In this document: positions 1 to 64,000 of the stretch, piece after piece
Layout: every line of letters starts with the position of its first letter
Position numbering within the stretch: position 1 is the first letter of the stretch
Sequence record: OR234014.1
Source: Staphylococcus phage SAC
Length of the DNA stretch: 64,000 nt
Reading direction: 5' to 3' (one strand)
Notes under the pieces: generated by a model
What the model was told of the DNA's origin: nothing
What the model saw: the letters and a program-made list of their open reading frames with translations, nothing else
The model's database searches: none
Translations under genes and position numbers: made by a program

Positions 1-264
1 ATATATGAGGGTGATATTATTGAGTTCGAAGATGAAGTGTTAGCAATACCAGGTGATTTTGAATCTGCAGTAGAAACAATTAACAGAGCAGTGATATCTA
101 TTGATGTTGTAAGTGGCATTCACTTAAAAGACTTTATGTTTGAGAGCGCAATCTCTGAAAATGATTACTTTGAGTATACAGACAAAAAATCTTTCCTTAT
201 GTACGACTGTGAGGTTAAAGGCAACGTATTTGAATCATCTCATTTATTGGAGGTAATAGAATGA
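1..264 (+). CDS. hypothetical protein, 5' partial (reading frame open to window edge)
   Basis: Frame 1 has no stop from nt 1. 'IYEGDII' resembles the YopX core motif of the next gene. Its stop overlaps the next start (ATGA). Confidence 0.4.
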   Translation: MYEGDIIEFEDEVLAIPGDFESAVETINRAVISIDVVSGIHLKDFMFESAISENDYFEYTDKKSFLMYDCEVKGNVFESSHLLEVIE

Positions 265-614
265 TACCGAAATTTAGAGCATGGGATAAAGAATCACAAA
301 GAATGTTTAATATTGCTAGATTTGACTTTGCAGACCATACAGTATATTCACACCTATTTGCTTGTGATGGTTACTTAGGAGAAAACCTTGTAATTATGCA
401 ATCTACAGGACTTGAAGATAAGAATGGTACTGAAATATTTGAAGGTGATATACTTAGATATTGGGGGGATTGTAGACCTGTAATATTTAAAGAAGCTTCT
501 TTTGGATGGGTTGAAGGGGGAGATTACATACCATTCTCTATGATGTGCATTTCAGAGATTGGTAATACTGAAGTTGTAGGAAATATCTATGAAAAAAGGA
601 GTAAAAAAGAATGA
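261..614 (+). CDS. YopX-family phage protein
   Basis: N-terminal 'MIPKFRAWDKESQRM' and 'MQSTGLEDKNGTEIFEGDIL' match the conserved YopX signature (FRAWDK...M; TGLKDKNGKEIYEGDI). Confidence 0.6.
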   Translation: MIPKFRAWDKESQRMFNIARFDFADHTVYSHLFACDGYLGENLVIMQSTGLEDKNGTEIFEGDILRYWGDCRPVIFKEASFGWVEGGDYIPFSMMCISEIGNTEVVGNIYEKRSKKE

Positions 615-850
615 AATATTACCAAGTAGAGCATGATAATTGTGAGCTATACGAAGACAGCTACTCTTATAGAGAAGATAAAATATATACTAGTAAAGAA
701 CAGCTTGTTAAAGACATTAAATCTGAAGGATACAAAGAATTACAAGGCATGTCTAGAAATCATGATGGTATTGCTTACCTTAAACATATAGATGATTTTA
801 GAGATGACATGATTACAATACATGAAATAGAAATCGTGGACAATAAATAA
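611..850 (+). CDS. hypothetical protein
   Basis: 79-aa ORF, translationally coupled (ATGA overlap) to the YopX gene. Confidence 0.45.
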   Translation: MKYYQVEHDNCELYEDSYSYREDKIYTSKEQLVKDIKSEGYKELQGMSRNHDGIAYLKHIDDFRDDMITIHEIEIVDNK

Positions 851-864
851 GGAGGTATTAAAAA

Positions 865-1431
865 ATGTATACAAATGAATTTATTAAGAAGGTAAATAAT
901 TTAGGATATGAAACCAGCCTCGCAAATAAAAATACTACCAAGAGAAAAGAAAAAATACTTATTAAAAAAGAAAACCAACAACCTATTGCTTGGGTATTTC
1001 TAAATGAACCATATTCTTTTCGAAGCTTAGGCACAGATAGTGAGTTATTTGATTTAATGGTAGAATATGCAAAAACACCTGTAAAAGAACGTAGTATAAG
1101 CAATATAGCAAAAGTAAAACCTTTAGACTTAGATACCCTTACAGATGACTATGCTAAAGTAAGAGAGTTTATGCTAAAAGTCTTAATAGACATGGAAGAC
1201 GTAGTAGAGTATATTCAGTACACAGGATATAATAAGAATATCATTAATCAATGGACAGATGGTCAGACATTTAGAGCGATAGACAAACAAGGATACAATA
1301 GCCTGTTTATTAATGCAACTTCAGGTATTGAAAAAGTTTTACATGGTAACTATATTATAAAAGATAAAAAGAAAGGTTTCGAACAAGTAGATAGAGAATT
1401 ATTTGAATATAGATATGATATGTCACATTAA
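865..1431 (+). CDS. hypothetical protein
   Basis: 188-aa ORF preceded by a strong RBS AAGGAGGT 7 nt upstream. Confidence 0.5.
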   Translation: MYTNEFIKKVNNLGYETSLANKNTTKRKEKILIKKENQQPIAWVFLNEPYSFRSLGTDSELFDLMVEYAKTPVKERSISNIAKVKPLDLDTLTDDYAKVREFMLKVLIDMEDVVEYIQYTGYNKNIINQWTDGQTFRAIDKQGYNSLFINATSGIEKVLHGNYIIKDKKKGFEQVDRELFEYRYDMSH

Positions 1432-1578
1432 ATACCTATTAATTTAGGTGTTTTTTATATTGTAAGAAATAGAGTAACACTACTACTATAATAGTAAAGG
1501 CAGTAGAGATAGACAGGACAATAATAACAGTAAAAGAAATCTTACCATGTTTACTTTAATAACAATAATAAAACTATG

Positions 1579-1608
1579 TTGACTTTTTATTATTATATAC
1601 TTTATAAT
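1579..1608 (+). promoter_or_regulatory. sigma-A-type promoter P1 (TTGACT-17/18-TATAAT)
   Basis: TTGACT at 1579-1584 and TTATAAT at 1602-1608. Confidence 0.5.
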
Positions 1609-1647
1609 GTTGACTTTTAATAATAAGTTATATAATATTACTCACTA
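1607..1647 (+). repeat. 41-nt direct repeat copy 1, containing promoter P2 (TTGACT...TATAAT)
   Basis: 'atgttgacttttaataataagttatataatattactcacta' recurs identically at 1872-1912. Confidence 0.7.
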
Positions 1648-1843
1648 CTAATAGTACATAGTATAACTAGTTATTAAAATGGTATACTAAAGAATACCAT
1701 AGAAAACTATATATAAGGAAAGGCTCCTATATACTAAACTACTTATATGCTGTAATATACTAATACTCTAATTAAGTGTAAGGGAAGAGGGGGATATATT
1801 ACTAACTTTATTGTAAAATGAATACAATTAGTTATTAGTAATG

Positions 1844-1872
1844 TTGACATAGTTTAATAAAGTAATGGTTAA
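1844..1872 (+). promoter_or_regulatory. weak promoter-like P3 (TTGACA-17-GGTTAAT)
   Basis: Consensus -35 TTGACA at 1844-1849; the -10 is poor. Confidence 0.25.
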
Positions 1873-1912
1873 TGTTGACTTTTAATAATAAGTTATATAA
1901 TATTACTCACTA
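1872..1912 (+). repeat. 41-nt direct repeat copy 2, containing promoter P4 (TTGACT 1875-1880, TATAAT 1896-1901)
   Basis: Identical to 1607-1647. It faces the GC-rich element and the terminator at 2032-2066. Confidence 0.7.
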
Positions 1913-1916
1913 ATTA

Positions 1917-1990
1917 GGTTCCTTAGGTAGCCCCATAGCCCTGTCAGACCCACCCACTTTAGTGGCATTTTACCCCTGCCCCCGTATAAT
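1917..1990. other. GC-rich island (about 60% GC) in AT-rich DNA; possible core of a small RNA or protein-binding site
   Basis: 'ggttccttaggtagccccatagccctgtcagacccacccactttagtggcattttacccctgcccccg'. Contains the palindrome ccactttagtgg and the direct repeat tagcccca/tagccc. Confidence 0.3.
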
Positions 1991-2031
1991 ATATTTATAT
2001 TAACCTATTGTATACAATCCTAATAAATAAT

Positions 2032-2066
2032 AAAAAAAAAGAAAGGGAGTTTATTCCCTTTCAATT
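2032..2066. terminator. bidirectional rho-independent terminator
   Basis: A9 run, stem GAAAGGGA / TCCCTTTC with loop gtttatt, then a T-rich tail. U-tracts are present for transcripts of both strands. It overlaps the stop of the 2071..2415 gene. Confidence 0.7.
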
Positions 2067-2070
2067 TGTT

Positions 2071-2415
2071 TTACATCATTTCTATAGCTTCTGATTTAAT
2101 TTGTTCATAGTCTTTAATGTGTTTATTAAACTCTTCAACACGCATATGTTCCAATATATAATCTGCTAACTCAAACACTTTATTATCAACTAGTCTTATT
2201 GTTGTATCGTCTGTAAAGTCTAGGTTAGACGGTATATATTCTAATGGTGTTATGTCTTTATTCTCTTTTAATTGGTTTACAATATGAATGTATTTGCATA
2301 GTAAATCGTGTTCAACAACATCTACCTCTATTGTTTCATAGATAGCTGTTAATAATAAGTCAAATTCAATTCCTTCAAGTTCTGCTGTTTGTTCCATTTG
2401 GTTAAGTAATTTCAT
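2071..2415 (-). CDS. hypothetical early protein (paralogue of 2758..3108)
   Basis: 114 aa. Shares the pattern L..AI.E...V.E.D.L.KY.H...QL...PSN.D...HM..E.F with 2758..3108. Own promoter upstream. Confidence 0.6.
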   Translation of the reverse strand: MKLLNQMEQTAELEGIEFDLLLTAIYETIEVDVVEHDLLCKYIHIVNQLKENKDITPLEYIPSNLDFTDDTTIRLVDNKVFELADYILEHMRVEEFNKHIKDYEQIKSEAIEMM

Positions 2416-2458
2416 AGTTTATCAATCCCTTTTCTTTTATTTGTATTTCCTTAATTAC

Positions 2459-2486
2459 ATTATATCAAATATACAGTTAATTGCAA
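2459..2486 (-). promoter_or_regulatory. promoter TTGCAA-16-TATAAT
   Basis: Minus-strand TTGCAA (2481-2486) and TATAAT (2459-2464), upstream of the 2415 start. Confidence 0.5.
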
Positions 2487-2519
2487 TAGTTTTAGTTAAT
2501 TATTTTGGGAAGTTTTACA

Positions 2520-2780
2520 CTAATGATTATTCAGTAATTCTTTTATTACGTCTGGTGCTAGTGTTGTTATGTCATAGTCTTGTCTTAACTCATCTAAACT
2601 ATTGTACTGTTTAATCGTTCCGCTGTCTTTGTCACTGCCTTTAATTGTTTGTTTGCTTACTGTTTCGTTAATAGCTTCATCAATATCAGTGAAGCTATTA
2701 ACGTTGTCCATTATATCTATAAGTTCTTTATCAGATAAGTTCATGTGTAATGTCTCCTTAGAATAGCATTTGTTCTGCAT
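2520..2780 (-). CDS. hypothetical early protein
   Basis: 86-aa ORF co-oriented in the early gene array. Confidence 0.5.
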   Translation of the reverse strand: MQNKCYSKETLHMNLSDKELIDIMDNVNSFTDIDEAINETVSKQTIKGSDKDSGTIKQYNSLDELRQDYDITTLAPDVIKELLNNH

Positions 2781-3108
2781 TAAATTCTAGTGTTTCAATA
2801 TCCATAATCATTTGTTCAAATTGTTCTTTGTTCATGTGGTTTAAGATAACGTTAGTAAAGTGTTCTGCTTTGTCTTGTGCTAATATAGCTCCCTCGTAAG
2901 TGCTATAATCAATGTTAGATGGTTTACGTTCTGCTTGTGTTAATGCTTCCTTGTTTAATAACTGTTGTTCTAAGTGGTTGTATTTATCTAATGCATCATA
3001 TTCAACAAGCTCTGTCATAACCGCTTCCTCAATTGCTAAAACTAATAATCTTTCAAGTTTAGTGTTTCCGTTTGCCATTTCTTTTACTGTGTTTTTCATT
3101 ATAATCAA
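2758..3108 (-). CDS. hypothetical early protein (paralogue of 2071..2415)
   Basis: 116 aa. Conserved early promoter immediately upstream. Confidence 0.6.
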   Translation of the reverse strand: MIIMKNTVKEMANGNTKLERLLVLAIEEAVMTELVEYDALDKYNHLEQQLLNKEALTQAERKPSNIDYSTYEGAILAQDKAEHFTNVILNHMNKEQFEQMIMDIETLEFNAEQMLF

Positions 3109-3149
3109 TTCCTTTTCTGTTTGTTTTTTATTTGTTGTGTTCCTTACAT

Positions 3150-3184
3150 CTATTATATTACACTATCTTAGGTGTAGTGTCAAC
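3150..3184 (-). promoter_or_regulatory. early promoter unit (TTGACA-17-TGTAATATAAT plus upstream A/T tract)
   Basis: Minus-strand 'aaaaagtgTTGACActacacctaagatagTGTAATATAATag'. Near-identical copies at 3608, 4544, 5010 and 5399. Confidence 0.7.
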
Positions 3185-3190
3185 ACTTTT

Positions 3191-3292
3191 TTAAAACTTT
3201 TTTAAGTTTTTTTTAGTGTTCTCTATAGTTACAATAGCATCCGTCTTTTGTGTTGAACGGTATTTCTTACCTTTGTATTTAAACTTAATCAT
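3191..3292 (-). CDS. small ORF (33 aa), truncated member of the 'MIK(F/V)KYKGKKYRSTQ' family
   Basis: MIKFKYKGKKYRSTQKTDAIVTIENTKKNLKKF. RBS AAGGGG. The 48-aa paralogue is at 4157..4303. The ORF runs into the downstream promoter's A/T tract. Confidence 0.3.
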   Translation of the reverse strand: MIKFKYKGKKYRSTQKTDAIVTIENTKKNLKKF

Positions 3293-3307
3293 GTTAATAA
3301 TCCCCTT

Positions 3308-3583
3308 TTATTTTGTTTGTACATTGCAATATAGTTTATATTCCAAGTAATCTTCTTTTTTGATGTATTCATTGAAATCCCCTATAACATTTGTTAGGTT
3401 TATCCATGAGTTTGTTGCCTTACTAAAACCTCTTAGTGTTATTAATCCAGTAGGCAATTTGAATTGTTCTCTTTTTAATCCTAATTCTTTTCCTATGCTG
3501 TCTTTGATGTATTTAACATCTTTTTTAATTTCTGTTATTGTTGTTTTTGGTTTAGTTTCTATTTTAATATTCATGTGTATCAA
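3308..3583 (-). CDS. hypothetical early protein
   Basis: 91-aa ORF with the conserved early promoter upstream. Confidence 0.55.
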   Translation of the reverse strand: MIHMNIKIETKPKTTITEIKKDVKYIKDSIGKELGLKREQFKLPTGLITLRGFSKATNSWINLTNVIGDFNEYIKKEDYLEYKLYCNVQTK

Positions 3584-3607
3584 TCCTTTTCTGTTTGTTT
3601 ACTACAT

Positions 3608-3641
3608 CTATTATATTACACTATCTTAATGATAGTGTCAA
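3608..3641 (-). promoter_or_regulatory. early promoter unit
   Basis: Minus-strand 'gtgTTGACActatcattaagatagTGTAATATAATagatgtagtaaacaaacagaaaagg'. Confidence 0.7.
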
Positions 3642-3700
3642 CACTTTTTTAAAACTTTTTTAAGTTTTTTTATTTGTTTGCTGTTCTTTGTTGTGTTCCT

Positions 3701-3991
3701 TTATAGTCTTCCTGCATTAATAAATAACTCTAACTGTTTGTTTAACTCATCCATAATAAAGCTATCAAGTTCATGAGCAGTAATATTATATTTCTTGTTT
3801 CCTGATGTCATTGAAACTACATTGTACACGTTATCGAATTTGTTAAAGTAAATACCATATTGTAACAAACCCCAATCATTAACATAAATATCAGTAACAT
3901 CTAAGTTATTATGTTTGCTTGAAGCTTCGTTCTGTGTTCTAATAACTGTATAATCTTGGTTTAATTCTTCTAAAGTTTTATAGTTTTTCAT
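3701..3991 (-). CDS. hypothetical early protein
   Basis: 96-aa ORF. RBS AGAGGGA. Confidence 0.55.
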   Translation of the reverse strand: MKNYKTLEELNQDYTVIRTQNEASSKHNNLDVTDIYVNDWGLLQYGIYFNKFDNVYNVVSMTSGNKKYNITAHELDSFIMDELNKQLELFINAGRL

Positions 3992-4043
3992 AAGTAATCA
4001 ATCCCTCTTCTTTTTTTGTTTGTTGTGTTCCTTACTACAATTA

Positions 4044-4075
4044 ATATATTACAGTATAAGCTCGTATTTGTAAAG
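4044..4075 (-). promoter_or_regulatory. early promoter variant (TTTACA-17-TGTAATATATT)
   Basis: Minus-strand 'TTTACAaatacgagcttatactgTAATATAtt'. Confidence 0.5.
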
Positions 4076-4142
4076 TATTATATCAAAGAAATAAGGGAAG
4101 TTTTACACTAATGTGAAGCGGTTATATAGGCATAAAAAAATA

Positions 4143-4165
4143 AGGGTGGTTAGCCCTTATCTAAT
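4143..4165 (-). terminator. rho-independent terminator
   Basis: Stem ataaggg / cccttat with loop tggttag. Followed by a T7 run on the minus strand (plus-strand A-run at 4134-4140). Confidence 0.6.
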
Positions 4166-4303
4166 AAATATATTAATATTCTCTTGTAATCTAATAAACC
4201 AGTCTATCAATGTGATTACTGCTGTACCACCTAGAATAGTTACAATAGCATCTGTATTTTGTGTTGAGCGGTATTTCTTGCCTTTATATTTAACTTTAAT
4301 CAT
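4157..4303 (-). CDS. small protein (48 aa), 'MIKVKYKGKKYRSTQ' family, C-terminal hydrophobic segment
   Basis: MIKVKYKGKKYRSTQNTDAIVTILGGTAVITLIDWFIRLQENINIFIR. RBS AAGGGA. Its stop lies inside the terminator stem. Confidence 0.45.
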   Translation of the reverse strand: MIKVKYKGKKYRSTQNTDAIVTILGGTAVITLIDWFIRLQENINIFIR

Positions 4304-4355
4304 TGTGTATCAATCCCTTATTTTTATTTTTTAAGCCTATGTAATAGGCTTTTGG

Positions 4356-4502
4356 CTATGACCAATTTATATCTTGTCTTTCTTTCTCTAGTTTTACCAG
4401 TTGTCTACGTAAAAAACGTGCTAACTCTCTGCTATTCCTACCATATATTAAGGCTTGCTGTACCTCGTCAATTTCTCTTAAAACTATTCTTATATCTCTC
4501 AT
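4356..4502 (-). CDS. small basic helical protein (48 aa)
   Basis: MRDIRIVLREIDEVQQALIYGRNSRELARFLRRQLVKLEKERQDINWS. Sits directly downstream of an early promoter. Confidence 0.4.
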   Translation of the reverse strand: MRDIRIVLREIDEVQQALIYGRNSRELARFLRRQLVKLEKERQDINWS

Positions 4503-4543
4503 TTTAATACCCGCCTTTTTTGATTTGTTTTTGTATTACATCT

Positions 4544-4575
4544 ATTATATTACAGTATCTTAAATGTAATGTCAA
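4544..4575 (-). promoter_or_regulatory. early promoter unit
   Basis: Minus-strand 'TTGACAttacatttaagatactgTAATATAATagatgtaatac'. Confidence 0.7.
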
Positions 4576-4583
4576 ACATTATT

Positions 4584-4817
4584 TTAACCTTTTTTAACAA
4601 GTTTTGTTTTTCCATTTTCAAGTGTTAGTTTCACGCATTTGTCTGTTGTTGTAATTTCTTTTACATTGCTATTGTAAAGAGCATGACAAGCTTTATTAAT
4701 ATGATAGTATAAATCATCACATTCTTCCATATCTGACCACAGTCTATAATCATTTGATATAGAACCTTGTGCTTTAATTCTGTTATAAGTTCCTTTAATG
4801 TAATATAAATATTTCAT
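4584..4817 (-). CDS. hypothetical early protein
   Basis: 77 aa. RBS GGAGG lies in the 3' end of the upstream small ORF. Confidence 0.55.
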   Translation of the reverse strand: MKYLYYIKGTYNRIKAQGSISNDYRLWSDMEECDDLYYHINKACHALYNSNVKEITTTDKCVKLTLENGKTKLVKKG

Positions 4818-4818
4818 A

Positions 4819-4974
4819 TTATTTAACCTCCGTATAGTGTATTACAAGGCTATAACCTTGCTTTGTTGGTTCGTGGTATGCTCGTGTGATAATTACGTTG
4901 TTTTCTCTCTCGAATTGTTCCATTTCATAGCCGTAGTTCTTATATGGTTTACTGTTAGTAATTAGTGTTTTCAT
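4819..4974 (-). CDS. small ORF (51 aa)
   Basis: MKTLITNSKPYKNYGYEMEQFERENNVIITRAYHEPTKQGYSLVIHYTEVK. Stop TAA is 1 nt before the next ATG. Confidence 0.4.
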   Translation of the reverse strand: MKTLITNSKPYKNYGYEMEQFERENNVIITRAYHEPTKQGYSLVIHYTEVK

Positions 4975-5009
4975 AATTAATCAATTCCTTTTCTGTTTGT
5001 TTACTACAT

Positions 5010-5044
5010 CTATTATATTACACTATCTTAATGATAGTGTCAAC
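5010..5044 (-). promoter_or_regulatory. early promoter unit
   Basis: Near-identical to the 3608-3641 copy. Confidence 0.7.
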
Positions 5045-5046
5045 TA

Positions 5047-5361
5047 TTATTTTAACTTTTTTTCTTTAATAATTTCTGCATTCTCATTCACTAGGTATAA
5101 CGTATTATCTAGCTCTATAAATAAGTGTTTGTTCACTACCTTAACATTAATGTTAATTGGTAATCTATTTGAATGTGATACGCTAAAGACTTTCGTTTCT
5201 TTAAATAGTTCTAATGTTTCATAACTACCATCAATGTAAGCTAAATATTTAACTTGATAATGTGTTGAGTATTTTAAGTCATTTCTATAGTAGTTATTGC
5301 TTTTGTAACCGTCCATGTCTAAAAGTTCTATTAGTATATCTCCAATTTGATTTACGTTCAT
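5047..5361 (-). CDS. hypothetical early protein
   Basis: 104-aa ORF. Confidence 0.55.
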   Translation of the reverse strand: MNVNQIGDILIELLDMDGYKSNNYYRNDLKYSTHYQVKYLAYIDGSYETLELFKETKVFSVSHSNRLPININVKVVNKHLFIELDNTLYLVNENAEIIKEKKLK

Positions 5362-5398
5362 ATCTTATCAATTCCTTTCGGTTTGTTTACTACGCTTA

Positions 5399-5429
5399 TT
5401 ATATTACAGTATCTTGTATTTAATGTCAA
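5399..5429 (-). promoter_or_regulatory. early promoter unit
   Basis: Minus-strand 'TTGACAttaaatacaagatactgTAATATAATaagcgtagtaaacaaaccgaaagg'. Confidence 0.65.
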
Positions 5430-5685
5430 TAGGTTATACGAAAGTTTTTCAAAAGAAATGATTTCTTACTATTATATAGAAGAAACTAGAAATTACAGCT
5501 TAAATTAATTATTATAATCAATCGATTTAATTGTATACAATGCAGTGTAAAAATAACCATTTAATTTGATTAAAGGTATTGCATTTATATGTCAGTCTAT
5601 TAAAAGAAATAATGATATAGAAACAATAAAAAAGTTAGAAAAAGAATTACAAGAATTATATAAAAGAATTATATAAAAGAGTTAT

Positions 5686-5715
5686 AGATTAGGCTATTAA
5701 CCTAATCTTTTTTTA
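5686..5715 (+). terminator. plus-strand rho-independent terminator
   Basis: Perfect 8-bp stem agattagg / cctaatct, loop ctattaa, followed by T7 on the plus strand only. Confidence 0.6.
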
Positions 5716-5943
5716 TGTTGTTTGAAGCGGTTAATATAAAGGGAAAACAGCGCCTGCTACTTAGGAAAATCATAGATTTATACTTATGATGTTTATAACA
5801 GTAAGAGAGCATTAAGCTTATAGGTCTATATTCAACGGTAATACTTTTTAGGTAGTATTTATCCTATAATATTTACTTGCTTATATAAGGTAGTTAAATA
5901 GGCAATACAAGCATATGAAAAAGCTAGAGTAAAGCAACCCTAG

Positions 5944-6351
5944 CTACTTAATTTGATTCAAAATATCCTTAACAGCTTCTAATGTTAAATCTGATAACTT
6001 AATATTCTTATCACTATTAGTATCAATAATTACAGTATAGTTATCTACATCATACTGTATAACTTTAAGTACTGAATAAGTAACTAACTCGTATTCTGTA
6101 TGTGTGTGATATTCTATCATTGCGTACCCTATACCTAATTCAGTTAAGATAGGTTCTAATGTTTTTCTTCTCTCCATAAAATCTTTAATAGTATATTGCA
6201 TACCGTCTTTACTTAAAAATGCAGGCTCGTCATTGTAAATATAAAATAAATTCTCAATAAGTTCTAGTAAATCTTCTTCTGTTCCCTCACAAAGACTTAC
6301 TGTATAAAGTAATTCATCGTATAATTTATCCTTTGCTTCTTGAATATTCAT
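5944..6351 (-). CDS. hypothetical protein
   Basis: 135-aa ORF. RBS AGGAGG. Confidence 0.55.
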   Translation of the reverse strand: MNIQEAKDKLYDELLYTVSLCEGTEEDLLELIENLFYIYNDEPAFLSKDGMQYTIKDFMERRKTLEPILTELGIGYAMIEYHTHTEYELVTYSVLKVIQYDVDNYTVIIDTNSDKNIKLSDLTLEAVKDILNQIK

Positions 6352-6964
6352 TGATATTCCTCCTTTATCCTATCCTAAGTGTATCATAAGTTTTAGGTAA
6401 TGTAAAGTATTTTATTTTAACCAGTATCTAACTTATCCGCTTCATTAATCCAACCTTAATTTAATCCCTGATACTTATCTTTTATCATACATACCTGTAA
6501 TAATTACTTGTCTGCAGAAAAGGTCTAAAGCTTTCATATTCAATATATTGTAGTAACAAAACATACTTAGCAACTTGTAACATAACTGTAATATTATTAT
6601 AATGCTGTTGTAACTAAATTCTCATCTAATTCTCATAAACATATGTTATAATCTAAACAACAATTAATTAGTTGTTAGTATTTTAATACGAATAACTTAT
6701 TACAGGCGTTACCTTGTTGTAGCGTAGCGTAAAACAACAAGGTATACGCTGTTTTGTTCTTATCTTTTTAAAAAGATAAGTCGTACGGTTAGTACGAAAT
6801 ACAAATATATAAATAAGTAATAACAAATATTTATACATAACTAACAGATAAATATACAAATTATTAGATTAACTATGTTGAAACGGGCATACTATGCTCA
6901 AATTGATATACAATTATTAGCCAAGATTAAATACAACATAATTACTCAGAATATAAATATAATA

Positions 6965-6993
6965 TAAAAAAGAAGCGGTTTAATACCGCTTCT
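6965..6993 (-). terminator. rho-independent terminator
   Basis: Stem agaagcggt / accgcttct with loop ttaat. T-run follows on the minus strand. Confidence 0.55.
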
Positions 6994-7160
6994 ACTTCTT
7001 CAATATGATATTATAAATACTGTTTATCTTCTTTAACTAACCTTAATAAAGCATACTCATTCTCAATGACACTATAACCCTATAAGATATCTTGTAATAT
7101 TAATCTAGTCCCTACAGGTGTTAGTGTACATACTGATGTTCATTAAAGTCAGCCTCTCTA

Positions 7161-7442
7161 TTATTTACCAAATCTTTCTTTAGCAATCTTTTTCATTTGC
7201 TCTTTGCGCTCATTACTTACCGGTTTTCTTAATGTAATTAAATCCTCATCTAATACAACTTTAACCAATACTGGTGTTTCATTTTCTAATTGTTCTAATA
7301 CTTCCACCTTATCAGGGTACTTTTTCATAATATCAGTAATATAAGGTTTTCTACTTGCATAAATAATCCATTGCCCTTGATTATAATTCATACTTACTTC
7401 TTGTTCTTCAAAACTATATCCTCTACTTACAACTTTAGTCAT
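7161..7442 (-). CDS. hypothetical protein
   Basis: 93-aa ORF. RBS AAGGAGGG. Confidence 0.5.
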   Translation of the reverse strand: MTKVVSRGYSFEEQEVSMNYNQGQWIIYASRKPYITDIMKKYPDKVEVLEQLENETPVLVKVVLDEDLITLRKPVSNERKEQMKKIAKERFGK

Positions 7443-7568
7443 TCTAATACCCTCCTTTATATTTAAGACCCTTAAGCTAGGGACGTTATAGTTCTATATT
7501 AAACGATAATCATTTTCTAGTAGTATTTATCCTATAAAATAACTTAATCTTTAAGAGCCTAATAACCT

Positions 7569-7877
7569 TTATAATAAATTAGTGATTAACCTAACTGTTT
7601 CTAAGGTAATAGGGTTGCTTTTACTGTCTACATAAGACAGTTCACTATCGAAACCAGAACCACTTAAATAGATTTGATTACGTTCCACATTAAATACAAT
7701 TAATTTAGTAGGGTCTACTTTACTAAACACTACTACATATTCCTTGCCATTGGCTAAAGGAAGAATAGCTCCGCCTGTTATTTTTTGAATTTTTTTGATT
7801 ACAACAGAATCGTCTTCCATCATAGTTTCTTCTTTGTTCATACCTTCTTGTACTATTTTTCTTTTTATTGTTTTCAT
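7569..7877 (-). CDS. hypothetical protein
   Basis: 102-aa ORF. Confidence 0.5.
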   Translation of the reverse strand: MKTIKRKIVQEGMNKEETMMEDDSVVIKKIQKITGGAILPLANGKEYVVVFSKVDPTKLIVFNVERNQIYLSGSGFDSELSYVDSKSNPITLETVRLITNLL

Positions 7878-7879
7878 TG

Positions 7880-8089
7880 TTATTTCCCCTTATCCATAAA
7901 TACAGTAACTATAATGTTTTGTAAACACTTAATAATCTTATCTCTTTGAGTGTCAGATACTTCATACAAGTCTTCTGTATTATCTAAGAAGCGGTTAAAT
8001 TCATCTTGATTAGTAAAATCTACACCTTTATTAGTCTCATCTAAAAATTTCTCAATAACTCTTTCTGCTATTTTTTTATTACTACTCAT
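7880..8089 (-). CDS. hypothetical protein
   Basis: 69-aa ORF, tightly packed with its neighbours. Confidence 0.45.
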   Translation of the reverse strand: MSSNKKIAERVIEKFLDETNKGVDFTNQDEFNRFLDNTEDLYEVSDTQRDKIIKCLQNIIVTVFMDKGK

Positions 8090-8103
8090 TATCTATTCTC
8101 CTT

Positions 8104-8406
8104 TTATTTTTTAGTAACTGTATAATACTCGTCATTAGTAAGTTTACTAATATCTATATCTTCTTCAGAAAAATATAGATTTTTATCATCTTTACTTAAT
8201 TGTTTTAATACACTATCAATGTATATAGGTAATACCTTCCCATCATTAAAAACCACATCAATACTATCTTTTAAGTATATATGATTCTCATCTATGATTG
8301 TATAAATATTATAATCTTCTAATACCTTACTCCCAATTAACGCTACTTTTCCGTTACTCATATTAAGAACTCCTTTTATATAATATTTGAAGTGGTTATA
8401 CTTCAT
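8104..8406 (-). CDS. hypothetical protein
   Basis: 100-aa ORF. Confidence 0.5.
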   Translation of the reverse strand: MKYNHFKYYIKGVLNMSNGKVALIGSKVLEDYNIYTIIDENHIYLKDSIDVVFNDGKVLPIYIDSVLKQLSKDDKNLYFSEEDIDISKLTNDEYYTVTKK

Positions 8407-9133
8407 TCATAGGATATTCCAGATAATACTTAATTGTTTGTAAAGGTTTATGTACATTAGTGCCATAACCATAGGAATAAATTCCATAAGTATCAGAGTA
8501 AAATTTCTTTATATCAATTAACTCAACTTCTCTATATACTACAACATTATATGGAGATACTACAAACTCATAATCTCCTCCCATAAAAGTATTATATAGT
8601 ACTTGTTTTAACTCAAGACCACTAGTGACTATATCCTTATAGAAGAAGTTGAGATAGTTATCTACTGTATTAAGAAAGTCTTTTACACCTGTATACTCTT
8701 TATAAATATTAATCCAACCTAATTCTAATTCATAATATAGGTTACCCTCTTCATCAAAACTTAGTTTAAGTTTAACCGTATCAATATCTTTACGATGTAT
8801 ATTAAAAGATTGCTCTAAGAAACCTACATCCCAAATATGCTTAACTCCATTAAAATTCTTTAAACCTTTGATACTTAACTGAGCAATAGCTTTGGACATT
8901 AACTTTTCTTCTTTGGTATTTAACTTATGTCTTGATAAGTATTCATAACCATTAAAGTCATATACATATTGGTTATCATCTTTACCTACGCTAATTGACT
9001 TTAAATATTTTTTATTAGTTTCTACATAGTATAAAACACCACCAAGACCAAATAATCCTAAAAAACCACCAATATAATCAACAGAGTAACCTTGTTTCTT
9101 ATACTCTTTAATTTCTTTTCTCTTACTAAACAC
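8396..9133 (-). CDS. hypothetical protein
   Basis: 245-aa ORF. Confidence 0.55.
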   Translation of the reverse strand: MFSKRKEIKEYKKQGYSVDYIGGFLGLFGLGGVLYYVETNKKYLKSISVGKDDNQYVYDFNGYEYLSRHKLNTKEEKLMSKAIAQLSIKGLKNFNGVKHIWDVGFLEQSFNIHRKDIDTVKLKLSFDEEGNLYYELELGWINIYKEYTGVKDFLNTVDNYLNFFYKDIVTSGLELKQVLYNTFMGGDYEFVVSPYNVVVYREVELIDIKKFYSDTYGIYSYGYGTNVHKPLQTIKYYLEYPMNEV

Positions 9134-9152
9134 TATAGCACTCCCTTATACA

Positions 9153-9512
9153 TTATTCTACTTGCTCTTCCATAGATTGAATTGTATGTAGTACCATAGT
9201 AGCTAAATCTCTAATTATCTCAAGTTCATCACTATCTTCATATACATTAGTTAAAGTATCACAGAAAGAGCATGAACCGTAAAAATCACTAACAGTGATA
9301 TCTGGAACACCCTCTACCTTTGATTTAAATTTAGATATAATAGTACCTGAGTAACCATCACCATCATTAATAACAATAGGGTTTGTGTCATGTGTATCTT
9401 TCAACACTAACTCCCCTGCTAACTTGTGTAAGTCTTCATAGAAATAATGCTCATGTTCATCAATAAATTCCATAATATAATCTGTAGTTATACCTTTAGC
9501 TTGTTCTAACAT
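9153..9512 (-). CDS. hypothetical acidic protein
   Basis: 119-aa ORF. RBS AGGAGGA. Confidence 0.5.
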   Translation of the reverse strand: MLEQAKGITTDYIMEFIDEHEHYFYEDLHKLAGELVLKDTHDTNPIVINDGDGYSGTIISKFKSKVEGVPDITVSDFYGSCSFCDTLTNVYEDSDELEIIRDLATMVLHTIQSMEEQVE

Positions 9513-9537
9513 TATATTTTCCTCCTTATTTTTACAA

Positions 9538-9939
9538 TTATTTTAAATTATCTATCGTACTCTTAATCAAATATCCTTCTGGATTAAAAATCTCTTGAAT
9601 AGCAATAGGCAAGCCTATTAATAGCACTAAAAAAGAAATAATAGACAGAGTAACAGCAAATATAATTACTGTGCATCCTGCAGCAGAAAGCTCTTTTTCA
9701 TTCTTATAAACAAACTCAAATAATAGGGTACTATGACCTTCATTAGACTTTTTATCTGACTTATACAAAGCCACCCATAAGATAGCTGTTATAGATAATA
9801 ATATACTTATTGAACATAAATCTATAATACCTTGAGTAACTGTGTATTTAATTAAGGATTCATAACCATGTGTACCTGCTTGCTCTAACTTACCACCTAA
9901 ACTATCTAAACGTTCTAATACTTCTTTATTCATATCCAT
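9538..9939 (-). CDS. membrane protein (2 predicted TM helices)
   Basis: Two hydrophobic segments: ILLSITAILWVALY and TVIIFAVTLSIISFLVLLIGLPIAI. Confidence 0.5.
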   Translation of the reverse strand: MDMNKEVLERLDSLGGKLEQAGTHGYESLIKYTVTQGIIDLCSISILLSITAILWVALYKSDKKSNEGHSTLLFEFVYKNEKELSAAGCTVIIFAVTLSIISFLVLLIGLPIAIQEIFNPEGYLIKSTIDNLK

Positions 9940-9964
9940 ATTATATTCACTCCTTTAATCTTTA

Positions 9965-10003
9965 TATACTAAGTATAAACCTTAACACACATAAAATCAA
10001 CAC
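9965..10003 (-). promoter_or_regulatory. class-2 promoter with TATACT-N-AGTATA palindrome
   Basis: Minus-strand TGTTGA...TTATACTTAGTATA...AAAGGAG. Same architecture at 13113, 15481, 16933 and 22090. Confidence 0.45.
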
Positions 10004-10089
10004 ATTTATGTAAGAGATATAAAAAAATACCTATAGTTATAATAGCTATAGGTATAAATTTTCATATAGAAGCGGTTATATATAATACT

Positions 10090-10398
10090 CTACTTACCTA
10101 GGAACGTACGAATTTCCTTTAGACGCTCTTTTTCTTTTCTGCACTTTTCATCTAAAGATTCCTCATAGTAATCAATAAGACTATAGATACTACTGAATCC
10201 TTTAGGTAGTAATGTGTCACTGTTAATAACCTCTTTTACTACTCTACCATTTTTGATAAACTTCATGTTATTATAATGTTTATCATCATTAACTTTAATA
10301 CAGTAACCTTCACCTAAGTCATAAGTATACCAATCCCCACTACCAAAGTTACAATGACCTAATATATACTCAAATAATTCACTTACCATAATATCCAT
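10090..10398 (-). CDS. hypothetical protein
   Basis: 102-aa ORF, ATGA-coupled to the upstream gene. Confidence 0.5.
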   Translation of the reverse strand: MDIMVSELFEYILGHCNFGSGDWYTYDLGEGYCIKVNDDKHYNNMKFIKNGRVVKEVINSDTLLPKGFSSIYSLIDYYEESLDEKCRKEKERLKEIRTFLGK

Positions 10399-10745
10399 TA
10401 TTCTAACCTCCCATACTCATACATAACTTTATTTTCATATTCTGTATATAAATACCCTAGTAATATATAGATATTAGTATACAAACCTTCTAGCTCCTCT
10501 AAGTCTTTAATTGTTCCCACCTCAAGCGTATCACTCAAAGGAAATACTATATTATCCGCTTCCTCAAACCTAGCAATGATATGGTTGTCTTTATATACAA
10601 GAATATAAATAAGGCTATTACCTACTCTACACCTTACTTTATAACCCCTACCTAAGTACACCTCATAATCTGTAATATTCTCCATTATGCCAGTAACTTC
10701 TCCATACTTCCTACAAAACTTAGCTAATTTTGACATAGTAACCAA
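10398..10745 (-). CDS. hypothetical protein
   Basis: 115-aa ORF. Confidence 0.5.
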   Translation of the reverse strand: MVTMSKLAKFCRKYGEVTGIMENITDYEVYLGRGYKVRCRVGNSLIYILVYKDNHIIARFEEADNIVFPLSDTLEVGTIKDLEELEGLYTNIYILLGYLYTEYENKVMYEYGRLE

Positions 10746-10870
10746 CTCCTTTTTTACCTTTTAAACTTTTCTTCTAGGGAAAACCTATCTAATTTTACCT
10801 AAATGTCAACCATAGAATGCGGGTTCAAGCCCTATTTTTACCTTTGACTACTTTTTCCTAGAGAAAAACT

Positions 10871-11209
10871 TTAGTTATACTGTTCTACTTGTTCTCCAAA
10901 TATATTATACATATATTTTTGATAAGCACTATCTTTTAAATACTTATCATACTCATCTACTAGTATCTTATACATATTACTAACTACATCTTTCAATAAG
11001 GAAACATACACCTTACCTGTACCTTGTACTACTACTTCATACTCACTCATATCATCATATACCATAATAGCACAACCAAAATAAGTATCTTCCAGAAAGA
11101 ACCTATAAATATACTTATCATCACTTGTTCTTATACAATTTGTATACTTAAACTCACCTATACCTGATTTATTATGTAACACTCTATCTAGTATATCTAA
11201 TTCTTCCAT
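10871..11209 (-). CDS. hypothetical protein
   Basis: 112-aa ORF. Confidence 0.5.
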   Translation of the reverse strand: MEELDILDRVLHNKSGIGEFKYTNCIRTSDDKYIYRFFLEDTYFGCAIMVYDDMSEYEVVVQGTGKVYVSLLKDVVSNMYKILVDEYDKYLKDSAYQKYMYNIFGEQVEQYN

Positions 11210-11414
11210 AATAAGCCCCTTTCTATTGTGTTAATAAAACACCTACTCCATATATAAACATAATCAATATAAGTATAGTTAAAAACACTGCTAACTTAAA
11301 TCTATTACTATTACCTTCTTTACTATATACTCTATAACATATATCTATATCTATAACTAAATACATTAATGATAAACTTACTACAAAGTAACCTATACTA
11401 ATACCCTCTTTCTA

Positions 11415-11615
11415 TTACATACCTAACATATGTAGTATTATAGAAGCAAAAACTAAAACAGTTAAAACAAAAGAAACAATAAGATATATACTAAAAAACA
11501 CTTCTTTCTGCTTAATAGATTTAACTATATCAGTAATTAAAGCACTAAGCATACCAACTATAATACTAATACCTAAAATACTAACCGCAATATACATTAA
11601 AGTTGAACTTATCAT
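11415..11615 (-). CDS. small membrane protein (2 TM)
   Basis: 66 aa, almost entirely hydrophobic. Confidence 0.45.
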   Translation of the reverse strand: MISSTLMYIAVSILGISIIVGMLSALITDIVKSIKQKEVFFSIYLIVSFVLTVLVFASIILHMLGM

Positions 11616-11855
11616 CTACAACTCTCCTATATAATAAAGTACTCTACTTACTATGTAACCTAAACTCAAAACAATAGAAATAGTACCAATACAAATACTC
11701 ATAAATAATAAACCAAACACACAAGCTGATTCTAAATCACTAACACTATCATAATTATCAAGTACATGCTTATAATACTTCTTACCAAACCTTATACTTA
11801 GTACAATACCAATAGTAGCTAAAAATATAGCAACGATACTTATAAATATACTCAT
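11616..11855 (-). CDS. small membrane protein (2 TM)
   Basis: 79 aa, hydrophobic. Confidence 0.45.
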   Translation of the reverse strand: MSIFISIVAIFLATIGIVLSIRFGKKYYKHVLDNYDSVSDLESACVFGLLFMSICIGTISIVLSLGYIVSRVLYYIGEL

Positions 11856-11920
11856 AAACTAATCCCCCTTTTTATTGAAGCGGTTTTTATTTCCATTACT
11901 TACCTTACAAAAACCGCTTC

Positions 11921-12106
11921 CTAAATACCAAATAAAGCTAATATACTTGATACCAGTACAACCGTCATAACTGTAAATGATACGATATTAGTCCACTTAT
12001 CAAACCTATCATACTTAATTGACTGAACCATTTCTACTAGAATAAAGGTATACATAAACAAAACCATTACAGCTACTATTGTAAGTAACATTGTTAGTCC
12101 TATCAT
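11921..12106 (-). CDS. small membrane protein (2 TM)
   Basis: 61 aa, hydrophobic. Confidence 0.4.
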   Translation of the reverse strand: MIGLTMLLTIVAVMVLFMYTFILVEMVQSIKYDRFDKWTNIVSFTVMTVVLVSSILALFGI

Positions 12107-12108
12107 AT

Positions 12109-12303
12109 CTATCTCTCCTTCCTATCAGACATATGATGTAATACAGAGAGTATAAAAGCAAGTACAAAAGCAAGTACAAAAGGAATTAAACATGTAATAG
12201 GAATTACCTCTTCCCCTATGATTAAATTCCCTACCCACATACCTAAAATTACTCCTGCTAAACAAAATATATAACGTAAAATAAACTCCAATGCTTTACT
12301 CAA
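12109..12303 (-). CDS. small membrane protein (2 TM)
   Basis: 64 aa, hydrophobic. Adjacent to three similar genes. Confidence 0.4.
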   Translation of the reverse strand: MSKALEFILRYIFCLAGVILGMWVGNLIIGEEVIPITCLIPFVLAFVLAFILSVLHHMSDRKER

Positions 12304-12350
12304 CTTACTTCCTCCTTTATAATTATTCTCAAGTATAACTTAACAAAATA

Positions 12351-12560
12351 CTACTTTAATAACCTTTGTTTAAAGAATCTTACTACGTCTTCACCATAAC
12401 ATACAGATAAAAATACATTATCCCCTGTAACCCTAAAACCACTATCTATACATCTATTTTCGATGTAGTAGTCATTAACTTTTAATGTACTCATGTCCCC
12501 TAAAACTTCTATTTTATATCCTAACTGATTTAAATGTACATAAATATCTGATAAACTCAT
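12351..12560 (-). CDS. hypothetical protein
   Basis: 69-aa ORF. Confidence 0.4.
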   Translation of the reverse strand: MSLSDIYVHLNQLGYKIEVLGDMSTLKVNDYYIENRCIDSGFRVTGDNVFLSVCYGEDVVRFFKQRLLK

Positions 12561-12685
12561 AATACAACTCCTCGTTACTAAGTCTTTATTGAAGCGGTTA
12601 TTTAACCCCTCTATATACTAGTACTACACATAATAATACAAGTGCTGTACATATGTAAGTATACTGAATATTACTATATACCAAA

Positions 12686-13087
12686 TCACAATACGTTACC
12701 ATCTTTCCATATAGTAACTAACTCATTATCTACAACAGTACTAACAGACAATAACCATGTATTTTTACCTTCGACATAGTAGTCAATAACTTCATTAATA
12801 CTACTTCTATACCATACTGAGTTTAATACACTGTTACCTTGCTTATAAGTAACTACTATACTACTTAACTCAGTAGAAGCATCTATAACCGCTTCTACAA
12901 TAAACTTAGTGTCATTAGGTATAGTAATAGATTTATTAGGATACAATGCATTATAAAACGATATATCATCAACAGTTATAACAACAATAAACTGACTATC
13001 AGTAGAATAGTGTCGACCTTTTTTTATATCACCTTTATAATACATATACATTAATTCTATAAACGAAACTTCTCTTTTAATCTTCAT
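12686..13087 (-). CDS. hypothetical protein
   Basis: 133-aa ORF. RBS AAAGGAG. Class-2 promoter upstream. Confidence 0.5.
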   Translation of the reverse strand: MKIKREVSFIELMYMYYKGDIKKGRHYSTDSQFIVVITVDDISFYNALYPNKSITIPNDTKFIVEAVIDASTELSSIVVTYKQGNSVLNSVWYRSSINEVIDYYVEGKNTWLLSVSTVVDNELVTIWKDGNVL

Positions 13088-13112
13088 AATAAATCATCTC
13101 CTTTAACTTTAT

Positions 13113-13149
13113 ATACTTAGTATAAACCATAAGTAATATACTGTCAACA
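13113..13149 (-). promoter_or_regulatory. class-2 promoter (TTGACA-17-TATACT with palindrome)
   Basis: Minus-strand 'gTTGACAgtatattacttatggttTATACTaAGTATAtaaagttaaaggag'. Confidence 0.55.
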
Positions 13150-14119
13150 CATATGTGTAAAATAGTTAAAATTTCTTTATTGTTCGGAAATTACTAAATA
13201 TATTAAACTTTTACTCTAGGGAAAATTAAGTCAATACTACCACAGAAACAAACTATATATATATATTAAATAAGCAATGTTCAGAATTATAGTATACCAT
13301 ATACACAATATCTGATACTAAATATACCTTTATACACAGTAAATACTACTTCAGCTTAGTTTAACTACACATTAGAATAGTTTAGCATATAATCAGCATA
13401 GTTTAATACTACATAAGCATAGTTCACAGTAGTTAAAACTATATAAAAATAAATAGTTAGATGTCTAATAGTTAGATACCTAACTATTTATACACTATGA
13501 AGGTGGGAAGCAAAGAAATTCCTAGGTAACTGTTCTTACTTGCTACTTGCTACTTAGTATATAGGTATACCATGTACCTGTTTTCTTTTAATTACTTACT
13601 AGCTATTACTTAGTATCTACTTATTTATCTATCTAGAAGATGTAAAGAAATTACTAGGTAACTGTTCTTACCTAACCTAAGTGATAGTGGTAGCTACTTT
13701 CTTTTAGCTACTTTCTTTTAGTTACTTACCTATTACTTAATATCTATTACTTACTATTAGAATATTTATTAATACTTAAGTTACTTAATAATTCTTTCTT
13801 CTTATTATTCATATCTTCAAACTGTTATACAGTATTTATTTACTTATTTATTTACTTATCTATTTAGCTATTACTTATACACTACCTACTACCTACTGCT
13901 TATCTATGTGCTATCAATTATTGTTTTTTTATCTATTATTTATTTCCTTGATATATAGGTACTTATAATATCAGTTGTTTCTTTATGTGTTACTTATCTG
14001 ATTTCTTTATCTACTTATATATATTGCTTTCTTTTACCTATTACTTACTTATATAACTTCTACCTACATCAATCTCTATACCTATTTGTTTGTCTGTTTG
14101 GTTGTTTACTCTTCTACAC
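13130..14119. repeat. 1-kb non-coding CT-rich (plus strand) low-complexity region with iteron-like repeats
   Basis: The plus strand is almost G-free. Degenerate TTACTTA / CTAC units. 28-nt direct repeat at 13512-13539 and 13644-13671 (27/28 identical). Tandem 'agctactttctttta' x2 at about 13693-13722. No ORFs. Confidence 0.6.
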
Positions 14120-15154
14120 TTACCTATATACATGTCTATATCTTTTAATTACTTCTTTACTATCTATATTAGAGTATTTAAATGTTCTTTGTAGGTTACT
14201 TAATATATGTTTAAAGGTAGATTTTCTAGCATCAATCTCTATATATTGTATACTATTTTCTTTACAATATTCTCTCTTTTCTATGTCTGATAATTTTGTT
14301 TTCTGGTGGTTCATGTATCCACTGACTTCTTGGTAATGTTGAACACCGTGTACTTCTATAACGGTATTATACTTAGGTAAGAAAAAATCAAATCTTTTTT
14401 TACCTAATTCTTTAAATTTATATTCTCTAATATACTCTATGTTTGCAATATCTAAATAACTTTGTGTTAATCTTTCTCCGAAGCTAGAGTATTGTTTAGA
14501 GCATTGACAGCTATAGTTATCTTTAATTAAATCTGTAATTCTAATATCTTTTTTTCTTTTACAATTAGGACAAATCGTTTCTATCTTTTTCTTAGTTGTA
14601 TACTTATATTTAAATAAGTCTTTATATTTAACATACTTATGAATATGTTTCTTATGGTATAACATCTTAGATTGAGGAATAGTACCATATGGTATATAGT
14701 TATCAGTTTTATATTTTAGTAAATTTTGTTTACTTACTTTACCATAGACTTCTTCCTTTATGTTATATACATAAAGTTGTGTACCTAAATGAGTGTCTAC
14801 TACTTTTAGTACTTCGCAATTTTTAATAATATCTCCTTGTTTTATATTATGAACAGTATAAGACTTCTGACCTTGGGTAATAAAGTTGAATTTAACCTTA
14901 TAGACATTAGCTACTTGGGTAGCTTGGGTTTTATTGTTGTAAGTTATTTCTACTCTAGATTCTTTTTTAGTTGGTGTAAGGTATTTAATATAGAGCTTAC
15001 CTTTCGTGCTATGATACTCAAAGGGTATATAATGGTTTACATTTACCCAATCAATACGAGACTTCTTTTTAGGTAAGGAAGATAAGTCTATATAGCTTAT
15101 AACACCTTGTTTTGTTTTTGAATAATATATGTCTTGTTCTTTCCAGTACTCCAT
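14120..15154 (-). CDS. putative free-standing endonuclease (DUF559 / Vsr-like PD-(D/E)xK with Zn-ribbon)
   Basis: 344 aa. 'CPNCKRKKD...CQCSKQ' Cys cluster. C-terminal 'RFDFFLPKYNTVIEVHGVQHY' resembles the DUF559 catalytic motif (fDF.lp...iEvdG..H). Confidence 0.4.
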   Translation of the reverse strand: MEYWKEQDIYYSKTKQGVISYIDLSSLPKKKSRIDWVNVNHYIPFEYHSTKGKLYIKYLTPTKKESRVEITYNNKTQATQVANVYKVKFNFITQGQKSYTVHNIKQGDIIKNCEVLKVVDTHLGTQLYVYNIKEEVYGKVSKQNLLKYKTDNYIPYGTIPQSKMLYHKKHIHKYVKYKDLFKYKYTTKKKIETICPNCKRKKDIRITDLIKDNYSCQCSKQYSSFGERLTQSYLDIANIEYIREYKFKELGKKRFDFFLPKYNTVIEVHGVQHYQEVSGYMNHQKTKLSDIEKREYCKENSIQYIEIDARKSTFKHILSNLQRTFKYSNIDSKEVIKRYRHVYR

Positions 15155-15175
15155 AATAAGTGCTCCTCTTACTCT

Positions 15176-15448
15176 TTATTGAACCTGTTCTCCTGTATCT
15201 TGATTAAACACTTTAGCATTTGGGTTATGTGTTTCACCTTCTTGATACTCTGTACCCCATAATCTTTTACGTTCTTCACTAACGTCTTTATGCTCTCCGT
15301 TATTCTCAGGTACGTATGAAGTATGGTCATCTGCATCATTATTTTGAGATTCTTGGTTACTTTGTTCTACTTGCTCTTGGTTTTTCAACACATTGATTAT
15401 TGTTAGTACAATTAATACGGATAAAACTAAACTTAATATTTTTTTCAT
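15176..15448 (-). CDS. small secreted or membrane-anchored acidic protein
   Basis: N-terminal signal-like peptide MKKILSLVLSVLIVLTIINVL, then an acidic, low-complexity region. Confidence 0.45.
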   Translation of the reverse strand: MKKILSLVLSVLIVLTIINVLKNQEQVEQSNQESQNNDADDHTSYVPENNGEHKDVSEERKRLWGTEYQEGETHNPNAKVFNQDTGEQVQ

Positions 15449-15480
15449 GATTAATGTCTCCTCTATAATTATTTAACTTA

Positions 15481-15518
15481 TATACTTATTATAAACCTTA
15501 CACTTATTCATGTCAACA
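15481..15518 (-). promoter_or_regulatory. class-2 promoter
   Basis: Minus-strand TTGACA (plus tgtcaaca 15511-15518) followed by TATAAT/AAGTATA (15481-15493). Confidence 0.45.
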
Positions 15519-15588
15519 CTTATATATGAAAAAAGTAGGATATTTTATCCTACTTATTACTTACTAAGAAATACTCATACTTAAATTA

Positions 15589-16320
15589 TTATAGCTGGTT
15601 TTTAAAGAACTGATAAGCTAGTACAATGTTGGTACGCTCTTTATTATCTCCTTCATTCATTTCTAATCCTTTTTTTAGAAATTCTTCTAAATTTCCTTCC
15701 CAACATCCTACAAATACTTTATTATATTTAGGTAGGTACGTTACTTTATTTTTAAAACTACCAATATTATCTATAGAATACATTTCTAAACCTCTAATAC
15801 CTTGAGTACTTGCCCAAGACAGCTCAGCACCTGTTAAATCAACATAGCTTAAGTTAACATCTAATAAATTAGCAGACCTTAAATCAGCGTTTGTTAAATT
15901 AATACCTGATAAGAAGGCACGCTTTAAGTCAGCCTCTATTAAAGTAGCATTTGTTAAATCACTATCTAATAAATCAACACCTGTTAAGTTAGCTTCTTCT
16001 AAAGAAGCATATCTTAAGCTAGAACTTAATATATCAGCATAGTTTAAATCCGCATATGCTAAGATAGCTTCTGTTAAATTAACTTCTATTAGTTTAGCAC
16101 AACTTAAATCAGCATGCCTTAAATCTGCTCCTGTTAAATCTACATAACTTAAATCAGCACCTATTAAGGTAGCTTCTCTTAAATCAACATCCTTTAAATC
16201 TAGGTCACGTAAGTCTGTAAAACTTAAATCTGCTCTTTTACCTTCTTCCTCATTGCTTTCTATCCATAATTTATGTTCTTCTAGAGCTTTATTTAATTCT
16301 TCTTTTGTTATTGTTTTCAT
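15589..16320 (-). CDS. pentapeptide-repeat protein PRP-1 with conserved C-terminal domain
   Basis: Tandem A(D/N)LxxA(D/N)L pentapeptides (ADLSYVDLTGADLRHADLSCAKL...). N-terminal 'MKTITKEELNKALEEHKLW' and the C-terminal region are shared with 20190..20846. Confidence 0.8.
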   Translation of the reverse strand: MKTITKEELNKALEEHKLWIESNEEEGKRADLSFTDLRDLDLKDVDLREATLIGADLSYVDLTGADLRHADLSCAKLIEVNLTEAILAYADLNYADILSSSLRYASLEEANLTGVDLLDSDLTNATLIEADLKRAFLSGINLTNADLRSANLLDVNLSYVDLTGAELSWASTQGIRGLEMYSIDNIGSFKNKVTYLPKYNKVFVGCWEGNLEEFLKKGLEMNEGDNKERTNIVLAYQFFKNQL

Positions 16321-16712
16321 TATTCTCCTCCTCTATTAAAATAATCATCATTTCTCCATACATTAATAAAGGTACCATCGATTAAGATACTGATAGTTAA
16401 TAATTCATCTCCGTATATTTCTATACAATCATTAATACTCACATTACCTGTGTTATCCATGAATAGTTCTTTTGCATGACTATTTAATAATACCCAGCAG
16501 TTTTCTAGTTTTGTGTCATTAGTAATTTCTTCTTCTACTATAAAACTAGCGTCCAAAGGTACTTGATATCCAATAGTCATACGGTTATTTTCTAACAGAA
16601 GGTAATAAGTATCTAAGCCATCGGATGTACCTGTGTAAGTACCTTCTTTTAAATAACCATTAAAGTATTTTTCTATTAATTCTTTACAAGTATATGTCTT
16701 TTGAATTATCAT
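16320..16712 (-). CDS. hypothetical protein
   Basis: 130 aa. ATGA-coupled to PRP-1 downstream. Confidence 0.5.
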   Translation of the reverse strand: MIIQKTYTCKELIEKYFNGYLKEGTYTGTSDGLDTYYLLLENNRMTIGYQVPLDASFIVEEEITNDTKLENCWVLLNSHAKELFMDNTGNVSINDCIEIYGDELLTISILIDGTFINVWRNDDYFNRGGE

Positions 16713-16909
16713 TATTCTCCCACCTTATAAAATTTATTTAGAATAAGATACAACTCTTTTAATGTCTCTCTTTTCTCTTTGTTTTCGATAGGTAAATCTA
16801 AAAAGTCTTTAATCATTCTATGTGCATTTACATATGATACATCATCAATATCTTTATTCAACACCCTGTTTGCTTCATTATATAATTGTTCTAATTGTTT
16901 ATTATTCAT
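16712..16909 (-). CDS. hypothetical protein
   Basis: 65 aa. First gene of the operon. RBS AAAGGAG. Confidence 0.45.
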   Translation of the reverse strand: MNNKQLEQLYNEANRVLNKDIDDVSYVNAHRMIKDFLDLPIENKEKRETLKELYLILNKFYKVGE

Positions 16910-16932
16910 TTTGTTTATCTCCTTTAACTTTG

Positions 16933-16970
16933 TATACTAAGTATAACCCACACTTATAACAATGTCAACA
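16933..16970 (-). promoter_or_regulatory. class-2 promoter (TTGACA-17-TATACT)
   Basis: Minus-strand 'GTGTTGACAttgttataagtgtgggTTATACTtAGTATAcaaagttaaaggag'. Confidence 0.55.
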
Positions 16971-17012
16971 CTTATTTATAAAAAAAGTAGGGAAATTCCC
17001 TACTTTCCACCT

Positions 17013-17537
17013 TTACTCAATAGTTCCAATACATACTTTTGATTCAGGTAATAAATCTTCTGGAATGTCTTCTACTAAAACTACATTACTTACAATATTA
17101 CCTACTTCACTTAAAGTAAAAACATCTGCCTCAACCAACCCATAAAAGTCTATAATATGTTGTTTATATTTATGATTACATACTACTAAAGGTACATTGT
17201 ACTCAAACGCTAAGAGTTTAACAGTAAATGAATTAATACTATTTTTATCAGTCCCTATTTGTAAAAGAGATTCATATGATTCTACCTCTAAATCATATGT
17301 GTCTACTTCTCGTGAACTTAACACTAAAGATTCTCTCTTTTTTAATGCCTCTAGAAAAGTGTCATAATAGTACTTTGATAACTCTTTATCTCTTTCTAGT
17401 ATACGTTTTAGCGTACTAATTGCTTTATTTCTACCTTGTTCAACTTCATTATAATAAATATCTGCCAAATATTCTCTATCTATGTTAATATCCCATTCTC
17501 TTTCAATAATATTTATAATTTTACCTAAATTTTTCAT
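17013..17537 (-). CDS. hypothetical protein
   Basis: 174-aa ORF. Confidence 0.5.
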   Translation of the reverse strand: MKNLGKIINIIEREWDINIDREYLADIYYNEVEQGRNKAISTLKRILERDKELSKYYYDTFLEALKKRESLVLSSREVDTYDLEVESYESLLQIGTDKNSINSFTVKLLAFEYNVPLVVCNHKYKQHIIDFYGLVEADVFTLSEVGNIVSNVVLVEDIPEDLLPESKVCIGTIE

Positions 17538-17554
17538 TATTCATACCCCTTTTT

Positions 17555-18451
17555 TTAAAATACCACAGTATTATTATTCAATGTTTCCTCTACTATTTCC
17601 TGTATATCAATTGCTTTTTGCACATACCTGTTAGTTAGTAGTATACCATCTCTATATACCTTAACATTAGATACATCATTACTCACTACAAATTCGTATT
17701 TACTTGTTTTAGTAGCAGTAATTTTAAAATAAGGTTTAATATCTACCTTTAATTTATACCCATTAATAGTTCTTACTTCTTTTACCCAGTCGTATAAATC
17801 AATTCTAACAAATCTACAGTAAGCTTCATACTTATCACAAAAATCTTCTAGTGTACTAAAGTTTTGTACATAACCATTCTTTGTAATTTTAGCAGTTAAA
17901 TCACCATAAATATATATTGTAATATAACCTAACACATATTCATTCCTATGATTAAGCAATTCATTTTTAAATGTATGCTTAGCTGTGACAGGTACTTTAT
18001 TAAGTATATCTTTTAATTTATTTACTTCATCTTGTTTTAATAAGATACTCGACTCATATGTTACATTATTAATAATGTATTGGTATTTTGTATTAGAATC
18101 GTAGATGTATTCATACGTATCTTTATACACTACCTTTTTTAAGTACTTATCGTTAACATGTAAGATAATTTTGTCTTCATTACTAGAAGAGTCAATAGTT
18201 ACAGTAGAGACAGTATACTCTTTCTTTATGTTTTCAATTACCTCTTCTACTTTAGTTTGAATAATGTGTTCAGTAGGTGTTATATACTTTTCATAGTACT
18301 CAGAAGCCATGTCTTTAGTATATTGACTATAGTTAATATCTGCGTCTTCTTTACGTTTTTTTGCTTTGCTTAAATCTGGTATAACAATAATTAGTACACT
18401 TAGCAATATAATACCTAAAACAATTAAAAATGTAATCACCATACCTACCAT
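17555..18451 (-). CDS. membrane-anchored protein (N-terminal TM)
   Basis: 298 aa. N-terminal MVGMVITFLIVLGIILLSVLIIVIP followed by a K/R stop-transfer sequence. Confidence 0.5.
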   Translation of the reverse strand: MVGMVITFLIVLGIILLSVLIIVIPDLSKAKKRKEDADINYSQYTKDMASEYYEKYITPTEHIIQTKVEEVIENIKKEYTVSTVTIDSSSNEDKIILHVNDKYLKKVVYKDTYEYIYDSNTKYQYIINNVTYESSILLKQDEVNKLKDILNKVPVTAKHTFKNELLNHRNEYVLGYITIYIYGDLTAKITKNGYVQNFSTLEDFCDKYEAYCRFVRIDLYDWVKEVRTINGYKLKVDIKPYFKITATKTSKYEFVVSNDVSNVKVYRDGILLTNRYVQKAIDIQEIVEETLNNNTVVF

Positions 18452-18702
18452 TCCCCTTCCTCCTCTATATCTCTTTTTATTGCATATTCAATTAAATCTT
18501 CTTTGTCATATGGTATCATATACCAACTACCATAACTATAAATCATTATACCTAGTTCAGTAAGCTCATAATGTGTCCTATTTAATACGCATAAAAAGTC
18601 AGCACCTGACTCACCATCTACAGTATCTAACCAACAAATATATGGTAATCTATCCATAACATTAAGTATATGTTTATGTTCGTCTGAATTAAATTTTATC
18701 AA
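18445..18702 (-). CDS. hypothetical protein
   Basis: 85 aa, overlaps its neighbours. Confidence 0.45.
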   Translation of the reverse strand: MIKFNSDEHKHILNVMDRLPYICWLDTVDGESGADFLCVLNRTHYELTELGIMIYSYGSWYMIPYDKEDLIEYAIKRDIEEEGEW

Positions 18703-19408
18703 TTTCTTTCACTCCTTTAAAGAAATCGTAAGCTAATTTAATTTTCTTTGAGACTTCTTTTATTCTATCTTCTTCGTACTCAAGTGTAGGTTCTAGTTTA
18801 CCAAACTCTTCAAGGGTATATTCATTATAATTACTAATAATTCTATCATAATCAGGTAAATAAGTTACATGCTCGTCAAAATCAAGTACATTACTTATAG
18901 TATATATACTTATTCCAAATACGTCAAGAGTATTAGCATAATATAATGTTGTATTAGTTAGGTTTGTACCACCGAAATCTGCACCTTTTAAATTAGCCTT
19001 ACTTAAGTTAGCATTTTTCATATTAGCCCACCTAGCGTCTGCTTCACTTACATTAGCTTCAGCTAAGCAGGCATTTTCTAAGTTTGCTTTTACTAAATTA
19101 GCCCCCTCTAAGTTAGTATGATACAACTCAATATCATTCATTCTAGCATGTGTAAATCTCGTAGATATACACTCATTGTAACTTAAATCAGAATAACTTA
19201 AATCACAATAACTTAGGTTAGCATCACTTAAACTAGACATTACAATAGTTGAATATTGAAGGTCAGCGGAATGAAAGTCAAGATTTCTTAAATCTACACA
19301 CTGTAAAAAAAGCTTTTCTCCTTCCTTTTCATTTGTAGCTAGCCATTGTTCATGCTTTTCTATCAATAAATCTAATTCAGGTTGTGTTATCCTTTTTAAG
19401 TCTTGCAT
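18689..19408 (-). CDS. pentapeptide-repeat protein PRP-2
   Basis: Runs of A(N/D)L(S/T)xA(N/D)L pentapeptides (ANLSYCDLSYSDLSYNE...ANLVKANLENACLAEANVSEADARWANMKNANLSKANLKGADF). The C-terminal 'VTYLPDYDR...LAYDFF' resembles PRP-1 and PRP-3. Confidence 0.75.
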   Translation of the reverse strand: MQDLKRITQPELDLLIEKHEQWLATNEKEGEKLFLQCVDLRNLDFHSADLQYSTIVMSSLSDANLSYCDLSYSDLSYNECISTRFTHARMNDIELYHTNLEGANLVKANLENACLAEANVSEADARWANMKNANLSKANLKGADFGGTNLTNTTLYYANTLDVFGISIYTISNVLDFDEHVTYLPDYDRIISNYNEYTLEEFGKLEPTLEYEEDRIKEVSKKIKLAYDFFKGVKEIDKI

Positions 19409-19614
19409 TATTCCACGTCCTTTAATACAATTTGCTCTATATTAAATCTATTAAATCCATATACATAAGCTTTTAAATCGTCAATATCAATTTTACTTTT
19501 AGGTAAACAAATAACATCATAGTCTGCCTCAATAATTACTTTAGTACTTGTAACTGTTATAATTATTTCTTTATCTTGATTTATATAATCTTCAATTAAA
19601 TCTTTTAAACACAT
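19408..19614 (-). CDS. hypothetical protein
   Basis: 68 aa. ATGA-coupled to PRP-2. Confidence 0.45.
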   Translation of the reverse strand: MCLKDLIEDYINQDKEIIITVTSTKVIIEADYDVICLPKSKIDIDDLKAYVYGFNRFNIEQIVLKDVE

Positions 19615-19619
19615 TATTA

Positions 19620-20171
19620 TCAGTCCTTTAATCTTTTATGAATGTCTTTTAATTCTACATAATACTTATGTGCTGTTTTCTTTACACCTTCTATACTATT
19701 TAATAGTAAAGATTTATTTCTTTCAAGTTCAACAATATTTTTGTTAATTATATCTTTTGTCTTAGGGTTTCTTGTTTTAATCATGCTGATATGTGCTTCA
19801 TGGATACTAATATCTATTCTATCTAATTTAGTAAATAGAGGTGTAACAGTTCTTTTTAGCTTACCTTTAATATACGTATCTATTTGTTCTCTTGCTTCTT
19901 TTATACCTTCCCAATTATCATCTTCAGTATCTATAACTGTAATAATAGTTAGATGCTTATCAATAACAATTCTATAATTTTTAAATACATATACTTCATT
20001 ACCGCCTTTTTGTGTATGTTCAAAAGTAGCTTGCATTAAAGCACTAGCAAACCACTGACAAGCACGTTCTTTACTATCGTTACTAACTCTTAAAGTATAA
20101 CGTTCATACGCATGTTTAGTTAGGTTAATATGCTTACTCTTTATGGGTTTTCGTTGTTCTACAATGTTCAT
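19620..20171 (-). CDS. hypothetical basic protein
   Basis: 183-aa ORF. Confidence 0.5.
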   Translation of the reverse strand: MNIVEQRKPIKSKHINLTKHAYERYTLRVSNDSKERACQWFASALMQATFEHTQKGGNEVYVFKNYRIVIDKHLTIITVIDTEDDNWEGIKEAREQIDTYIKGKLKRTVTPLFTKLDRIDISIHEAHISMIKTRNPKTKDIINKNIVELERNKSLLLNSIEGVKKTAHKYYVELKDIHKRLKD

Positions 20172-20189
20172 AATTAATCATCCTTATAT

Positions 20190-20846
20190 CTATTTACGTT
20201 TACTAAAAAAGCAGTAAGCATCTCTTATTTCCTCAAGTTTACTATTATTTCCTTCATTCATCTCTAATCCCTTTTCTAAAAACGCTTCTAAACTACCTAT
20301 CCAACACCCTGCGTATACTCTATCTAAGCTAGGAATATAAGTCACTTTACCATTAAAAGTTCCAATATTATCTATAGAGTATACTTTTAGTCCTTTGATA
20401 TTTTGAGTACTTGCTTGGGATAATTTAGCATCTGTTAAATTGGTATTTGTTAAGTCTGCATATTCTAAATTAGCCTCATTTAATCTGGAATCTGTTAAAT
20501 TAGCTTTTCTTAAATCAGCATAATATAAATCAGTTCCATATAAAACAGAACCTTCTAAGTTAGCATCATCTAAATCAACACAGCTTAAGTTAGCACGTGT
20601 TAAGTTAGCTCTTGTTAAATCCGCACCTTTTAAGATAGCACCTCTTAAATTAGTATCCTCTAAATCAGCATACCTTAAGACAGCACCTCTTAAATTAGCA
20701 CTCCTTAAGTCAGCATCTACTAAATTAGCATTTCTTAAGATAGTATAACTTAAATCTGCTTTAGCTCCTTCTTCACTATTACTATCTAACCATAATTTAT
20801 GCTCTTCTAAAACTTTATGTAGTTCTTCTTTTGTTATTGTTTTCAT
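20190..20846 (-). CDS. pentapeptide-repeat protein PRP-3 (start reassigned to the internal Met)
   Basis: The ORF track gives 20190..20984. RBS GGAGA sits before the ATG at 20846 and the N-terminus is MKTITKEELHKVLEEHKLW, as in PRP-1. Repeats ADLRSANLRGAVLRYADLEDTNLRGAILKGADLTRANL. Confidence 0.75.
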   Translation of the reverse strand: MKTITKEELHKVLEEHKLWLDSNSEEGAKADLSYTILRNANLVDADLRSANLRGAVLRYADLEDTNLRGAILKGADLTRANLTRANLSCVDLDDANLEGSVLYGTDLYYADLRKANLTDSRLNEANLEYADLTNTNLTDAKLSQASTQNIKGLKVYSIDNIGTFNGKVTYIPSLDRVYAGCWIGSLEAFLEKGLEMNEGNNSKLEEIRDAYCFFSKRK

Positions 20847-20868
20847 TGTTATTCTCCTATACCCTTTA

Positions 20869-21375
20869 TTAATTTGCTTGTACTCCAGCCTCAGCCTTTT
20901 CTTGTTGCGAGCGTTGTAACCATTGCTCAAAGCTCTCATTAGCACCTGCATAATTCCATGAGGCTCCTCCGCCTCCACCGCCACTAGCTTTATCTACTTC
21001 AGTTCTGTTTTCTAATTCTGCTTGTGCTTGTTGAGCTTCTCTATACTGATTGTATTTGTCCGCATACTCAGCATTAGATAGTCCATTATGTTCACTTCTG
21101 CTTGCCTCTTGCATTTGTTCGTTCTGTTGTGCTTGGTTACCTTGTACTTGGTTATCTTGTTGGTTATTTTGAACAGTGTTGTCTTCTTGAATTTGTTTAT
21201 TTTCTTGTTCTTCTACTTTAGATGAACCATCTTTCTTATTTTCTTTCTTATTTTCTTTCTTATCTTCTTTATAATCATGTGTTGGTGTATCTTCTTGTGA
21301 GTAGTAAGCACAACCTCCTAATAATAGTGTAGTGCTAAAGAATACTCCTGTTAAAATTTTATATAAGTTTTTCAT
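20869..21375 (-). CDS. phage lipoprotein (lipobox LLGGC), Q/N-rich with a Gly6 run
   Basis: MKNLYKILTGVFFSTTLLLGG|CAYY is a signal peptidase II lipobox. ATG at 21375 has RBS GGAG. Low-complexity Q/E/N-rich body with GGGGGG. Confidence 0.6.
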   Translation of the reverse strand: MKNLYKILTGVFFSTTLLLGGCAYYSQEDTPTHDYKEDKKENKKENKKDGSSKVEEQENKQIQEDNTVQNNQQDNQVQGNQAQQNEQMQEASRSEHNGLSNAEYADKYNQYREAQQAQAELENRTEVDKASGGGGGGASWNYAGANESFEQWLQRSQQEKAEAGVQAN

Positions 21376-21509
21376 ATTTATCAATCTCCTTTTTCTTTGT
21401 TAAGTTAATTATACAACTTGTTATTTAGTAAGTCAACATTTATTTTTTCTTTTTTGTCATTTTATTTTGATACTCTTTTAATTGTGTTCTTTGTTCTGGC
21501 GTTAGCATG

Positions 21510-21755
21510 TTATACATCTCCTTTTAAAATTAATTCTAAATACTTAAATAATAAATCTAATGACTCAGTACTTTTTAAACTTTTCATATTAGTAAGTTCT
21601 AAACCTTTTTTAGTTCTTATATACACTTTTCTATTTGTAAAGTCTTTTATACTATAATCTACAAGACTAACCGATGTATTTAAGTTATGTTGTGTATTTA
21701 GATTATCACTAATCAATTCCAACGTCAAGCGTTTTTGTTTATTTAAATTTTTCAT
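21510..21755 (-). CDS. hypothetical protein
   Basis: 81-aa ORF. Confidence 0.4.
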   Translation of the reverse strand: MKNLNKQKRLTLELISDNLNTQHNLNTSVSLVDYSIKDFTNRKVYIRTKKGLELTNMKSLKSTESLDLLFKYLELILKGDV

Positions 21756-21757
21756 TT

Positions 21758-22072
21758 TTACTGTCCTCTCTGTAATTTATAATACGTATACATATCTTTA
21801 CATACTAGTTTAGCAAAATAATTTATCATGTATTGTGCTGTCGTTTTTTTAATTCTATCATAATGAAAGTCAATAATAGGAGTTGCTACACTAAACCTAC
21901 CTATATAATTACCGTTATCTCTAACTTCAAATACTAATGTATCTTCTTTCCAGTTAATAATCTTAAATGTTTCTGTGGTACTTAATTCTTTTGGAAAAGA
22001 CCACCACTCTTTGTAAGTTGCTAATATTTCTATAGCATTAGATAGCTGTCTATGAACTTTTTCTTTACACAT
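21758..22072 (-). CDS. hypothetical protein
   Basis: 104-aa ORF. Confidence 0.5.
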   Translation of the reverse strand: MCKEKVHRQLSNAIEILATYKEWWSFPKELSTTETFKIINWKEDTLVFEVRDNGNYIGRFSVATPIIDFHYDRIKKTTAQYMINYFAKLVCKDMYTYYKLQRGQ

Positions 22073-22089
22073 AAAAAATCACCTCTAAC

Positions 22090-22133
22090 GTTTTGTTACT
22101 CTTAGTATAAAGCAACATGTTAAAGGTGTCAAC
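22090..22133 (-). promoter_or_regulatory. class-2-like promoter (degenerate)
   Basis: Minus-strand 'gTGTTGACAcctttaacatgttgctTTATACtaagagta'. Confidence 0.35.
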
Positions 22134-22135
22134 AC

Positions 22136-22438
22136 TTATTTTTGATTTTCTAAATCTTTATTTGATTCTGATATTGTAAACTGTAAACTTTTTGCTAAAT
22201 GACCAAGTGCAATACGTTCAGGCACTTTTAAACCTACCTTATCAAAATAGGTGTATACTAATCCTCCCTCAACAATTAACATAATAATACCATCTACAAC
22301 ACATAAATACTTATTTTCTTTTGTAACTAGTTTTACTTCTTTATTTAATAAATTACTTGCTAATTCTTGAATACTAACCAAGATACTATGTGTAATATGG
22401 ATTAAATTTCTATATTTTTCTGTATACATACTAACCAC
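22136..22438 (-). CDS. hypothetical protein
   Basis: 100-aa ORF. Confidence 0.5.
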   Translation of the reverse strand: MVSMYTEKYRNLIHITHSILVSIQELASNLLNKEVKLVTKENKYLCVVDGIIMLIVEGGLVYTYFDKVGLKVPERIALGHLAKSLQFTISESNKDLENQK

Positions 22439-22441
22439 CCT

Positions 22442-22726
22442 TTAGAATATAATATTTGTTATGCCTTTATTATATAAATCTTTAGTAAACTTGTCAAGCG
22501 CAATACGTGCTACTTTTAATTCTTGCATAAAACTTTCTACTTCACTAGCATTTACATATGTACATGGTATTTTTAATTCCAAGAGTAACTTTTCTGTAGT
22601 ATACCCTATAATTTCAGGGGTATATTTGTTTACTGATTTTTTAAAAGATGATACTTCATACTTACCTTCATTATCTATGACACAAATATAATATCCTCTA
22701 CATTCATTCTCATATACTACTTCCAT
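22442..22726 (-). CDS. hypothetical protein
   Basis: 94-aa ORF. Confidence 0.5.
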   Translation of the reverse strand: MEVVYENECRGYYICVIDNEGKYEVSSFKKSVNKYTPEIIGYTTEKLLLELKIPCTYVNASEVESFMQELKVARIALDKFTKDLYNKGITNIIF

Positions 22727-22990
22727 TTAGTAACCTCCTATCAAATACTTTATCATTATATAACTAAGTATAAAAGGTACTAATACTAGAGTAGCCCAAA
22801 CTAACGTAATAATAACTTGATGAATCAAATAAGGTAATAAACCTTTAACCCATCCCTTACGAACATAATACTTAATAACTATATCAGATATTAAAGAAGT
22901 TAATTTCCAGACTTCCCATAAGTACCAAATAAATACACCTACATAAAACAATAAAATAAAACCTAACATGAGTTTATCTACTATATCCAT
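22727..22990 (-). CDS. small membrane protein (2-3 TM)
   Basis: 87 aa with three hydrophobic segments. Confidence 0.45.
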   Translation of the reverse strand: MDIVDKLMLGFILLFYVGVFIWYLWEVWKLTSLISDIVIKYYVRKGWVKGLLPYLIHQVIITLVWATLVLVPFILSYIMIKYLIGGY

Positions 22991-22999
22991 TTATATCAC

Positions 23000-23251
23000 C
23001 TACCTATATCCTTTTGTAGCAAGGTCTACAATTTTATGTTGCAAGAACTTGTAATTATCTTTAAATATTTTTAATTCATCTTTACCAAATGTATGTTTAA
23101 TTTCTTTCTTAACTGTCCATGTAGTTTTACCTTCTAATACTTTACTTAGTACATCTAAACCAATTGGAATTATACGCTCATCAGGTAAAACACCGTTCTT
23201 AATACTTACGACCACAATATGCAAATTATCTAAATCACTTTTTTTCATCAT
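23000..23251 (-). CDS. hypothetical protein
   Basis: 83-aa ORF. Confidence 0.45.
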   Translation of the reverse strand: MMKKSDLDNLHIVVVSIKNGVLPDERIIPIGLDVLSKVLEGKTTWTVKKEIKHTFGKDELKIFKDNYKFLQHKIVDLATKGYR

Positions 23252-23287
23252 TTATCATCTCCTTATATTTAAACTATAACACAGCAT

Positions 23288-23316
23288 AAAAAAAGAGTCA
23301 AGCATAAACTTGACTC
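23288..23316 (-). terminator. rho-independent terminator
   Basis: Stem gagtcaag / cttgactc with loop cataaa. Minus-strand T7 run follows. Confidence 0.6.
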
Positions 23317-23391
23317 AATCCTTGTTAAATAAATAATATATAATAGCAAAACATACTAGTATAATTACTACTGTCATAGACTATCATACCT

Positions 23392-23790
23392 TTACTTTTT
23401 ATTTAGTACTGCTTCAAACCTATACTTATGTACTGGATTATTGTCATTATCCTCCGTATACACACGAATAAGTTTAAAGTTTACACCTTCTCTAAATTTA
23501 CTAGTCCTATAATATCTCATATCAATACTTTTATCACTTGTTCTTCCTGGTAAATAGGTAGGTAGTTTTTCCATAAAGTATGCTTTGTTGTCTACTACTT
23601 TCTTAAGCGTGTAATCTCCTACGTACTCTACATTCTTATCTTTTTTTAGTTTACCATGATGTGTTAATTGGTCTGTAACTTGTGATTTGGTTTTTTCATG
23701 ATATAAGTATGAGGACACGTAATAAGTAGATATAGATAAAGCTAACATAACTAAGATAATTACATAAGCAATTATTGCTTTTTTACTCAT
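23392..23790 (-). CDS. membrane-anchored protein (N-terminal TM)
   Basis: 132 aa. MSKKAIIAYVIILVMLALSISTYYV. Confidence 0.5.
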   Translation of the reverse strand: MSKKAIIAYVIILVMLALSISTYYVSSYLYHEKTKSQVTDQLTHHGKLKKDKNVEYVGDYTLKKVVDNKAYFMEKLPTYLPGRTSDKSIDMRYYRTSKFREGVNFKLIRVYTEDNDNNPVHKYRFEAVLNKK

Positions 23791-23825
23791 AGCGCACCAT
23801 CCTTTACTACTTATAATATAATAAC

Positions 23826-24461
23826 TTAGTCTATAACTTTAATACATTTTAACAGTAAAGGACAATATATCATTCTATTGTCTCCGACAAGTTCTTTTAG
23901 TTTAAGAAAATGTTTTAAATAATAGTCAGGATTTTTTAACTCATAATACTTTAGTAGTGCTTCTTCCATACTACTATCAAAGTAGTGCTTATCAACAATT
24001 TCTAAATGTGTAATAAGATTATTTGACATTAAACTTAATTTATCTTTAATCTTTACATCACTAATACTTGTACCTACTTTAATGTCATTAATCATATCAG
24101 CCTGAGTATAATCTATATCAGTATTTTCTATCTTAATTAGTGGTTGCATAACATGCGCTTTCTCATACACACTCCTAGGAACTTGACCTATTAGATGGTC
24201 GAAAGCAGGGTCTTCAGATACATACCCTACATCTATACCTATATACTGACCACTTTCTATATGGTCGGAGTTATAATCTTCTGGTATTGTACATAGGTAT
24301 AAATTACTTTCATTAATCTCTTTACTAGAAGTATCAAAGTCAGGTACTAAGTCTTGTAAAGATTCTTTGTTAAATAAACTATTTTCTATTCCTTGTATAG
24401 TTAAATTATTATCAATGCTCTTTACATTATACAAGTAATCTACAATTCGTTCTTTGCGCAT
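23826..24461 (-). CDS. hypothetical protein
   Basis: 211-aa ORF. Confidence 0.5.
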   Translation of the reverse strand: MRKERIVDYLYNVKSIDNNLTIQGIENSLFNKESLQDLVPDFDTSSKEINESNLYLCTIPEDYNSDHIESGQYIGIDVGYVSEDPAFDHLIGQVPRSVYEKAHVMQPLIKIENTDIDYTQADMINDIKVGTSISDVKIKDKLSLMSNNLITHLEIVDKHYFDSSMEEALLKYYELKNPDYYLKHFLKLKELVGDNRMIYCPLLLKCIKVID

Positions 24462-24471
24462 ATGACACCTC

Positions 24472-24915
24472 TTATTCTACCTCGATAGTATCTTCTAAGG
24501 CTTTCTCTTTTAAATCTGATTTTCTTTCAATATTATACAAATCTAAAATATAATATAAACCATTCTTATGAATGTTATACTTTTTATAGATACTTTGTAA
24601 ATCCATATATTGATAATCTTTAATTAAGGCTTGTACTTTATTCTTATCATTAGTAATATGTTTTACACGTTTTGCTACTCTAGATTTCTTATGTTTCTTA
24701 GGTACTTTATAGAAGTTTAACACTGTATAAATCAAACCCATACTTACTTTAGCTTCCTTAGCAATATCAGTCACAGGTACACCTTTATTATAACTTGTAA
24801 CAATATATTCTTCTTTTGGTGTATTGAACTCTTTATTCTTACTTAATGGCGTATAGTTGCTTTTATTTTCTAATAATGCTTTCTCTTCTTCATTTAATGT
24901 AATAATCATAATCAA
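24472..24915 (-). CDS. putative HTH DNA-binding protein
   Basis: 147 aa. 'VTDIAKEAKVSMGLIYTVL' is HTH-like. Basic C-terminus. Confidence 0.4.
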   Translation of the reverse strand: MIMIITLNEEEKALLENKSNYTPLSKNKEFNTPKEEYIVTSYNKGVPVTDIAKEAKVSMGLIYTVLNFYKVPKKHKKSRVAKRVKHITNDKNKVQALIKDYQYMDLQSIYKKYNIHKNGLYYILDLYNIERKSDLKEKALEDTIEVE

Positions 24916-24973
24916 TTGCTCCTTTTATTGTTTGTAATAAAAGAATAACACACCCATATGAGTGTGTCAATCA

Positions 24974-25432
24974 TTAATTTTTAATTTTATTAAGTTTATC
25001 TTCATTATATAAAGATGTTTCTCCTGAAAGTGCATAGAAATAATTACCTTTACTATCTACTAAAATATCTTTAACCTTAGCTACATCTGATTCTTGATTA
25101 TCTCTTACATATTCTACAATTGTGTTCTTAGGGAACTTAACTTTTGTAGATTCTACATAATCGTCTTCTAAATAAACATCAAAAGTTAGTAAAGAATTAA
25201 TAGATACATTATACAGTACCCAATACCTTTTATAGAACATGGTTTCTTTATCTAAGTCTCTTGACACTTCAGTAAACTTATGTTTTCCAGTACTTAGTCT
25301 AAGTAATATATCTCCTTGGTTCTCTTGTTTAACTCTAAGTACATCACCTTTATGTAGGTGTGTTATAATATCTACTATATCTGTAAGTGGTTTAACATCT
25401 TTTATTGGAATTAAACTAATTTCTTCTGTCAT
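24974..25432 (-). CDS. hypothetical protein
   Basis: 152-aa ORF. Confidence 0.5.
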   Translation of the reverse strand: MTEEISLIPIKDVKPLTDIVDIITHLHKGDVLRVKQENQGDILLRLSTGKHKFTEVSRDLDKETMFYKRYWVLYNVSINSLLTFDVYLEDDYVESTKVKFPKNTIVEYVRDNQESDVAKVKDILVDSKGNYFYALSGETSLYNEDKLNKIKN

Positions 25433-25449
25433 ATGTATTACCTCATTAT

Positions 25450-26181
25450 CTATATTGTATAGCCTACTCTATCTAATGTATCTTTTAACTTTCTTCCTTC
25501 TTCATCTAAATCTAAGTTTTTATAGAACTCTTCTTGTAATTGCTCCATTCTTTGAAGAACTTCTTCATGTTTATCTTCAGGAATAAACTCAAGCATAACT
25601 TCTGTCATAGCAGTATCTTGTGCTTGTTGTTTAATCATTAGTTCTCTTAGTCCTATGAATGACATACCTTTTAGTTGGTTACCCGTAATTCTATCTTTTG
25701 TTTCCATAGCTTTAATCATTAAAGCAGGGTCTAATGTTTCTACAAAGTTTAAACCTTTAGCACCTTTTTGAATAATCATATCTAGTATTTGAATATCATC
25801 ATATATTGTTTGTACATTCTGTGTAGCCAGTTCAAAAGGTGTATAATTTTCACTATCTAATTCTTTCATAGGGTTTTCTTTTTTTTGTATCTGAGTAGCA
25901 CTAACTTTCTTTCTTTTATCAATAAGTTCACCTAAGTCCCATCCATTTTCAATAGCTTCTTTACGTTTACTCTTATATCTTGTAATAGCAGATTTGGATA
26001 ACTCTAAGTCATACTCTTTACATAGGTCTATAATATCATCATAGCTAACATCTTCATCTATAGCATTATCCACTTTAGACCTTAATAGTTTATTATTATA
26101 TAATTTAGATAGAATACTTTCCTTATCTGGAACTACCTTTATATCAGATTTTTTATTTCTTAAATTCTTTTTTCTAGCCAT
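25450..26181 (-). CDS. hypothetical protein
   Basis: 243-aa ORF. Long AT-rich promoter region upstream (26182-26553). Confidence 0.5.
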   Translation of the reverse strand: MARKKNLRNKKSDIKVVPDKESILSKLYNNKLLRSKVDNAIDEDVSYDDIIDLCKEYDLELSKSAITRYKSKRKEAIENGWDLGELIDKRKKVSATQIQKKENPMKELDSENYTPFELATQNVQTIYDDIQILDMIIQKGAKGLNFVETLDPALMIKAMETKDRITGNQLKGMSFIGLRELMIKQQAQDTAMTEVMLEFIPEDKHEEVLQRMEQLQEEFYKNLDLDEEGRKLKDTLDRVGYTI

Positions 26182-26553
26182 TATATGTTCCCTTCTTGTC
26201 TCAAGTGTCTTTACATATGTGTGAACTAAAATAAGGAGTATGTATATTTACATAACCTTATCAAATCAACTGTTTTATACTTTACACTATATAATATATC
26301 ACAATTTCTGCACCTATTTTATTTTCATAATAGATACTCTAATTTTTTACACTACATTGTAAATATTTTAAGCAATATAAATCTTTTTTCTAAAACCCTA
26401 TACCTAAAAGGTATTTTAATGTTTTATAAATATAATTTTAAAATAAGAATAATACCTTTTAAAAATTAACTAACTACTTGAAAAAATATGTATAAAAAAT
26501 CCCTTATATACGTATATTTATACCTTAGTATACATATTTAAGGGAGTATTATA

Positions 26554-27408
26554 CTATAAGAGAATTGTTAGCTCATCATTACTAACAAGATTAACAACCA
26601 TCTTATAGTTATTATCACTAACTTTCTCTACCTTACTACTAACAATATCTTTATATCTAACTTTTACATAGGATTGACCACAAGCAATAATTAAGTCTTT
26701 ATCATCATCTAAAAAGAAAATACCGGTCTCATATGTATTATATAAACTATAATGATATTTATTCGTATCTAACTTAACAGAAAACACACTTCTATTTATT
26801 AAATTATTACCCTTAAAGAATGTAAGAACTTTTATGGTATCTAACTTATTCAGTATACCCTGATTACACAATGTCCCTATAAAAGATTGACCATCATATT
26901 GCTTATCAGTTACTAGTAAGTATACAACATGTGTGTAATCATTTAAAGGAGATACATCTTCGATAGTGTATAATCTAAGTTTTAATTCTTTATTAATAGT
27001 AGTATCTTGGTACATAATAGTAGGTTCAATAAAAGTTGATACAATGTCTACTTTCTTTGTTGAAGTTAATTCTGTTCCTTTAGATAATAAATCTGTCATT
27101 AATCCAGTATTTTCTAATCTTTTATTTAACTGCTCTGTTTTAACATAACCTAGTCCTGAATCACTTATCATATTATTCATACCTACAATAGCAGGTTTTA
27201 AGTTCTCAGTAACTATTACTTTATTCGTAAATTCTATACCATCTTCTACTTGTGATATATCCTCTAAATAAGGTATTATTGTTACACCGCTAGGGAAATA
27301 ATCACTATCATAGGATACTCCTAACAGTGTAATATCTTTACTTTGTAGTTTCTTAAATAAAGTACTTACATTTGTTTTTTTAGCTTTTGTTCTTAAGTAT
27401 TTAACCAT
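26554..27408 (-). CDS. hypothetical protein
   Basis: 284-aa ORF. Confidence 0.5.
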   Translation of the reverse strand: MVKYLRTKAKKTNVSTLFKKLQSKDITLLGVSYDSDYFPSGVTIIPYLEDISQVEDGIEFTNKVIVTENLKPAIVGMNNMISDSGLGYVKTEQLNKRLENTGLMTDLLSKGTELTSTKKVDIVSTFIEPTIMYQDTTINKELKLRLYTIEDVSPLNDYTHVVYLLVTDKQYDGQSFIGTLCNQGILNKLDTIKVLTFFKGNNLINRSVFSVKLDTNKYHYSLYNTYETGIFFLDDDKDLIIACGQSYVKVRYKDIVSSKVEKVSDNNYKMVVNLVSNDELTILL

Positions 27409-27914
27409 TATTTACCACCTTTATATATCATTTTCTTTGGTGTTCTTTTCTTATCTAATCTACTATTTTTGCGTACAGATATTCTATGTCTAGTACTAAA
27501 AATGTAGATTAAATGTGTACCTCTAAATGTACGTTGTTCACGAATGCTACATTTACCTATTAATTTCTTACCTCTATAAACATAATAAACTCTATCCGTA
27601 TGTAGAATAGTTTGTGTTAATTTACCTTTTTGCTTCATTACAAGATATTTCTTCTTTATATTCACAGCTTCACTAATTAAGTCTAACGCATACTTCTTTT
27701 GTATTTTAATGTCTGTAGCAGTAACATTATCAAACCTTTTAACAAACAAAGGTTTGTATTTAACAACAATACTTTCATCTGGTATATCTTTTCTTTTTTT
27801 ATTAAAAAAAGAAGTACTTCTACCTGATAAGTTACCTGTAGGAGCAAAGTTAACAGGTTGATGTTTATATCCGTTAGATTTAGGTTTAAATGTATCAGGT
27901 TTCCTCTTTGCCAT
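27408..27914 (-). CDS. hypothetical highly basic protein
   Basis: 168 aa, K/R-rich. ATGA-coupled. Confidence 0.5.
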   Translation of the reverse strand: MAKRKPDTFKPKSNGYKHQPVNFAPTGNLSGRSTSFFNKKRKDIPDESIVVKYKPLFVKRFDNVTATDIKIQKKYALDLISEAVNIKKKYLVMKQKGKLTQTILHTDRVYYVYRGKKLIGKCSIREQRTFRGTHLIYIFSTRHRISVRKNSRLDKKRTPKKMIYKGGK

Positions 27915-28656
27915 ATAATACCCTCACTCCGTTCTGTATAACTTTAAAGAAATCATCTTCTAATATCTGCCATCTATTACTATAACCATAGATAACACCT
28001 CTAGTAAATATCTTATAAGAGTTCTCTACACCTAAATAATGAATAACTTGGTTAATAATAGCTGACTTTTTCATTCTCATACGTTGTGTTCCTTCTATAT
28101 AACTGCCTTCATTGTTAGTATTTTTACCGTGCTCCCTATAGTTATATCCAGTTAGGTATGTATTATAATCTCTTAACTGTTTAAGTATAGTCATTAAATG
28201 TTGCTTCCATAAAATATTTAATGTATGATAAGGACTTCTTAGTGGTGATGGTGTAGCTTCTTTATACTTACCTACTACAGGACTACCCTTGAAGTTAATA
28301 TAGCTCATAATACCTACATGATGGTGTTTATACCTTTTTAGTATTTGCTCTACTTTAGGTACATGCTTATCATGACACATCACATAAACATACTTACATA
28401 CTAGACTATAATAGTATAACTGTTTATTAAGTCTTTGTGTAGAGTCTCGTTCTGTTTTTATCTCTATACCCATAACAGTACCATTTCTATCAAGAATTAA
28501 ACAGTCAGTTCTACATTTACCTTGACAAATAGCTTTTTCATTAAATATTCTAATATCTTGTATATTACTTGTTATCTCATCATCTTTAAACATATGTCTC
28601 TTAGTTCTAATTAAATCTTTAATGTCCTGCTCATAGAATTTAGTTATCTCAGACAT
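27895..28656 (-). CDS. hypothetical protein, possible PD-(D/E)xK nuclease fold
   Basis: 253 aa. 'DCLILDRNGTVMGIEIKTERDS' resembles a D...(E/D)xK motif. Weak. Confidence 0.35.
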   Translation of the reverse strand: MSEITKFYEQDIKDLIRTKRHMFKDDEITSNIQDIRIFNEKAICQGKCRTDCLILDRNGTVMGIEIKTERDSTQRLNKQLYYYSLVCKYVYVMCHDKHVPKVEQILKRYKHHHVGIMSYINFKGSPVVGKYKEATPSPLRSPYHTLNILWKQHLMTILKQLRDYNTYLTGYNYREHGKNTNNEGSYIEGTQRMRMKKSAIINQVIHYLGVENSYKIFTRGVIYGYSNRWQILEDDFFKVIQNGVRVLYGKEET

Positions 28657-29185
28657 TTATTCTATCCCCTTTAATACGTTGATAATATTGTAATATACTG
28701 TCTAAAGGAGTATAGGACTTAATCCATTTAATATTAGATAAACATATAAATACTCCTGTATATTCACCATGTATAACTTTAGTGCCTTCTTTTTGTGTAA
28801 TAGTTACTCTATCTTTTTCTCTTTCGAAAAACCCTTTACCTACAGCACCTGTAGTTGTATCTGTACCTAAAGGTATAATATTAGCTAAAAAGATAGGAGG
28901 TTCATATACCTTTTTATACTTCTTATTATTAGGTAGCATTGACTTAATTGTATTACTTAATATCGTACCACCTCTAATAGTTTTACTTACTGTTTCTATT
29001 TTATATTTCTTTTGTGGTACTTCATCATCAACACTATGTATGTTATATACTAATACATACTCAGAAGTTTCATCTTGGACATGTTCTATATAGTAATAAG
29101 GAACACCTCTAAAAGAGTAAACACCTTCACTTACTTTTGTCTTAATAATTTCATTATCAAATTTACCAAAATTTAATTGCAACAA
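28649..29185 (-). CDS. hypothetical protein
   Basis: 178-aa ORF. Confidence 0.5.
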   Translation of the reverse strand: MLQLNFGKFDNEIIKTKVSEGVYSFRGVPYYYIEHVQDETSEYVLVYNIHSVDDEVPQKKYKIETVSKTIRGGTILSNTIKSMLPNNKKYKKVYEPPIFLANIIPLGTDTTTGAVGKGFFEREKDRVTITQKEGTKVIHGEYTGVFICLSNIKWIKSYTPLDSILQYYQRIKGDRINV

Positions 29186-29211
29186 AAATCACCTCATATC
29201 TAATATACCAC

Positions 29212-29246
29212 AAATAATAAAAGGAGTCAAGTATAAACTGGACTCC
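29212..29246 (-). terminator. rho-independent terminator
   Basis: Stem ggagtc / gactcc with flanking pairs. A-run on plus strand, so T-run on minus strand. Confidence 0.5.
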
Positions 29247-29254
29247 CTTCTTTA

Positions 29255-29584
29255 CTATTCTTTATTTTTTGTTACGAAACTCAATACTAATAATACTAAC
29301 GCTGTTAACAATACATCTATTACAATAAGCGCAATAATAGCAAAAAGAACTTCTATCCTTGTTGTAATTTTATAAATCGAATCCCCAAAATAAACAACAA
29401 TACCTAAGAGGATAATACCACATAAATTAGGTAATAGCACATTATAGTACTGCCAATTGGGTAGAGGGTTACCTCCTTTTTTTACTAAATCACGCTCACC
29501 ACGTAACATACCTACAAAGTTCATTGTGGTATTAACAATAATAATGATAAGCAATGTTAAAGCTATAATTGATAGAGTGTCCAT
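29255..29584 (-). CDS. membrane protein (3 TM)
   Basis: 109 aa, hydrophobic. Confidence 0.5.
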   Translation of the reverse strand: MDTLSIIALTLLIIIIVNTTMNFVGMLRGERDLVKKGGNPLPNWQYYNVLLPNLCGIILLGIVVYFGDSIYKITTRIEVLFAIIALIVIDVLLTALVLLVLSFVTKNKE

Positions 29585-29595
29585 ATTATCTCTCC

Positions 29596-30849
29596 CTAAT
29601 CTAAGAATACAGTTTTAATGTCAATGTCTTTATTTTTTTTATTTAAAAATAGTAGTTGTTGTGATGGTTTTGTTCTAGATAAATGTAGTTCTTTAGCATA
29701 ATTATTATATCCCATAGGACTACTTGCTACAATATGCATTCTATTGTAATCTTCTTGTGTTACTGAGAAGTGGTGTACATGACCTGTAATTAACAAATCA
29801 ATGTGAGTGTTCTCAATAAATTTAGGAATATGCTTACCTTTACCTTTAAGTCCATCTCCATGGTTTATAATAATATTTAAGTTACATACTGTGTCTTTAA
29901 TAGTATATACATCTTTTCTATTGTCGATAATCTCAATACCTTCTAATACACCGTTTTCTTTTAACAGCAGTAAAGAATCCAATACAATATAAGCTACACT
30001 ATCATTGTATACTTTTTGGTTCTTATTACCCTGTACACGGTCGTGGTTACCTGCTATCATGCCGAAACGTAAATTACCCCATACATATGGAGATAATTCT
30101 GTTAAGAAGTCAATTAATAGTCTAGTTCCTTTTGCTACCTGCTCTGCCATAGTGAACTCAGTATCAAAAGCTTGGTTAACATCTCTCATATTAATATGCT
30201 CTATTAAATCACCTACAAAGTATACTGTAACATTACTAATACCACGTTTACTAATATCCTTAATAGTTTCCTGTAGTAGCTGATTTAATCTTCTTTTTAG
30301 TACCTCAAAGTTATACTCATTAGTTAAATCTTGAAAAGAACAACCTACATGGAAGTCCGACAGTAAGATAACCAGCTCTTCTTCTTCCTCAGTAGAAGCA
30401 TACTTACTTACTTTATGGTCTAGTAACTTATTCCCTTTGAGCTCATTAACCATAGTACGCTTTAATTCATCAAACAAAATAGTAGGGTATGCATTTTGTC
30501 TATTAATCTTTCGTAATTCCCTTAGTCTAGATAGTTCTTTTTCATGGGCTACTACATAAGATGATACTTCTTCATGATAATCATTACCCTCAAATACTTG
30601 TTTATCTTCTACATCTCTTAAGTCCTCTAATAACACTTCACCTTTAACTGCTTTATTTTTCAAGTCATTTAAGTATGTGTCTTTCCTAATATTATCTACA
30701 ATATCTTTTAATTCATTGCGATTTACTCTATCAATACCAAAACTTGCTAATACTTTATTAAATTTAGAGGTAACTACTTTACCTTCATCTTTAAGAAACA
30801 CACCTACAATAACTGCTTGTAACTCTTCTACTGTTTTATAATTACTCAT
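29596..30849 (-). CDS. calcineurin-like metallophosphoesterase
   Basis: Motifs LSDFHVG (DxH), GDLIEH (GDxx), GNHD and GHVHH. Confidence 0.75.
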   Translation of the reverse strand: MSNYKTVEELQAVIVGVFLKDEGKVVTSKFNKVLASFGIDRVNRNELKDIVDNIRKDTYLNDLKNKAVKGEVLLEDLRDVEDKQVFEGNDYHEEVSSYVVAHEKELSRLRELRKINRQNAYPTILFDELKRTMVNELKGNKLLDHKVSKYASTEEEEELVILLSDFHVGCSFQDLTNEYNFEVLKRRLNQLLQETIKDISKRGISNVTVYFVGDLIEHINMRDVNQAFDTEFTMAEQVAKGTRLLIDFLTELSPYVWGNLRFGMIAGNHDRVQGNKNQKVYNDSVAYIVLDSLLLLKENGVLEGIEIIDNRKDVYTIKDTVCNLNIIINHGDGLKGKGKHIPKFIENTHIDLLITGHVHHFSVTQEDYNRMHIVASSPMGYNNYAKELHLSRTKPSQQLLFLNKKNKDIDIKTVFLD

Positions 30850-31615
30850 AAATACTTCCTTCCGTTATTAAATACTTATTCATATTCTCACCTAACACAT
30901 GAATATGGCTATCAATAAATATACTAAATATGTTAGAATTTTCATTATAAGATGCTCCGAATGTTTTAGCAACACTATTAACATCATAACCTTTTACATA
31001 GAAAGTAAGGATATCACTAGTACCTCTTGTTTGTGAACCTATAACAACAATACCTTTTTCTTTATCCTTAAGACATTCATATGCTAAAGGTAATTTATAC
31101 TCAGGTGCTACTTCATATAGTACATACAAATCATTTACGTTGTAAAACTTGTCAACCATAATAGGTAATACTATATCTGCAGGGTAACCTACTAGACCCC
31201 TTTCTTTTGCTTCCTCATAAGTAGATTTAAAGCTAAACAACTCAGTATACTTATGAGCAATGTCTTTTGGATAACTACTGAAATTAATATTTAAACCTCT
31301 ATCATCTAGAACCACAAGTTGCTCTAATAAGGACAGGTACTTTAAATCATCACCTACTGTAATAAAATCTTTGTTATCAGGTAAGTTTATATTAGAAACA
31401 AAGTATAATTTTGTACCTTTTAATAATTCTTTATATTTTAAGTAATCCTCATTATTGTATATAAAACCTAAAAAAATAACAGAATCATACGTATTATCAC
31501 TAGCTAAATGTAATGCCGAGTCAAAAGATATCACACTTTCAACGTCGAACATATCTATACCTTCGGATAAATGTTCTGTATGTGAAGCTACTTCATTTAA
31601 AATAAATAACATCAA
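30842..31615 (-). CDS. hypothetical protein
   Basis: 257-aa ORF. Confidence 0.5.
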   Translation of the reverse strand: MMLFILNEVASHTEHLSEGIDMFDVESVISFDSALHLASDNTYDSVIFLGFIYNNEDYLKYKELLKGTKLYFVSNINLPDNKDFITVGDDLKYLSLLEQLVVLDDRGLNINFSSYPKDIAHKYTELFSFKSTYEEAKERGLVGYPADIVLPIMVDKFYNVNDLYVLYEVAPEYKLPLAYECLKDKEKGIVVIGSQTRGTSDILTFYVKGYDVNSVAKTFGASYNENSNIFSIFIDSHIHVLGENMNKYLITEGSIYE

Positions 31616-31866
31616 TCCTCAATCCTTTCTATTAAATACCCTACCTTTTCATTTTCCTTATCATTATTAGATAATCCATACTCAACAATTTTATACCTAT
31701 ACATATGCACTAGGTCTTTAATAACATTAATAACCATAATGATATTGACCTTACTTACTGATTTATTATCATACGCAACTGCAATATACTTTTCCTTATT
31801 TTCCATTAATTTTTTAACTTTCAAATGGTCGTTATCTGAAGTTAAGTGTACTGTTTTAATATCCAT
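31612..31866 (-). CDS. hypothetical protein
   Basis: 84-aa ORF. Confidence 0.45.
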   Translation of the reverse strand: MDIKTVHLTSDNDHLKVKKLMENKEKYIAVAYDNKSVSKVNIIMVINVIKDLVHMYRYKIVEYGLSNNDKENEKVGYLIERIED

Positions 31867-31925
31867 ATAGTACCTCCTTTATTAATTCTTGTTTAACTAT
31901 AGCATATAAATAAATATAAGTCAAT

Positions 31926-31955
31926 AAAAAAAAGCCCAACAATTAAGTTGGACTT
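31926..31955 (-). terminator. rho-independent terminator
   Basis: Minus-strand aagtccaac / gttgggctt (one G-U pair) followed by T9. Confidence 0.65.
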
Positions 31956-31962
31956 TAATTTA

Positions 31963-32175
31963 TTATAGCTCACTATGTGGTGCTGTCTTAAATTCAGGTA
32001 CATCTACCTTTTCTGATTCACCAGACTCATTAGAGTATGCTACTTTATAAGTTCCTTTAGGATACGTAGTATCTGCTGTTAAACCACTAATAGAAATAGT
32101 TGTTTTACCTGTTTGTTCAGCAGTCTTAGTACCTACTACTTCACCATCTTTATATACTTTTAGTGTTTTTTCCAT
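31963..32175 (-). CDS. Fn3-like single-domain protein (module 3)
   Basis: 'KVYKDGEVVGTKTAEQTGKTTISISGLTADTTYPKGTYKVAYSNESGESEKVDVPEFKT' parallels the N-terminus of 32192..32704. Strong RBS GGAGGT. Confidence 0.65.
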   Translation of the reverse strand: MEKTLKVYKDGEVVGTKTAEQTGKTTISISGLTADTTYPKGTYKVAYSNESGESEKVDVPEFKTAPHSEL

Positions 32176-32191
32176 TGATTTTTACCTCCGA

Positions 32192-32704
32192 TTATGCTGT
32201 AATATCAGCTGTTGTTTCTTTAGGGTCTACAGTTACATCTGTAGGAGCTTCAGGTACTTTATCTTTAACAACTACAGTTACAGTATCTGTATGATTACCA
32301 TCATCAGTTGTAACAGTGATTGTAGTCTGACCTTTTGCTTTAGCTTCTACTAAACCTTTACTTGATACACTAGCAACATCATCATGTTCTGAAGTAAATG
32401 TATAAGTAGCTTTTGTTGCGTTACTAGGTTCAATCGTAGCTACTAAATTATGTGTTTCTCCTACTTTTAAATCTAGTGTTTCTACATCTAAAGTAACGGA
32501 TGCTACTTTAATGTCCTTAGTCTTAAACGCAGGAACATCTACTTTTTCTGATTCTCCTGATTCATTAGAGAAAGATACTTTATATGTACCTTGTGGGTAG
32601 TCTGTGTTAGCAGTTAAGTTATCAATTGTAATTGATGTTTTACCTGCTTGTTTCTCTTCACTTTTTAATAGCTGGTCACCTTTATATAAATTTAATTTAT
32701 CCAA
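32192..32704 (-). CDS. Fn3-like plus Big_2 (bacterial Ig-like) domain protein (module 2)
   Basis: Big_2-like 'VASVTLDVETLDLKVGETHNLVATIEPSNATKATYTFTSEHDDVASVSSKGLVEAKAKGQTTITVTT'. TTG start with RBS AAAGGA. Ends '...KETTADITA'. Confidence 0.6.
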   Translation of the reverse strand: MDKLNLYKGDQLLKSEEKQAGKTSITIDNLTANTDYPQGTYKVSFSNESGESEKVDVPAFKTKDIKVASVTLDVETLDLKVGETHNLVATIEPSNATKATYTFTSEHDDVASVSSKGLVEAKAKGQTTITVTTDDGNHTDTVTVVVKDKVPEAPTDVTVDPKETTADITA

Positions 32705-32725
32705 ACTAAGTCATCCTTTATATAA

Positions 32726-33358
32726 TTATTCAGCTGTAATATCAGCTGTTGTTTCTTTAGCTGTTACTGTTACATTTTTAGGTACTGAAGGTTCTGAAGT
32801 ATCTCCTTGACCTTCTCCTGAGTCTACTCCTTTAACGTCTTTACGTAGTGGACTAGCAGGAAACTCAGCGCTCACGTCTTCATGAGGTTTCTCATTACTA
32901 TCTACTACTTTTTTAGCATCTTTACTTTCAGCATCAACTAAAGCAAAAACATCCTTCTTGTTATTAGCAAGGAATACATTGTATACTCCAAAGCTGAAAC
33001 GGTCTTCAACGAATGCTAAAAACGCTTGAATTAATTGTTTACCTTTATCTTTACCTTTAATATTTTCAGTTCTAATAAAAGCATGGTTGTAAGGGTCTTT
33101 AACAGTATTAACTACAAAATGAATTTGGTCTCCATCTGTATAAGCAACAGGAGCCTTTTTCATAATTTTAATATTTCCTCTACCATCTGTTTCAATCGGG
33201 TATAAGAATAATTCTCCCTTATTATCTACTACTTTGTAGTTATACTGACCACGGTGTGTACGTGTATAACCATCTTGCTCTACTTGAACTTGTAAATACT
33301 TATCTGCTACAGTAGTGGTATCTTGTTTTAATACTTCATTAATATTTTTCTTAGCCAT
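32726..33358 (-). CDS. protein with unknown N-terminal domain and C-terminal Fn3-start segment (module 1)
   Basis: 210 aa ending '...VTVTAKETTADITAE', the same tail as module 2. RBS GGAG. Confidence 0.6.
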   Translation of the reverse strand: MAKKNINEVLKQDTTTVADKYLQVQVEQDGYTRTHRGQYNYKVVDNKGELFLYPIETDGRGNIKIMKKAPVAYTDGDQIHFVVNTVKDPYNHAFIRTENIKGKDKGKQLIQAFLAFVEDRFSFGVYNVFLANNKKDVFALVDAESKDAKKVVDSNEKPHEDVSAEFPASPLRKDVKGVDSGEGQGDTSEPSVPKNVTVTAKETTADITAE

Positions 33359-33464
33359 AATAATTAAGCTCCAATCATTATTTTTTACATTATAACATAG
33401 AAAAAACCTCCCTATGTTATTATTTTTTTCACTAATAATATAACAAAAGGGAGGCTTATTCAGG

Positions 33465-34124
33465 TTATTCCCACATATGATTTTGCTTATCTACTTTATT
33501 ATCTTTGATATACCTTTTGGCATTTTGTTCATGATAAGCATTAATTTTAAATTTAACATAATCTTTAAGTTCTGTAAGCTCTCTAGCTACTTCTGAACGT
33601 TCTACCTCTAACCTATTAGCTACAGTAGACACAATAAATGCGTTGTCTTCTTTATCCGTATTAATAAGGAGCTCTTTTAGCAGTTCACTTTGTACTTCAG
33701 TAAATTGTGTATCATCAAAGACATAATTAAGTAATTCATTTTCTTCTAATCCCACATTTAACTCCTGTGTTAAGGACTCTACTGTATAATCTGTTTTACC
33801 TACAAGTTCAGTACGTTTATATTTATTGTTCTTCTTAACATAACTGTTCTGTACTCGTAGTGTTAGTTTAGTTTTAATATACCCTGGAAAATCTACTTTA
33901 CTTTGTATATCATACTCCTTAACTAACTTAATAAACTGCTCATCTATGTATTCCCGTAGCTCTTGTTTCTCAAAGTCATGACTCATACCTCTAGAGTACC
34001 TATGAAATAATGACCATCTAAGGTTCTTATACCTTTTTAAAAGCATATCTAAGTCTCTACCAAAGTCAGTAGGAATACCATCTAAGTCTATAATATATCT
34101 ATTCCCATTATTAACTTTCTTCAT
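33465..34124 (-). CDS. RNA polymerase sigma factor (sigma-70 family, phage-encoded)
   Basis: Region 2-like 'FPGYIKTKLTLRVQNSYV' and region 4 HTH 'STVANRLEVERSEVARELTEL'. Start placed at the Met with RBS GAGGGAG (the track ORF starts at 34226 with no RBS). Confidence 0.65.
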   Translation of the reverse strand: MKKVNNGNRYIIDLDGIPTDFGRDLDMLLKRYKNLRWSLFHRYSRGMSHDFEKQELREYIDEQFIKLVKEYDIQSKVDFPGYIKTKLTLRVQNSYVKKNNKYKRTELVGKTDYTVESLTQELNVGLEENELLNYVFDDTQFTEVQSELLKELLINTDKEDNAFIVSTVANRLEVERSEVARELTELKDYVKFKINAYHEQNAKRYIKDNKVDKQNHMWE

Positions 34125-34464
34125 AAGGATGTGCTCCCTCAAATACAATCTTAATCCTGTGTACATCATTTGATACATAGATATCTGAGTAATGTATTGT
34201 TTTAGGTACTTTGACTTCAGAACCATTATAACGTACTAAAGAGTAACCTCCTGCCCATCTTGACTCTACATGCTCAATATACATAACTGTAGAATCAGTG
34301 TAAGGAAATCCCGACTCTTCTACAATGATAGGCTCCTTATTATCTCTAGCTTTTTTAAAACGTTCTGCTATTTCAATATAAGGTAAGGGCAATACATCAT
34401 TTGTATTAGCCCTACCTAATGCTTCTTTAACACTATTAATATTTCTATCTATTAGATTATTCAT
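34111..34464 (-). CDS. hypothetical protein
   Basis: 117-aa ORF. Confidence 0.5.
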   Translation of the reverse strand: MNNLIDRNINSVKEALGRANTNDVLPLPYIEIAERFKKARDNKEPIIVEESGFPYTDSTVMYIEHVESRWAGGYSLVRYNGSEVKVPKTIHYSDIYVSNDVHRIKIVFEGAHPYEES

Positions 34465-35479
34465 TTACATCTTCCTTAGTCTCTTTATTAGTAGAGCTAA
34501 GCTCTTCGTAGTAATCTTGTAATGCTTTAAACTCTTCTAATTGAGTAGTGTCTACTTTTGTATTGTTTAAAGGTGCATACTTATGAGGGAAATTCTCGTG
34601 GTAAACTCTACTAAATAATTCTAAGTATAATTCATGGTTGTCCATTAATGTCGGTACCCAATCTTTATCATATTTTTTAATTTCTTCACCATTTAACGTA
34701 ACATAATTACGCCATGTTCCTTTAGTAATTAAACCACGCTCAACGGCTTCTTTATAGATAGTATGATAAGGGTCAACACCGTTTAATTGAATAGTATCTT
34801 CATCAGAACCTACTTCATAACCTGATAATAAATCAACTTCCGCTTTTTGACCAGGTCTAGATAGCTTAGACTTCTTAGTCTCAATACGCATAACATGACC
34901 TTTATACGTAGGTTTACCTGTCATAGCATCATTCTGTTTTAATTCTGATTCTTTACCTTTAGATACTTTAATACGTAAACTAGCACCATGTTCAAAAGCT
35001 CTTCCTCCTGTAGACTTAATAGGGTCATCATAAGGATTACTCATATTTAAATTATCACGTGCTTGGTTAATAACAATTAATCCTGTATTTGTATCATTAA
35101 GCTTAGGTGAAATAGCATTTACTACTTTTTGTGTACTTGTCGCTTTCGTTCCAAGTTTTTTATGGTCTACTCCTGCATCAATTTCATCTTGTGTACGTGT
35201 AGCTCCTAGGGAATCCCAAATGAACAAAATAGGTACGCCTGGTGCTTTCTCATTAAATGTATCAATCCAGTATTCTAACTCTTTACCTACGGTTTCTACT
35301 GATAGTTCAGTAACATTTTTAAGTCTACCTTCACCTGACTGTATTGAGAACAATTTAGATACGTCTACACCTAACTGTTCCATACGTTGGTTATCCGCTG
35401 TTCCTTCAATGTCAATCCAAACTGTAATAACTCCTAATTGTGTTGCTACTCTAGATAAGTGTACTGCAAAAGTCGATTT
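34457..35479 (-). CDS. RecA/UvsX-like recombinase, exon 2
   Basis: Frame opens at 35479 with 'KSTFAVHLSRVATQLGVITVWIDIEGTADNQRMEQLGVDV...', which matches RecA '[31 protein letters not shown]'. Confidence 0.8.
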   Translation of the reverse strand, partial: KSTFAVHLSRVATQLGVITVWIDIEGTADNQRMEQLGVDVSKLFSIQSGEGRLKNVTELSVETVGKELEYWIDTFNEKAPGVPILFIWDSLGATRTQDEIDAGVDHKKLGTKATSTQKVVNAISPKLNDTNTGLIVINQARDNLNMSNPYDDPIKSTGGRAFEHGASLRIKVSKGKESELKQNDAMTGKPTYKGHVMRIETKKSKLSRPGQKAEVDLLSGYEVGSDEDTIQLNGVDPYHTIYKEAVERGLITKGTWRNYVTLNGEEIKKYDKDWVPTLMDNHELYLELFSRVYHENFPHKYAPLNNTKVDTTQLEEFKALQDYYEELSSTNKETKEDVNE

Positions 35480-36839
35480 CAGTTACTACCCCTAGTTTCC
35501 TAGTACTTTAACACTAACTTAATAGTGGGCTTAGACTATATCTTTAATTGCCTGGTATGCAAGTTTTTGTTTTCGGTCTATATGAATATTATTATCTCGA
35601 TATAATGTTTTCATTAATTTTTTAGCTTTTTTACCTGTATAACCTATTCTATAAGAGGTAGAAGTTTTAGATATTGTAGGACATTTAAAACCTAATAAGT
35701 CTTCAATCCAACTACCTACTTCTTTTAAAAATTCAGGATGATTGTTAACTAAAGTTATTGACCATCTATTATTATAACATCCAATAGAACCATCACCATC
35801 AAACAATCCTCTTAAGTAATGTTTCCTTAAATCATAAGGTATGTCTTGTGTTAACCAATCTGTTTTTTTAGTTTTCATAGGTATTATACCATATTTAGCT
35901 AAATCATTACATAGTTTTTCATCGGTAACACTAAAAGTATACGTAGAATTTTCATTTTTTATATAATCTCTTTTTCTATGAGATTCATAAATTTTACTGT
36001 CTGAATTCAATTCTTTTTGAACTCTTTCTACTATTTCTTTATCAATTAACTCTAGTGTTAAGTAACATTGACCTTCTCTTCTATATCTAACACAACCGTC
36101 AGCCATCAATAAACCTAAAATATATGCTTTCTCTTCAGTATCAATTACTTCAAAGAAATCTTTATTAATATTTCTATTAACTCTCCTAGGTTGATAGTAA
36201 GATGTATCAATACCAAAGTCTCTTAATATTTTACTTATCTCTCTTGCATGTGTTGTATAGACTGCTTTTATCTCTGCAATAGTCATAGACTCCTCAGTGT
36301 ACATTCTTAAAATATCTTGTTTTTGTTTACTAGTCCATCTTCTCTTGCTATTTGTGTCAATATTAAACTCATCTAGTACTTTTTTAATTGTAAAGTAATG
36401 TGCATTATACTTTTTTTGTATTTCACTAAATTTCTTACCTTCTTGAAAGGATTTCACTATATCTTGTTTTTCTTCATTAGACCATACTCGTTTTACCATA
36501 TTATACTACTCTCCATTTTAAATAGATTTCGTAGGCAATTCCCACGTACTTCGGTTTCCCTACTCTACTCAGTTACTCACTAATACTTCTCAATATTAGC
36601 TACCTTTTCGATAGTCGTTGAACCTTCTCCATTTTACAGGAGCTTGGATGCTGATTACCTACACTATATAATATAACAGTTTAATAACTCGTTATACCAT
36701 ATAACTCATATACTTGTTATTTTTAACATTCACGCTTACCGTTTCCAGTTACGTTGTAGTTAACAAGTCTTTAAGGCTTCCCAGCAATTCACGTGGATTT
36801 GTAATAACTCATTATAAGCCATTGTGGCTATTTAAGGTA
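35480..36839 (-). mobile_element. group I intron in the recA-like gene (1360 nt) carrying a LAGLIDADG homing endonuclease gene
   Basis: Splits Walker A: exon 1 ends ...YGLTGSG(GGT) and exon 2 starts KSTF. The upstream exon ends in U and the intron ends in G. GC-richer structured flanks. Core motif 'aagatatagtct' about 55 nt from the 3' end. Confidence 0.8.
35531..36499 (-). CDS. LAGLIDADG homing endonuclease (double-motif), intron-encoded
   Basis: Two motifs: 'YILGLLMADGCV' and 'LRGLFDGDGSI'. Confidence 0.8.
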   Translation of the reverse strand: MVKRVWSNEEKQDIVKSFQEGKKFSEIQKKYNAHYFTIKKVLDEFNIDTNSKRRWTSKQKQDILRMYTEESMTIAEIKAVYTTHAREISKILRDFGIDTSYYQPRRVNRNINKDFFEVIDTEEKAYILGLLMADGCVRYRREGQCYLTLELIDKEIVERVQKELNSDSKIYESHRKRDYIKNENSTYTFSVTDEKLCNDLAKYGIIPMKTKKTDWLTQDIPYDLRKHYLRGLFDGDGSIGCYNNRWSITLVNNHPEFLKEVGSWIEDLLGFKCPTISKTSTSYRIGYTGKKAKKLMKTLYRDNNIHIDRKQKLAYQAIKDIV

Positions 36840-37052
36840 ACCACTACCAGTTAATCCGTAAACTTCTGTAAGTCTTCCTAGAGGAATACCTCCACCTAAA
36901 ATTCTATCATATTGTGGAATCATAGTAGGAATGATATTCTTAATATCTGCTCTATTACTATCTGATAGTAAAGTTAAACCTAATTCTTTACCTAAGTCAA
37001 TAGTATTTAAATTTGTAGTATCTACTTCTTTACCTTTTTTTGCTCTAGCCAT
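36840..37052 (-). CDS. RecA/UvsX-like recombinase, exon 1
   Basis: 'IPTMIPQYDRILGGGIPLGRLTEVYGLTGSG' is RecA '[31 protein letters not shown]'. The track ORF reads through into the intron (YLK*). Confidence 0.8.
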
Positions 37053-37114
37053 TATATCATCCTTTTATATGAAATTTAAATAAAAGAGTGCTAAGATAGC
37101 ACTCTATAAAGTTA

Positions 37115-38290
37115 TTATAAATCTAAACCTGCTAATACATCATCTACACTCTTAGGTTGATTTTGTTTAGGTGGTTCTGGTGTTGATTCATTTGTGTTGA
37201 ATGGGATTTGAGAATCGTCAATGTTATTAGCATCAAAGTTCTCAAATGGATTACTTTGTTCTTGTTGTGTTGGTTGCTGTGATGTCTGTTGCTGTGGTGC
37301 TTGTTGCACAGGTGTTCCTTGACCAAACTGTGTATTTTGTTGTGGGGGAACTTGTGGTGTTGGTTGTTGTACAGTATTAAAGTTTGGTTGTGTGTTATTT
37401 TGCCCACCTAAATTATCTGGCAACTGCTGTTCTATGCTTTGTTGCGTAGGAGCTTGTGTTTGCTCTTGTGTTGATGGTTCTTCACCTAATGTGTTTGTTT
37501 CTCTATTGAATTTAAAATTATCATGAGAAACTTCTGTGTTATTAACATTGTTAATCAACCAGTTTACAAAGTTAGGGTTATTTTCTTCTGTTGGTGTAGC
37601 TAACTTATCTAAATCAGATAACTGCTGTTCCCAACCTTGAGGTAAAGCACCTAATTTTACTGTAGGATAAACAGTTACATTCCATGATTTTTCACCTTTT
37701 TTAGCTTTAGCAATATTAATAGGGAATGCATCATCTGCTGAAATAAAGCTATGTGTAGCAGTAGGTGATGGTGATAACATTTTATCTTTTAATCGGTCAA
37801 TCAATTGAGACAGACCTGTATTAGATAGCTCCATAGGTTGGATAACAACATTACCTTGTTCATCTGTGTTAGGAACTAATTGACCGTTTTGATTAAAGTA
37901 TTCAATAACATGAATATATGCTCGTCGTGCAGGTTTATTAGGGAAGTTACTAAATTGTACACCTTGCTTTAACCATGTATTTACATAAGGGTCTACAACA
38001 GATGAGTTAACTTTCTCGGGTAAAGTAAGCATAGAGAACTTTTGTGCTCCATCTTTTTTAACATAGTTAATACCTAGTGTTCTAAATTCCTTAAAGAACT
38101 CATTAGAACCTTCTACAGGCGGTAGTACACGTACAAGTGCAGACTCTTTATTGATTTGGTTACCGTTAGCATCTTTTACTTTACCTAAGCGCAAAACGAG
38201 TTGTTTTGGCTTGTATAATTCTACCTCATTGTCAAAACCACTTGATTGTAGCTTTTCTGATTGCTGATTAATAAATTGATTAAAATCCAT
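37115..38290 (-). CDS. single-stranded DNA-binding protein (T4 gp32-like) with Q/P-rich linker and acidic SSB tail
   Basis: 'LRLGKVKDANGNQINKESALVRVLPP' resembles gp32 'LKLDNAGNGQAVIRFLPS'. Long Q/P/T low-complexity region. C-terminal 'FENFDANNIDDSQIPF' resembles the SSB DDDIPF tail. Confidence 0.55.
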   Translation of the reverse strand: MDFNQFINQQSEKLQSSGFDNEVELYKPKQLVLRLGKVKDANGNQINKESALVRVLPPVEGSNEFFKEFRTLGINYVKKDGAQKFSMLTLPEKVNSSVVDPYVNTWLKQGVQFSNFPNKPARRAYIHVIEYFNQNGQLVPNTDEQGNVVIQPMELSNTGLSQLIDRLKDKMLSPSPTATHSFISADDAFPINIAKAKKGEKSWNVTVYPTVKLGALPQGWEQQLSDLDKLATPTEENNPNFVNWLINNVNNTEVSHDNFKFNRETNTLGEEPSTQEQTQAPTQQSIEQQLPDNLGGQNNTQPNFNTVQQPTPQVPPQQNTQFGQGTPVQQAPQQQTSQQPTQQEQSNPFENFDANNIDDSQIPFNTNESTPEPPKQNQPKSVDDVLAGLDL

Positions 38291-38360
38291 AATATCTTTT
38301 CTCCTTTTATTTTAAAAATTACTTAATTAGTATAACATGTTTTCTTTTGTTTGTCAATAC

Positions 38361-38843
38361 CTAATGTGTAAATGGGTTAGTAACACCACCATTTTTATTT
38401 GTTTGTCTTAGTTCCGCACTAATCTGTACTAACATAGTTGTACGTGTTTCAAAAGCTTTTACGATATAATGTAATTGTTTTTCTCTATAATTCCATGCTT
38501 CTACAACCTTTGCTTGCTGTTGATATTCATCAGAAAGAAATACAGCAGACTCTACTTGGTCTTTTGTAGGTTTCTTTCCCTGTTGTTCGTACTGAGCTCT
38601 AATTTGTAGATTAAGTTGAGCTCCTATTTTTTCTAACTTACGTTGCTCTGCTTCGGTATAATTACTCACACGTTCTTTTAATGAAGCCCACCATGCAAAT
38701 TTAGACGACTGTTGGTACATTTCGTCTTGAATTGTATATTCACTAAGTTTTAGTTCATCATGGATATTAAAAGTCTGAGTGTTTCCATTGTTATCTTTTA
38801 AGGTTAACTCATTGAAATCTAATGTATCTAAATGTATCTCCAT
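38361..38843 (-). CDS. hypothetical protein
   Basis: 160-aa ORF. Confidence 0.5.
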   Translation of the reverse strand: MEIHLDTLDFNELTLKDNNGNTQTFNIHDELKLSEYTIQDEMYQQSSKFAWWASLKERVSNYTEAEQRKLEKIGAQLNLQIRAQYEQQGKKPTKDQVESAVFLSDEYQQQAKVVEAWNYREKQLHYIVKAFETRTTMLVQISAELRQTNKNGGVTNPFTH

Positions 38844-38867
38844 AATACCCTCCTCTATTTTACTGTA

Positions 38868-39557
38868 CTATATAACTTTGAAACTGTCAATATTATTTTT
38901 AATATATTCCGTTTTTTGTTTGTACTGCTCTTCAGTTAGTTTATCTGATTCATAGTAGTCTTTGATTTGTTGTAAGGCTAATTTATACTTAATATATCCT
39001 TTATACGAATTAAATTGCTTTATTAACTCTTCGTTGTATTCTACCATATCATTATATGTTAATCCTATCTCTATATCTGCATCTATAGGATACTGTCTTA
39101 ACTCACCATTAATTTTTATTTTTAAGAAATCATAAGGAAGGTTCTCCATTACATGGACAATAACTTTAGCCATAATATTAACTTCTTCAGGAGGTGAGTC
39201 TACTACAATACTATCATGAACAGTAGCTACTAACTTCGATTTCATATTCTTATTTTGAATAAAGTCGTCAATATAAGTAATAGCCATGTTAGTAAGGTAA
39301 CCACCTGTACCTTGAATAATCGTGTTAAAGGACTGTCTAAGACCCTCATTTTTAATCTTTTTATCTCTAGATTGTGCTGAGTGTATATATCTTCTGTGTC
39401 CATTCATTGTTTCTACATATCCATGTTTTTGAACAAACTCATGAGTTTCATCTATAGACTTCTTAATAGCAGGTTTATTAGAATAAAACTTATTAAATAT
39501 TTCAGTAGCTTCATCAACTGTCATATTATTTTTACCTGCAAACGAAAACTCTGACTC
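38868..39557 (-). CDS. DNA polymerase (family A), exon 2
   Basis: Frame opens at 39557 with 'ESEFSFAGKNNMTVDEATEIF', parallel to Pol I 'MSAFGLARQLNIPRKEAQKY'. Motif C is 'LVATVHDSIVVD'. Confidence 0.8.
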   Translation of the reverse strand, partial: ESEFSFAGKNNMTVDEATEIFNKFYSNKPAIKKSIDETHEFVQKHGYVETMNGHRRYIHSAQSRDKKIKNEGLRQSFNTIIQGTGGYLTNMAITYIDDFIQNKNMKSKLVATVHDSIVVDSPPEEVNIMAKVIVHVMENLPYDFLKIKINGELRQYPIDADIEIGLTYNDMVEYNEELIKQFNSYKGYIKYKLALQQIKDYYESDKLTEEQYKQKTEYIKNNIDSFKVI

Positions 39558-40637
39558 CGTTTATACCCTCGGTTTCCCGATATTTATTAGGGGACTAGAC
39601 TATATCTTAAGTAAATACGTTACTATCTACTTCTAGGCTATTCCATGTAGGTATGAGCTACATGTACTCTACTCGGTTATATTGCAATAAGCCCTCTCGG
39701 CGTAAAGCTCACCTTTTGATAGTCGTTCGATAAAATAATTTAAGTGTTTAAGTGTAATCAAATCGTTCTCTTTTCTCTATTTTGAATGTAATCCCATAAC
39801 AATCTTCACCGGTTTCCATTTTTCTAAAGTTAGTGCCTGACGTAGGTATATTTAGTCTCTTTAGTAGCTTAGTTTTTACTCTATCATAATCAATTTCCAC
39901 ATGATTCTTATAAGCAACATAGTGAGGTGCATAAAGTTTAGAAGGGTTTTCTACAGGTTGATAATTATATTCTTGTAGTGTTTTAAAAACCCAGTTCTTA
40001 TGATGTTTTCTTTCCCCTCTAAGAACTGCAGAAATATGGCTTTGAATTAAGTTATGTTCCTTAGCAAATTTAGACTGATTGAAGAATATATATTCTTTAC
40101 CTGTAGGGTCTATACCTAATATCTTTTTACTTCTTGAAGGTACAAATCCTAAGTTCTCTTCTCTAGTAGCCCATTTACATTTATCTAAGCTATATACTTT
40201 ATTACCTAGTTCTTTAATATCCTTATCTAACACTAACTCACCATTTTTATACTTCTCTAAACTCCAACCATCAATTAACTCTACATCCTTAAGAAAGTTA
40301 TTAAAATTATGCCATCTATCGTCTACTGTTATTCCTAGTAATCCATAATATTTATATTCCTTACATTTAGGATTATAACATCTGTCTATCATATGAGACC
40401 ATACATGAGCTAATTTAGAATATAGCTTATTGTGATTATATCTTTCTCCTATTTTAAATTCTATTTAAATCATCCTTACTTATTAAATTACACTTAAATT
40501 ATTCTACACAGGATTAGCATTTTAAAGCCTTCCCTGTTAGCATAGTTCTTAACTACCATTTCCTGTAGCTCCTAACGTGAACTATACACCCTATACTCAA
40601 TAGGTTTACCTAGTTTTACTACGGCTATATTTTGTTA
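39558..40637 (-). mobile_element. group I intron in the DNA polymerase gene (about 1080 nt) carrying an HNH-type endonuclease gene
   Basis: Inserted inside polymerase motif B (RQASKAVAFGLIYG | ESEFSFA). Exon 1 ends in U (TAC GGT) and the intron ends in G. Core motif 'aagatatagtct' about 50 nt from the 3' end. Confidence 0.75.
39748..40392 (-). CDS. intron-encoded homing endonuclease (HNH_3-like with C-terminal NUMOD/IENR-type HTH)
   Basis: 'LDKCKWATREENLGF' resembles the HNH_3 'NLRWVTRSEN' motif. 'FFNQSKFAKEHNLIQSHISAVLRGERKHHKNWVF' is typical of the C-terminal DNA-binding module of phage HNH/GIY endonucleases. Confidence 0.5.
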   Translation of the reverse strand: MIDRCYNPKCKEYKYYGLLGITVDDRWHNFNNFLKDVELIDGWSLEKYKNGELVLDKDIKELGNKVYSLDKCKWATREENLGFVPSRSKKILGIDPTGKEYIFFNQSKFAKEHNLIQSHISAVLRGERKHHKNWVFKTLQEYNYQPVENPSKLYAPHYVAYKNHVEIDYDRVKTKLLKRLNIPTSGTNFRKMETGEDCYGITFKIEKRERFDYT

Positions 40638-43160
40638 ACCGTAAATTAAACCAAAGGCTACAGCTTTACTGGCTTGTCTTTCTTCTGCTGTTACGTCCTT
40701 CATACTTTTACCATACATAATACTTGCCGTATTTTTATGAATATCTTGTCCTGTTAAAAACATCTCTAACATTTCTTTATCATCTGTATATAGTGCCGTA
40801 ATACGCATCTCTAAGGCACTATAGTCGGCTTGTAAAATTACACCATCTTTAAATCTAGAGATAAAAGAACGTTTAATAGGGTGGTGATAATCAAACTTAT
40901 TTATATCAGATGTATGAGCAGGTAATTGTTGCATATTAATGTTTGAACTACTTAATCGACCTGATGCAGTTCCTGTACTATTATAGTTACCATGTAAATT
41001 ATGTGTATTCTTATTTACTCTTTTAGGTAATTTCTTAGTAAAAGAATTTCTTTTAGTTTGCAAAGAGGCATAATAAATAAGTAAGTCTAGTAGCTTTTTA
41101 TTATCTTCATTCTCAACCAAAGATAATGCCATCTTTATAGACTTAGTATCTGTTTTGTAGTCTTTCCATGATAACTCATCTTCTTTAGTACTATTACTGA
41201 AAGGTTTATCCTTAACTGTCTCTTTACTATAAGGTAACTGTATACCTAAAATGCTATATAATACTTCACCTTTATGGTCTCCTGAGCTTGGTTTGAACTT
41301 CCAACCTTCATCTTTAAATTTAGCTCTATACTCATGTATTTCTTTGTCTCTATCAGATGGTTTCTTCTCATGTTCTGCTAGGGCTAGTTGGTATAAATTA
41401 TACCTAGTTTCTTCAAATTCTTGGATAGCCCAATGCTCTCTAATTTCTTGGTGGGTTTTTTCCATCTCATTAATATAAAATTCATCATTTTTATGCATGT
41501 ATTCTAAGTCACAATGTAAACCATTTGATTGTATTCTAGCTAATGTTCTAATTAATCTAGGGTAACTTATTGACATTAAGTTCAATGCTTTAGGTCTATT
41601 TTGTTCTTTTAACTTTTCAATAACATCACAGTATATTCTTCTACAGACATCGGTGTCACCACTGGCATAAGGATGCATAAGCTCTAATGGAATCCAATCA
41701 TAATTAAAGTCACCTCCATCTACCTCATTAATAACTTTAGTATTGTCCTTATACGTGTTAATTAAATTAATAGATGTACCTAATACATAATCTTTAGCTT
41801 TGTTAGATAAACTCATATACTCGGGTGATGATTCGGCTACTTCTTTAAATTCAGAATCCATAAGCATATTCTTTGTAATAACCTCAGGTGTTAGTTTTAA
41901 CTCTAAGTATCTTTTTTGCTCTTCTGTGATACCATAATACTTATCTTCATCTGTTAGTTCTATATCAATGTTATCGAGTTTATTTTTCAACCAAGTATCA
42001 TACTCATTTGATTTTATGTTATATTCTTTCTTAGCAACTTTTTTATTTTCTTTTTTAATCTCTTTTAGTTTATCTGATAAGAATCTTAGTAGCTTCAATA
42101 CATACCACTCTTTAAAATCTTCAAGAGGTTTGTCATATCCTCCTACATCTGTTACTTCGTAAGCAAGGTCTGATAATCTTAGAGACTCTGCTTGTTCTTG
42201 TGTTACAGCTAAATACCAACCTACCTTAGTGTCTTGATTATTTTCAAAGTCTGTGAAACCTTGTGTTGTCATTAGAAAATTTATATCATAAGTAGCATTA
42301 TGTAGTACCTTAATGTCTTCTTTGCTAGCTACCCATTCTTTTAATAAGGAAAGAATTTCATCAATATCTTGTTGTCCATTCTCCCAAGTAAAGTCTGATT
42401 TATATAAAGGTATTGTAACACCTTGACCATTTTCCCAACTCATTGATAATACTAAGGGTTTACTTCCTTCTCTATCAGGACTAAGTGAGTTAGTTTCTAA
42501 ATCCCATGCGGTAATGTCTACACCGTCATGATTATCATTCTTTACTTCTTTATTAAATATTTCTCTTACACGCTCAATACTTGTAACAAGTTCATACTTA
42601 ACTTCTTTAGGTTTAAATACGTCTTCACCTTGTTCTACAAACTTACCTAATAACTTAAGGTCAGCTACTACATGACGCTCACTATTCTTATTAACGTTTG
42701 TGTACTCTATGCTATAAGTAGGTAATACCCAAACATCATGTTTTTTATCTTCACTAGTAATAGTTACTTTATTAGGTACACCTCTAACTTTACCGATAGC
42801 TGATACATTTAATAAATATTTAACCCCTAGCTTACCTAAAGGAATAATAATATCGTACTTATTGTTTATGATTATTTGACTCATTCTTTCATAGTAAGGT
42901 TTAACTTCAGATAACTTAACGTCTTGGTACTTAATTGTTTTACCATAGTTATTCTTAATAGGTGTAGGTACTTTAGGATATAAAAAATCAATGTCATAAT
43001 CCTTTGTGCTCCTATCTCTATTAATACCAGAAATATTAGACAATAGTTGTTTTAGTACTCTACCATTAGGTGTATTTAATAGTACATTCTTAACACTACC
43101 ATCATTACTAACTGAAAAGTGTTCCTCTCTGATATAGTCGTATAAAATTAAAACTTTCAT
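40638..43160 (-). CDS. DNA polymerase (family A) with 3'-5' exonuclease domain, exon 1
   Basis: Exo I 'ITAWDLETNSL' and Exo III 'YASGDTDVCRRIY'. Pol motif A 'ILQADYSALEMRI' and motif B 'RQASKAVAFGLIYG'. Confidence 0.85.
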
Positions 43161-43192
43161 GTTATTACCAATCCCTTCTTTAACTTAAATAC

Positions 43193-43221
43193 AGTATAGC
43201 ATATCTAATCATAGTAGTCAA
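43193..43221 (-). promoter_or_regulatory. promoter of the DNA polymerase gene (TTGACT-17-TATACT)
   Basis: Minus-strand 'TTGACTactatgattagatatgcTATACT', then RBS AAAGAAGGGA. Confidence 0.55.
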
Positions 43222-43250
43222 TAAAAAAAAGAGGAACTTAATCCTCTTTG
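43221..43250 (-). terminator. rho-independent terminator
   Basis: Minus-strand aaagagga-ttaagt-tcctcttt followed by T8. Overlaps the stop of the HU-like gene. Confidence 0.65.
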
Positions 43251-43540
43251 TTTAATACATCTATAACTTTATCTAATTCAGACAAAGGTTTAAACTTTAG
43301 TGCCTTTCTATTAGGTAAAGTGAAGTATGTTTTATTTAGTCCATCCCATGCTTTTTTACCCTTACGCTCTACTACTTCTATTTGAAAGTACTTATGATTC
43401 TTTACCTTATCGTAATCTTCAAGTAGTAATTCAGAAATAGCTTTTGTTTCTGCTTCTAGTATCTCTTCTACGTCTTGGATATAGTACCCTGTACTCTCAG
43501 ATATCTTTCTTGCTATATCTCTTCTATTTGCTGTACTCAC
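43238..43540 (-). CDS. HU/IHF-like DNA-binding protein
   Basis: 'RRDIARKISESTGYYIQDVEEILEAETKAISELLLEDYDKV...KYFQIEVVERKGKKAWDGLNKTYFTLPNRKALKFKPLSEL' follows the HU fold pattern (F.V..R.ar.GrNP.T.....P....f.pgk.L). Confidence 0.65.
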   Translation of the reverse strand: MSTANRRDIARKISESTGYYIQDVEEILEAETKAISELLLEDYDKVKNHKYFQIEVVERKGKKAWDGLNKTYFTLPNRKALKFKPLSELDKVIDVLNKED

Positions 43541-43548
43541 AAAATCAC

Positions 43549-44151
43549 CTAAATCTTAATCTTTCTTTGTCTTTTTAATTCAGTAAGTAGGTCTTCTATT
43601 ATTTCATAATCTTTATTTTCTTTACTAGCAAGAATATAGATATACATTTTCCACACGGACAAAGAAACCCTTAATTTGTCTGCAAAGTCAAGCGTATACC
43701 TAGGTTTTAGTTTATAAGCTTCTTTATCATACGTGTAGTACTTACCTTGTTTAGCGTCTATAGAACTAATACGAGGGAATGATAGATGAACCTCGTCTAC
43801 ATTCGTTTTAACATCGTATAAACTTCTAATAATATCGTAAGGATTGACGTAAGGAAATACAACTGAAATATCAATAATGACTTTTGTTCCCATGAAACTC
43901 AAAGCTATATTATCCATATCTTTGTTACTAAACTTACTACGCATTCTATATACAACTGATGATTTAGGGTGAGCTGATAAATCTTTAAGCACATAGTAAG
44001 GAATTACTGAATCGGTATAGTATGTTACTTGTCCACCGTGCTTGCATATTTTTTCAATCAACTTATCATTGTTATACTTCTCATTAAATAGCATGTAATG
44101 TTTATCATCTCTTAGTATATACCTAGTTGATTTATTAGCTAAGTTGTCCAT
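43549..44151 (-). CDS. hypothetical protein
   Basis: 200-aa ORF. Confidence 0.5.
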   Translation of the reverse strand: MDNLANKSTRYILRDDKHYMLFNEKYNNDKLIEKICKHGGQVTYYTDSVIPYYVLKDLSAHPKSSVVYRMRSKFSNKDMDNIALSFMGTKVIIDISVVFPYVNPYDIIRSLYDVKTNVDEVHLSFPRISSIDAKQGKYYTYDKEAYKLKPRYTLDFADKLRVSLSVWKMYIYILASKENKDYEIIEDLLTELKRQRKIKI

Positions 44152-44357
44152 ATCTTTTTCTATCTCATCTTCATTTAAAGTTGTAACTTTAATAGCTTTA
44201 GATAATTCATCTTTGTTTTTTACATGTATATTAAAATATCTATCACTATTATATATAGTTAATGTTTTATTTTTTGCGATAACTATTCATCCTTTCATGA
44301 AAAAACCTACTACCTTTTACTAATATAAGTATAGCATAAGTAGTAGGTAATTACAAA

Positions 44358-44690
44358 TTAAAGTAAATCTAATTCCATTAAGTTTTTAGGTGTTACTTGG
44401 TCTTCGAACTTCTTAGCAAGTTCCCCATCTTTATATCCAATAAGTACAGGTGTACTCATAATGTCAAATAACTTGACCGCTTTTTCTCTATCTACATCTT
44501 TATCATCTAAGTTAATAACATAAACAGGTTTAGTAATATCTCCTTCTGCTTCGAAAAGAGGAATCACACTTTTTAAAATTTCACATTTAGCACACTCATC
44601 TTGTGTAACCATGACAATAACATCCTGTTTTTGTCTGATTGTTGTATTTAACTCTAATAAACTATTCACTTTTTCCATTTTCTGTATCAT
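44358..44690 (-). CDS. thioredoxin/glutaredoxin-like protein (NrdH-like redoxin)
   Basis: CxxC active site 'DECAKCE' in a redoxin-sized protein of about 110 aa. Adjacent to the nrd genes. Confidence 0.6.
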   Translation of the reverse strand: MIQKMEKVNSLLELNTTIRQKQDVIVMVTQDECAKCEILKSVIPLFEAEGDITKPVYVINLDDKDVDREKAVKLFDIMSTPVLIGYKDGELAKKFEDQVTPKNLMELDLL

Positions 44691-44988
44691 CCTTTTCTAG
44701 TGTGTCAATAATATCTTTAAATGTTTCAATATCAGCTACATGTGTTAACTGCACCATACCATCAGCTTTAAATAACTTCAATGTACCTTCGTATATAAGA
44801 ATGTATACATATGTATTATAAATAAACTCTAGCTGAAATTTACTGGATTTACTATCTGCTTTAGTATCATCTCCCCTATTAAACATCTTAATAGGGTCTT
44901 GTACATTACTTACTTGTGAGAAAATATCATTTGATTTGAATATATCTTCAGTTCTACTTAGTAATCCAAACGCTTCTTTTTTATTCAT
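44662..44988 (-). CDS. hypothetical protein
   Basis: 108-aa ORF between nrdE and the redoxin gene. Confidence 0.45.
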   Translation of the reverse strand: MNKKEAFGLLSRTEDIFKSNDIFSQVSNVQDPIKMFNRGDDTKADSKSSKFQLEFIYNTYVYILIYEGTLKLFKADGMVQLTHVADIETFKDIIDTLEKDDTENGKSE

Positions 44989-45000
44989 TTAGTCACCTCT

Positions 45001-45936
45001 TTAGGCTTCACAATTAATACAAATTTTAGATAAATTGAATTGTTGTGATGCATTTGTACCATGTTGATAATACAATGACTTAATACCATTAGACCATGCA
45101 AAGAGATAAAGTTCATTTAACTCCTCTGCTGTAACATGTTTAGGGTTAATCATAATGTTTATAGATTGTCCTTGGTCAATATATTTTTGTCTTGTAGAAG
45201 CTTGGTCTAATATATTATATTGATTAATTTCACCATATGTTTTAAATACTTCCTTTTCATAATCACTTAAGAAAGTTAGGTGTTGAACGGAACCATCATT
45301 GTCCCTAATACTCTCAATAACTTTTTTATTGTCCTTTCCTTTTTCTTTTAATAGTCTTTTAAGGTAAGGATTAATCATAGTTTTCTTTACTTTAGCAGTG
45401 TCTACAACGTAATAATTACTCATAAAAGGTTCAATTGATTTAGAAACTTGACCTAGGATAAATGAGCTCGAAGTCGTAGGAGCTACCGCCATCAAACACG
45501 AATTCCTTCTACCATACCCTTTAAGAATAGTAGGCTCTCCATAAAGTTTAGCTAACTGCTCACTAGCTTTATAAGTTTTTTCTTTTAATAATTTAAATAT
45601 CTCTTCATTAATTTGACTAGCTTTAATACTTTCAAAAGGTATGAGTTTTGATTGTAGGTATGAATGATATCCAAGAACGCCTATTCCTAAGGCTCTGTTC
45701 TCAACAGAAAAGTTATAAGCTCTCTCCATAAATTTAAATGCTTCTTGTTTATCTTTTTCAGCTGAGTCTCTTAGATATTCTAAGTCTCTAATAAACTCAG
45801 ACATAACAGCATCTAAAAAGTAAACAAGTGTCTCTACAGCATCCGTGTGTTTCCATTCATCATACTTAACAAGGTTCATACTAGATAGGTCACATACAAA
45901 TGACCAATCTTCTTTATTAGGTAACATAATTTCACT
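45001..45936 (-). CDS. nrdE: ribonucleotide reductase large subunit NrdE-like, exon 2
   Basis: Frame opens with 'SEIMLPNKEDWSFVCDLSSMNL', which is NrdE 'SEILQVN...CNLGSLNL'. C-terminal Cys pair 'KICINCEA'. Confidence 0.8.
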   Translation of the reverse strand, partial: SEIMLPNKEDWSFVCDLSSMNLVKYDEWKHTDAVETLVYFLDAVMSEFIRDLEYLRDSAEKDKQEAFKFMERAYNFSVENRALGIGVLGYHSYLQSKLIPFESIKASQINEEIFKLLKEKTYKASEQLAKLYGEPTILKGYGRRNSCLMAVAPTTSSSFILGQVSKSIEPFMSNYYVVDTAKVKKTMINPYLKRLLKEKGKDNKKVIESIRDNDGSVQHLTFLSDYEKEVFKTYGEINQYNILDQASTRQKYIDQGQSINIMINPKHVTAEELNELYLFAWSNGIKSLYYQHGTNASQQFNLSKICINCEA

Positions 45937-46775
45937 CCTACATGTTCAATAGTGGTCGTTAATCACTACCAGTTCTCTAATTAACAATATTTATAGTTAG
46001 GGAATTTTTCAGAATTACATCTTCTGGTTAATGTATTTCTGTTTATTCCTAGCTCTTCAGAGCATATACCCATATTTTTATAAACTACGCCATCAACAAT
46101 AACTTTTTTAGCATTAGCGCTTTCTTTACCATACATCGGATTGTTTTTTCCTCGTCTATCCATTATATTCCACCCAAAACCTATCTCCATATTATAACCT
46201 TTTTTTACAGATTCGTACATGTCTATAAAAATTTGCTCTACCATGTAAGCAAACTTTTTATCCTCTGTACTAAAAGTGTATAATTCTTCTACATAAAAAT
46301 TCTCTTCACCATGTTTCATCATTGATTGGTGTAAATTAGTTGTTGAGCCTATCTTAGCTTTTCTAATATGATTTTTAAATCTATGTTGAACTGTTTTTGA
46401 TGTAATTCCGATGTATATTTTATTATTGTTTTTGTTTGTAATTTTATAAATATGGTACTCCATTTTCGACCCTCTTAATTATTATTGTTAATATGAACTT
46501 CTATATGTTTCCATATAGAGCAGACTATATCATCTTCCTTAATAAGGAAGTCCACCATTTCGATTTAAATAAGATTTACTTGATTATTACTCAATACTTA
46601 TACCACTTGGCTCTAACCTTATCCCTTCACTTATGTGAATAGGTTACGGATAGTCGTTAGGCATTTACAGATTTATAATCTGATTTAGCACGGTGTTGTC
46701 GTATATTTTAACTTAGATATTCACCGTTTAGATGGATTTTTCGATAGTAATTACTTACTAAAGGTGCAAATTTTT
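45937..46775 (-). mobile_element. group I intron in nrdE (839 nt) carrying a GIY-YIG homing endonuclease gene
   Basis: Splits the active-site 'SNLC|SEI'. Exon 1 ends TGT (U) and the intron ends ...GTAGG (G). The 'gatatagtct' core (46531-46545, minus) is 5' of the ORF. Confidence 0.8.
45981..46463 (-). CDS. GIY-YIG homing endonuclease, intron-encoded
   Basis: 'HIYKITNKNNNKIYIGITSKTVQHRFKNH' is the GIY-(10)-YIG motif with the conserved R. Confidence 0.8.
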   Translation of the reverse strand: MEYHIYKITNKNNNKIYIGITSKTVQHRFKNHIRKAKIGSTTNLHQSMMKHGEENFYVEELYTFSTEDKKFAYMVEQIFIDMYESVKKGYNMEIGFGWNIMDRRGKNNPMYGKESANAKKVIVDGVVYKNMGICSEELGINRNTLTRRCNSEKFPNYKYC

Positions 46776-47522
46776 ACACAAATTTGAGTTATTAATAGTC
46801 AATCCTTTGTCTTTATATACATCTACTGTATTACTATTTGCATTATCATGAAAGAAGATATAGGGGTATCCTATTTGTGTTCTTCTTGTTAATACTTTAG
46901 CCCATGTTTTTCTTTTTTCTTTGTCCCCATTAATCATGTCTAATAACCAATCATCAGTAACTGTTACCGCATGTGTTAAGTTTTGAATTGGATTACCTTC
47001 GGTACCAATCTCTAAAAACTCGTCAATATCTTTGTGTTCTATAGGTAGATAAGGGCTAAATCTTCCTCTTCTTTGGCTACCCTGACTTATCGTATCTGTC
47101 ATTTGCTCAAATAGCTTCATAAAATGAACGGAACCACTTGTCAGTCCATTATCAGTGATTTCTGAGCCTCTAGGTCTGATGTTACCGAAGTAACCACTTG
47201 TACCACCACCGTATTTACTCATCATACCTACTTCACTAGCAGTATTAAGTATCGATGGTATAGTATCATCTACCCAACTACCAAAACAACTAATACTAAA
47301 TCCTCTATCTTTCCCGAAATTAGACCATATAGGACTGGATAAGGAATAATAACCTTTACTCATATAATCATAAAACTTGTCAGAAAACCCATCAATACCT
47401 AAAATATCTTCAGCGTAATCTGCAATATCTTTAATTCTTTGTTCTGGTGTTTCACCATCACTTAAATAACCACGTTCTAGAAAAACTCTAGAATCATTAT
47501 TTAACCATTCAAAATTACTCAT
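46776..47522 (-). CDS. nrdE: ribonucleotide reductase large subunit NrdE-like, exon 1 (N-terminally short)
   Basis: 'SCFGSWVDDT' loop, 'GGGTSGYFGNIRPRGSEI', 'GYPYIFFHDNAN', and ends 'SNLC'. It starts about 95-140 aa later than typical NrdE. Confidence 0.8.
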
Positions 47523-47537
47523 CTATATACACTGCCT

Positions 47538-48875
47538 TTATATCATTTTTAGTCTTAAAATAGCGTTTACTTTATCTTTAGTAACTCGTTTACCAGTATT
47601 TTCAAAATCAGATTCCGTTGAAAAAATAGTATCTTCCGTTACAGAATTACTAAATTTTGTATAGTTTACAGAACGTTTAGATAAAAAGTCCGTTAACTTA
47701 GTACTAATAACTTCATCATCAAACCATGACACTTCACTTAGTAACTCTTCATCAACATCAAAAAGTTTAGTATACCCAACAGCTACTAGAGAGTTATTAA
47801 GCCTATTTTTAATAAATTCTTGTACTACTTTCTTAGGTAAGAACTCTAGTTCCCCATCTTCATACATCCAATCAAGTAACCGTGTTTCTGATTCATAAGA
47901 TTTTTTACAGGCTGTGTAAACTGCATCTTCCATTTCTTTGTTGAACCACTCAGGTCTTTCTTCTCTAAGAATATTAATGATTTCTGTTCCAAATAATCCA
48001 TGGATTTGCTCTTCTTTAGATGTAGCTTCAATAGCATTTGATAAACCTCTAAATAAGTTTTTATATTTATTAAAACTCATCATAATTAAAAATTGACTAA
48101 ATAAAGATACATGTTCAATAAATATAGAAAATAATAAAACAGATAGTACGTAATCTCTATCATCCTCACTCTTACTTAGTTTTACATGCATCGCTAACTC
48201 ATCAACACGTTCTTTAAGAGCAGGAATATCGTCAATTGTTTTAAACTCCTCATTCAAACCTAAAATCTCTAATAAATGTGAATAAGCGTCGGCATGACGT
48301 GCTTCACTCTCACTAAAAGTTGCACCCACAGCTCCAGTTTCCCATTTAGGCATTCTATGATATAGGTCACCCCAGAAAGTCTTTACTGCTACTTCTACTT
48401 GGGCAATTGCTAGCATAGCTTTTTTAATGGTCATTTGCTCATTGTATTTAACGTTATTCTTATAGTCTTGAATATCTGATGTATAGTTAAACTCAGTGTG
48501 TACCCAGTAACTTTGGCGTATAGCATCTTTATATTCTAATAATTCAGGGTATTCATAGGGTTTTAATTCTTTTCTTGGTTTGAATAAGTCTCTTTTACGC
48601 TCTCTTTTCTTTTTATCCCTATATAAAATAAAAGCTTTAGCAGTATCTTTATACATACTACTAAATAAAACTTCTTCTACTATATCTTGTATTAATTCTA
48701 CAGTAATGATAGTGTCTTGTTCTTCTAGTAAAGAGTCTACGTCATCTACAAGAGAATCAATAACATCTTCAATATATTCTTCTGTTTCTGAGTTGGCTCT
48801 TAAAATAGCATTAGTAACTTTACTTAAATCATAATCTACAACGGAACCATCACGTTTTTTTATTTGTGTAATCAA
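47538..48875 (-). CDS. nrdF: ribonucleotide reductase small subunit (R2/NrdF-like) with N-terminal ATP-cone domain
   Basis: N-terminal 'ITQIKKRDGSVVDYDLSKVTNAILRA...VELIQDIVEEVL...AKAFILYR' is ATP-cone consensus (VIKRDG..E.F...KI..AI; EEIQD.VE; A.AYI.YR). R2 core 'SESEARHADAY' (ExxH + Y radical), 'EEQIHGLFG', and C-terminal 'DFLSKRSVNYTK...ESDF'. Confidence 0.8.
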   Translation of the reverse strand: MITQIKKRDGSVVDYDLSKVTNAILRANSETEEYIEDVIDSLVDDVDSLLEEQDTIITVELIQDIVEEVLFSSMYKDTAKAFILYRDKKKRERKRDLFKPRKELKPYEYPELLEYKDAIRQSYWVHTEFNYTSDIQDYKNNVKYNEQMTIKKAMLAIAQVEVAVKTFWGDLYHRMPKWETGAVGATFSESEARHADAYSHLLEILGLNEEFKTIDDIPALKERVDELAMHVKLSKSEDDRDYVLSVLLFSIFIEHVSLFSQFLIMMSFNKYKNLFRGLSNAIEATSKEEQIHGLFGTEIINILREERPEWFNKEMEDAVYTACKKSYESETRLLDWMYEDGELEFLPKKVVQEFIKNRLNNSLVAVGYTKLFDVDEELLSEVSWFDDEVISTKLTDFLSKRSVNYTKFSNSVTEDTIFSTESDFENTGKRVTKDKVNAILRLKMI

Positions 48876-48889
48876 CTAGTATCCCTTCC

Positions 48890-49498
48890 TTATATACCAT
48901 CAAGTAAATCATCAATCAACTTATCTTCTTTTTTACTAACTTTAGATATTTTAGATTTGACAACTCTATATGGTTTAATCTCTTTTTTGTTGTAGCAAGA
49001 TATAATATAAGAAGGTGTTAAGTTAGTCAACCCATCTATCGTAGTTATAAGAACATCATAAAAATGTTTGTCTTTTCTAACATTCTCTATAATAAAATCT
49101 GTTCTCATAATAGGGTACTCTTCATCTCTTAACTTAACATATACATCTTCTATATAAGGTAATGCTACATATGACTGTGCTCTATTTCTTGTAAATATTA
49201 AACAAGGAGTTTTATTAACTTGCAAACTATCTCCTATAACTTGTTCCCACCATGTATGAGGTTCTTTATTATTAAGTAGAACATTATCCATAATCCAATT
49301 TTCTCTATGTTTACACTCTACAACTAATGGAAAATTAGACTCTAAAGGTGCTACAATGTCACCGACAGCATTATTGTTAGCTCCCCATGATGCACCTCCT
49401 GATTGTGGAGACCTACTAAAAGGATAACCCCACCAATCAGAAAGTTCTTTGGCAATCTTTCTTTCGAATACATCACCTTTTTTTTTACTATTTGTCAT
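48890..49498 (-). CDS. putative Holliday-junction resolvase / PD-(D/E)xK nuclease (Hjc/RecU-like)
   Basis: 'GDVFERKIAKELSDWWG...VGDIVAP...LVVECKHRE' has G..FER...L...D...ECK spacing like Hjc-type resolvases. Confidence 0.45.
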   Translation of the reverse strand: MTNSKKKGDVFERKIAKELSDWWGYPFSRSPQSGGASWGANNNAVGDIVAPLESNFPLVVECKHRENWIMDNVLLNNKEPHTWWEQVIGDSLQVNKTPCLIFTRNRAQSYVALPYIEDVYVKLRDEEYPIMRTDFIIENVRKDKHFYDVLITTIDGLTNLTPSYIISCYNKKEIKPYRVVKSKISKVSKKEDKLIDDLLDGI

Positions 49499-49925
49499 GT
49501 TTCTTCAACTGCACTACTTTTTCATTATCTTCTTTTGCTTTATGCTCTTCTTGTTTTTTTCTTACTTCTTCTTGTTTTTCTTCTAAATACTTTTCACGTT
49601 TTTCTTTTAATTTAAGTTGCGCCTTCTCTACTTGCTCAGTAGTTACATCTAGGTTATCTTCCATAACAATCATTAACAAATCAATAGCATTAAAAGCATC
49701 ATTAAAGGCAGATGCATACTCTTGAACTGTAACGGCATTAATTGCTCGTGCAATTCTAGTAGCCTCATCTAATGATACACTACGTGCTCCAATACGATGT
49801 AATTGCTTAGCAGTGTCCTCAGTTAATTCCTTGCCTTCTACTGTTCCTTGTGTAATAGCTTCTAACCACATGTCCATATCTTTTTGTGAAATACCTTTTG
49901 TATGTGTACTAATATTTTTTTCCAT
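49488..49925 (-). CDS. hypothetical protein with K/E-rich C-terminus
   Basis: 145-aa ORF. Confidence 0.5.
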   Translation of the reverse strand: MEKNISTHTKGISQKDMDMWLEAITQGTVEGKELTEDTAKQLHRIGARSVSLDEATRIARAINAVTVQEYASAFNDAFNAIDLLMIVMEDNLDVTTEQVEKAQLKLKEKREKYLEEKQEEVRKKQEEHKAKEDNEKVVQLKKHDK

Positions 49926-50281
49926 TATTCTTCATCCTTTTCTTTTGATTCTTCAATTGCTTCCTCAATATATTTTAATACGTCATCGTTAACTAACTCA
50001 GCTTTGTATAAAGCATCAATTAGAATGTTTAAGTTTAACTCTGTATTTTGCTCTAGGTCAACCATTTGTTTATTAACACCTAACAATAAGTTAGTAATAG
50101 CTTTCATAACATCTGTTAAAGTTGCTGTTTGTTCTTTACCTAACTCTTCTAATTGGTGCATACGCTGTTCATTACCTACACGTAATGCTGTAACATACTC
50201 ATCTACAAAATGTAGAATATCTTTCTCTTCCAAAATAACACTTCCTTTATTTTTATATATGTATTGTAACATACTATACAT
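49925..50281 (-). CDS. hypothetical acidic protein
   Basis: 118-aa ORF, ATGA-coupled. Confidence 0.5.
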   Translation of the reverse strand: MYSMLQYIYKNKGSVILEEKDILHFVDEYVTALRVGNEQRMHQLEELGKEQTATLTDVMKAITNLLLGVNKQMVDLEQNTELNLNILIDALYKAELVNDDVLKYIEEAIEESKEKDEE

Positions 50282-50293
50282 TATAATGCAAGA

Positions 50294-51370
50294 TTAAAGT
50301 TTTAACTTTTGTTGTAACTTGTAACTTTGAATACTTTCAGGTGTAACTAAAAATCTATTGTGTTTCAAAGTACTAAAAGCTTTTTCCATACCCATATCAT
50401 TAGCATCTTCATTACCATGTGGTACTAAATACACTACATTGAAATGTGAGATAAGCTTATTAGCTAAATTAATACTAAAGTCTGTAGCGTCTGTGTCTAA
50501 CATAATATATATAGGTGTTTCTTTAGGAATACTTGAAATGAGGTTATTAACTTGTATCTTTGAAACTTGTTTACCAAACGTAGCTATACCGTACTTATCA
50601 AATGTAAGGGCGTCAAAAACACCCTCAGTTATAACAACAAACTTTTGTTTACTAGCTATATTTAAATTAAATATAACATCGCTTTTACCATACTCATTAG
50701 GTTTAGAAGGTGCATTTATAGATTTAATATATGGATTTGTTTCAATACTTCTTGTATTCCAGTATATATACTTACCTTCATTGTCATAAGTAAAAAATAT
50801 AACACTATTTCTAAGTACTATTTTCTTTTTCTCATTATTAATACCATAAGAATAGCAATAACCATTTATAATATACCCTATACTATAGTCTAGGATTTGC
50901 TGTAGTGTAATACCTCTATTCTTGAGATATCTTAAATACGGTACTACTTCTTTATTATTTAAGTTATCTTTAATCAATTTAAACCCTATAGGTAGTTCAG
51001 GTGCTTTTGATTTTATACTACTATTATCTTTTGTATATCCATTAAGCCTTAGTAATAATTTCTCACTTTCAGTTAAATCTGTGTTATATATTTCTAATGT
51101 TGGTGAGAATTGTATATCAATATTCTTTGTTTCTAATAACTCAAAAGCTTGTCTACCTGTAATACTATAATAAGATTTCATAAAAGTAATAGGGTTACCA
51201 TGTTCTCCACACTTCTTACAATGATACATACCATTAGTAGAGTCTAAAGACTGCTTAACATAAAACTTGTATTTCTGTTCCCCACAAAAAGGACAACAAT
51301 ATCGTAATTCTCCTACAGTATTCTCTTTGGGTGTTCCAATCTCTTGACTTAAAAAGTCTTCAAACCTCAT
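50294..51370 (-). CDS. DNA primase (DnaG-like: zinc-binding plus TOPRIM)
   Basis: Zn finger 'CCPFCGE...HCKKCGEHGN'. TOPRIM 'FVVITEGVFDALT' (E.G) and 'IYIMLDTDATD' (DxD). Confidence 0.85.
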   Translation of the reverse strand: MRFEDFLSQEIGTPKENTVGELRYCCPFCGEQKYKFYVKQSLDSTNGMYHCKKCGEHGNPITFMKSYYSITGRQAFELLETKNIDIQFSPTLEIYNTDLTESEKLLLRLNGYTKDNSSIKSKAPELPIGFKLIKDNLNNKEVVPYLRYLKNRGITLQQILDYSIGYIINGYCYSYGINNEKKKIVLRNSVIFFTYDNEGKYIYWNTRSIETNPYIKSINAPSKPNEYGKSDVIFNLNIASKQKFVVITEGVFDALTFDKYGIATFGKQVSKIQVNNLISSIPKETPIYIMLDTDATDFSINLANKLISHFNVVYLVPHGNEDANDMGMEKAFSTLKHNRFLVTPESIQSYKLQQKLKL

Positions 51371-51383
51371 TTTCAGTCACTTC

Positions 51384-51977
51384 CTATATAGAAACAATTT
51401 TCTTCATTAATAGTAACATATTATAGATTTGACTTAAATCACTATAAGTATCATCTACCAGTGTTGTACTGTACTTGAGTACTTCATTTAATTGATAATC
51501 CTCTGATTTCTTACTAAAGGTGTTAATCTCTTCAATTGTTTTATCTTTCAAGTACTCGTTTGTACTGATTGTTTTTAGTGTTTGGAAAATAACACCTAAG
51601 TCACTAAATCCTTGCTTTACATCTTTACTTGTGAAGGGTTCATCTATAGTAGGTAAACCGTACAACTTAGCTTTCTCAATAATTTTCTCATTATCTTCTT
51701 TTATTTTTTCGTTATACCATAATCCTAATTTACATTTAACAGTTTCACATTTATATAAGGTTTGGTGAGTTAACCCATAAGACACAGGTAAGCTAGAGCG
51801 TAATCTCTTTAGTTCAATATATCCAAAGTCATTACTAGCTTTATACTCGTATGCATTACTTAAAGGATACCAGTCTACTAAAGTAGAAACAGGAATATTA
51901 TCTATATGTAACTTTGCATTGTTTGTATAATTTACTGTTAAAGATGCAAACTGGTTATCTTTAATCTTTAGTTTCAT
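51384..51977 (-). CDS. hypothetical protein
   Basis: 197-aa ORF between the primase and sbcC. Confidence 0.5.
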   Translation of the reverse strand: MKLKIKDNQFASLTVNYTNNAKLHIDNIPVSTLVDWYPLSNAYEYKASNDFGYIELKRLRSSLPVSYGLTHQTLYKCETVKCKLGLWYNEKIKEDNEKIIEKAKLYGLPTIDEPFTSKDVKQGFSDLGVIFQTLKTISTNEYLKDKTIEEINTFSKKSEDYQLNEVLKYSTTLVDDTYSDLSQIYNMLLLMKKIVSI

Positions 51978-53904
51978 TATTTAATTCCTTTCTTAGTGTA
52001 GCTACACCGTTTTCTTTTACTACCGTAATTGTATTCTCAAATAAAGGTGCTAGACTCTTATTATGAGTAATAACAAAAATAGTACCTACTGTTTTTAGTC
52101 TATCTTTTAGTAGTTTAACTACGTTCTCACAACCAATAGTGTCTAGACCATCAAAGCATTCATCGTAAAGGGCTATATTTGTAGATATATCTTCTTTACT
52201 CATAATTAAGTCTTGGATAGCAAAACTAATAGCTAGGTCAATACGTTTTTGCTCTCCTGCTGAATTAGATTTGTAAGACTCTCCTCCATTGTTATTCTTA
52301 ACAATAACATCGAACTTATCTTTAAGTTCTCCCTTAGCATTTTCTACTTGTGTTTGAAATTCAATTTCGATATCCGAACCCGCTAATATTTGTAAATACT
52401 CATTAGCTTTATCATTTAAGAACGGTGTAATAAAGTCTAATATTACAGAACGTAATCCTTTATTACTAAATGCATCTACAGCTTGTTTATATTTTGTTTT
52501 CTTACTCTCTAATTGTACTATATTTTCCTTATGTTTGTCAATAGTATTGTCAATATCTTTTAGTTCTTTATTGTGTAATTCTTCATTAGGTTCTTCTATA
52601 TAAGAGTAATCATTTAATATTGGTTCTTTTAAATTAGCTTTAGTGTTTTCTAATTGGCTAATTTCATCATATACTTCTTGCTGTTCTCTGTATTGCCGTT
52701 GAATATCATCATCATGTTTTTTCTTTTCTATATCTTCTTGCTGTATAAATTGTTGTAATTCTTTAGATTTAGCTAGTAGCTCTTCTTTCTTATTAATTAT
52801 AGTCTGCTCATTATGTTCGTACTGAGATATTTTAGCTTGTTTTTCTTTAATTTGTAATTCTAAGTTTTCTTTTTCTTTTATTTTGTGTGTATTATCTATA
52901 GGAGAACCACAAACAGGACAATGGTCATTTGTATCTAGTTTATTAATAGATTGTTTTAATTGATTAATTATATTTAGAGTTGTATTCTTATTTGTTGTTT
53001 CTTGACTCAATAATGGCAATAATTTATCATTAATATTTGTGTTAATCTTTTCAATACCTTGGTTAGCTTTTGTATAATTTTCACTAAATACAAATTCAAA
53101 GTCTTCAACTTTAGGAATACTACCTTTACATACACCAATCTGATTGTCTAAATCTTTTAATTTATTCTCGTACTCTTGTTTCTTTTGATTAAACTGTTCC
53201 TCTTCTTGCTTCTTACGCTCTAATAAGTTATTATATTTATTTACTTCATTATTATATTGTTCTTGTTTTAGGTTTCTTTTATATTCTAGTTTTTCTATTT
53301 CTTGTTGTTCTTTACTTTGTTTCTCCTCTACTTCTTTAACTTTTTCTTTAGCTACTTCTTGGGCTTGCTTATAAATATCAGTCTTAGTAATAGATTCTAG
53401 TATTTCTTTTTTACCTTTGTCGGTAGCTTGTGAAAACATAGGAATGTCTCCTTGACCATATATAATAGCATTTACATATGTATTAAAAGGAATACCAAAT
53501 AACTCTTGTATTTGAGTATCCGTAACATCATTTGTAGAGCCTGTTATCTCTTTGTTATTACAGAACAGCTTAACCTTGTTCTTGTGTTCCTTGTGTTTAC
53601 GATATCTTTCGATTAAATACTCGTCTTTACCTATGTTGAAAGAAAGCTTAACGTAGGTGTCTTTCTTCTTATACTTATTAACAACATCATCTGCCTTTAA
53701 ACCTTTCTCAGTCTTTCCGAACAGTGCATATGTGATAGAGGATATCATGCTTGTTTTACTTGTTCCATTACTTTCAAAACTATCATTTGTTTTATTAATA
53801 CCTTCAATAAGTACAAGACCTTGCTTATCCAGATTTAGCTTGATATGCTCAATAGCTAAAAAGTTATTCATCTCTACATAATTAAACTTAACCATTTGTA
53901 CCAC
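51961..53904 (-). CDS. sbcC: SbcC/Rad50-like ATPase
   Basis: N-terminal P-loop region, long coiled coil, zinc hook 'CPVCGSPI'. C-terminal signature/Walker B/H-loop: 'NSAGEQKRIDLA', 'ALYDECFDGLD', 'VITHN'. Confidence 0.8.
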   Translation of the reverse strand: MVQMVKFNYVEMNNFLAIEHIKLNLDKQGLVLIEGINKTNDSFESNGTSKTSMISSITYALFGKTEKGLKADDVVNKYKKKDTYVKLSFNIGKDEYLIERYRKHKEHKNKVKLFCNNKEITGSTNDVTDTQIQELFGIPFNTYVNAIIYGQGDIPMFSQATDKGKKEILESITKTDIYKQAQEVAKEKVKEVEEKQSKEQQEIEKLEYKRNLKQEQYNNEVNKYNNLLERKKQEEEQFNQKKQEYENKLKDLDNQIGVCKGSIPKVEDFEFVFSENYTKANQGIEKINTNINDKLLPLLSQETTNKNTTLNIINQLKQSINKLDTNDHCPVCGSPIDNTHKIKEKENLELQIKEKQAKISQYEHNEQTIINKKEELLAKSKELQQFIQQEDIEKKKHDDDIQRQYREQQEVYDEISQLENTKANLKEPILNDYSYIEEPNEELHNKELKDIDNTIDKHKENIVQLESKKTKYKQAVDAFSNKGLRSVILDFITPFLNDKANEYLQILAGSDIEIEFQTQVENAKGELKDKFDVIVKNNNGGESYKSNSAGEQKRIDLAISFAIQDLIMSKEDISTNIALYDECFDGLDTIGCENVVKLLKDRLKTVGTIFVITHNKSLAPLFENTITVVKENGVATLRKELNNETKD

Positions 53905-54154
53905 CTTCTTTTAACAATTTAAAGAAACATTGATGTGAACCATAATCTAGAATATAACAATCTTCTTGTTCAATAACCCTCGTATAATAATGAGCGTAGT
54001 TAGCTTCCTCTAGTACTTTGTTAATAAGGTACATCGCATCATCAATATTTTTAACATTACATACATCATATGTTCTTTTATTATGTAAGAACTGTAAAAT
54101 AGGTTTAGATTTATCTATACTTGGTTTAATATTCTTTATAATAATATCTATCAT
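53888..54154 (-). CDS. hypothetical protein
   Basis: 88-aa ORF between sbcD and sbcC. Confidence 0.45.
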   Translation of the reverse strand: MIDIIIKNIKPSIDKSKPILQFLHNKRTYDVCNVKNIDDAMYLINKVLEEANYAHYYTRVIEQEDCYILDYGSHQCFFKLLKEGGTNG

Positions 54155-54155
54155 A

Positions 54156-55187
54156 CTACAACACCGCCTTTAAACACTCTAGAAGCTCATCTTTTGCTTC
54201 TGGATAGTATTTGTCTGCATAACTAGAAGTAATCGTTATAGGGCTGTCAGACACGTCAGCGTCGACTCTCTTTTCTACCGTGTATTCTTTCTTCATTTGT
54301 ACTTGTACATTAGATTCATCTTCTGTTTTATCTAATTCAATTACTTTAGCTTGTTCTGGAGTACCAATAAACCTAATAAAGTGACCTTGGTTTACTAAAT
54401 CATTCATGTTATCTGGTACATTGTCACCTTGCACTGTAATAAACTTTCTAGTATCTAATGGAATGAACGTTGATGTTAGCTTATCTGTATCTATTAAATG
54501 TACACCATTAGCTTCTTGTTCATCTGAAAAGGATTGTTGCATTAGAGAACCACCATACATATGATTAGGGTTATTGTTTAAATATTGTCTTCTATGATAG
54601 TGACCAAGAAGAATAAAATCATATTTTTCTGGTAATAGGTCTTGGTAACCAAATGCACCTTCTAATCTGTGTGAGCCTTTACCTGTTAAACTATTCTCTA
54701 CGCCTAAATGTGCTACTAATATATTTACTTTATCTTTTTGGTAAGATTTTTTAATATACTCCTTAATTTCTTCTGTTTCATCTCCATAAGCACACATAGT
54801 TAATTGTACTTTACTAGAAAGTGAGTCACTACGTAAATCTTTAGTTACTTCCACATTAGGTAATGTTTCAAAGATATCAATACTAGATTCCGTATATAAA
54901 GAATTAGACACAGCATCATGATTTCCTCTAACCATATATACTTTAACATCTTGATTCTTAGCAAAGGTTTCAAATACCTTATTATATACTCTAGTATCTA
55001 CCGCATTTCTCTTATGGAATAAATCTCCTCCAAATATAACTTTAGCTTTATTTTCTCTAGCTAAATCAAATACTTTTTGTAATGTCTCAATTTGTTCTTT
55101 AAATCTATCATTACCATATTCTTCATCAGGTTTACTATAATTCGTAAACATATGAAAATGGCTATCTGTAAAAAATATAAATTTCAT
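54156..55187 (-). CDS. sbcD: SbcD/Mre11-like nuclease
   Basis: Phosphoesterase motifs 'FFTDSHFH', 'GGDLFH', 'GNHD' and 'GHYH'. Confidence 0.85.
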   Translation of the reverse strand: MKFIFFTDSHFHMFTNYSKPDEEYGNDRFKEQIETLQKVFDLARENKAKVIFGGDLFHKRNAVDTRVYNKVFETFAKNQDVKVYMVRGNHDAVSNSLYTESSIDIFETLPNVEVTKDLRSDSLSSKVQLTMCAYGDETEEIKEYIKKSYQKDKVNILVAHLGVENSLTGKGSHRLEGAFGYQDLLPEKYDFILLGHYHRRQYLNNNPNHMYGGSLMQQSFSDEQEANGVHLIDTDKLTSTFIPLDTRKFITVQGDNVPDNMNDLVNQGHFIRFIGTPEQAKVIELDKTEDESNVQVQMKKEYTVEKRVDADVSDSPITITSSYADKYYPEAKDELLECLKAVL

Positions 55188-55256
55188 TAGTGTCCTCCTT
55201 TAGTACGTTATGATAAAAGTATAACCCTTAACAAACATGTTGTCAAGGGTTTTGTT

Positions 55257-55946
55257 TTAATTTGTATTATTTAGTAATCTATCTTGTGCCATACTGAAGT
55301 ATTCTTCTGATAATTCACAACCAATAAAATTCCTATTTAACTTTTTACATGCGACACCTGTTGTTCCGCTTCCCATGAAGCAGTCTAGAACAATGTCTCC
55401 TTCATTAGTTAAGCACTCTAACAACCATTCCATAGCATATAAAGGTTTCTGTGTTGGGTGTCCTTTGCCCTGCTTTTCACTTCTAGGTGTTACACTTGTT
55501 TTAATACAAGGTCTTTCATATTTTTCATCTAAACGGTTAAAAGTCCATTTAGCTCCTTTTTTAACAAAATAAAGAGCAAATTCAGTATCAAAAATAAATC
55601 GTCTATCCCTATTACGAGGCATAGGGATAGATTTTTTCAGACGAATAACATCTTTAAATTCACAGCCTAATTCTTCCATAGTATTAATGATGAGTGTGAA
55701 TTGTCTCATGTCACAAAACACAACGATATTACCACCTTTTTTAACTTTTGGTATAGCTTTATTAATCCATAAAGTAGCTTCAAAATTTTTATCCCATTCC
55801 CCAAAATCAATACCAGCTCTACCCATAGTTGTGAACCTGTTCTCTTTTGCAATATTGTATGGTGGGTCTGTGATAATAGCATCTACACTACTATCTTCAA
55901 TTGTATCTAATAACTCTAAGCAATCCCCCTGTAATAATTTTATCAT
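55257..55946 (-). CDS. DNA methyltransferase (beta-class N6-adenine/N4-cytosine, DPPY)
   Basis: 'AIITDPPYNI' (motif IV) near the N-terminus and 'VLDCFMGSGTTGVAC' (motif I) near the C-terminus. Confidence 0.85.
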   Translation of the reverse strand: MIKLLQGDCLELLDTIEDSSVDAIITDPPYNIAKENRFTTMGRAGIDFGEWDKNFEATLWINKAIPKVKKGGNIVVFCDMRQFTLIINTMEELGCEFKDVIRLKKSIPMPRNRDRRFIFDTEFALYFVKKGAKWTFNRLDEKYERPCIKTSVTPRSEKQGKGHPTQKPLYAMEWLLECLTNEGDIVLDCFMGSGTTGVACKKLNRNFIGCELSEEYFSMAQDRLLNNTN

Positions 55947-56194
55947 TATTTTACTCCCTCTTCACTAATTTCTATAACATCATGATTAGCAAACTCCTGT
56001 AATTTAAACATATGATTGTCATTAATCTCATTTAGTAGCTTACTTGAATAAAAATGTATCAATTCACATACCTCATCTGTGTAAGGCTCTCCTCTTAATA
56101 TATCTTCAAGGATATCCATTGCTTCTTCCGTATCTACCTTTACGTGTCTTAAAAATTCAGTCTTATCTTGTAGTTCCTGTATTGTCATTTTCAT
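55946..56194 (-). CDS. hypothetical protein
   Basis: 82-aa ORF, ATGA-coupled to the MTase. Confidence 0.45.
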   Translation of the reverse strand: MKMTIQELQDKTEFLRHVKVDTEEAMDILEDILRGEPYTDEVCELIHFYSSKLLNEINDNHMFKLQEFANHDVIEISEEGVK

Positions 56195-56645
56195 TGTTTA
56201 GTATCTCCTTATGTTTTTCTATTCTTTCACTGGCTAAATTATAGTATTCTTCGTCTAATTCAAAACCAATGTAATTGCGGTTAGTACTCATACAAGCAAT
56301 AGCAGTAGTGCCACTACCAATAAACCCATCTAAAACCACATCTCCTTTATTACTATGCTTCATAATACATTGTTTTATTAAATCTAATGGTTTTTCATTT
56401 TGGTGTAATTGTTTTTTACCACTTACCCTATCAAATTCCCATACATCAGTTAATCTTCTCCCATTAAAATGTTTTTTGCCCTTTACTACTAAAAATAAGA
56501 TTTCGTATTTTCTACCAAAAGAACCTTTTAAATCTCCTGCTGTATGATTGTTTTTTACCCATATAATCATATTTTTTATTTTAAATTTCTTCTCTAATTG
56601 TTGTTTAAAAAAATCTACTTTCTCTGATGAGCAGAACATATACAT
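56163..56645 (-). CDS. N-terminally truncated DNA methyltransferase-like ORF (lacks the DPPY catalytic motif; possible pseudogene or remnant)
   Basis: Has 'VVLDGFIGSGTTAIAC' (motif I) and aligns to the C-terminal two-thirds of 55257..55946 from 'FCD/FCS'. There is no DPPY. An in-frame stop lies 10 codons upstream of the first Met. Confidence 0.55.
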   Translation of the reverse strand: MYMFCSSEKVDFFKQQLEKKFKIKNMIIWVKNNHTAGDLKGSFGRKYEILFLVVKGKKHFNGRRLTDVWEFDRVSGKKQLHQNEKPLDLIKQCIMKHSNKGDVVLDGFIGSGTTAIACMSTNRNYIGFELDEEYYNLASERIEKHKEILNNENDNTGTTR

Positions 56646-56649
56646 AGCG

Positions 56650-56886
56650 CTAGTGTTTAATTTTATTGTTTGTTAATTCTAACTCTATAATACTTCTTTT
56701 AGGCTTAATATTAAACAATTTACAACCATACTTATCTATTACGTAATTATCCAATGTATTAAATATATCGGTTGAGACATCCTCTAACTCCTTTTCAGAG
56801 TACTTTGTGTTTATAGTCTCTATAAATCCGTGCTTATTAATGACTTTAAAGTTTTTTAATTTTACTTTTGCTTCATTTAAGTTCAA
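56650..56886 (-). CDS. hypothetical protein
   Basis: 78-aa ORF. Confidence 0.45.
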   Translation of the reverse strand: MNLNEAKVKLKNFKVINKHGFIETINTKYSEKELEDVSTDIFNTLDNYVIDKYGCKLFNIKPKRSIIELELTNNKIKH

Positions 56887-56955
56887 ATCTTACCACCTCT
56901 TTATTGTTTATAATAAAAGTATAAGCCTTAACAAATACATTGTCAAGGCTTTTTC

Positions 56956-57213
56956 TCAATTTTTTAACTTATATTCAATTGCTTTAATTACTTCTTGATG
57001 TGTATTGCAAGGTATAGCAGGTACTTTATTAGACATAACGTTGTACTTATATCCTGTTGTATTATTCCTTGCTATAGAGTCTAGTAATGTAACACATACA
57101 TTAGTTCCTTTTAATTGGAAGGTTCTTAATCCTGTATTTGTATAATCCCATTCTGCTTTATTACGTGTAAATGTTCTACGTACTTTTTTATAAAGCTTAG
57201 TAAAGTCATCCAT
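56956..57213 (-). CDS. hypothetical protein
   Basis: 85-aa ORF, ATGA-coupled to the DnaB-like gene. Confidence 0.45.
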   Translation of the reverse strand: MDDFTKLYKKVRRTFTRNKAEWDYTNTGLRTFQLKGTNVCVTLLDSIARNNTTGYKYNVMSNKVPAIPCNTHQEVIKAIEYKLKN

Positions 57214-58661
57214 TAAAAACTCAGCCCTCCAAAAGAATTATTAATAGCTTCAGCTTTATTAGGTTTTTCTTTAAATCTACTTTTATCTTCACCATTAAGT
57301 TCCGCTAGTATTTGCTTATGTTCTTCTGCCTCTTCTGGTGTTTCATCTCTAACAACCATTTTAGTAGGCTCTACTTTAAGATTAACAAATCTCTCACCTG
57401 TGTTTGAACTGTTTCTTACTTTGTCTAAGTACAATCTTAAAAAACCATTTTTAAATTCTTCATCTTTTTGGTTAACGGCAAAAGCAACCTCTACAGCATT
57501 GACAATCTTTCTACTTCCCTCAACATGTTCACTTGTAATAATTTCTGAACCATAAGCTGTTCTGTTTGTTTGTGCTAATGTCCAACAAACAAAATTGTAT
57601 TCTTGTGATAATTTTCGAATATCTTCAAAGATACGACCACCAGCATCTGATTCACTTTGATACTTAAGGTAAGGGTTACGCATAAGTTTAGGATAATCAA
57701 TAATAACAACATCTATATGCTTATCTTTCTTAATTGTTGTATTAATTATAATTTGTTCTAATTGGTTTGGTGTTACCTCACCAGGCATATGTTTAACGAT
57801 ATAAAAGTTACCTAGCAGTTGTCTATTCTTTTTATAATGTTCTTGTATCTTATTATAAGCATCTGTGTTTAAAGATAAGTCACCATTAAGTAATTGATTC
57901 TTTTGTACACCTACCATTTGTTGTTCCGCTCTTAATACCATTCTATCCATCTTTTCCTCTAGGGCAATATATAAAACATTTAAACCTTGTTTAACATAGT
58001 TCTTACCTAAATTACTTGCCATAAGAGACTTACCTCTACCTGTAGGTGCGATAACTAATCCTACTTCCCCTCTACCTATACCACCTTCAATTTGCTGGTC
58101 TATAGAATGGAAACCTGTAGAGTACTTATTAATACTTAAGTTGCTTAATAGTTCTCTCTTTTTATCTACGTCTTCAAAGAAGTCAATAAATTCTCCGTCA
58201 GTACCATTAATGTCACTGACTTCTATTTGTTTTAGTTTCTCTACTAGTTCAGGTAAGTTATCTGAGTCCTCTTGCTTATTCTCAGCTATGAACTTAACTA
58301 ATACTTCTTTAGACATTTCTGTTTTAATATACTTTTCTACTTCATAGTTTACAGAATCGTCTTTATTATTCATGTCTACTGTATATAAGCTATCTAAATA
58401 TTTTAATGTTTGTGTTACTTTTTCATCATCTTGTTTATCACTACCCATTAATTGCTCTACTTTAATAGCTAAAGATTCATTTGACATTTTATCAGCAATG
58501 TGTGCTGTTCTTTTTATAGCTGTGAATAAGTAACCCATGTTTTCCGATTCTGTAGCAAATAGACTTTTAGGTAACTTATCTAGTACTTCTCTTGCAAAAT
58601 GTATATCCTTCATAGACTTATGTAGGATAATCTCCTTAATTCGTTTACTCATATGTGTCAT
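57213..58661 (-). CDS. DnaB-like replicative helicase
   Basis: RecA-fold C-terminal domain: 'GFHSIDQQIEGGIGRGEVGLVIAPTGRGKSLMASNLGKNYVKQGLNVLYIALEEK' (DnaB Walker A region), 'VVIIDYPKLM' (Walker B-like). Confidence 0.7.
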   Translation of the reverse strand: MTHMSKRIKEIILHKSMKDIHFAREVLDKLPKSLFATESENMGYLFTAIKRTAHIADKMSNESLAIKVEQLMGSDKQDDEKVTQTLKYLDSLYTVDMNNKDDSVNYEVEKYIKTEMSKEVLVKFIAENKQEDSDNLPELVEKLKQIEVSDINGTDGEFIDFFEDVDKKRELLSNLSINKYSTGFHSIDQQIEGGIGRGEVGLVIAPTGRGKSLMASNLGKNYVKQGLNVLYIALEEKMDRMVLRAEQQMVGVQKNQLLNGDLSLNTDAYNKIQEHYKKNRQLLGNFYIVKHMPGEVTPNQLEQIIINTTIKKDKHIDVVIIDYPKLMRNPYLKYQSESDAGGRIFEDIRKLSQEYNFVCWTLAQTNRTAYGSEIITSEHVEGSRKIVNAVEVAFAVNQKDEEFKNGFLRLYLDKVRNSSNTGERFVNLKVEPTKMVVRDETPEEAEEHKQILAELNGEDKSRFKEKPNKAEAINNSFGGLSF

Positions 58662-60231
58662 CCTTTACTATATCAATAACCTTATTATAGTTCAACATAC
58701 CTTCTTTTGTCAATGGTATTTTATCAATTAAATTATATTTTTCAATTATAGACTTAACTTCTTTTAAATTAACCTCATAACCTAAGTAATTACTATACAT
58801 TTGTAGAATATATGATGTTGAAGTAAATCTTCTCATATGTAGATAATTCATTGTTGTTTGTTCTATATTTACAATATCTTGTTTACTTAAGTCTGTAGTG
58901 TTTACTAAACTTATACCTATTAAGTCTCTTCTATCTATACCACCATTTAATTCTGCGATATTTGCTTTATACTCTTTTTGCATTAAAAACATAGATAGTC
59001 TAGCATTGTTAGGTATTGTAGTAGGTGAATACTCATTTACAATACATTGTTTAATAAATTTATTTAATAAGTTTTTATGTTTACTAGGTAATTTTTCTAT
59101 TAGATGTTCTATATATTTATTATATGATAAAAGTATAATATGTTTCATGCCATTAAATATACCATAAATAGTATCTTCTATATCTAAAGCTGTTTTAAAC
59201 ATTGTATCAATATCATGTATCTCTTCATTTAAAGGTGTTGTATATAATTGATGTAATTGTGCTACAGCAGGATTTAATAGGTAATCAGATGACTTAATTA
59301 AAGACTCTACTTCCCCAATTTGTCTATTTGTTTTATTTACACCTCGTTTAATACCTTTTACATAATTTTCATAATTAGTTAGATATTTATCTGAACTAAA
59401 AAAGTTAGGTGCAGGTATAGGATAAGGTTGTGTTTTATTCTCAAACCCAAATGTGGTATTCTTAAAAACATTTTGCATATATTTAAAAACATTAATGTTC
59501 TTATCTTTTATCTTTAAGTAAAAGTTGTAGAATGTATTAAATGTCTTACTACCAAAGAAGTCTTTACAAATACTATCTCGTGATAAATTCTGTAACATTT
59601 TCTTTCTGTAGTACTCAGATAAATGCTTATGTCTATCTACGTCTTCATTACCATTTGATAATGTTAAATGTTGTATATATTTAGCATTCATGTGTGCTAT
59701 AGCATATTGGTCATATAACTTACATAAGATATAAGATTTATAAAAACCCTCGGGGTCATAAGACATATTAAAAATATCTTTAGTAGGGTAAGGTAAACTA
59801 CTATTATAAAAATTCATATCTGATATTATTTTCCTGTTTTTATCTTTACTAGCATTATATTGAACCATTTCTAGTTTTGTTCTACGTTTATTTTCTTTTC
59901 TTTCATATACGTAGCTAGGAAAAAATCTATTTCGTAATTCAGTAGCGTATTCTAGATTAGAAGTAATAACATTGTCATCTGTATCATTAAAATGTAAGAG
60001 ACTATCTGTATCATAGTCTCTTACTAGTGATATAACAATACCACCTTTATTTCCTCTTTTAGAAACAACATTAATTTTGTTATCCTGCTCTAATCTTTTA
60101 AGGTTTTTAGATAAAGTAGAGACTGAGACATCTAGCTCTTCTGCTAACTCTTTTTTAGTAGCTATTTGATAAGTATTATTTTTTGATTTTTTTTCAATGT
60201 AATCATATAATCTTCTTTCTGTCTTAGTCAC
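58645..60231 (-). CDS. putative replication-associated protein with N-terminal winged-helix HTH
   Basis: 528 aa. N-terminal 'KKELAEELDVSVSTLSKNLKRLEQDNKINVVSKRGNKGGIVISL' is HTH-like. Confidence 0.35.
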   Translation of the reverse strand: MTKTERRLYDYIEKKSKNNTYQIATKKELAEELDVSVSTLSKNLKRLEQDNKINVVSKRGNKGGIVISLVRDYDTDSLLHFNDTDDNVITSNLEYATELRNRFFPSYVYERKENKRRTKLEMVQYNASKDKNRKIISDMNFYNSSLPYPTKDIFNMSYDPEGFYKSYILCKLYDQYAIAHMNAKYIQHLTLSNGNEDVDRHKHLSEYYRKKMLQNLSRDSICKDFFGSKTFNTFYNFYLKIKDKNINVFKYMQNVFKNTTFGFENKTQPYPIPAPNFFSSDKYLTNYENYVKGIKRGVNKTNRQIGEVESLIKSSDYLLNPAVAQLHQLYTTPLNEEIHDIDTMFKTALDIEDTIYGIFNGMKHIILLSYNKYIEHLIEKLPSKHKNLLNKFIKQCIVNEYSPTTIPNNARLSMFLMQKEYKANIAELNGGIDRRDLIGISLVNTTDLSKQDIVNIEQTTMNYLHMRRFTSTSYILQMYSNYLGYEVNLKEVKSIIEKYNLIDKIPLTKEGMLNYNKVIDIVKDDTYE

Positions 60232-60240
60232 TACCCATAC

Positions 60241-61551
60241 CTACTTTCCTAATTCTTTAATTTCAAATTTTTCTTCTTCATATATTTTTCTACGCTCATT
60301 AGAATGTTTATATAAAAACTTATGTGTCATATCATTAAAATCAAATATCTGTGTTGTATTATCTTCTTTCTTTTTACGTAACGCACGACCTACACGTTGT
60401 AGTGTTTGTCGTAAAGATTTACCACCTGCACCTAGGATTAATGAACGAATACCACTGATATCAACACCCTCATCAATAAGGCTTGTAGCAATCATAACTT
60501 TAAGTTTACCATTACGCATTTCATCTAACTTTTGTTTACGCATATCCGACTCTATTTCACCATGTAAAAAGAAATTCTCTACACCCATTTCATTCAACAT
60601 AGTGGATAGTATTTCACCATGCTCAACAAAATTAATAATAATAAGCGTAGCTTTATCTTGATTATACCACTTAGCTGTTAGTTTTGCAATAAGTTTATTT
60701 CTAAACTCGTTATGTACAATACCTTTATTATATGCATCCCTGTAATCCTTAATATTATCTATATCATCAGGGTTAGCAATAGGGATAATATTTATTGTAG
60801 GTCTAGCTGAATAGCCATTCTCGATTAAAAACTCATTAGATGTTCTTACAATAATATCTCCGAATAATGCTTGCATACGCATCCATAGTAGCTCATCTTT
60901 CATGTCTATGGAGCCTGTTAGTGCTATCCTGTATAGTGCATTCTCACAGGACATTAAACTTGTATACCATGAATCTGATTTACTGTGATGTGCTTCATCA
61001 ACTATCATTACAGCTATAGAGTCTAGGAACTCACGCATTTTATGATATTTATCATAGCTCTTTTGATTTTTCTTTCTTACTTCTTTTTGGAAAATAACAT
61101 TATGATTGTTTAATGCCATTAATACTTCAGCATCCGTCTTTGAATTATGATAAATATCTTGAAGTATATCAAGCACATTCTGCTCTACTTTAGTTTTAGG
61201 TGTTGTACTTTCTAATAATAACTTAAGTAACCTTTTTTGATTTTTACCACCTTCAAATTTAGGAAGTATCTCTTTAGCTATCTTTTTACTTAAGTTTACT
61301 TTAGCAGATACTTTTACTCCTTCTGTAGGGTCTTTTAAGTTAGAGTTAACAGTAGGAATCATAACTACAGTTACTTGTTTAACATCAAACTTACCAGAAC
61401 CTACTTTACCTACTGATATATTCAATCGTTCACTTAAACGGTCAGCAGATTGATTAAAAATCTCAGTAGAACTTGTAAAAAAAGCTACACGCTCTCCTTT
61501 TTCTAGTTGTGGTAATAGTTGGTCTATGATACCGCTAGCAACCTCTGTTTT
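60241..61551 (-). CDS. SF2 (DEAH-box) helicase, exon 2
   Basis: 'MIVDEAHHS' (motif II) and 'LQRVGRALRKKK' (motif VI). The track's 'M' at 61554 is a TTG inside the intron 3' end. Confidence 0.8.
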   Translation of the reverse strand, partial: KTEVASGIIDQLLPQLEKGERVAFFTSSTEIFNQSADRLSERLNISVGKVGSGKFDVKQVTVVMIPTVNSNLKDPTEGVKVSAKVNLSKKIAKEILPKFEGGKNQKRLLKLLLESTTPKTKVEQNVLDILQDIYHNSKTDAEVLMALNNHNVIFQKEVRKKNQKSYDKYHKMREFLDSIAVMIVDEAHHSKSDSWYTSLMSCENALYRIALTGSIDMKDELLWMRMQALFGDIIVRTSNEFLIENGYSARPTINIIPIANPDDIDNIKDYRDAYNKGIVHNEFRNKLIAKLTAKWYNQDKATLIIINFVEHGEILSTMLNEMGVENFFLHGEIESDMRKQKLDEMRNGKLKVMIATSLIDEGVDISGIRSLILGAGGKSLRQTLQRVGRALRKKKEDNTTQIFDFNDMTHKFLYKHSNERRKIYEEEKFEIKELGK

Positions 61552-61798
61552 CAATTATGTTACGATTAGGTTCGTTACTCCTAACCTTCTTGTAGTCTCC
61601 TACAAAGTTCAGACTATATCTTAACCATATCTAATGAGACTTAGGTTCTCCCTGTTTCCAATCACTTGATTGTACATAATAGTCGTTGCACCTTCCTAGT
61701 AATTTATTAAGCTTGGCTCATGATTGTCTCAAATGAGAGAGTTCCCATGAATTAAAGGAGTTACACTTATAATATTTCTACTATAAGGGGCAAAATTT
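61552..61798 (-). mobile_element. small ORF-less group I intron (about 247 nt) in the helicase gene
   Basis: Splits Walker A 'ATNAGK|TEV'. Exon 1 ends GGT (U) and the intron ends ...TTG (G). GC-richer structured sequence with the 'aagatatagtct' core about 60 nt from the 3' end. In-frame stops in the intervening sequence. Confidence 0.7.
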
Positions 61799-62236
61799 AC
61801 CTGCATTGGTAGCTTGCTTACATATACCATTATAATTGACTAAACTATTAAACACAGCTTCATACTGATAGTCACGTAATGTAATCTTACCTACGTTATT
61901 ATCTAGTAGCTGTATTTCATCATCAATATCTTCTTCAGCTAAAAAGCTTTCAGATTTTTCATCAATAATTTCGTATTGAAAGTTATGTCTTGATTGTAAC
62001 TCACCTAGTAATGTTATCATCTTAGGTAACAACCCACTAGGGAATTTGTTCTCAGCATAATCGTAGAAATCCACATAACCATCCCACACACCTCGTTTAA
62101 AAGCTAAGCTATGTTGATAGCCCTCTTTCTTAGCTCCTAACGTTTTATGAACACGCTTAAGTATGATATCTTTAATATACCCGTCACTTTCATCAAAATC
62201 TACATATGTATATATATTCTGTTGTCTTAATTGCAT
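61799..62236 (-). CDS. SF2 helicase, exon 1
   Basis: 'LRDYQYEAV' (Q-motif/Ia-like) and Walker A start 'ATNAG'. Confidence 0.75.
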
Positions 62237-62294
62237 ATATTCTCCTTTCTTTTTATTCCTTTATTATCTTACCATATTTATTAAAGTTAGTCAA

Positions 62295-62326
62295 GAAAAA
62301 AAAAGACTAGGAATTATCCTAGTCTA
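62295..62326 (-). terminator. rho-independent terminator
   Basis: Minus-strand agactagg-ataatt-cctagtct followed by T9. Confidence 0.7.
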
Positions 62327-63688
62327 TGGTAAAGAGATACCTACAACACGTGTAACATATTGGTCTTTATTATTATTTACTGCACTATCTTTAATTGTCC
62401 ATGTATCACCAGTAATAGATAAAGTTACTCGATAGTACTCTACTCCAATATTAGAGTCTCCTGATACATAAGCTCCTGAACATGTGTAAATACCATCTCC
62501 ATCTATATAAAACTTATGACATAAAGTACCTGTTTTATCCGTACCTTTTGTGTTTTGTAAGGCTCTGTATCTTGTGTATATCTCTACGTATTGGTAGTTA
62601 GATATAGAATCAGACATAGTTTCTTTTTTATTTGTATCTTTAAAGTTATGTGCTCCATTCCATAGTTCTTTAAAACCAGGTAATGTTTTTGTTGTGTTCC
62701 ATGTATTACCATTTACGGAACCATTAATAGTTCTACCGTCAGTACCTATTGCGGTATATACACCATATAAATTAGTATAGTTGTTTGAGTCTGATATAAA
62801 TATACCTCTGCAACTAACCGTAGACGGAGAGCCTGAAACACCACCTTGTATATAGAAAGTAAAAACAGTTTTACTCGTTTCTTCAATATGTTTAGCTATA
62901 GCTTGTTGGAATGTTATATTGTCTGCTGTATATACGGATAATGAGTAATTATTGTTTTCCGCATCTCCATTTACATTAGATACAAGATATTTGCTTATCT
63001 TTTGTACGTCTAAATCAGTTCTCCAAGCACCCCAATTGTCATACGATTTCTTAACATTAAGATATTCTTTTCCCGTGCTACTATCCGTTAATCTTAACAT
63101 TCTATTATCATTACTGTCTATGGAAACTTGTAAGAATCCTTCATAAACACCACTAGGCATATCCGACATATTAGACACGTAATATGTACCTTGTGTATTA
63201 ATATCAAAAGGACTTCCACCTATATGTGATGTATATTTATTATTAGGTAAACTTTGTACTACTTGCCATTGTGATGTTTGGTAGTTAGTAACGAATCGGT
63301 GCATCACTTTTGATTTACTGTCCGCCGTTGACAATGTATACAATATTTGTATTACTCTATCCTCAGTATCTAATGTTAATACTTGCAGTAATACATCTAT
63401 ATTTTCCATATCTGGTTTATCATACATAGTAGCCAATGTACGTGCTCCTATGTAATATAAACCTACTTTTTTAATGTCTCTTAAGTAATTGGTATAATCT
63501 ATATCTTTAGCTAATCCTCTATCCGTTGTTAACTTAACTTTCTGTGCTTTACTTACGTCTAATTGTAAGTCTGTAGTTACTTCAAAGATATTTCTATCCT
63601 CAGTTAATACACTACCTATGTTATTAACTTGTTTTGTTAGGTCTGCTATTGTACTGTTTTCCGTAATAGGTGTAAAATTTAGTGCCAT
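62324..63688 (-). CDS. putative structural protein (tail fibre / receptor-binding-like)
   Basis: 454 aa, S/T/N/G-rich beta-type composition. Last gene before the replication module, with its own terminator. The function is inferred from position only. Confidence 0.35.
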   Translation of the reverse strand: MALNFTPITENSTIADLTKQVNNIGSVLTEDRNIFEVTTDLQLDVSKAQKVKLTTDRGLAKDIDYTNYLRDIKKVGLYYIGARTLATMYDKPDMENIDVLLQVLTLDTEDRVIQILYTLSTADSKSKVMHRFVTNYQTSQWQVVQSLPNNKYTSHIGGSPFDINTQGTYYVSNMSDMPSGVYEGFLQVSIDSNDNRMLRLTDSSTGKEYLNVKKSYDNWGAWRTDLDVQKISKYLVSNVNGDAENNNYSLSVYTADNITFQQAIAKHIEETSKTVFTFYIQGGVSGSPSTVSCRGIFISDSNNYTNLYGVYTAIGTDGRTINGSVNGNTWNTTKTLPGFKELWNGAHNFKDTNKKETMSDSISNYQYVEIYTRYRALQNTKGTDKTGTLCHKFYIDGDGIYTCSGAYVSGDSNIGVEYYRVTLSITGDTWTIKDSAVNNNKDQYVTRVVGISLP

Positions 63689-63693
63689 ACTAT

Positions 63694-63987
63694 TTATCCT
63701 TTCTTAGATAACAATTCTTGTAACATTCTTTTTAGTTCCTCTACTTCACTCTCTAATTTTTTGTAGTCTTCTTTAGGTACAAACTCTTCTGGTGGTTGGT
63801 ATTCTATGTCCTCTACACTCTTCGAGTTATCTTCAAAGCTTTTATTATATATTACTTCGTTAGTGTTCTTATAATACGCATACTTATTACTAACAAAATC
63901 AACAAAGAATCCATCAGGTAGAATAGACCTTGATACTTTTACATCACCATTGTTCTCTTCATATCCACCTACAATAGTATATCCCAT
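63694..63987 (-). CDS. hypothetical protein with C-terminal coiled coil (5' end possibly beyond the window)
   Basis: 97 aa ending 'KLESEVEELKRMLQELLSKKG'. The frame stays open upstream of the first Met to the window edge. Confidence 0.4.
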   Translation of the reverse strand: MGYTIVGGYEENNGDVKVSRSILPDGFFVDFVSNKYAYYKNTNEVIYNKSFEDNSKSVEDIEYQPPEEFVPKEDYKKLESEVEELKRMLQELLSKKG

Positions 63988-64000
63988 AATATACTTATTA

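What the first reader, a model, noticed from the sequence alone, without database searches (positions are those of the whole stretch)
1570..2070. Tandem strong plus-strand promoters facing a GC-rich element and a terminator: candidate abundant small non-coding RNA
Four plus-oriented sigma-A-type promoters, two of them inside a perfect 41-nt direct repeat (1607-1647, 1872-1912), point into about 130 nt that has no ORF. That stretch includes a 74-nt GC-rich island (1917-1990) and ends at a bidirectional terminator (2032-2066). All flanking protein genes are on the other side or the other strand. This looks like a highly expressed sRNA or a transcription-activated origin or terminal element.
Basis: seen in the sequence. 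Interest (0 to 1): 0.7.

Follow-up and report, generated by a model that had tools for sequence, protein, structure and literature searches.

The report
Phage terminal-repeat boundary with orphan promoters
The flagged stretch is where the long terminal repeat of a Staphylococcus Silviavirus phage genome begins (the virion DNA end is cut at 1924|1925), with gene-less early-type promoters reading across the cut site and a strictly conserved 33-bp element just inside it; it is probably not a free-standing abundant small RNA gene.

Summary
The window is a Romulus/Remus-like Staphylococcus Silviavirus (99.6-99.7% identity). The sequence features are mostly real:
- A 43-nt exact repeat at 1605-1647 and 1870-1912.
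- A GC island of 54% GC against 29% for the window.
- A bidirectional terminator at 2041-2062.
- No ORF between the promoters and the terminator.

"Four strong promoters" is overstated. One site is good, two identical sites are moderate, and one is weak.

The region is the junction between unique DNA and the long terminal repeat (LTR).
- Two Silviavirus records end exactly at window base 1925.
- In a third phage, the distance between the two junction motifs is 10,893 bp, equal to its published PhageTerm repeat length.
- Kayvirus LTR borders map to the same aligned position.

The LTR in the window is therefore 1925-13522.

A 33-nt core (1961-1993) is identical in phage K. It starts at nucleotide 37 from the terminus in both genera.

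I found no Rfam match, no significant fold, and no covariation outside the terminator. Kayvirus RNA-seq did not validate the homologous promoter; it only lists a low-level "snc004" covering the whole intergenic region.

Best reading: a terminus-forming or packaging junction with an orphan transcription unit crossing the cut site. The function of that transcription is inferred, not shown.

The parts
1434..1456 (+). Small hairpin (ACCTA-TTAATT-TAGGT) followed by GTTTTTT. Probable terminator of the upstream plus-strand gene (865-1431), isolating the promoter array from read-through.
   Evidence: Read directly from the sequence. It was not called by the scan because it has fewer than 3 GC pairs. 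Hairpins of the same CACCTA...TAGGTG type are listed as RNA-seq-supported terminators in phage K.
1579..1608 (+). P1: TTGACT-18 nt-TATAAT, the best sigma-A-type promoter of the array.
   Evidence: 11 of 12 consensus positions. It scores 13.5 bits with the Kayvirus early-promoter matrix and is the best plus-strand site in the window.
1605..1647 (+). Copy 1 of the 43-nt exact direct repeat. It contains P2 (TTGACT 1610-1615, TAATAT 1633-1638).
   Evidence: about 7 bits. TAATAT -10 boxes are typical of kayvirus host-takeover promoters (PMC7698491).
1844..1873 (+). P3: TTGACA with a poor -10 (GGTTAA/GTTAAT). Probably only a -35-like TGTTGAC box.
   Evidence: below 5 bits. The TGTTGAC box is conserved in all 8 aligned phages.
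1870..1912 (+). Copy 2 of the 43-nt repeat. It contains P4 (TTGACT 1875-1880, TAATAT 1898-1903). The predicted start is near 1909-1912, 13-16 nt before the LTR cut site.
   Evidence: A promoter at this position is conserved in Kayvirus, CF5 and V1SC04. SSP49 carries a precise 265-bp deletion that fuses P1 to this copy.
1916..1930 (.). Junction motif AGGTTCCTT|AGGTAG. The unique/LTR boundary, which is the virion DNA end, lies between 1924 and 1925.
   Evidence: StAP1 and LSA2311 records end at the reverse complement of AGGTAGCCCC. The PhageTerm repeat length of 10,893 bp equals the motif-to-motif distance in CIFT_MFB_MRSA12. It aligns with the Kayvirus border TAAGTACCTG|GGTAG.
1917..1990 (.). 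GC-rich island, C-rich on the plus strand. Its first half varies between genera; its second half is the conserved core.
1961..1993 (.). Conserved 33-nt core AGTGGCATTTTACCCCTGCCCCCGTATAATATA, occupying nucleotides 37-69 from the terminus. It contains a promoter-like GTGGCA-17-TATAAT. Candidate recognition site for the end-forming or packaging machinery.
   Evidence: It is identical in phage K and starts at nucleotide 37 from the K genome end. It is the 5th longest exact match between the window and 50 kb of phage K. It is unique in the window, with 0 expected by chance. It is present in 269 Staphylococcus phage records and absent from 185,579 bacterial and archaeal genomes.
1994..2040 (.). AT-rich spacer ending in A9. 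Its length and sequence vary between genera.
2041..2062 (.). Bidirectional intrinsic terminator, shared by the minus-strand LTR genes and the plus-strand junction transcript.
   Evidence: Compensatory changes in 8 phages. The phage K homologue is RNA-seq supported on both strands.
1925..13522 (.). Long terminal repeat (11,598 bp) carrying minus-strand early 'tre'-type genes.
   Evidence: The far boundary is AAATTCC|TAGGTAACTG at 13522|13523.

Best explanation
The interval is the junction between the unique genome and the long terminal repeat (LTR) of a Silviavirus. It is the site where one physical end of the virion DNA is made.

Shown:
- The end lies at 1924|1925, inside a diverged version of the K-like border motif.
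- The LTR runs from 1925 to 13522.
- A 33-bp core sits at a fixed distance (nucleotides 37-69) inside the end. It is identical across genera, while the 36 bp between the cut and the core have diverged.
- An array of early-promoter-like elements lies just outside the LTR and points across the cut site to a bidirectional terminator. There is no gene in between.

Inferred:
- The core is the recognition or anchoring site for the end-forming machinery (terminase or an accessory protein), which cuts a measured distance away. This would resemble lambda cosB or T7 pacB, which lie on one side of the cut only.
- Host RNA polymerase starting at P4 (and P1/P2) makes a short non-coding transcript of about 155 nt from P4 and about 455 nt from P1. 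That transcript, or the polymerase itself, acts in cis on the junction.
- An open complex at P4 would cover the cut site, which lies at about +13 to +16.
- The closest functional analogy is phage T7, where a gene-less promoter reads into the terminal repeat. There, polymerase pausing at the concatemer junction recruits the packaging proteins.
For: Terminus position:
- Records of StAP1 (LTR 8,243 bp) and LSA2311 (10,492 bp) end at the base equal to window 1925.
- In CIFT_MFB_MRSA12, the distance from AGGTAG... to ...AAATTCC is exactly 10,893 bp. That equals the PhageTerm repeat length in PMC13346280.
- Kayvirus LTR ends annotated in P4W, Maine (PhageTerm) and Stab21 fall at the same aligned column.
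- The other boundary maps to window 13522|13523.

Core:
- A 33-nt exact match to phage K, at the same offset from the end.
- Invariant except for 3 changes in CF5, across 8 diverse phages.
- Unique in the window, present in 269 phage records, and absent from bacterial genomes.

Orphan transcription unit:
- Hairpin plus T-run at 1434-1456, then the promoters, then the terminator at 2041-2062, with no ORF.
- The same architecture occurs in Kayvirus: a terminator, then TGTTGACTT boxes (four annotated in the phage 812 record), then the border.
- The distance from P4 to the cut site is conserved at about 21-23 nt in Silviavirus and Kayvirus.

Same-sense transcription in phage K:
- snc004 and a terminator validated on both strands.

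T7 precedent:
- Polymerase pausing at the concatemer junction recruits gp18/gp19 (PMC3276506).
- The gene-less T7 promoter that reads into the terminal repeat is from my own knowledge.
Against: - There are no transcript data for any Silviavirus.
- In Kayvirus vB_SauM-515A1, the homologous promoter is not among the 58 RNA-seq-validated early promoters. It appears only as a PhagePromoter prediction with score 0.894.
- Phage K snc004 is simply the whole intergenic interval. It could be the 3' end of the gp024-gp022 operon.
- Only P1 scores like a real promoter.
- Most TGTTGAC boxes in Kayvirus lack a usable -10, so they may be protein-binding repeats rather than promoters.
- No terminase-binding data exist for any Herelleviridae phage.
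- The core itself looks like a promoter (GTGGCA-17-TATAAT), which could explain its conservation differently.
- The far LTR boundary has neither a core nor a promoter array.
Confidence: 0.55

Rival explanations
1. It is a trans-acting small RNA gene. A plus-strand RNA of about 155 nt (or about 455 nt) carries unpaired C-rich runs. These would pair with G-rich ribosome-binding sites of host or phage mRNAs, as the UCCC-motif Rsa sRNAs of S. aureus do (own knowledge).
For: The unit has a promoter and a terminator and no ORF. The plus strand of the island has six runs of three or more C and is predicted to be unstructured. The homologous region of phage K is listed as sncRNA snc004 in the same sense.
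Against: No Rfam match. No conserved structure or covariation outside the terminator. The 5' half of the would-be RNA is not conserved, and in V1SC04 it is G-rich instead. The conserved part extends through GTATAATATA, which looks like a DNA signal. Kayvirus RNA-seq did not validate a promoter here, and the abundant intergenic RNAs reported lie at other loci. The RNA would start 13-16 nt before a DNA cut site whose position is conserved, which points to a DNA-level function.
Confidence: 0.15
2. The repeated (A/G)TGTTGACTT boxes are not promoters. They are binding repeats for a packaging protein such as a small terminase subunit. Together with the core they would flank the cut site, like the lambda cosB R-sites or the SPP1 pacL/pacR boxes.
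For: The box, rather than a full promoter, is what is repeated and conserved: 4 copies here and 4 annotated boxes in Kayvirus at spacings of about 20-68 bp. Several boxes lack a usable -10. The boxes lie within 50-350 bp of the cut and on one side only.
Against: TGTTGAC is also the -35 region of many bona fide early promoters elsewhere in the window. P1 and P4 have correctly spaced -10 boxes of the host-takeover type. SSP49 lacks two of the four boxes; it is a deposited phage isolate, so presumably viable.
Confidence: 0.15
3. It is a transcription-primed replication start. RNA from the array would prime DNA synthesis into the LTR, either as an origin or to duplicate the single LTR copy of concatemers. 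The models are the T7 primary origin (tandem promoters plus an AT-rich stretch) and the T4 R-loop origins (own knowledge).
For: Tandem promoters are followed by a GC island and then a 47-nt AT-rich stretch. The position at the exact LTR edge is where synthesis would have to start in order to copy the repeat.
Against: The RNA would be C-rich, which is the least favourable composition for a stable RNA-DNA hybrid (own knowledge). A terminator follows within 150 nt. I saw no iterons or DnaA-type boxes. The GC-skew turn near 1850-1900 coincides with the switch in gene orientation and is therefore uninformative.
Confidence: 0.1
4. It is a boundary or insulator of early transcription. The outward-facing promoters and the bidirectional terminator would stop polymerases leaving the LTR early genes, loosely comparable to the injection-stop region at the edge of the T5 terminal repeat (own knowledge).
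For: It is a convergent arrangement at the exact LTR edge, with a terminator working in both directions. The LTR genes are the earliest transcripts in kayviruses.
Against: A terminator alone would be enough. This reading does not explain the fixed 36-bp spacing and perfect conservation of the core. Two-step DNA entry is not known for these phages.
Confidence: 0.05

Closest known systems
LTR borders of K-like (Kayvirus) phages, marked by the 12-bp inverted repeats TAAGTACCTGGG / CCCAGGTACTTA (Lobocka et al. 2012, as cited in PMC6022877 and PMC4111496)
   Same: It is homologous in position and partly in sequence. Window 1873-1993 aligns at about 78% identity with the inner edge of the Kayvirus left LTR. 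The cut falls at the same aligned column, GGTAG is the first LTR sequence in both, and the 33-nt core and the terminator follow.
   Different: The 12-mers are not present. The Silviavirus versions are TTAGGTTCCTT|AGG and CC|TAGGTAACTG, about 8 of 10 matches as an inverted repeat and about 10 of 13 as a direct repeat. The LTR is 11.6 kb rather than about 8 kb. The promoter pair is duplicated with a 265-nt period.
Phage K sncRNA snc004 (NC_005880.2 8370-8665, minus strand; PMC9241854)
   Same: Same intergenic position between the last LTR gene and the first unique gene, and the same sense as the window plus strand. It ends at the same bidirectional terminator.
   Different: snc004 was defined by a prediction tool plus at least 5-fold coverage, and it spans the whole intergenic region. 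No own promoter was reported and no function is known. Nothing is known for Silviavirus.
Phage T7 right-end elements: a gene-less promoter reading into the terminal repeat, and the polymerase pause site at the concatemer junction
   Same: A gene-less promoter is aimed across a terminal-repeat boundary. In T7, polymerase pausing at the junction recruits the packaging proteins (PMC3276506).
   Different: T7 uses its own polymerase at late times and has a 160-bp repeat. Here the promoters are host sigma-A type and early-like, and the repeat is 11.6 kb. There is no sequence homology. This is an analogy only.
One-sided packaging recognition sites next to a cut site (lambda cosB next to cosN; SPP1 pacL/pacR around pacC)
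   Same: A conserved element at a fixed short distance from the cut, on one side only, with repeated boxes nearby.
   Different: No binding protein has been identified. These phages make long direct repeats, not cohesive or headful ends.

Membership tests
Twortvirinae (K-like) LTR border | Lies exactly at the edge of the terminally redundant DNA (virion end). | tested here: met
   Two Silviavirus records end at the base equal to window 1925. The motif-to-motif distance of 10,893 bp equals the published PhageTerm repeat length. Kayvirus borders align to the same column.
Twortvirinae (K-like) LTR border | 12-bp inverted repeats TAAGTACCTGGG / CCCAGGTACTTA at the two borders. | tested here: not met
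   The exact 12-mers are absent. The diverged counterparts are AGGTTCCTT|AGGTAG (1916-1930) and AAATTCC|TAGGTAACTG (13516-13532), whose near-palindromic CCT(T)AGG centre leaves the orientation ambiguous.
Twortvirinae (K-like) LTR border | The repeat carries small early 'tre' genes. | tested here: met
   TreN and TreB homologues are annotated inside the repeat in related records. Early-type promoters with TAATAT -10 boxes are repeated upstream of the small minus-strand ORFs.
Sigma-A (sigma-70-type) promoter | -35 and -10 hexamers at 16-18 nt spacing, scoring within the range of validated phage early promoters. | tested here: inconclusive
   P1 is within the range (13.5 bits). P2 and P4 are just below the minimum (7.0 against 7.9). 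P3 fails. Activity cannot be tested here. The homologous Kayvirus site was not validated by RNA-seq.
Intrinsic (rho-independent) terminator | GC-rich hairpin followed by a T-run, with the stem conserved through compensatory changes. | tested here: met
   Called on both strands. Of the 8 stem pairs, 5 show at least one both-sided change across the 8 phages. The phage K homologue is RNA-seq supported on both strands.
Described structured RNA family (Rfam) | Match to a covariance model, or a conserved secondary structure with covariation. | tested here: not met
   No match even at E-value up to 10 or at gathering thresholds. Fold z-scores are +0.5 and -1.5. The RNAalifold covariation term is about 0 outside the terminator. 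No tRNA or tmRNA.
Small non-coding RNA (snc004-like) | A discrete transcript from this interval during infection. | not testable with these tools
   There is only positional homology to phage K snc004. No Silviavirus transcriptome was found.
G-quadruplex element | A G3+N1-7 x4 motif that is conserved in relatives. | tested here: not met
   The only canonical motif in the 64 kb is on the minus strand at 1931-1955. It is absent in that form from Kayvirus, CF5 and V1SC04.

The most novel reading that the evidence does not exclude
Host-polymerase transcription across the cut site, or polymerase parked at P4 over it, is required for terminase to recognise or cut the unique/LTR junction, or to duplicate the LTR from concatemers. 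The 33-bp core would be the terminase loading site. This would be a T7-like coupling of transcription to end formation, in Herelleviridae, using host sigma-A promoters.
Probability: 0.2. Interest if true: 0.7.

Novelty: new member of a known kind. Interest (0 to 1): 0.45.

Why it matters
Kayvirus and Silviavirus phages are the main therapeutic phages against S. aureus. How their 8-12 kb terminal repeats are cut and duplicated is unknown.

Three results here make that question testable by simple mutagenesis and end mapping:
- The exact end in Silviavirus is pinned at 1924|1925.
- A 33-bp element is shown to be invariant at nucleotides 37-69 from the terminus across genera.
- A gene-less promoter array is shown to face the cut site.

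The result also has practical use. Several deposited Silviavirus genomes, including the Romulus/Remus records with LTRs, place the repeat borders about 1 kb away from the motif-defined ends. Collapsed assemblies can be re-oriented from the motif alone.

Tried and rejected
- **Rfam** at permissive and gathering thresholds, and **ARAGORN**: nothing in the interval.
- **RNA folding** of the island and of the whole putative transcript: not better than shuffles.
- **RNAalifold** on 8 diverse phages: only the terminator covaries. A possible GGUAG:CUGCC pairing is invariant and therefore uninformative.
- **G-quadruplex idea:** the motif is real and unique in the window, but it is not conserved.
- **Rho-utilisation-site idea** (C-rich, G-poor RNA): dropped, because the C excess is not conserved outside the core.
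- **Late promoter on the minus strand of the core:** Kayvirus reads TTTTATATTA against the late consensus TGTTATATTA. The window reads AAATATATTA, and no late promoter was mapped there.
- **Host mimicry:** the core is absent from 185,579 bacterial and archaeal genomes. IMG/VR gave a single contig.
- **Romulus record MW546077** suggested an LTR of 5.3 kb with different borders (window 2977 and 13466). These come from a Nanopore/canu assembly, not from end mapping (PMC8065394), and both fall away from the motif-defined ends, so I set them aside.
- **Comparison with Bacillus phage SPO1:** GC-rich hairpins and repeats sit near its repeat border. The orientation and the gene layout differ, so I claim no homology.
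- **Second GC-rich spot at 20862-21043:** it is coding sequence.

Full report
**Identity of the window.** The interval and its flanks are 99.6-99.7% identical to Staphylococcus phages Romulus, Remus and EW41 (genus Silviavirus, Herelleviridae). The 640-nt non-coding stretch 1432-2070 lies between two convergent genes of unknown function. These are 865-1431 on the plus strand (Romulus_144) and 2071-2415 on the minus strand (Romulus_143).

**Check of the observation.**
- The exact repeat is 43 nt (1605-1647 and 1870-1912) and lies inside a 72-nt repeat with a 265-nt period.
- The island 1917-1990 has 54% GC against 29% for the window. It ties for the top 74-nt stretch of the 64 kb and has the highest C content.
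- The hairpin at 2041-2062 is called as a terminator on both strands.
- No plus-strand ORF of 30 aa or more is present.
- A small hairpin plus T-run at 1434-1456 follows the upstream gene, so the promoters would form a separate unit.

I scored them with a matrix built from 58 RNA-seq-validated Kayvirus early promoters (PMC7698491 Table S2).
- P1 scores 13.5 bits. It is the best plus-strand site in the window, but rank 20 overall and below the training median.
- The two repeat copies, P2 and P4, score about 7 bits, just under the weakest validated promoter.
- P3 fails.

**What the region is.** A distant BLAST of the intergenic region shows that window 1873-1993 is about 78% identical to a segment present in roughly 200 Kayvirus records. 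That segment lies at the inner edge of the left long terminal repeat (LTR).
- In P4W (LTR annotated in the record) and Maine (PhageTerm), the LTR edge falls inside the match. It corresponds to window position about 1925.
- Stab21 gives the same position.
- Within Silviavirus, the records of StAP1 and LSA2311 carry both LTR copies. Both end exactly at the reverse complement of AGGTAGCCCC, which is window 1925.
- StAP1's record start maps the other border to window 13522|13523; LSA2311's alignment ends at the same base.
- For CIFT_MFB_MRSA12, a paper reports a PhageTerm repeat of 10,893 bp (PMC13346280). In that genome, the distance from the A of AGGTAG to the last C of AAATTCC is exactly 10,893 bp.

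The LTR of the window is therefore 1925-13522 (11,598 bp). The window comes from an assembly with one collapsed LTR copy.

The Romulus/Remus records with LTRs (MW546076/77) use other borders. Those derive from a Nanopore/canu assembly rather than from end mapping (PMC8065394).

**Anatomy around the end.** Eight diverse phages were aligned: S. aureus Silviavirus, the S. warneri phage CF5, the S. capitis phage V1SC04, and four kayviruses. They share the following layout, in order:
1. TGTTGAC boxes, the last of which has a usable -10 box.
2. A cut-site motif ending in GGTAG, the first LTR bases.
3. About 36 bp of variable GC-rich sequence.
4. An almost invariant core, AGTGGCATTTTACCCCTGCCCCCGTATAATATA.
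5. An AT-rich spacer of variable length.
6. A terminator hairpin that keeps pairing through compensatory changes.

The core is a 33-nt exact match to phage K. It starts at nucleotide 37 from the genome end in both genera. It is the fifth longest exact match between the window and the rightmost 50 kb of phage K, a region that includes conserved replication genes. The core is unique in the window and absent from bacterial genomes.

The distance from the -10 box of P4 to the cut is 21 nt here and 23 nt in Kayvirus. Transcripts would therefore start 13-16 nt before the cut. A polymerase bound at P4 would cover the cut site; this last point is inferred from the usual -55 to +20 footprint of open complexes.

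The far border (13522|13523) shares the CCT(T)AGG-centred motif, but it has no core and no promoter array.

The natural isolate SSP49 has a precise 265-bp deletion between the two repeat copies. One promoter pair next to the border therefore appears to be enough.

**RNA hypothesis.**
- No Rfam family matches.
- No fold is better than shuffles.
- No covariation appears outside the terminator.
- The 5' half of the putative RNA is not conserved.

Published Kayvirus transcriptomes place the abundant non-coding RNAs near the tRNA genes, not here. The RNA-seq-based promoter list of vB_SauM-515A1 has no entry at the homologous site, which appears only among PhagePromoter predictions.

One phage K study lists snc004 (8370-8665, minus strand). 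That interval is the entire homologous intergenic region, in the same sense as the window plus strand. The study also confirms the terminator at 8370 in both directions. Transcription across the border is therefore likely at some level. It may be operon read-through, and nothing indicates high abundance.

**Mechanism.**
- Shown: the position of the end, the fixed offset and conservation of the core, and the gene-less promoter-to-terminator layout.
- Inferred: the core is the one-sided recognition site of the end-forming machinery, as lambda cosB or T7 pacB are. Transcription, or polymerase occupancy from P4, P2 or P1, acts in cis on the junction.

The closest precedent is T7, where polymerase pausing at the concatemer junction recruits gp18/gp19 (PMC3276506).

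The rival readings are a trans-acting C-rich sRNA, TGTTGAC boxes acting as protein-binding repeats, a transcription-primed start of DNA synthesis into the LTR, and a transcription boundary. Each is listed with its own test.

**Novelty.** K-like LTR borders and their 12-bp repeats are known (PMC6022877, PMC4111496, citing Lobocka 2012). This locus is the Silviavirus counterpart, with diverged border repeats. In the papers I searched, I found no description of the invariant core at nucleotides 37-69 or of the promoter array facing the cut site. The phage 812 record AY842851 merely annotates the boxes as 'possible recombination sites' and part of the island as a stem-loop. I rate the locus as a new member of a known kind, of moderate interest.

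Noticed in passing
window 13512-13539 and 13644-13671: The far-border sequence AAAGAAATTCCTAGGTAACTGTTCTTAC is repeated 132 nt further out in unique DNA, with one change (C to A) at the second-to-last LTR base (window 13521). In CIFT_MFB_MRSA12 the true border reads AAATTCC|CATGTACCTG, while the outer copy keeps TAGGTAACTG.
   Followed up: partly
window 13523-14119: A non-coding stretch of about 600 nt just outside the far LTR border is full of short T/C-rich repeats (TACTTGC, TTACTTA and similar). StAP1 has a tandem GTAAGTA-type repeat run (AGTAGTAAGTAGTAAGT...) at the same place.
   Followed up: no
window 2041-2062; L022 (SAPYZU_15), L006 (Maine): The loop and inner stem of the bidirectional terminator are inverted between lineages (GGGAGTTTATTCCC against GGGAATAAACTCCC). 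The same flip distinguishes P4W from Maine.
   Followed up: no
window 1931-1955, minus strand: The only canonical G-quadruplex motif in the whole 64 kb (GGGTGGGTCTGACAGGGCTATGGGG) lies 6 nt inside the genome end. It is not conserved in other genera.
   Followed up: yes
window 3138-5466: Five copies of an 83-nt unit (early promoter TTGACA-17-TAATAT plus leader) precede small minus-strand LTR genes. Some paralogous genes are present too (2071-2415 and 2758-3108 are both phrog_8830).
   Followed up: partly
window 10095-10104: A copy of the border motif in opposite orientation (TACCTAGGAA) lies inside the LTR. It may be chance.
   Followed up: no
window 61589-61808, minus strand: A group I intron (Rfam RF00028, 91 bits).
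   Followed up: no
MW546077.1 / MW546076.1 (L002, L003): The deposited Romulus/Remus genomes with LTRs place the repeat borders at window-equivalent 2977 and 13466, not at the motif-defined ends (1925 and 13522). The first lies inside an ORF. The LTR is probably under-called by about 1.1 kb.
   Followed up: yes
L024 (Bacillus phage SPO1, record 13100-13500): The SPO1 terminal-redundancy border (13185) is flanked by GC-rich hairpins (GGAGGGGGTATAGACCCCTCC, resembling Kayvirus GGGGTATATAGACCCACCCCC) and five TTCAAAACTA repeats. The orientation relative to the border differs, so homology is unclear.
   Followed up: partly
L021 (SSP49) and L022 (SAPYZU_15): The promoter region is unstable. SSP49 lost 265 bp by recombination between the 43-nt repeats, and SAPYZU_15 expanded a TAATGGT unit between P3 and P4.
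   Followed up: yes
window 20862-21043: A second GC-rich spot (54%) is coding sequence, with a Gly-rich linker, in a minus-strand gene that overlaps ORFs 20190-20984 and 20869-21384. It is ordinary.
   Followed up: yes

Follow-up and report, generated by a model that had tools for sequence, protein, structure and literature searches.

Repeated host-type promoters and small genes in the long terminal repeat of a Twort-like Silviavirus

Probable early-gene region within the terminal repeat

The window analyzed here (a stretch of 64,000 nucleotides from Staphylococcus phage SAC, record OR234014.1) contains a minus-strand array at 5466-2041 that very probably represents an early-gene region of a Twort-like Silviavirus, located in its long terminal repeat (LTR) and comprising seven co-oriented units with eleven tiny, mostly uncharacterised genes (Table 1). 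The feature is real, ordinary and of a previously described type; the orthologous sites in the GenBank record of phage Remus (JX846612) had already been annotated as promoters and terminators. The window was assigned to Staphylococcus Silviavirus (Herelleviridae, Twortvirinae), with 49 of 50 megablast matches being Silviavirus Staphylococcus phages at 90-99% identity. The 10,492-bp LTR of phage LSA2308, which is present there in two copies of 100% identity, maps onto positions 1925-13522 of the window; the sequence TTCCT(T)AGGTA occurs at both boundaries of this segment (1919 and 13519), and both of its ends are homologous to the LTR ends of phages K and PSU6. The array occupies the downstream third of this LTR and corresponds in position to phage K gp014-gp021, whose transcripts are seen in published RNA-seq data at 2 min after infection, in agreement with the Twort-like terminal-redundancy organisation proposed in the preliminary description. 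In MW546076, a re-sequenced Remus, the LTR is reported as shorter, with its start at block P3, immediately after gene C (about 4579 of the window); with such an LTR, genes I, J, and K would fall just outside the repeat.

Structure and conservation of the promoter blocks

In the 64-kb window, six sites match TTGACA-N15-TGTAATATAAT when up to two mismatches are allowed; they lie between 3152 and 5429, without exception on the minus strand. The excess over shuffled sequence, which gave 0.17 matches on average (0 of 100 shuffles reached six), confirms the array of repeated minus-strand units that had been described previously. Five copies are exact, with the -35 elements starting at 5429, 5043, 4575, 3641, and 3183, and the sixth copy, at 4074, is degenerate (TTTACA...TATATT). 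The seventh unit (2486-2459) has a promoter of another type, namely TTGCAA-16-TATAAT with TG in front. Of the at least six units initially thought to share one block, five carry full copies and the sixth a degenerate one, whereas the seventh stands apart. Every promoter site precedes one or two small ORFs that have a strong ribosome-binding site (RBS), the driven products per unit being 104; 51+77; 48+48; 96; 88+33; 113+74; and 114 aa long.

Promoters P1, P2, P3, P5, and P6 carry one common regulatory block of ~100 nt, the shared part of which (83-nt repeat family D1) extends from the upstream A-tract region through to the RBS. The block consists of A-tracts approximately one helical turn apart, TTGACA, a 17-nt spacer, TG-TAATAT-AAT, an A-rich leader of ~35-45 nt, and the extended Shine-Dalgarno sequence GGA(A)TTGAT. 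The A-tracts resemble an UP element, on which the promoters may depend. The leaders are predicted to lack structure, with a minimum free energy of 0 to -1.5 kcal/mol and z-scores of at least 0. Two sequences previously proposed as common elements are less widespread than was thought: GTGTTGACA is present in just two copies (3641 and 3183), and the leader agatgtagtaaacaaacagaaaagg is exact in two copies alone (5043 and 3641), the others carrying variants. In the P4 region, a degenerate block copy is immediately preceded by a promoter with an extended -10 element (TGATATAAT), and P7 uses the same extended -10 type.

The spacer of 17 nt given in the preliminary description holds when it is counted to TAATAT; the distance from the -35 element is 15 nt to TGTAATATAAT and 20 nt to the overlapping perfect TATAAT. 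The hexamer at the canonical 17-nt spacing, TAATAT, agrees with the consensus at four of six positions and retains the key A (position 2) and T (position 6). The TG in P1-P6 abuts TAATAT without the usual one-base gap, and the canonical TGnTATAAT is limited to P7 (2467-2459) and to 4085-4077. Compared with a sigma-A promoter, the -35 element is a perfect TTGACA in P1, P2, P3, P5, and P6, TTTACA in P4, and TTGCAA in P7, while the -10 element (near TATAAT at 17 ± 1 nt) is represented by TAATAT at 17 nt, and by TATAAT in P7 and in the upstream part of P4. A near-consensus label fits in full the -35 element alone, and the transcription starts of the blocks are putative. The promoters of the array are presumably strong.

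Among 77 copies of the block (53 of them distinct) from 15 Silviaviruses, the -35 element and the TGTAATAT box are nearly invariant, and the distal half of the spacer varies. All five matches of the relaxed pattern TTGACA-N17-TAATATAA in the window fall inside the array; in positions 1-60000 of phage K, four of five fall in the LTR, upstream of gp010, gp014 (TreN), gp015, and gp018. Judged by their sequence, the array promoters belong to the same family as the LTR promoters of phage K.

Table 1. Features of the array and its surroundings (window coordinates)
Feature	Position	Strand	Description
LTR-equivalent segment containing array	1925..13522	.	LSA2308 mapping; end homology
Promoter block P1	5362..5466	-	-35 TTGACA 5429-5424, 17 nt, TAATAT ending 5401, leader, RBS (GGAATTGAT)
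Gene A, 104 aa, TreJ-like	5047..5361	-	Pfam DUF7335, phrog_2601
Promoter block P2	4975..5080	-	Promoter 5043-5015; identical to P5 over ~58 nt, -35 to RBS
Gene B, 51 aa	4819..4974	-	phrog_15099, uncharacterised family
Gene C, 77 aa	4584..4817	-	phrog_10311, uncharacterised family; translationally coupled to B
Promoter block P3	4503..4612	-	Promoter 4575-4547
Gene D, 48 aa	4356..4502	-	phrog_17700, uncharacterised family
Gene E, 48 aa, TreN-like membrane protein	4157..4303	-	phrog_3325, E 8e-27; homologue of phage K gp014
Intrinsic terminator after gene E	4138..4162	-	Sole terminator inside array; GC-rich
Composite promoter region P4	3992..4126	-	Perfect extended -10 (TGATATAAT) 4085-4077 + degenerate TTTACA-17-TAATAT 4074-4046
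Gene F, 96 aa	3701..3991	-	phrog_14210, uncharacterised family
Promoter block P5	3575..3678	-	Promoter 3641-3613; three upstream A-tracts, ~10-11 nt apart
Gene G, 88 aa	3308..3574	-	phrog_12335, uncharacterised family
ORF H, 33 aa	3191..3292	-	5' fragment of second TreN-like gene (repeat family D6)
Promoter block P6	3100..3220	-	Promoter 3183-3155
Gene I, 113 aa	2758..3099	-	phrog_8830, paralogue of K
Gene J, 74 aa	2520..2744	-	phrog_3549, uncharacterised family
Promoter P7	2416..2519	-	2486-2459: TTGCAA, 16 nt, extended -10 TGATATAAT; type differs from P1-P6; promoter annotated in Remus
Gene K, 114 aa	2071..2415	-	phrog_8830, paralogue of I
Bidirectional intrinsic terminator closing array after gene K	2041..2062	-	GC-rich; annotated in Remus

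Genes of the array

The homologues of named Tre proteins in the array are the TreN-like E and the TreJ-like A; the latter is annotated as TreJ in SAP_01 and shares 31% identity with PSU6 TreJ, and the AlphaFold model of its product is of low confidence (pLDDT 61.6). The pair 2071..2415 / 2758..3108 (genes K and I), which had been recognised as paralogous from the outset, aligns over 95 aa with 35% identity (E 2e-15), and the two genes belong to phrog_8830, a family found solely in Silviavirus-like Staphylococcus phage records. The first 23 codons of ORF H share 90% nucleotide identity with gene E, after which the ORF is cut off beside block P6; we read it as a probable recombination scar. The driven ORFs span 33-114 aa; the 135-aa upper limit originally assigned to them came from an ORF (5944-6351) located upstream of the array, which no block drives. 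Searches of Pfam, NCBIfam, PHROGs, and PDB sequences gave no informative matches of the array ORFs to host shut-off functions or to SPO1 gp37-gp60.

Proposed transcription and role in infection

In the sister genus Kayvirus, the LTR genes are the first transcripts, appearing at 2 min from host sigma-A-type promoters, and RNA-seq of phage K revealed abundant gp014-gp018 transcripts at 2 min, with the LTR units clustering as those expressed earliest (PMC9241854, PMC11598898). One of these 2-min transcripts of phage K is that of gp014, the homologue of gene E. Because no Silviavirus transcriptome was found in the literature searched, we infer the early timing of the array in this phage from Kayvirus. 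Our preferred explanation is that of immediate-early host-type promoters: the host sigma-A RNA polymerase would recognise them once the DNA enters the cell, with no need for a phage factor, and would produce immediate-early mRNAs for eleven small proteins (TreJ-like, the TreN-like membrane protein, the paralogue pair, and other, uncharacterised ones). Given one internal terminator after E and a second one after K, transcription from successive promoters would add up along each half of the array. The later shut-off would probably proceed via an anti-sigma/gp67-type protein; a candidate encoded by Silviaviruses shares 58% identity with the anti-sigma factor K gp137/G1 gp67. The array ORFs may have a role in host takeover; the previously identified host-takeover genes of phage K are expressed in the middle phase according to the authors of that study (PMC9241854).

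Cassette shuffling at the promoter blocks

The gene order in the array differs among the 15 Silviaviruses, and the cassette breakpoints fall at the blocks. The blocks make up ~25% of the array and contain 39 of the 49 internal BLAST segment ends (six of seven blocks are used), although these counts come from non-independent events in phages of shared ancestry and a BLAST segment can be expected to end within any repeat that is shared. For example, the window differs from LSA2308 by one extra G-H cassette between two block copies, both of which are matched by the single LSA2308 block. The G cassette is missing from LSA2308, Remus, Stau2, MR003, and others, and in EW15, KSAP11, and EW41 gene G is followed by a full-length E. 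In addition to their proposed function in transcription, the blocks probably double as portable homology, within which recombination has inserted, deleted, and reordered cassettes among close relatives.

This raises the alternative that the blocks are mainly mobile regulatory cassettes, similar to the promoter-early stem-loop (PeSL) elements of T4-type phages; the blocks would then persist by carrying ORFan genes from genome to genome through recombination, and their promoter activity would be secondary. We consider it a serious alternative that falls only just short of being probable, as the cassette order varies in close relatives with the junctions in blocks, direct block repeats flank the G-H cassette, ORF H can be taken as a truncation scar, the per-kb recombination frequency of bred Kayviruses is ~9 times higher inside the LTR than outside it (PMC8065394), and T4-type PeSLs behave likewise (PMC2839356, PMC4122927). 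However, the block lacks a terminator stem-loop, the defining part of a PeSL, and has just an AT-rich 7-bp hairpin upstream of P5 and P6. Moreover, the -35 and -10 elements are far more conserved than the rest of the block, suggesting selection on promoter function. The mobile-cassette reading complements the preferred explanation by immediate-early host-type promoters and is compatible with it.

Chi-like sites in the long terminal repeat

The Chi-like sequence of S. aureus, GAAGCGG, occurs in 13 copies in the 11.6-kb LTR versus one in the remaining 52 kb. The same bias is observed in phage K, where the 8.5-kb LTR has 20 copies and the 51.5 kb that follow have none, and in PSU6, where all 16 copies in the initial 40 kb lie in the first 9.3 kb, leaving the following 30.7 kb free of the site; we found no report of this LTR restriction in the literature. 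The copies occur in both orientations, and the majority are intergenic; within the array, one is located in the P4 region (4115-4121, plus strand) and another in gene I (3021-3027, minus strand). In the window and in phage K, a correctly oriented copy lies 0.4-1.1 kb from either genome end. Such sites would stop AddAB/RexAB degrading the injected ends, limit CRISPR spacer capture from them, and load RecA, favouring LTR-LTR recombination. We tentatively propose, as a conceivable rather than a probable scenario, that the LTR of Twortvirinae is a Chi-armoured, recombination-primed end domain and that the array, with its portable blocks, is a Gram-positive counterpart of the T4-type PeSL regions. 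If so, Chi-like sites and portable promoter blocks together would make the early-gene array a platform for cassette exchange.

Candidate operator and origin of the repeats

The conserved spacer might also serve as an operator for a dimeric phage or host regulator that would switch the whole array together, in which case the timing would be regulated rather than simply immediate-early. P2 and P5 carry an 8-bp inverted repeat (ACACTATC-ATTAA-GATAGTGT) across the -35/-10 gap, and a 6-bp version (ACACTA/TAGTGT) is found in many variants; ACACTA...TAGTGT is retained in about 10 spacer variants that differ from one another in the inner 9 nt. In addition, CACTATC/GATAGTG is mildly enriched in the LTR. 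However, the second promoter subclass (P1 and P3) carries a non-compensatory T..C at the paired positions, the LTR promoters of the same family in phages K and PSU6 have no inverted repeat, and both arms overlap sequence adjacent to the -35 and -10 elements that is conserved anyway, making an operator improbable. It is still harder to believe that the blocks resemble each other only through a recent tandem duplication of a promoter-gene unit, without selection on the repeats or any special promoter strength, as might be suggested by the paralogues I + K and E + H and by the P2/P5 identity, because the genes after most blocks are unrelated (A, B, D, F, G, and I represent six different PHROGs), similarity is far higher among the blocks than among the adjoining genes, which show none, promoters of this family are also present in LTRs of another genus with diverged genes, and conservation is focused on -35 and -10.

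Comparison with known systems

The pre-early (first-step-transfer) region of coliphage T5 also consists of early genes in an LTR under strong host-type promoters. As in the array, the location in a long direct terminal repeat brings these genes first into the cell and in two copies; unlike T5, the array displays no homology to that region, and two-step DNA injection is not known from Twortvirinae. Bacillus phage SPO1, another member of the Herelleviridae, reportedly carries a host-takeover module in its terminal redundancy, which is said to have been described by Stewart et al. in 1998 and 2009, and host shut-off activity has reportedly been demonstrated for several of its products. It shares with the array many small genes in a long terminal repeat, host-sigma early promoters, and strong RBSs; however, no gene homology between them was detected by Pfam, NCBIfam, and PHROG annotation, and in contrast to that reported for the SPO1 products, any shut-off activity of the array ORFs would be putative.

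The PeSL cassettes of T4-type phages resemble the array in having near-identical sigma-70-type early promoter repeats among small ORFans in a hyperplastic region, with the indel and replacement junctions between close relatives located in the repeats (PMC2839356, PMC4122927). In the array, by contrast, a terminator stem-loop is not part of the repeat (both GC-rich terminators lie outside the block), and the phage belongs to an unrelated family and infects a Gram-positive host. The closest counterpart is the tre region of Twortvirinae (phage K gp010-gp021; annotated promoters of Remus/Romulus). The array differs from it in that ORFs B, C, D, F, G, I, J, and K match uncharacterised PHROG families only, and in having its own cassette order, which includes one additional G cassette and the TreN-like fragment left by truncation. 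Both are found in the same subfamily at the distal LTR end with a conserved boundary element adjoining, and have in common the promoter family TTGACA-17-TAATATAA followed by an A-rich leader and a GGATTGA RBS, as well as TreN-like and TreJ-like genes.

Promoter Array within the Terminal Repeat

The series of small minus-strand genes (A to K, where H is an ORF fragment) and their promoters (P1 to P7) in the Staphylococcus phage SAC window is a known feature of the Twortvirinae, for which the type species already has annotation; the finding is genuine and was correctly read. Direct reading of the minus strand between 1800 and 6200 reveals successive small ORFs with a recurring block before each of them. 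The recurrence of this block is confirmed by the pattern TTGACA-N15-TGTAATATAAT, for which the 64-kb window contains six matches at up to two mismatches. All six lie between 3152 and 5429 on the minus strand; shuffling of dinucleotides gave a mean of 0.17 matches, and none of 100 shuffles gave six. Five copies are exact and the sixth is degenerate, and a seventh unit is of a different type (see the table of features). Repeat finding in the array recovers one family with five members and a length of 83 nt. Alignment of the seven upstream regions gives the order A-tracts, -35 element, spacer with a conserved proximal half, -10 box, A-rich leader, and GGA(A)TTGAT, the latter located a few bases 5' of ATG.

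Several details of the preliminary description require correction: it assigned GTGTTGACA and an exact leader string to all units, and each of these is present in two copies only; its 17-nt spacing holds when measured to TAATAT but not for the perfect TATAAT, which lies at 20 nt; and the 135-aa ORF that it counted as a member lies outside the array. The described paralogue pair is upheld by 35% identity (E 2e-15) and by the assignment of both proteins to phrog_8830. A 16-nt motif, TAGTGTAAAACTTCCC, occurs twice, 10-35 nt upstream of TTTGATATAAT extended -10 promoters (the upstream part of P4, and P7), and is a second, smaller repeat associated with promoters.

Features of the array, the long terminal repeat (LTR) and other parts of the window
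Feature	Window position	Strand	Detail
LTR	1925-13522		ends mapped from LSA2308
Repeat according to MW546076	~4579-12400
Motif TTCCT(T)AGGTA	1919-1929; 13519-13528	+	solely at the mapped LTR boundaries
33-nt element	1961-1993	-	just inside the downstream LTR end
Exact promoter copies (-35 starts)	5429, 5043, 4575, 3641, 3183	-	n=5
Sixth promoter copy	4074	-	degenerate
Seventh promoter unit	2486-2459	-	TTGCAA + 16 nt + TGATATAAT
16-nt motif	4095-4110; 2506-2521	-
Spacer inverted repeat	5012-5043 (P2); 3610-3641 (P5)	-	perfect, 8 bp
Good terminators	4138-4162; 2041-2062		after gene E; after gene K
135-aa ORF	5944-6351
ORF-poor stretch	6400-7160		~700 nt
Terminator flanking ORF-poor stretch	6971-6993
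Upstream LTR promoter repeat	13147; ~10005	-
LTR stretch missing from LSA2308	10982-12653		1.7 kb
GAAGCGG in LTR, n=7	4115, 5724, 6972, 7988, 10069, 11877, 12591	+
GAAGCGG in LTR, n=6	3021, 6437, 6986, 10556, 11914, 12889	-
GAAGCGG outside LTR	55366		single copy
Group I catalytic intron	61589-61808	-	Rfam RF00028

Megablast of positions 2000-6400 matched 50 phage records at 90-99% identity, 49 of them named Staphylococcus phage and one Silviavirus, and the annotated relatives of the window belong to Herelleviridae, Twortvirinae, Silviavirus. The LSA2308 record is a linear genome with two 10,492-bp ends that are 100% identical, and the mapping of these ends onto the window provides the LTR boundaries, which coincide with the only plus-strand occurrences of TTCCT(T)AGGTA. 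From 13522, the minus strand of the window lines up with the records of phage K and PSU6 starting at their nucleotide 1, and the 33-nt element TATATTATACGGGGG(C/G)AGGGGTAAAATGCCACT at the downstream end is invariant across the Silviavirus, Kayvirus, and PSU6 lineages. Folding of this conserved GC-rich element gave no sign of structured RNA (z = 0.5); conceivably the element acts as a terminase or boundary signal or forms the beginning of a small RNA. The boundaries together with the supporting motifs place the array in the distal third of the LTR, and it is positionally equivalent to gp014-gp021 of phage K. The extent of the repeat differs between records: in LSA2308 it includes genes I, J, and K, and in MW546076 (the re-sequenced Remus) it is 7,351 bp long and begins from the promoter block just downstream of gene C. 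The longer Silviavirus LTR is favored, since both of its ends are homologous to phage K.

In the original Remus record (JX846612), the orthologous sites are annotated as promoters 'discovered using MEME with manual verification', and terminators are annotated after the last gene. The relaxed pattern TTGACA-N17-TAATATAA, with at most one mismatch, finds the five array promoters and nothing else in the window, and four of its five matches in phage K (positions 1-60000) fall in the LTR, upstream of gp010, gp014, gp015, and gp018. Among the terminal-repeat-encoded (Tre) families, gene E and K gp014 are both TreN-like, and gene A is TreJ-like. RNA-seq of phage K, a Kayvirus, showed that transcription begins at host sigma-70-type promoters and that the LTR genes gp014-gp018 are abundantly transcribed at 2 min (PMC9241854); the LTR transcription units form its earliest expression cluster (PMC11598898). 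The interpretation of the array as an early LTR module of a Twort-like phage is thus supported by both homology and literature, among which our search found no Silviavirus RNA-seq or transcriptome. The array itself adds little, other than confirming that sequence reading alone can detect a Twort-like immediate-early LTR module; its analysis provides this genome with a clear map of its units and terminators, including one recombination scar.

Promoter Architecture and Putative Control

The shared promoter block was compared in 77 copies, representing 53 distinct sequences, taken from 15 Silviaviruses; the -35 element and the TGTAATAT box are nearly invariant and the distal spacer is variable, which is the pattern expected when promoter elements are under selection. 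P5 and P6 carry three A-tracts spaced ~10-11 nt apart, the last of which ends in AAAAAAGTG immediately 5' of the -35 element. UP elements and the curved DNA that precedes early promoters in Bacillus phages are precedents for such tracts, and judging from elements of this kind, the A-tracts of P5 and P6 would contact the alpha-CTD of RNA polymerase. We infer from the sequence that the RBS would pair with the anti-Shine-Dalgarno core and its 3'-proximal part. Only two good terminators are present in the array, so transcription should accumulate over the P1-P3 segment and again over P4-P7. The genomes of Silviaviruses contain a gene for a protein that shares 58% identity with K gp137/G1 gp67, which is described in a citation within PMC11598898 as blocking UP-element use; it is plausible that this protein could provide a shut-off route for the early promoters.

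Two further modes of control were considered. The P2 and P5 spacers contain an inverted repeat, ACACTATC-ATTAA-GATAGTGT, that spans from -35 to -10, and a 6-bp version of it is kept in ~10 spacer variants from other Silviaviruses; an operator function of this palindrome is not supported, as it shows no compensatory change and is missing from the phage K and PSU6 promoters. A riboswitch or attenuator reading of the leaders was rejected, since all five array leaders folded were unstructured.

Gene Products and the Remainder of the LTR

All 10 tested ORFs of the array belong to PHROG families, nine of which are without function. The Pfam search of the array ORFs returned DUF7335 for gene A and otherwise sub-threshold noise, and the NCBIfam and PDB-sequence searches gave nothing above noise. 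For gene A, an exhaustive HMMER search found six relatives only, and the AlphaFold2 model from the resulting shallow alignment (pLDDT 61.6) was too poor for use. Because the PHROG, Pfam, NCBIfam, and PDB searches and this model are uninformative on function, 'host takeover' is, for this array, a label by analogy. The tRNA search found none, and Rfam at gathering thresholds over the whole window gave nothing in or near the array; its sole match is a group I catalytic intron (91 bits, E 5e-22), an element common in Twortvirinae genes. The eleven array ORFs can still be regarded as candidate small effectors directed at the host.

The upstream two-thirds of the LTR carry a different promoter repeat, GTGTTGA(C/T)..GGTTTATACT.AGTATATAAAG.TAAAGGAG, and the coding strand of their genes is G/T-rich, in contrast to the A-rich array. 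An LTR stretch without a convincing ORF is bordered on one side by a terminator and on the other by the 135-aa gene's promoter; by analogy with the small non-coding RNAs reported for the phage K terminal repeat (PMC9241854), it could encode a small non-coding RNA.

Chi-Like Sites in the LTR

The 9-mer AACCGCTTC is found in 10 copies in the window (~0.14 expected), all within the LTR. The reverse complement of its core is GAAGCGG, the Chi-like site of S. aureus; in the window this heptamer is often extended to GAAGCGGTT. GAAGCGG occurs 13 times in the 11.6-kb LTR versus once in the other 52 kb; the analytic first-order Markov expectation for the LTR is 0.09, and the GAAGCGG family is at the top of an unbiased ranking of LTR-enriched 7-mers. 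The same clustering is observed in phage K (20 copies in the 8.5-kb LTR, 0 in the next 51.5 kb) and PSU6 (16 in the first 9.3 kb, 0 in the next 30.7 kb). Nine of the 13 LTR copies in the window are non-coding, and two pairs make terminator stems. By the established orientation rule, under which the enzyme reads Chi from the 3' side, on the strand whose 3' end is the entry point, AddAB/RexAB entering at either genome end would reach an active Chi within 0.4-1.1 kb. S. aureus AddAB processes free ends as far as Chi, and CRISPR spacer capture is limited by Chi. Possible roles of GAAGCGG are the shielding of genome ends from AddAB/RexAB and the stimulation of LTR recombination; our literature search found no paper tying GAAGCGG to Twort-like LTRs. 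The clustering suggests a simple, testable means by which the linear genomes of these phages survive host AddAB/RexAB and escape CRISPR adaptation at their ends.

Probable Cassette Exchange at Promoter Blocks

The genes and promoter blocks of the window were mapped onto 14 related genomes, in which the cassette orders differ.

Cassette orders in the window and related phages (P, canonical block; P', degenerate P4; p, P7 type; H, truncated E copy; X, extra gene)
Genome	Order or difference
Window	P-A, P-BC, P-DE, P'-F, P-GH, P-IJ, p-K
LSA2308, MR003, Stau2, V1SA19	without G-H
Remus	BC then directly IJ
StAP1, HM01	without D
V1SA20, CIFT32	without F
EW15	A, then G, then full-length E
KSAP11, EW41	F ahead of G-E
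VL10	X between D and E

Pairwise BLAST against the window gave 49 internal segment ends, and 39 of these, a count of non-independent events, fall in promoter blocks that make up ~25% of the array; six of the seven blocks are used as segment ends, and the RBS leader of gene E is a secondary hotspot. Relative to LSA2308, the window has one additional G-H cassette and one additional block copy, and the single block of LSA2308 matches both flanking copies. In ORF H, a TreN-like gene is cut down to its first 23 codons beside block P6. Another variable cassette region is the LTR stretch missing from LSA2308, which codes for several very small hydrophobic ORFs resembling membrane peptides.

Two parts merit follow-up, the exchange of cassettes at promoter blocks and the Chi-rich LTR; these by-products are weightier in practice than the array, because Silviaviruses and Kayviruses are leading therapeutic phages. 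If portable blocks drive cassette turnover, this would explain the differences in LTR gene content among nearly identical therapeutic isolates, as well as the mostly-LTR recombination of bred phages. The shuffling of array cassettes fits the recombination rate per kb in bred Kayviruses, which is ~9x higher in the LTR than elsewhere (PMC8065394). In their behavior, the array cassettes match the promoter-early stem-loop (PeSL) cassettes of T4-type phages (PMC2839356, PMC4122927); however, the PeSL repeat includes a terminator stem-loop, whereas the array block is without one.

What the first reader, a model, noticed from the sequence alone, without database searches (positions are those of the whole stretch)
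13130..14119. One-kilobase ORF-free region with extreme strand asymmetry (C/T only on the plus strand) and iteron-like repeats
Between two minus-strand genes lies about 1 kb with no ORFs, where the plus strand is almost free of G over long stretches. It is built from degenerate TTACTTA/CTAC units. It contains a 28-nt direct repeat (13512-13539 and 13644-13671, 27/28) and a tandem 15-mer (about 13693-13722). Such polypurine/polypyrimidine, repeat-rich spacers are candidates for a replication origin, a packaging or recombination site, or H-DNA-forming regulatory DNA.
Basis: seen in the sequence. Interest (0 to 1): 0.6.

Follow-up and report, generated by a model that had tools for sequence, protein, structure and literature searches.

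The report
Phage genome end flanked by repeats
This gene-free kilobase is where the long terminal repeat of a Staphylococcus Silviavirus phage meets its unique DNA: it holds the fixed genome end, flanked by fast-changing tandem repeats, a layout already known in related K-like phages, so it is interesting but not new in kind.

Summary
The window is a Silviavirus (Romulus/Remus-like Staphylococcus myophage). The ORF-free gap 13088-14119 is real and is the largest in the window. The repeats are also real. The "C/T only" description is wrong: A is 33%, and the finding as a whole has median pyrimidine content. Only 13690-14119 is skewed (68% pyrimidine, 6.5% G), and the longest pure pyrimidine run is 12 nt.

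The region is the junction between the long terminal repeat (LTR, window 1925-13522) and unique DNA. Eight deposited Silviavirus records start at window-equivalent 13522 or 13521. In CIFT_MFB_MRSA32 the two boundary motifs lie exactly 10,893 bp apart, which is its published PhageTerm repeat length.

The LTR side (13307-13522) is a conserved block with 21-nt repeats and a terminator palindrome. The unique side (13523-14119) is a colinear chain of at least seven variable-number repeats plus a near-copy of the cut site. It corresponds to the "hypervariable repeat locus" of Kayvirus Sb-1.

A packaging-end site is supported. A replication origin and H-DNA are not. This is a new member of a known kind.

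The parts
13119..13147 (-). Sigma-70-type promoter (TTGACA-17-TATACT) for the first LTR gene (12686-13087)
   Evidence: 11 of 12 consensus match. A promoter is annotated at the same place in Romulus JX846613. The promoter aligns with the one before phage K's first LTR gene.
13307..13522 (.). Conserved non-coding block at the LTR terminus: the last 216 bp of the LTR before the physical end
   Evidence: 96.5% mean pairwise identity across 12 Silviavirus genomes. It is retained even where the neighbouring gene is replaced (CIFT32, phiRNIID, Koomba, KSAP7). Blocks of it align with the first roughly 300 bp of the phage K LTR. There is a weak match near the record start of Sepunavirus Quidividi.
13353..13424 (.). 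Repeats of 21-nt period, 3.4 copies (consensus AGCATAGTTTAACTACACATA), 98-169 bp from the genome end; candidate protein-binding array
   Evidence: Found by TRF and as family D9. In phage K orientation the unit reads TTAAACTATGCTGA, against phage K's TTAATCTATGCTGA repeats at an equivalent distance from its end. Any binding function is inferred.
13449..13491 (-). Palindrome (20-nt arms, 3-nt loop) acting as an intrinsic terminator for leftward transcription, 31-73 bp inside the LTR
   Evidence: Inverted repeat I3, 90% complementary. It is a perfect 21+1+21 palindrome in Romulus. The minus-strand RNA hairpin folds at -20 kcal/mol, z = -3.55, and is followed by a U-rich tail. It is annotated as a Rho-independent terminator in Romulus.
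13507..13539 (.). Cut-site repeat, copy 1. The physical genome end (LTR/unique boundary) lies between 13522 and 13523: GAAGCAAAGAAATTCC|TAGGTAACTGTTCTTAC
   Evidence: Records of SPJ2, LSA2311, SapYZU04, qdsa001, DELF3 and MR003 start at window-equivalent 13522, and VL10 at 13521; LSA2308 (+ orientation) was inferred from its LTR geometry, not mapped. In CIFT32 the distance to the other boundary motif is 10,893 bp, equal to the published PhageTerm repeat length. It is homologous to the phage K end TACCTG|GGAATTCTTTT.
13537..13557 (.). Variable-number heptamer repeat (TACTTGC/TACTTAC/TACTTGA) starting 14 nt outside the genome end; 3 units here
   Evidence: TRF reports period 7. Romulus has 26 units, and other phages have from none clearly recognisable to about 8. 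The bred derivative PM93 differs from Romulus across the 930-bp region only by one lost unit, 25 against 26.
13639..13671 (.). Cut-site repeat, copy 2: a near-copy with the core changed from TTCCTAGG to TTACTAGG, 132 bp outside the true end
   Evidence: It is present in all 12 aligned Silviavirus genomes; 11 carry the same C-to-A change, while SPJ2's copy at this position keeps TTCC (AAATTCCCAGGTAAATG). The SPJ2 group also carries a further copy in a roughly 370-bp insert. This parallels phage K, whose 35-bp repeats carry TAAGTACCTTTG where the true end has TAAGTACCTGGG.
13523..14119 (.). Unique-side hypervariable repeat tract, pyrimidine-rich on the plus strand. It is a colinear chain of variable-number repeats: 14-mer 13691-13727, 12-mer 13833-13866, ACTACCT 13881-13897, 24-mer unit 13978-14001, (TA)n 14016-14024, TTGTTTGG 14086-14107
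   Evidence: The distance from cut site to the downstream anchor ranges from 540 to 993 bp among 11 phages. It occupies the same position as the Sb-1 hypervariable array in Kayvirus.
1917..1935 (.). The other LTR boundary, outside the finding: GGTTCCTT|AGGTAGCCCC, with the LTR starting at 1925
   Evidence: The SPJ2 and LSA2311 records end at window-equivalent 1925. The CIFT32 spacing test gives 10,893 bp. It shares TACCT(A)AGGAA with the 13522 boundary on the minus strand. The adjacent GC-rich element is conserved in phage K.

Best explanation
The region is the junction between the long terminal repeat (LTR) and the unique DNA of a Silviavirus genome, and it contains the site where the packaging enzyme makes the fixed genome end.

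Shown:
- The window's LTR runs from 1925 to 13522 (11,598 bp).
- The end at 13522|13523 (...AAGAAATTCC|TAGGTAACTG...) is phage K's 'left' physical end, because the window is in reverse orientation relative to K.
- Reading from that end into the LTR there are, in order: 30 bp, a palindromic terminator, a conserved block with 21-nt repeats, and the promoter of the first early gene.
- Reading outward into unique DNA there are: a heptamer array that begins 14 nt away, a degenerate second copy of the cut site, and a chain of further variable-number repeats reaching to the last unique-region gene, a homing endonuclease.

Inferred mechanism:
- During packaging from concatemers, terminase recognises the cut motif together with the conserved LTR-side block. 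That block would play a cosB/pac-like role as the loading site.
- Terminase cuts at TACCYR|GGWA, a motif shared in degenerate form by both LTR boundaries and by Kayvirus.
- The palindrome stops late or middle transcripts that cross the junction from running into the early LTR genes.
- The unique-side tract grows and shrinks by replication slippage and unequal recombination next to a recombinogenic DNA end. It has been seeded partly by duplications of the cut-site flank, and most of those copies carry core changes, which may reflect selection against extra cut sites.

Whether the copy number of this tract also tunes packaging or host range, as reported for the homologous Sb-1 locus, is open.
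For: Identity of the phage: 47 matching records, all Silviavirus-type; the best match is 97.4% to Romulus/Remus.

Position of the genome end:
- The SPJ2 and LSA2311 records, deposited with both LTR copies, start at window-equivalent 13522 and end at 1925.
- SapYZU04, qdsa001, DELF3 and MR003 start at 13522, and VL10 (ends set by PhageTerm, PMC11035597) starts at 13521.
- In CIFT_MFB_MRSA32, |AGGTAGCC begins at 21666 and GAAATTCC| ends at 32558. That is 10,893 bp, exactly the PhageTerm repeat length published for this phage.

Homology to phage K: GTTACCTA|GGAATTTCTTTGC in Silviavirus against AGTACCTG|GGAATTCTTTTAC in K, with further conserved blocks in the first 430 bp of the LTR. In Kayvirus, 12-bp repeats at these positions are described as separating the LTR from unique DNA (PMC6022877, PMC4111496, PMC7596081).

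Anatomy and variability. Terminator.

Sb-1 counterpart: essentially the whole length difference between the two Sb-1 genomes (1,375 bp) lies in a complex repeat array that ends exactly at TAAGTACCTG|GGAATTC.

The two largest ORF-free gaps of the window coincide with the two LTR boundaries.
Against: - No sequencing reads or virion DNA of this particular phage were available, so its genome ends are inferred by homology (97% or lower identity).
- How SPJ2, LSA2311, qdsa001, DELF3, MR003 and SapYZU04 had their ends assigned is not known to me. Some may have been set by similarity to other records, so they are not fully independent.
- Nanopore-assembled LTRs of Romulus, PM93 and Remus end elsewhere: at 13466 and 13490 (both inside the palindrome) and at about 12399.
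- The core motif alone is not sufficient. TACCTAGGAA also occurs at 10095, and SPJ2 carries an outside copy (AAATTCCCAGGTAAATG) that matches the true site of other phages.
- No terminase binding has been shown.
- The substitution-rate comparison could not show purifying selection on the tract.
- The polarity of the repeat units differs between Kayvirus and Silviavirus, which argues against a sequence-specific role for the array.
Confidence: 0.8

Rival explanations
1. Apart from holding the cut site, the unique-side tract (13523-14119) is a neutral, slippage-prone spacer or 3' untranslated region with no function of its own. The repeats are by-products of recombination and replication restart at a DNA end.
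For: Length varies from 540 to 993 bp among relatives. Copy numbers change even in a laboratory-bred derivative. Repeat-unit polarity and sequence differ between Kayvirus and Silviavirus. There is no Rfam hit and no ORF. Alignable columns are no better conserved than the flanks.
Against: A tract of the same order and content is present in 46 of the 47 matching records, all but VL10, and an analogous array sits at the same position in Kayvirus. The degenerate cut-site copy 2 is present in all 12 aligned genomes. Allele state at the homologous Sb-1 locus was reported to correlate with host-range expansion (Sergueev 2019, known to me only through citing papers).
Confidence: 0.4
2. The tract is a contingency locus. 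Changes in repeat copy number alter infection success on different hosts, for example through a transcribed purine-rich RNA, a decoy for a host defence, or altered packaging or ejection.
For: It is the positional and structural counterpart of the Sb-1 hypervariable repeat locus. Citing papers say the genetic differences between host-range mutants and the parent were found in that locus, with adsorption unchanged. The K transcriptome paper names only one untranscribed locus, elsewhere, which implies the K junction is transcribed.
Against: The evidence is correlation only, and in another genus. I could not read the primary paper. No mechanism is known, there is no structured RNA signal, and the array sequence is not conserved between genera.
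Confidence: 0.2
3. The region is a replication origin with iterons.
For: It is ORF-free, AT-rich (GC 24-25% against 29%) and repeat-rich.
Against: There is one near-DnaA box in 1 kb against a background of 0.31 per kb. It is not the lowest-GC region, which is 26091-26540. In phage K the proposed origin is the untranscribed gap between gp190 and gp191, the only untranscribed locus reported. The repeats vary in number between isolates, unlike typical iterons.
Confidence: 0.06
4. The region is regulatory DNA that forms H-DNA (a triplex), owing to a polypurine/polypyrimidine tract.
For: 13690-14119 is 68% pyrimidine on the plus strand.
Against: A is 24-33% throughout. The longest uninterrupted pyrimidine run is 12 nt, shorter than at least ten runs elsewhere in the window. 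The whole finding has median pyrimidine content.
Confidence: 0.02

Closest known systems
Kayvirus (phage K-like) LTR boundaries marked by the 12-bp inverted repeats TAAGTACCTGGG / CCCAGGTACTTA (Lobocka 2012, as cited in PMC6022877, PMC4111496 and PMC7596081)
   Same: Same position: the junction of LTR and unique DNA, just upstream of the first early LTR gene. The ends are homologous (TACCTR|GGAATT(T)CTTT). The LTR-side non-coding leader, with TTAAWCTATGCTGA repeats and a promoter, is also homologous.
   Different: The literal 12-mer is absent. The window site differs from it at 4 of 12 positions, and no match within 2 mismatches falls at either boundary. The inverted-repeat relation between the two boundaries is only 9 of 12 with one gap. 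The Silviavirus LTR is longer here (11.6 kb). Silviavirus also has a 43-bp palindromic terminator 31 bp from the end that is not evident in K.
The 'hypervariable repeat locus' of Kayvirus Sb-1 (Sergueev et al. 2019, Appl Environ Microbiol 85:e01209-19; genomes MN336261 and MN336262)
   Same: A complex array of tandem repeats directly abutting the LTR start on the unique side. It contains near-copies of the cut-site flank, and its length differs greatly between close relatives.
   Different: The units differ (TACTACTATTAC and TACTACTAAGTACCTTTGTTATG in Sb-1, against TACTTRC, TAGCTACTTTCTTT and others here), and their strand polarity is opposite. The Sb-1 arrays reach 1.5 kb. The link to host range has not been tested in Silviavirus.
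The phage T7 concatemer junction, where the terminal repeat is flanked by arrays of short heptamer repeats (from my own knowledge of Dunn & Studier 1983; not checked here)
   Same: Fixed ends with a direct terminal repeat, and a heptamer array immediately next to the repeat boundary.
   Different: The T7 repeat is 160 bp, not 11.6 kb. The sequences and the terminase are unrelated. This is a resemblance in how it may work, not membership.
Phage T5 long terminal repeats, whose inner boundary carries repeat- and palindrome-rich non-coding DNA (the injection stop signal; from my own knowledge, not checked here)
   Same: Direct terminal repeats of about 10 kb that encode early host-takeover genes, with large repeat-rich non-coding regions at the repeat boundaries. 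Silviavirus papers call the packaging 'T5-like'.
   Different: No two-step DNA transfer is known for Herelleviridae. The T5 signal sits at the inner boundary of the left repeat, whereas this finding is at the junction of unique DNA with the right repeat.

Membership tests
Twortvirinae LTR/unique-DNA boundary (fixed genome end) | Lies exactly where the terminally redundant DNA ends | tested here: met
   Eight related records start at window-equivalent 13522 or 13521. The CIFT32 spacing between the two boundary motifs equals the published repeat length of 10,893 bp.
Twortvirinae LTR/unique-DNA boundary (fixed genome end) | The same segment is present at both ends of virion DNA | not testable with these tools
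   The window holds one copy. Related records deposited with both copies show the region twice (SPJ2, LSA2311, PM56, Romulus MW546077). No reads of this phage were available.
Twortvirinae LTR/unique-DNA boundary (fixed genome end) | The Kayvirus 12-bp motif TAAGTACCTGGG / CCCAGGTACTTA at the boundaries | tested here: not met
   No match within 2 mismatches at either boundary. The site here, CCTAGGTAACTG, differs at 4 of 12 positions. Homology is clear only over the wider roughly 30-nt context. Some Silviavirus phages are closer (Koomba has CCCAGGTACCTG).
Twortvirinae LTR/unique-DNA boundary (fixed genome end) | Short inverted repeats bracket the LTR | tested here: inconclusive
   CC-TAGGTAACTG against CCTAAGGAACCTA gives 9 of 12 with one gap. 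Because the core is palindromic (CCTAGG / CCTTAGG), a direct-repeat reading, TACCT(A)AGGAA, fits equally well.
Kayvirus-type hypervariable repeat locus (Sb-1) | A complex tandem-repeat array directly abutting the LTR start on the unique side | tested here: met
   Here the array begins 14 nt from the end. In Sb-1 it ends at TAAGTACCTG|GGAATTC.
Kayvirus-type hypervariable repeat locus (Sb-1) | Allele (copy-number) differences between closely related isolates | tested here: met
   Between 3 and 26 heptamer units, and six other variable-number repeats. PM93 differs from Romulus by one unit. Tract length ranges from 540 to 993 bp.
Kayvirus-type hypervariable repeat locus (Sb-1) | Allele state correlates with host range | not testable with these tools
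   This needs phenotyping. The primary paper was not held in the library, and I know it only through citing papers.
Iteron-type replication origin | Regularly spaced identical iterons, an AT-rich unwinding element, DnaA boxes, and an adjacent initiator gene | tested here: not met
   DnaA boxes are not enriched. The region is not the GC minimum of the window. The flanking genes are a protein of unknown function (phrog_467) and a homing endonuclease. Repeat numbers vary between isolates.
H-DNA-forming homopurine/homopyrimidine mirror repeat | A long uninterrupted purine or pyrimidine tract, roughly 15-20 nt or more, with mirror symmetry | tested here: not met
   The longest pyrimidine run is 12 nt, and A is 24-33%.

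The most novel reading that the evidence does not exclude
The repeat tract outside the genome end, with its near-copies of the cut site, may be a functional and rapidly mutating cis-element shared by at least two Twortvirinae genera. Changes in its copy number would tune how or how efficiently genome ends are made, or how early infection proceeds. That would shift host range after adsorption, making it a phage 'contingency locus' placed at the packaging site.
Probability: 0.2. Interest if true: 0.65.

Novelty: new member of a known kind. Interest (0 to 1): 0.35.

Why it matters
It fixes the physical ends of this therapeutic-type Staphylococcus phage genome: an LTR of 1925-13522 (11.6 kb). That matters for correct genome records and for engineering.

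It shows that the Silviavirus and Kayvirus ends are homologous. It offers a compact candidate recognition region for terminase (13307-13540).

It also shows, from the deposited Sb-1 genomes, that the host-range-associated 'hypervariable repeat locus' of Kayvirus sits exactly against the LTR cut site, and that Silviavirus has a counterpart. That makes the question of why copy number at this locus should affect host range testable in two genera. It also warns that short-read assemblies will break or collapse here.

Tried and rejected
- Rfam found nothing at E <= 1 on either LTR boundary.
- The only small ORFs are 20-34 aa of low-complexity sequence.
- Pfam found nothing for either flanking protein. 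PHROGs named only the right-hand one, as a homing endonuclease.
- I compared substitution rates in the tract with third-codon positions of the flanking gene to look for purifying selection. The test was uninformative because the flanking homing-endonuclease gene is 99.6% identical among the phages that carry it.
- I first took the LTR end from the Nanopore-assembled Romulus record (13466, at the palindrome centre). I dropped it because Remus (about 12399) and PM93 (13490) from the same study disagree, whereas records built from read termini and the 10,893-bp spacing test agree on 13522.
- The Sergueev 2019 and Kvachadze 2011 papers were not held in the library, so I compared the deposited Sb-1 genomes directly.
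- VL10 appears to lack the unique-side tract. I treat this as a probable assembly break, not as absence, and it remains unresolved.
- DnaA-box, GC-minimum and pyrimidine-run checks did not support an origin or H-DNA.
- The C-rich element at the other boundary does not fold significantly better than shuffled sequence (z = -1.4).

Full report
**What the window is**

BLAST of 13000-14300 against GenBank phage records gave 47 matching records, all Silviavirus-type. These are Staphylococcus myophages of the Herelleviridae, subfamily Twortvirinae. The best match is 97.4% to Romulus/Remus.

The finding lies between two minus-strand genes. One is a 133-aa protein at 12686-13087 (phrog_467, annotated elsewhere as 'intron-encoded nuclease'). 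The other is a 344-aa homing endonuclease at 14120-15154 (phrog_9084).

**Checking the observation**

- The ORF-free gap 13088-14119 (1,032 bp) is real and is the largest in the window. The second largest, 1432-2070, turned out to hold the other LTR boundary.
It extends to 33 nt at 91% identity and is not expected by chance.
- The 'tandem 15-mer' is a 14-mer, TAGCTACTTTCTTT, with 2.6 copies at 13691-13727.
- TACTTA is 18-fold enriched in 13523-14119.

The composition claim is overstated:

- The finding is 32.6% A and 9.5% G, against a window-wide G of 11.7%.
- Its pyrimidine content, 57.9%, is the window median.
- Only 13690-14119 stands out, at 68.4% pyrimidine and 6.5% G.
- The longest pure-pyrimidine run is 12 nt, against 18 nt elsewhere.

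So this is not a polypyrimidine tract, and H-DNA is not a reasonable reading.

**What it is**

Silviaviruses, like other Twort-like phages, have long direct terminal repeats (LTRs) of 5-11 kb.

Several deposited relatives are written starting at their physical end, in the opposite orientation to the window:

- SPJ2 and LSA2311 start at window-equivalent 13522 and end at window-equivalent 1925.
- SapYZU04, qdsa001, DELF3 and MR003 also start at 13522.
- VL10, whose ends were set with PhageTerm, starts at 13521.

I made one independent quantitative test. In CIFT_MFB_MRSA32 the motif |AGGTAGCC begins at 21666 and GAAATTCC| ends at 32558. That is 10,893 bp, exactly the PhageTerm repeat length published for that phage.

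So the window's LTR is 1925-13522 (11,598 bp).

The Nanopore-assembled LTRs of Romulus, PM93 and Remus end at 13466, 13490 and about 12399. They disagree with one another, so I treat them as imprecise.

**Relation to phage K**

In K the LTR genes are on the plus strand, so the window is in reverse orientation. Position 13522 therefore corresponds to K's left end.

| Phage | Junction sequence (K orientation) |
|---|---|
| K | ...CTAAGTACCTG\|GGAATTCTTTTACC... |
| Silviavirus (window) | ...CAGTTACCTA\|GGAATTTCTTTGCT... |

The following 430 bp of non-coding LTR leader align in blocks. These include repeated TTAAWCTATGCTGA units and the promoter of the first LTR gene.

The literature describes the K-like boundaries as 12-bp inverted repeats, TAAGTACCTGGG / CCCAGGTACTTA. 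That literal 12-mer is not present here. The site is a diverged homologue, and it varies within Silviavirus: TAGGTAAC, CATGTACC, CAGGTACC and CAGGTAAC all occur.

All four boundaries (two in K, two in Silviavirus) fit yTACCy(a)RGGwA in direct orientation. The LTR starts at GG at one boundary and ends 2 nt before GG at the other. A single cut geometry that leaves 2-nt 3' overhangs would explain this. This is my inference and is untested.

**Anatomy**

*LTR side.*

- 13307-13522 is a conserved block: 96.5% identity across 12 genomes. It is retained even where the adjacent gene is replaced.
- It contains repeats of 21-nt period at 13353-13424.
- It also contains a 43-bp palindrome at 13449-13491. 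On the minus strand this forms a hairpin of -20 kcal/mol (z = -3.55) followed by a U-rich tail. It is annotated as a terminator in Romulus.
- The promoter for the first LTR gene is at 13119-13147.

*Unique side.*

- 13523-14119 is colinear in the 12 genomes I aligned but is built from at least seven variable-number repeats.
- These are the heptamer TACTTRC, the 14-mer, a 12-mer, ACTACCT, a 24-mer, (TA)n and TTGTTTGG.
- The heptamer array starts 14 nt from the end. It has 3 units here and 26 in Romulus.
- The tract also holds the degenerate cut-site copy 2 (TTACTAGG instead of TTCCTAGG), which is present in all 12 genomes.
- Tract length ranges from 540 to 993 bp.
- The bred phage PM93 differs from its parent Romulus across 930 bp only by the loss of one heptamer.

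**The Kayvirus counterpart**

In K the unique side of the same junction is a tandem 35-bp repeat. Its units carry TAAGTACCTTTG, against TAAGTACCTGGG at the true end.

Among 207 matching Staphylococcus phage records (mostly Kayvirus by name) only 21 cover this side, while the LTR side matches in nearly all the records listed.

[quoted passage not shown] Essentially all of that (about 1,372 bp) lies in a complex (TACTACTATTAC)n / (TACTACTAAGTACCTTTGTTATG)n array. The array ends exactly at TAAGTACCTG|GGAATTC.

The finding is therefore the Silviavirus counterpart of that locus. I could not read the primary paper. Citing papers say the genetic differences between host-range mutants and the parent were found in this repeat structure, with adsorption unchanged.

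**How it most likely works**

Shown: the position of the genome end, the conserved and variable architecture, the terminator hairpin, and the homology to K.

Inferred:

- Terminase initiates at this boundary on concatemers. It recognises the cut motif together with the conserved LTR-side block.
- The core motif alone is not sufficient. TACCTAGGAA recurs at 10095, and SPJ2 has a consensus-like extra copy outside the LTR.
- The palindrome insulates the early LTR genes from read-through across the junction.
- The outside tract expands and contracts by slippage and unequal exchange next to a recombinogenic end.
- It is partly seeded by duplicated cut-site flanks, and most of those copies carry core changes.

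Whether its copy number has a function is open.

**Rivals**

- Origin of replication. There is no DnaA-box enrichment and this is not the GC minimum of the window. K's proposed origin is elsewhere, and that was the only untranscribed locus reported, which implies the K junction is transcribed.
- H-DNA. Excluded by composition.
- Structured RNA or small protein. No Rfam hit and no credible ORF.
- Artefact. Excluded, because the unique-side tract is present in 46 of the 47 matching records.

**Verdict**

This is a new member of a known kind: a Twortvirinae LTR boundary with an adjoining hypervariable repeat locus. Interest is moderate. The useful products are:

- a precise genome end for this phage
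- a candidate recognition block for terminase
- the link between the host-range-associated repeat locus and the cut site, now seen in two genera

Noticed in passing
window 1576-2070 (+): At the other LTR boundary (1924|1925), a duplicated 72-nt promoter unit (1576-1647 and 1841-1912; TTGACT-17-TATAAT) points into a C-rich, GC-rich element of about 65 nt (1925-1990). That element is conserved between Silviavirus and phage K and is followed by a hairpin at about 2040-2062. In phage K a small RNA, snc004, was mapped across the equivalent boundary (PMC9241854). The fold z-score here is only -1.4 and there is no Rfam family.
   Followed up: partly
window 26182-26553: An ORF-free gap of 372 bp that coincides with the lowest-GC stretch of the window (20.7% over 26091-26540). 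On composition it is a better origin-like candidate than the finding, but I did not examine it.
   Followed up: no
window 14120-15154 (-): The 344-aa homing-endonuclease ORF is intact here and in RP15, KSAP7 and CIFT32. It is annotated as shorter or split CDSs in Romulus (181 aa plus 145 aa), and a short 181-aa CDS is annotated at the same place in Stau2 and Koomba-kaat_1. It is absent from phiRNIID, HM01 and SAP_01, where homology breaks at window position ~14171. Its last ~17 codons therefore read into the ancestral non-coding tract.
   Followed up: partly
L027 (Sb1_8383, MN336261) locus 1120-1290: Inside the Sb-1 repeat array there is a partial copy of about 170 bp of the LTR start, with the cut core changed from GGAATTC to GGTATTC. 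This suggests the arrays grow by duplicating the junction, and the copy carries a core change.
   Followed up: partly
OP940114 (VL10), record start and end (L008, L009): The VL10 record begins at the conserved genome end, but it has no match to the unique-side repeat tract, and its last 600 nt match neither LTR boundary. The short-read assembly probably broke in the repeats.
   Followed up: partly
MH321490 (Sepunavirus Quidividi) 172-232: A weak match (82% over 61 nt) to the 21-nt repeat block, at a similar distance from that record's start. This hints that the LTR-terminal block is conserved in a third genus.
   Followed up: no
L002/L003 (Romulus MW546077), L004-L007 (Remus, PM93): The LTRs in the Nanopore-completed Romulus, Remus and PM93 records (5,319 bp, 7,342 bp and longer) have mutually inconsistent boundaries. 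Two of them end inside the 43-bp palindrome, and one left boundary falls inside a CDS. These deposited LTR limits look imprecise.
   Followed up: partly
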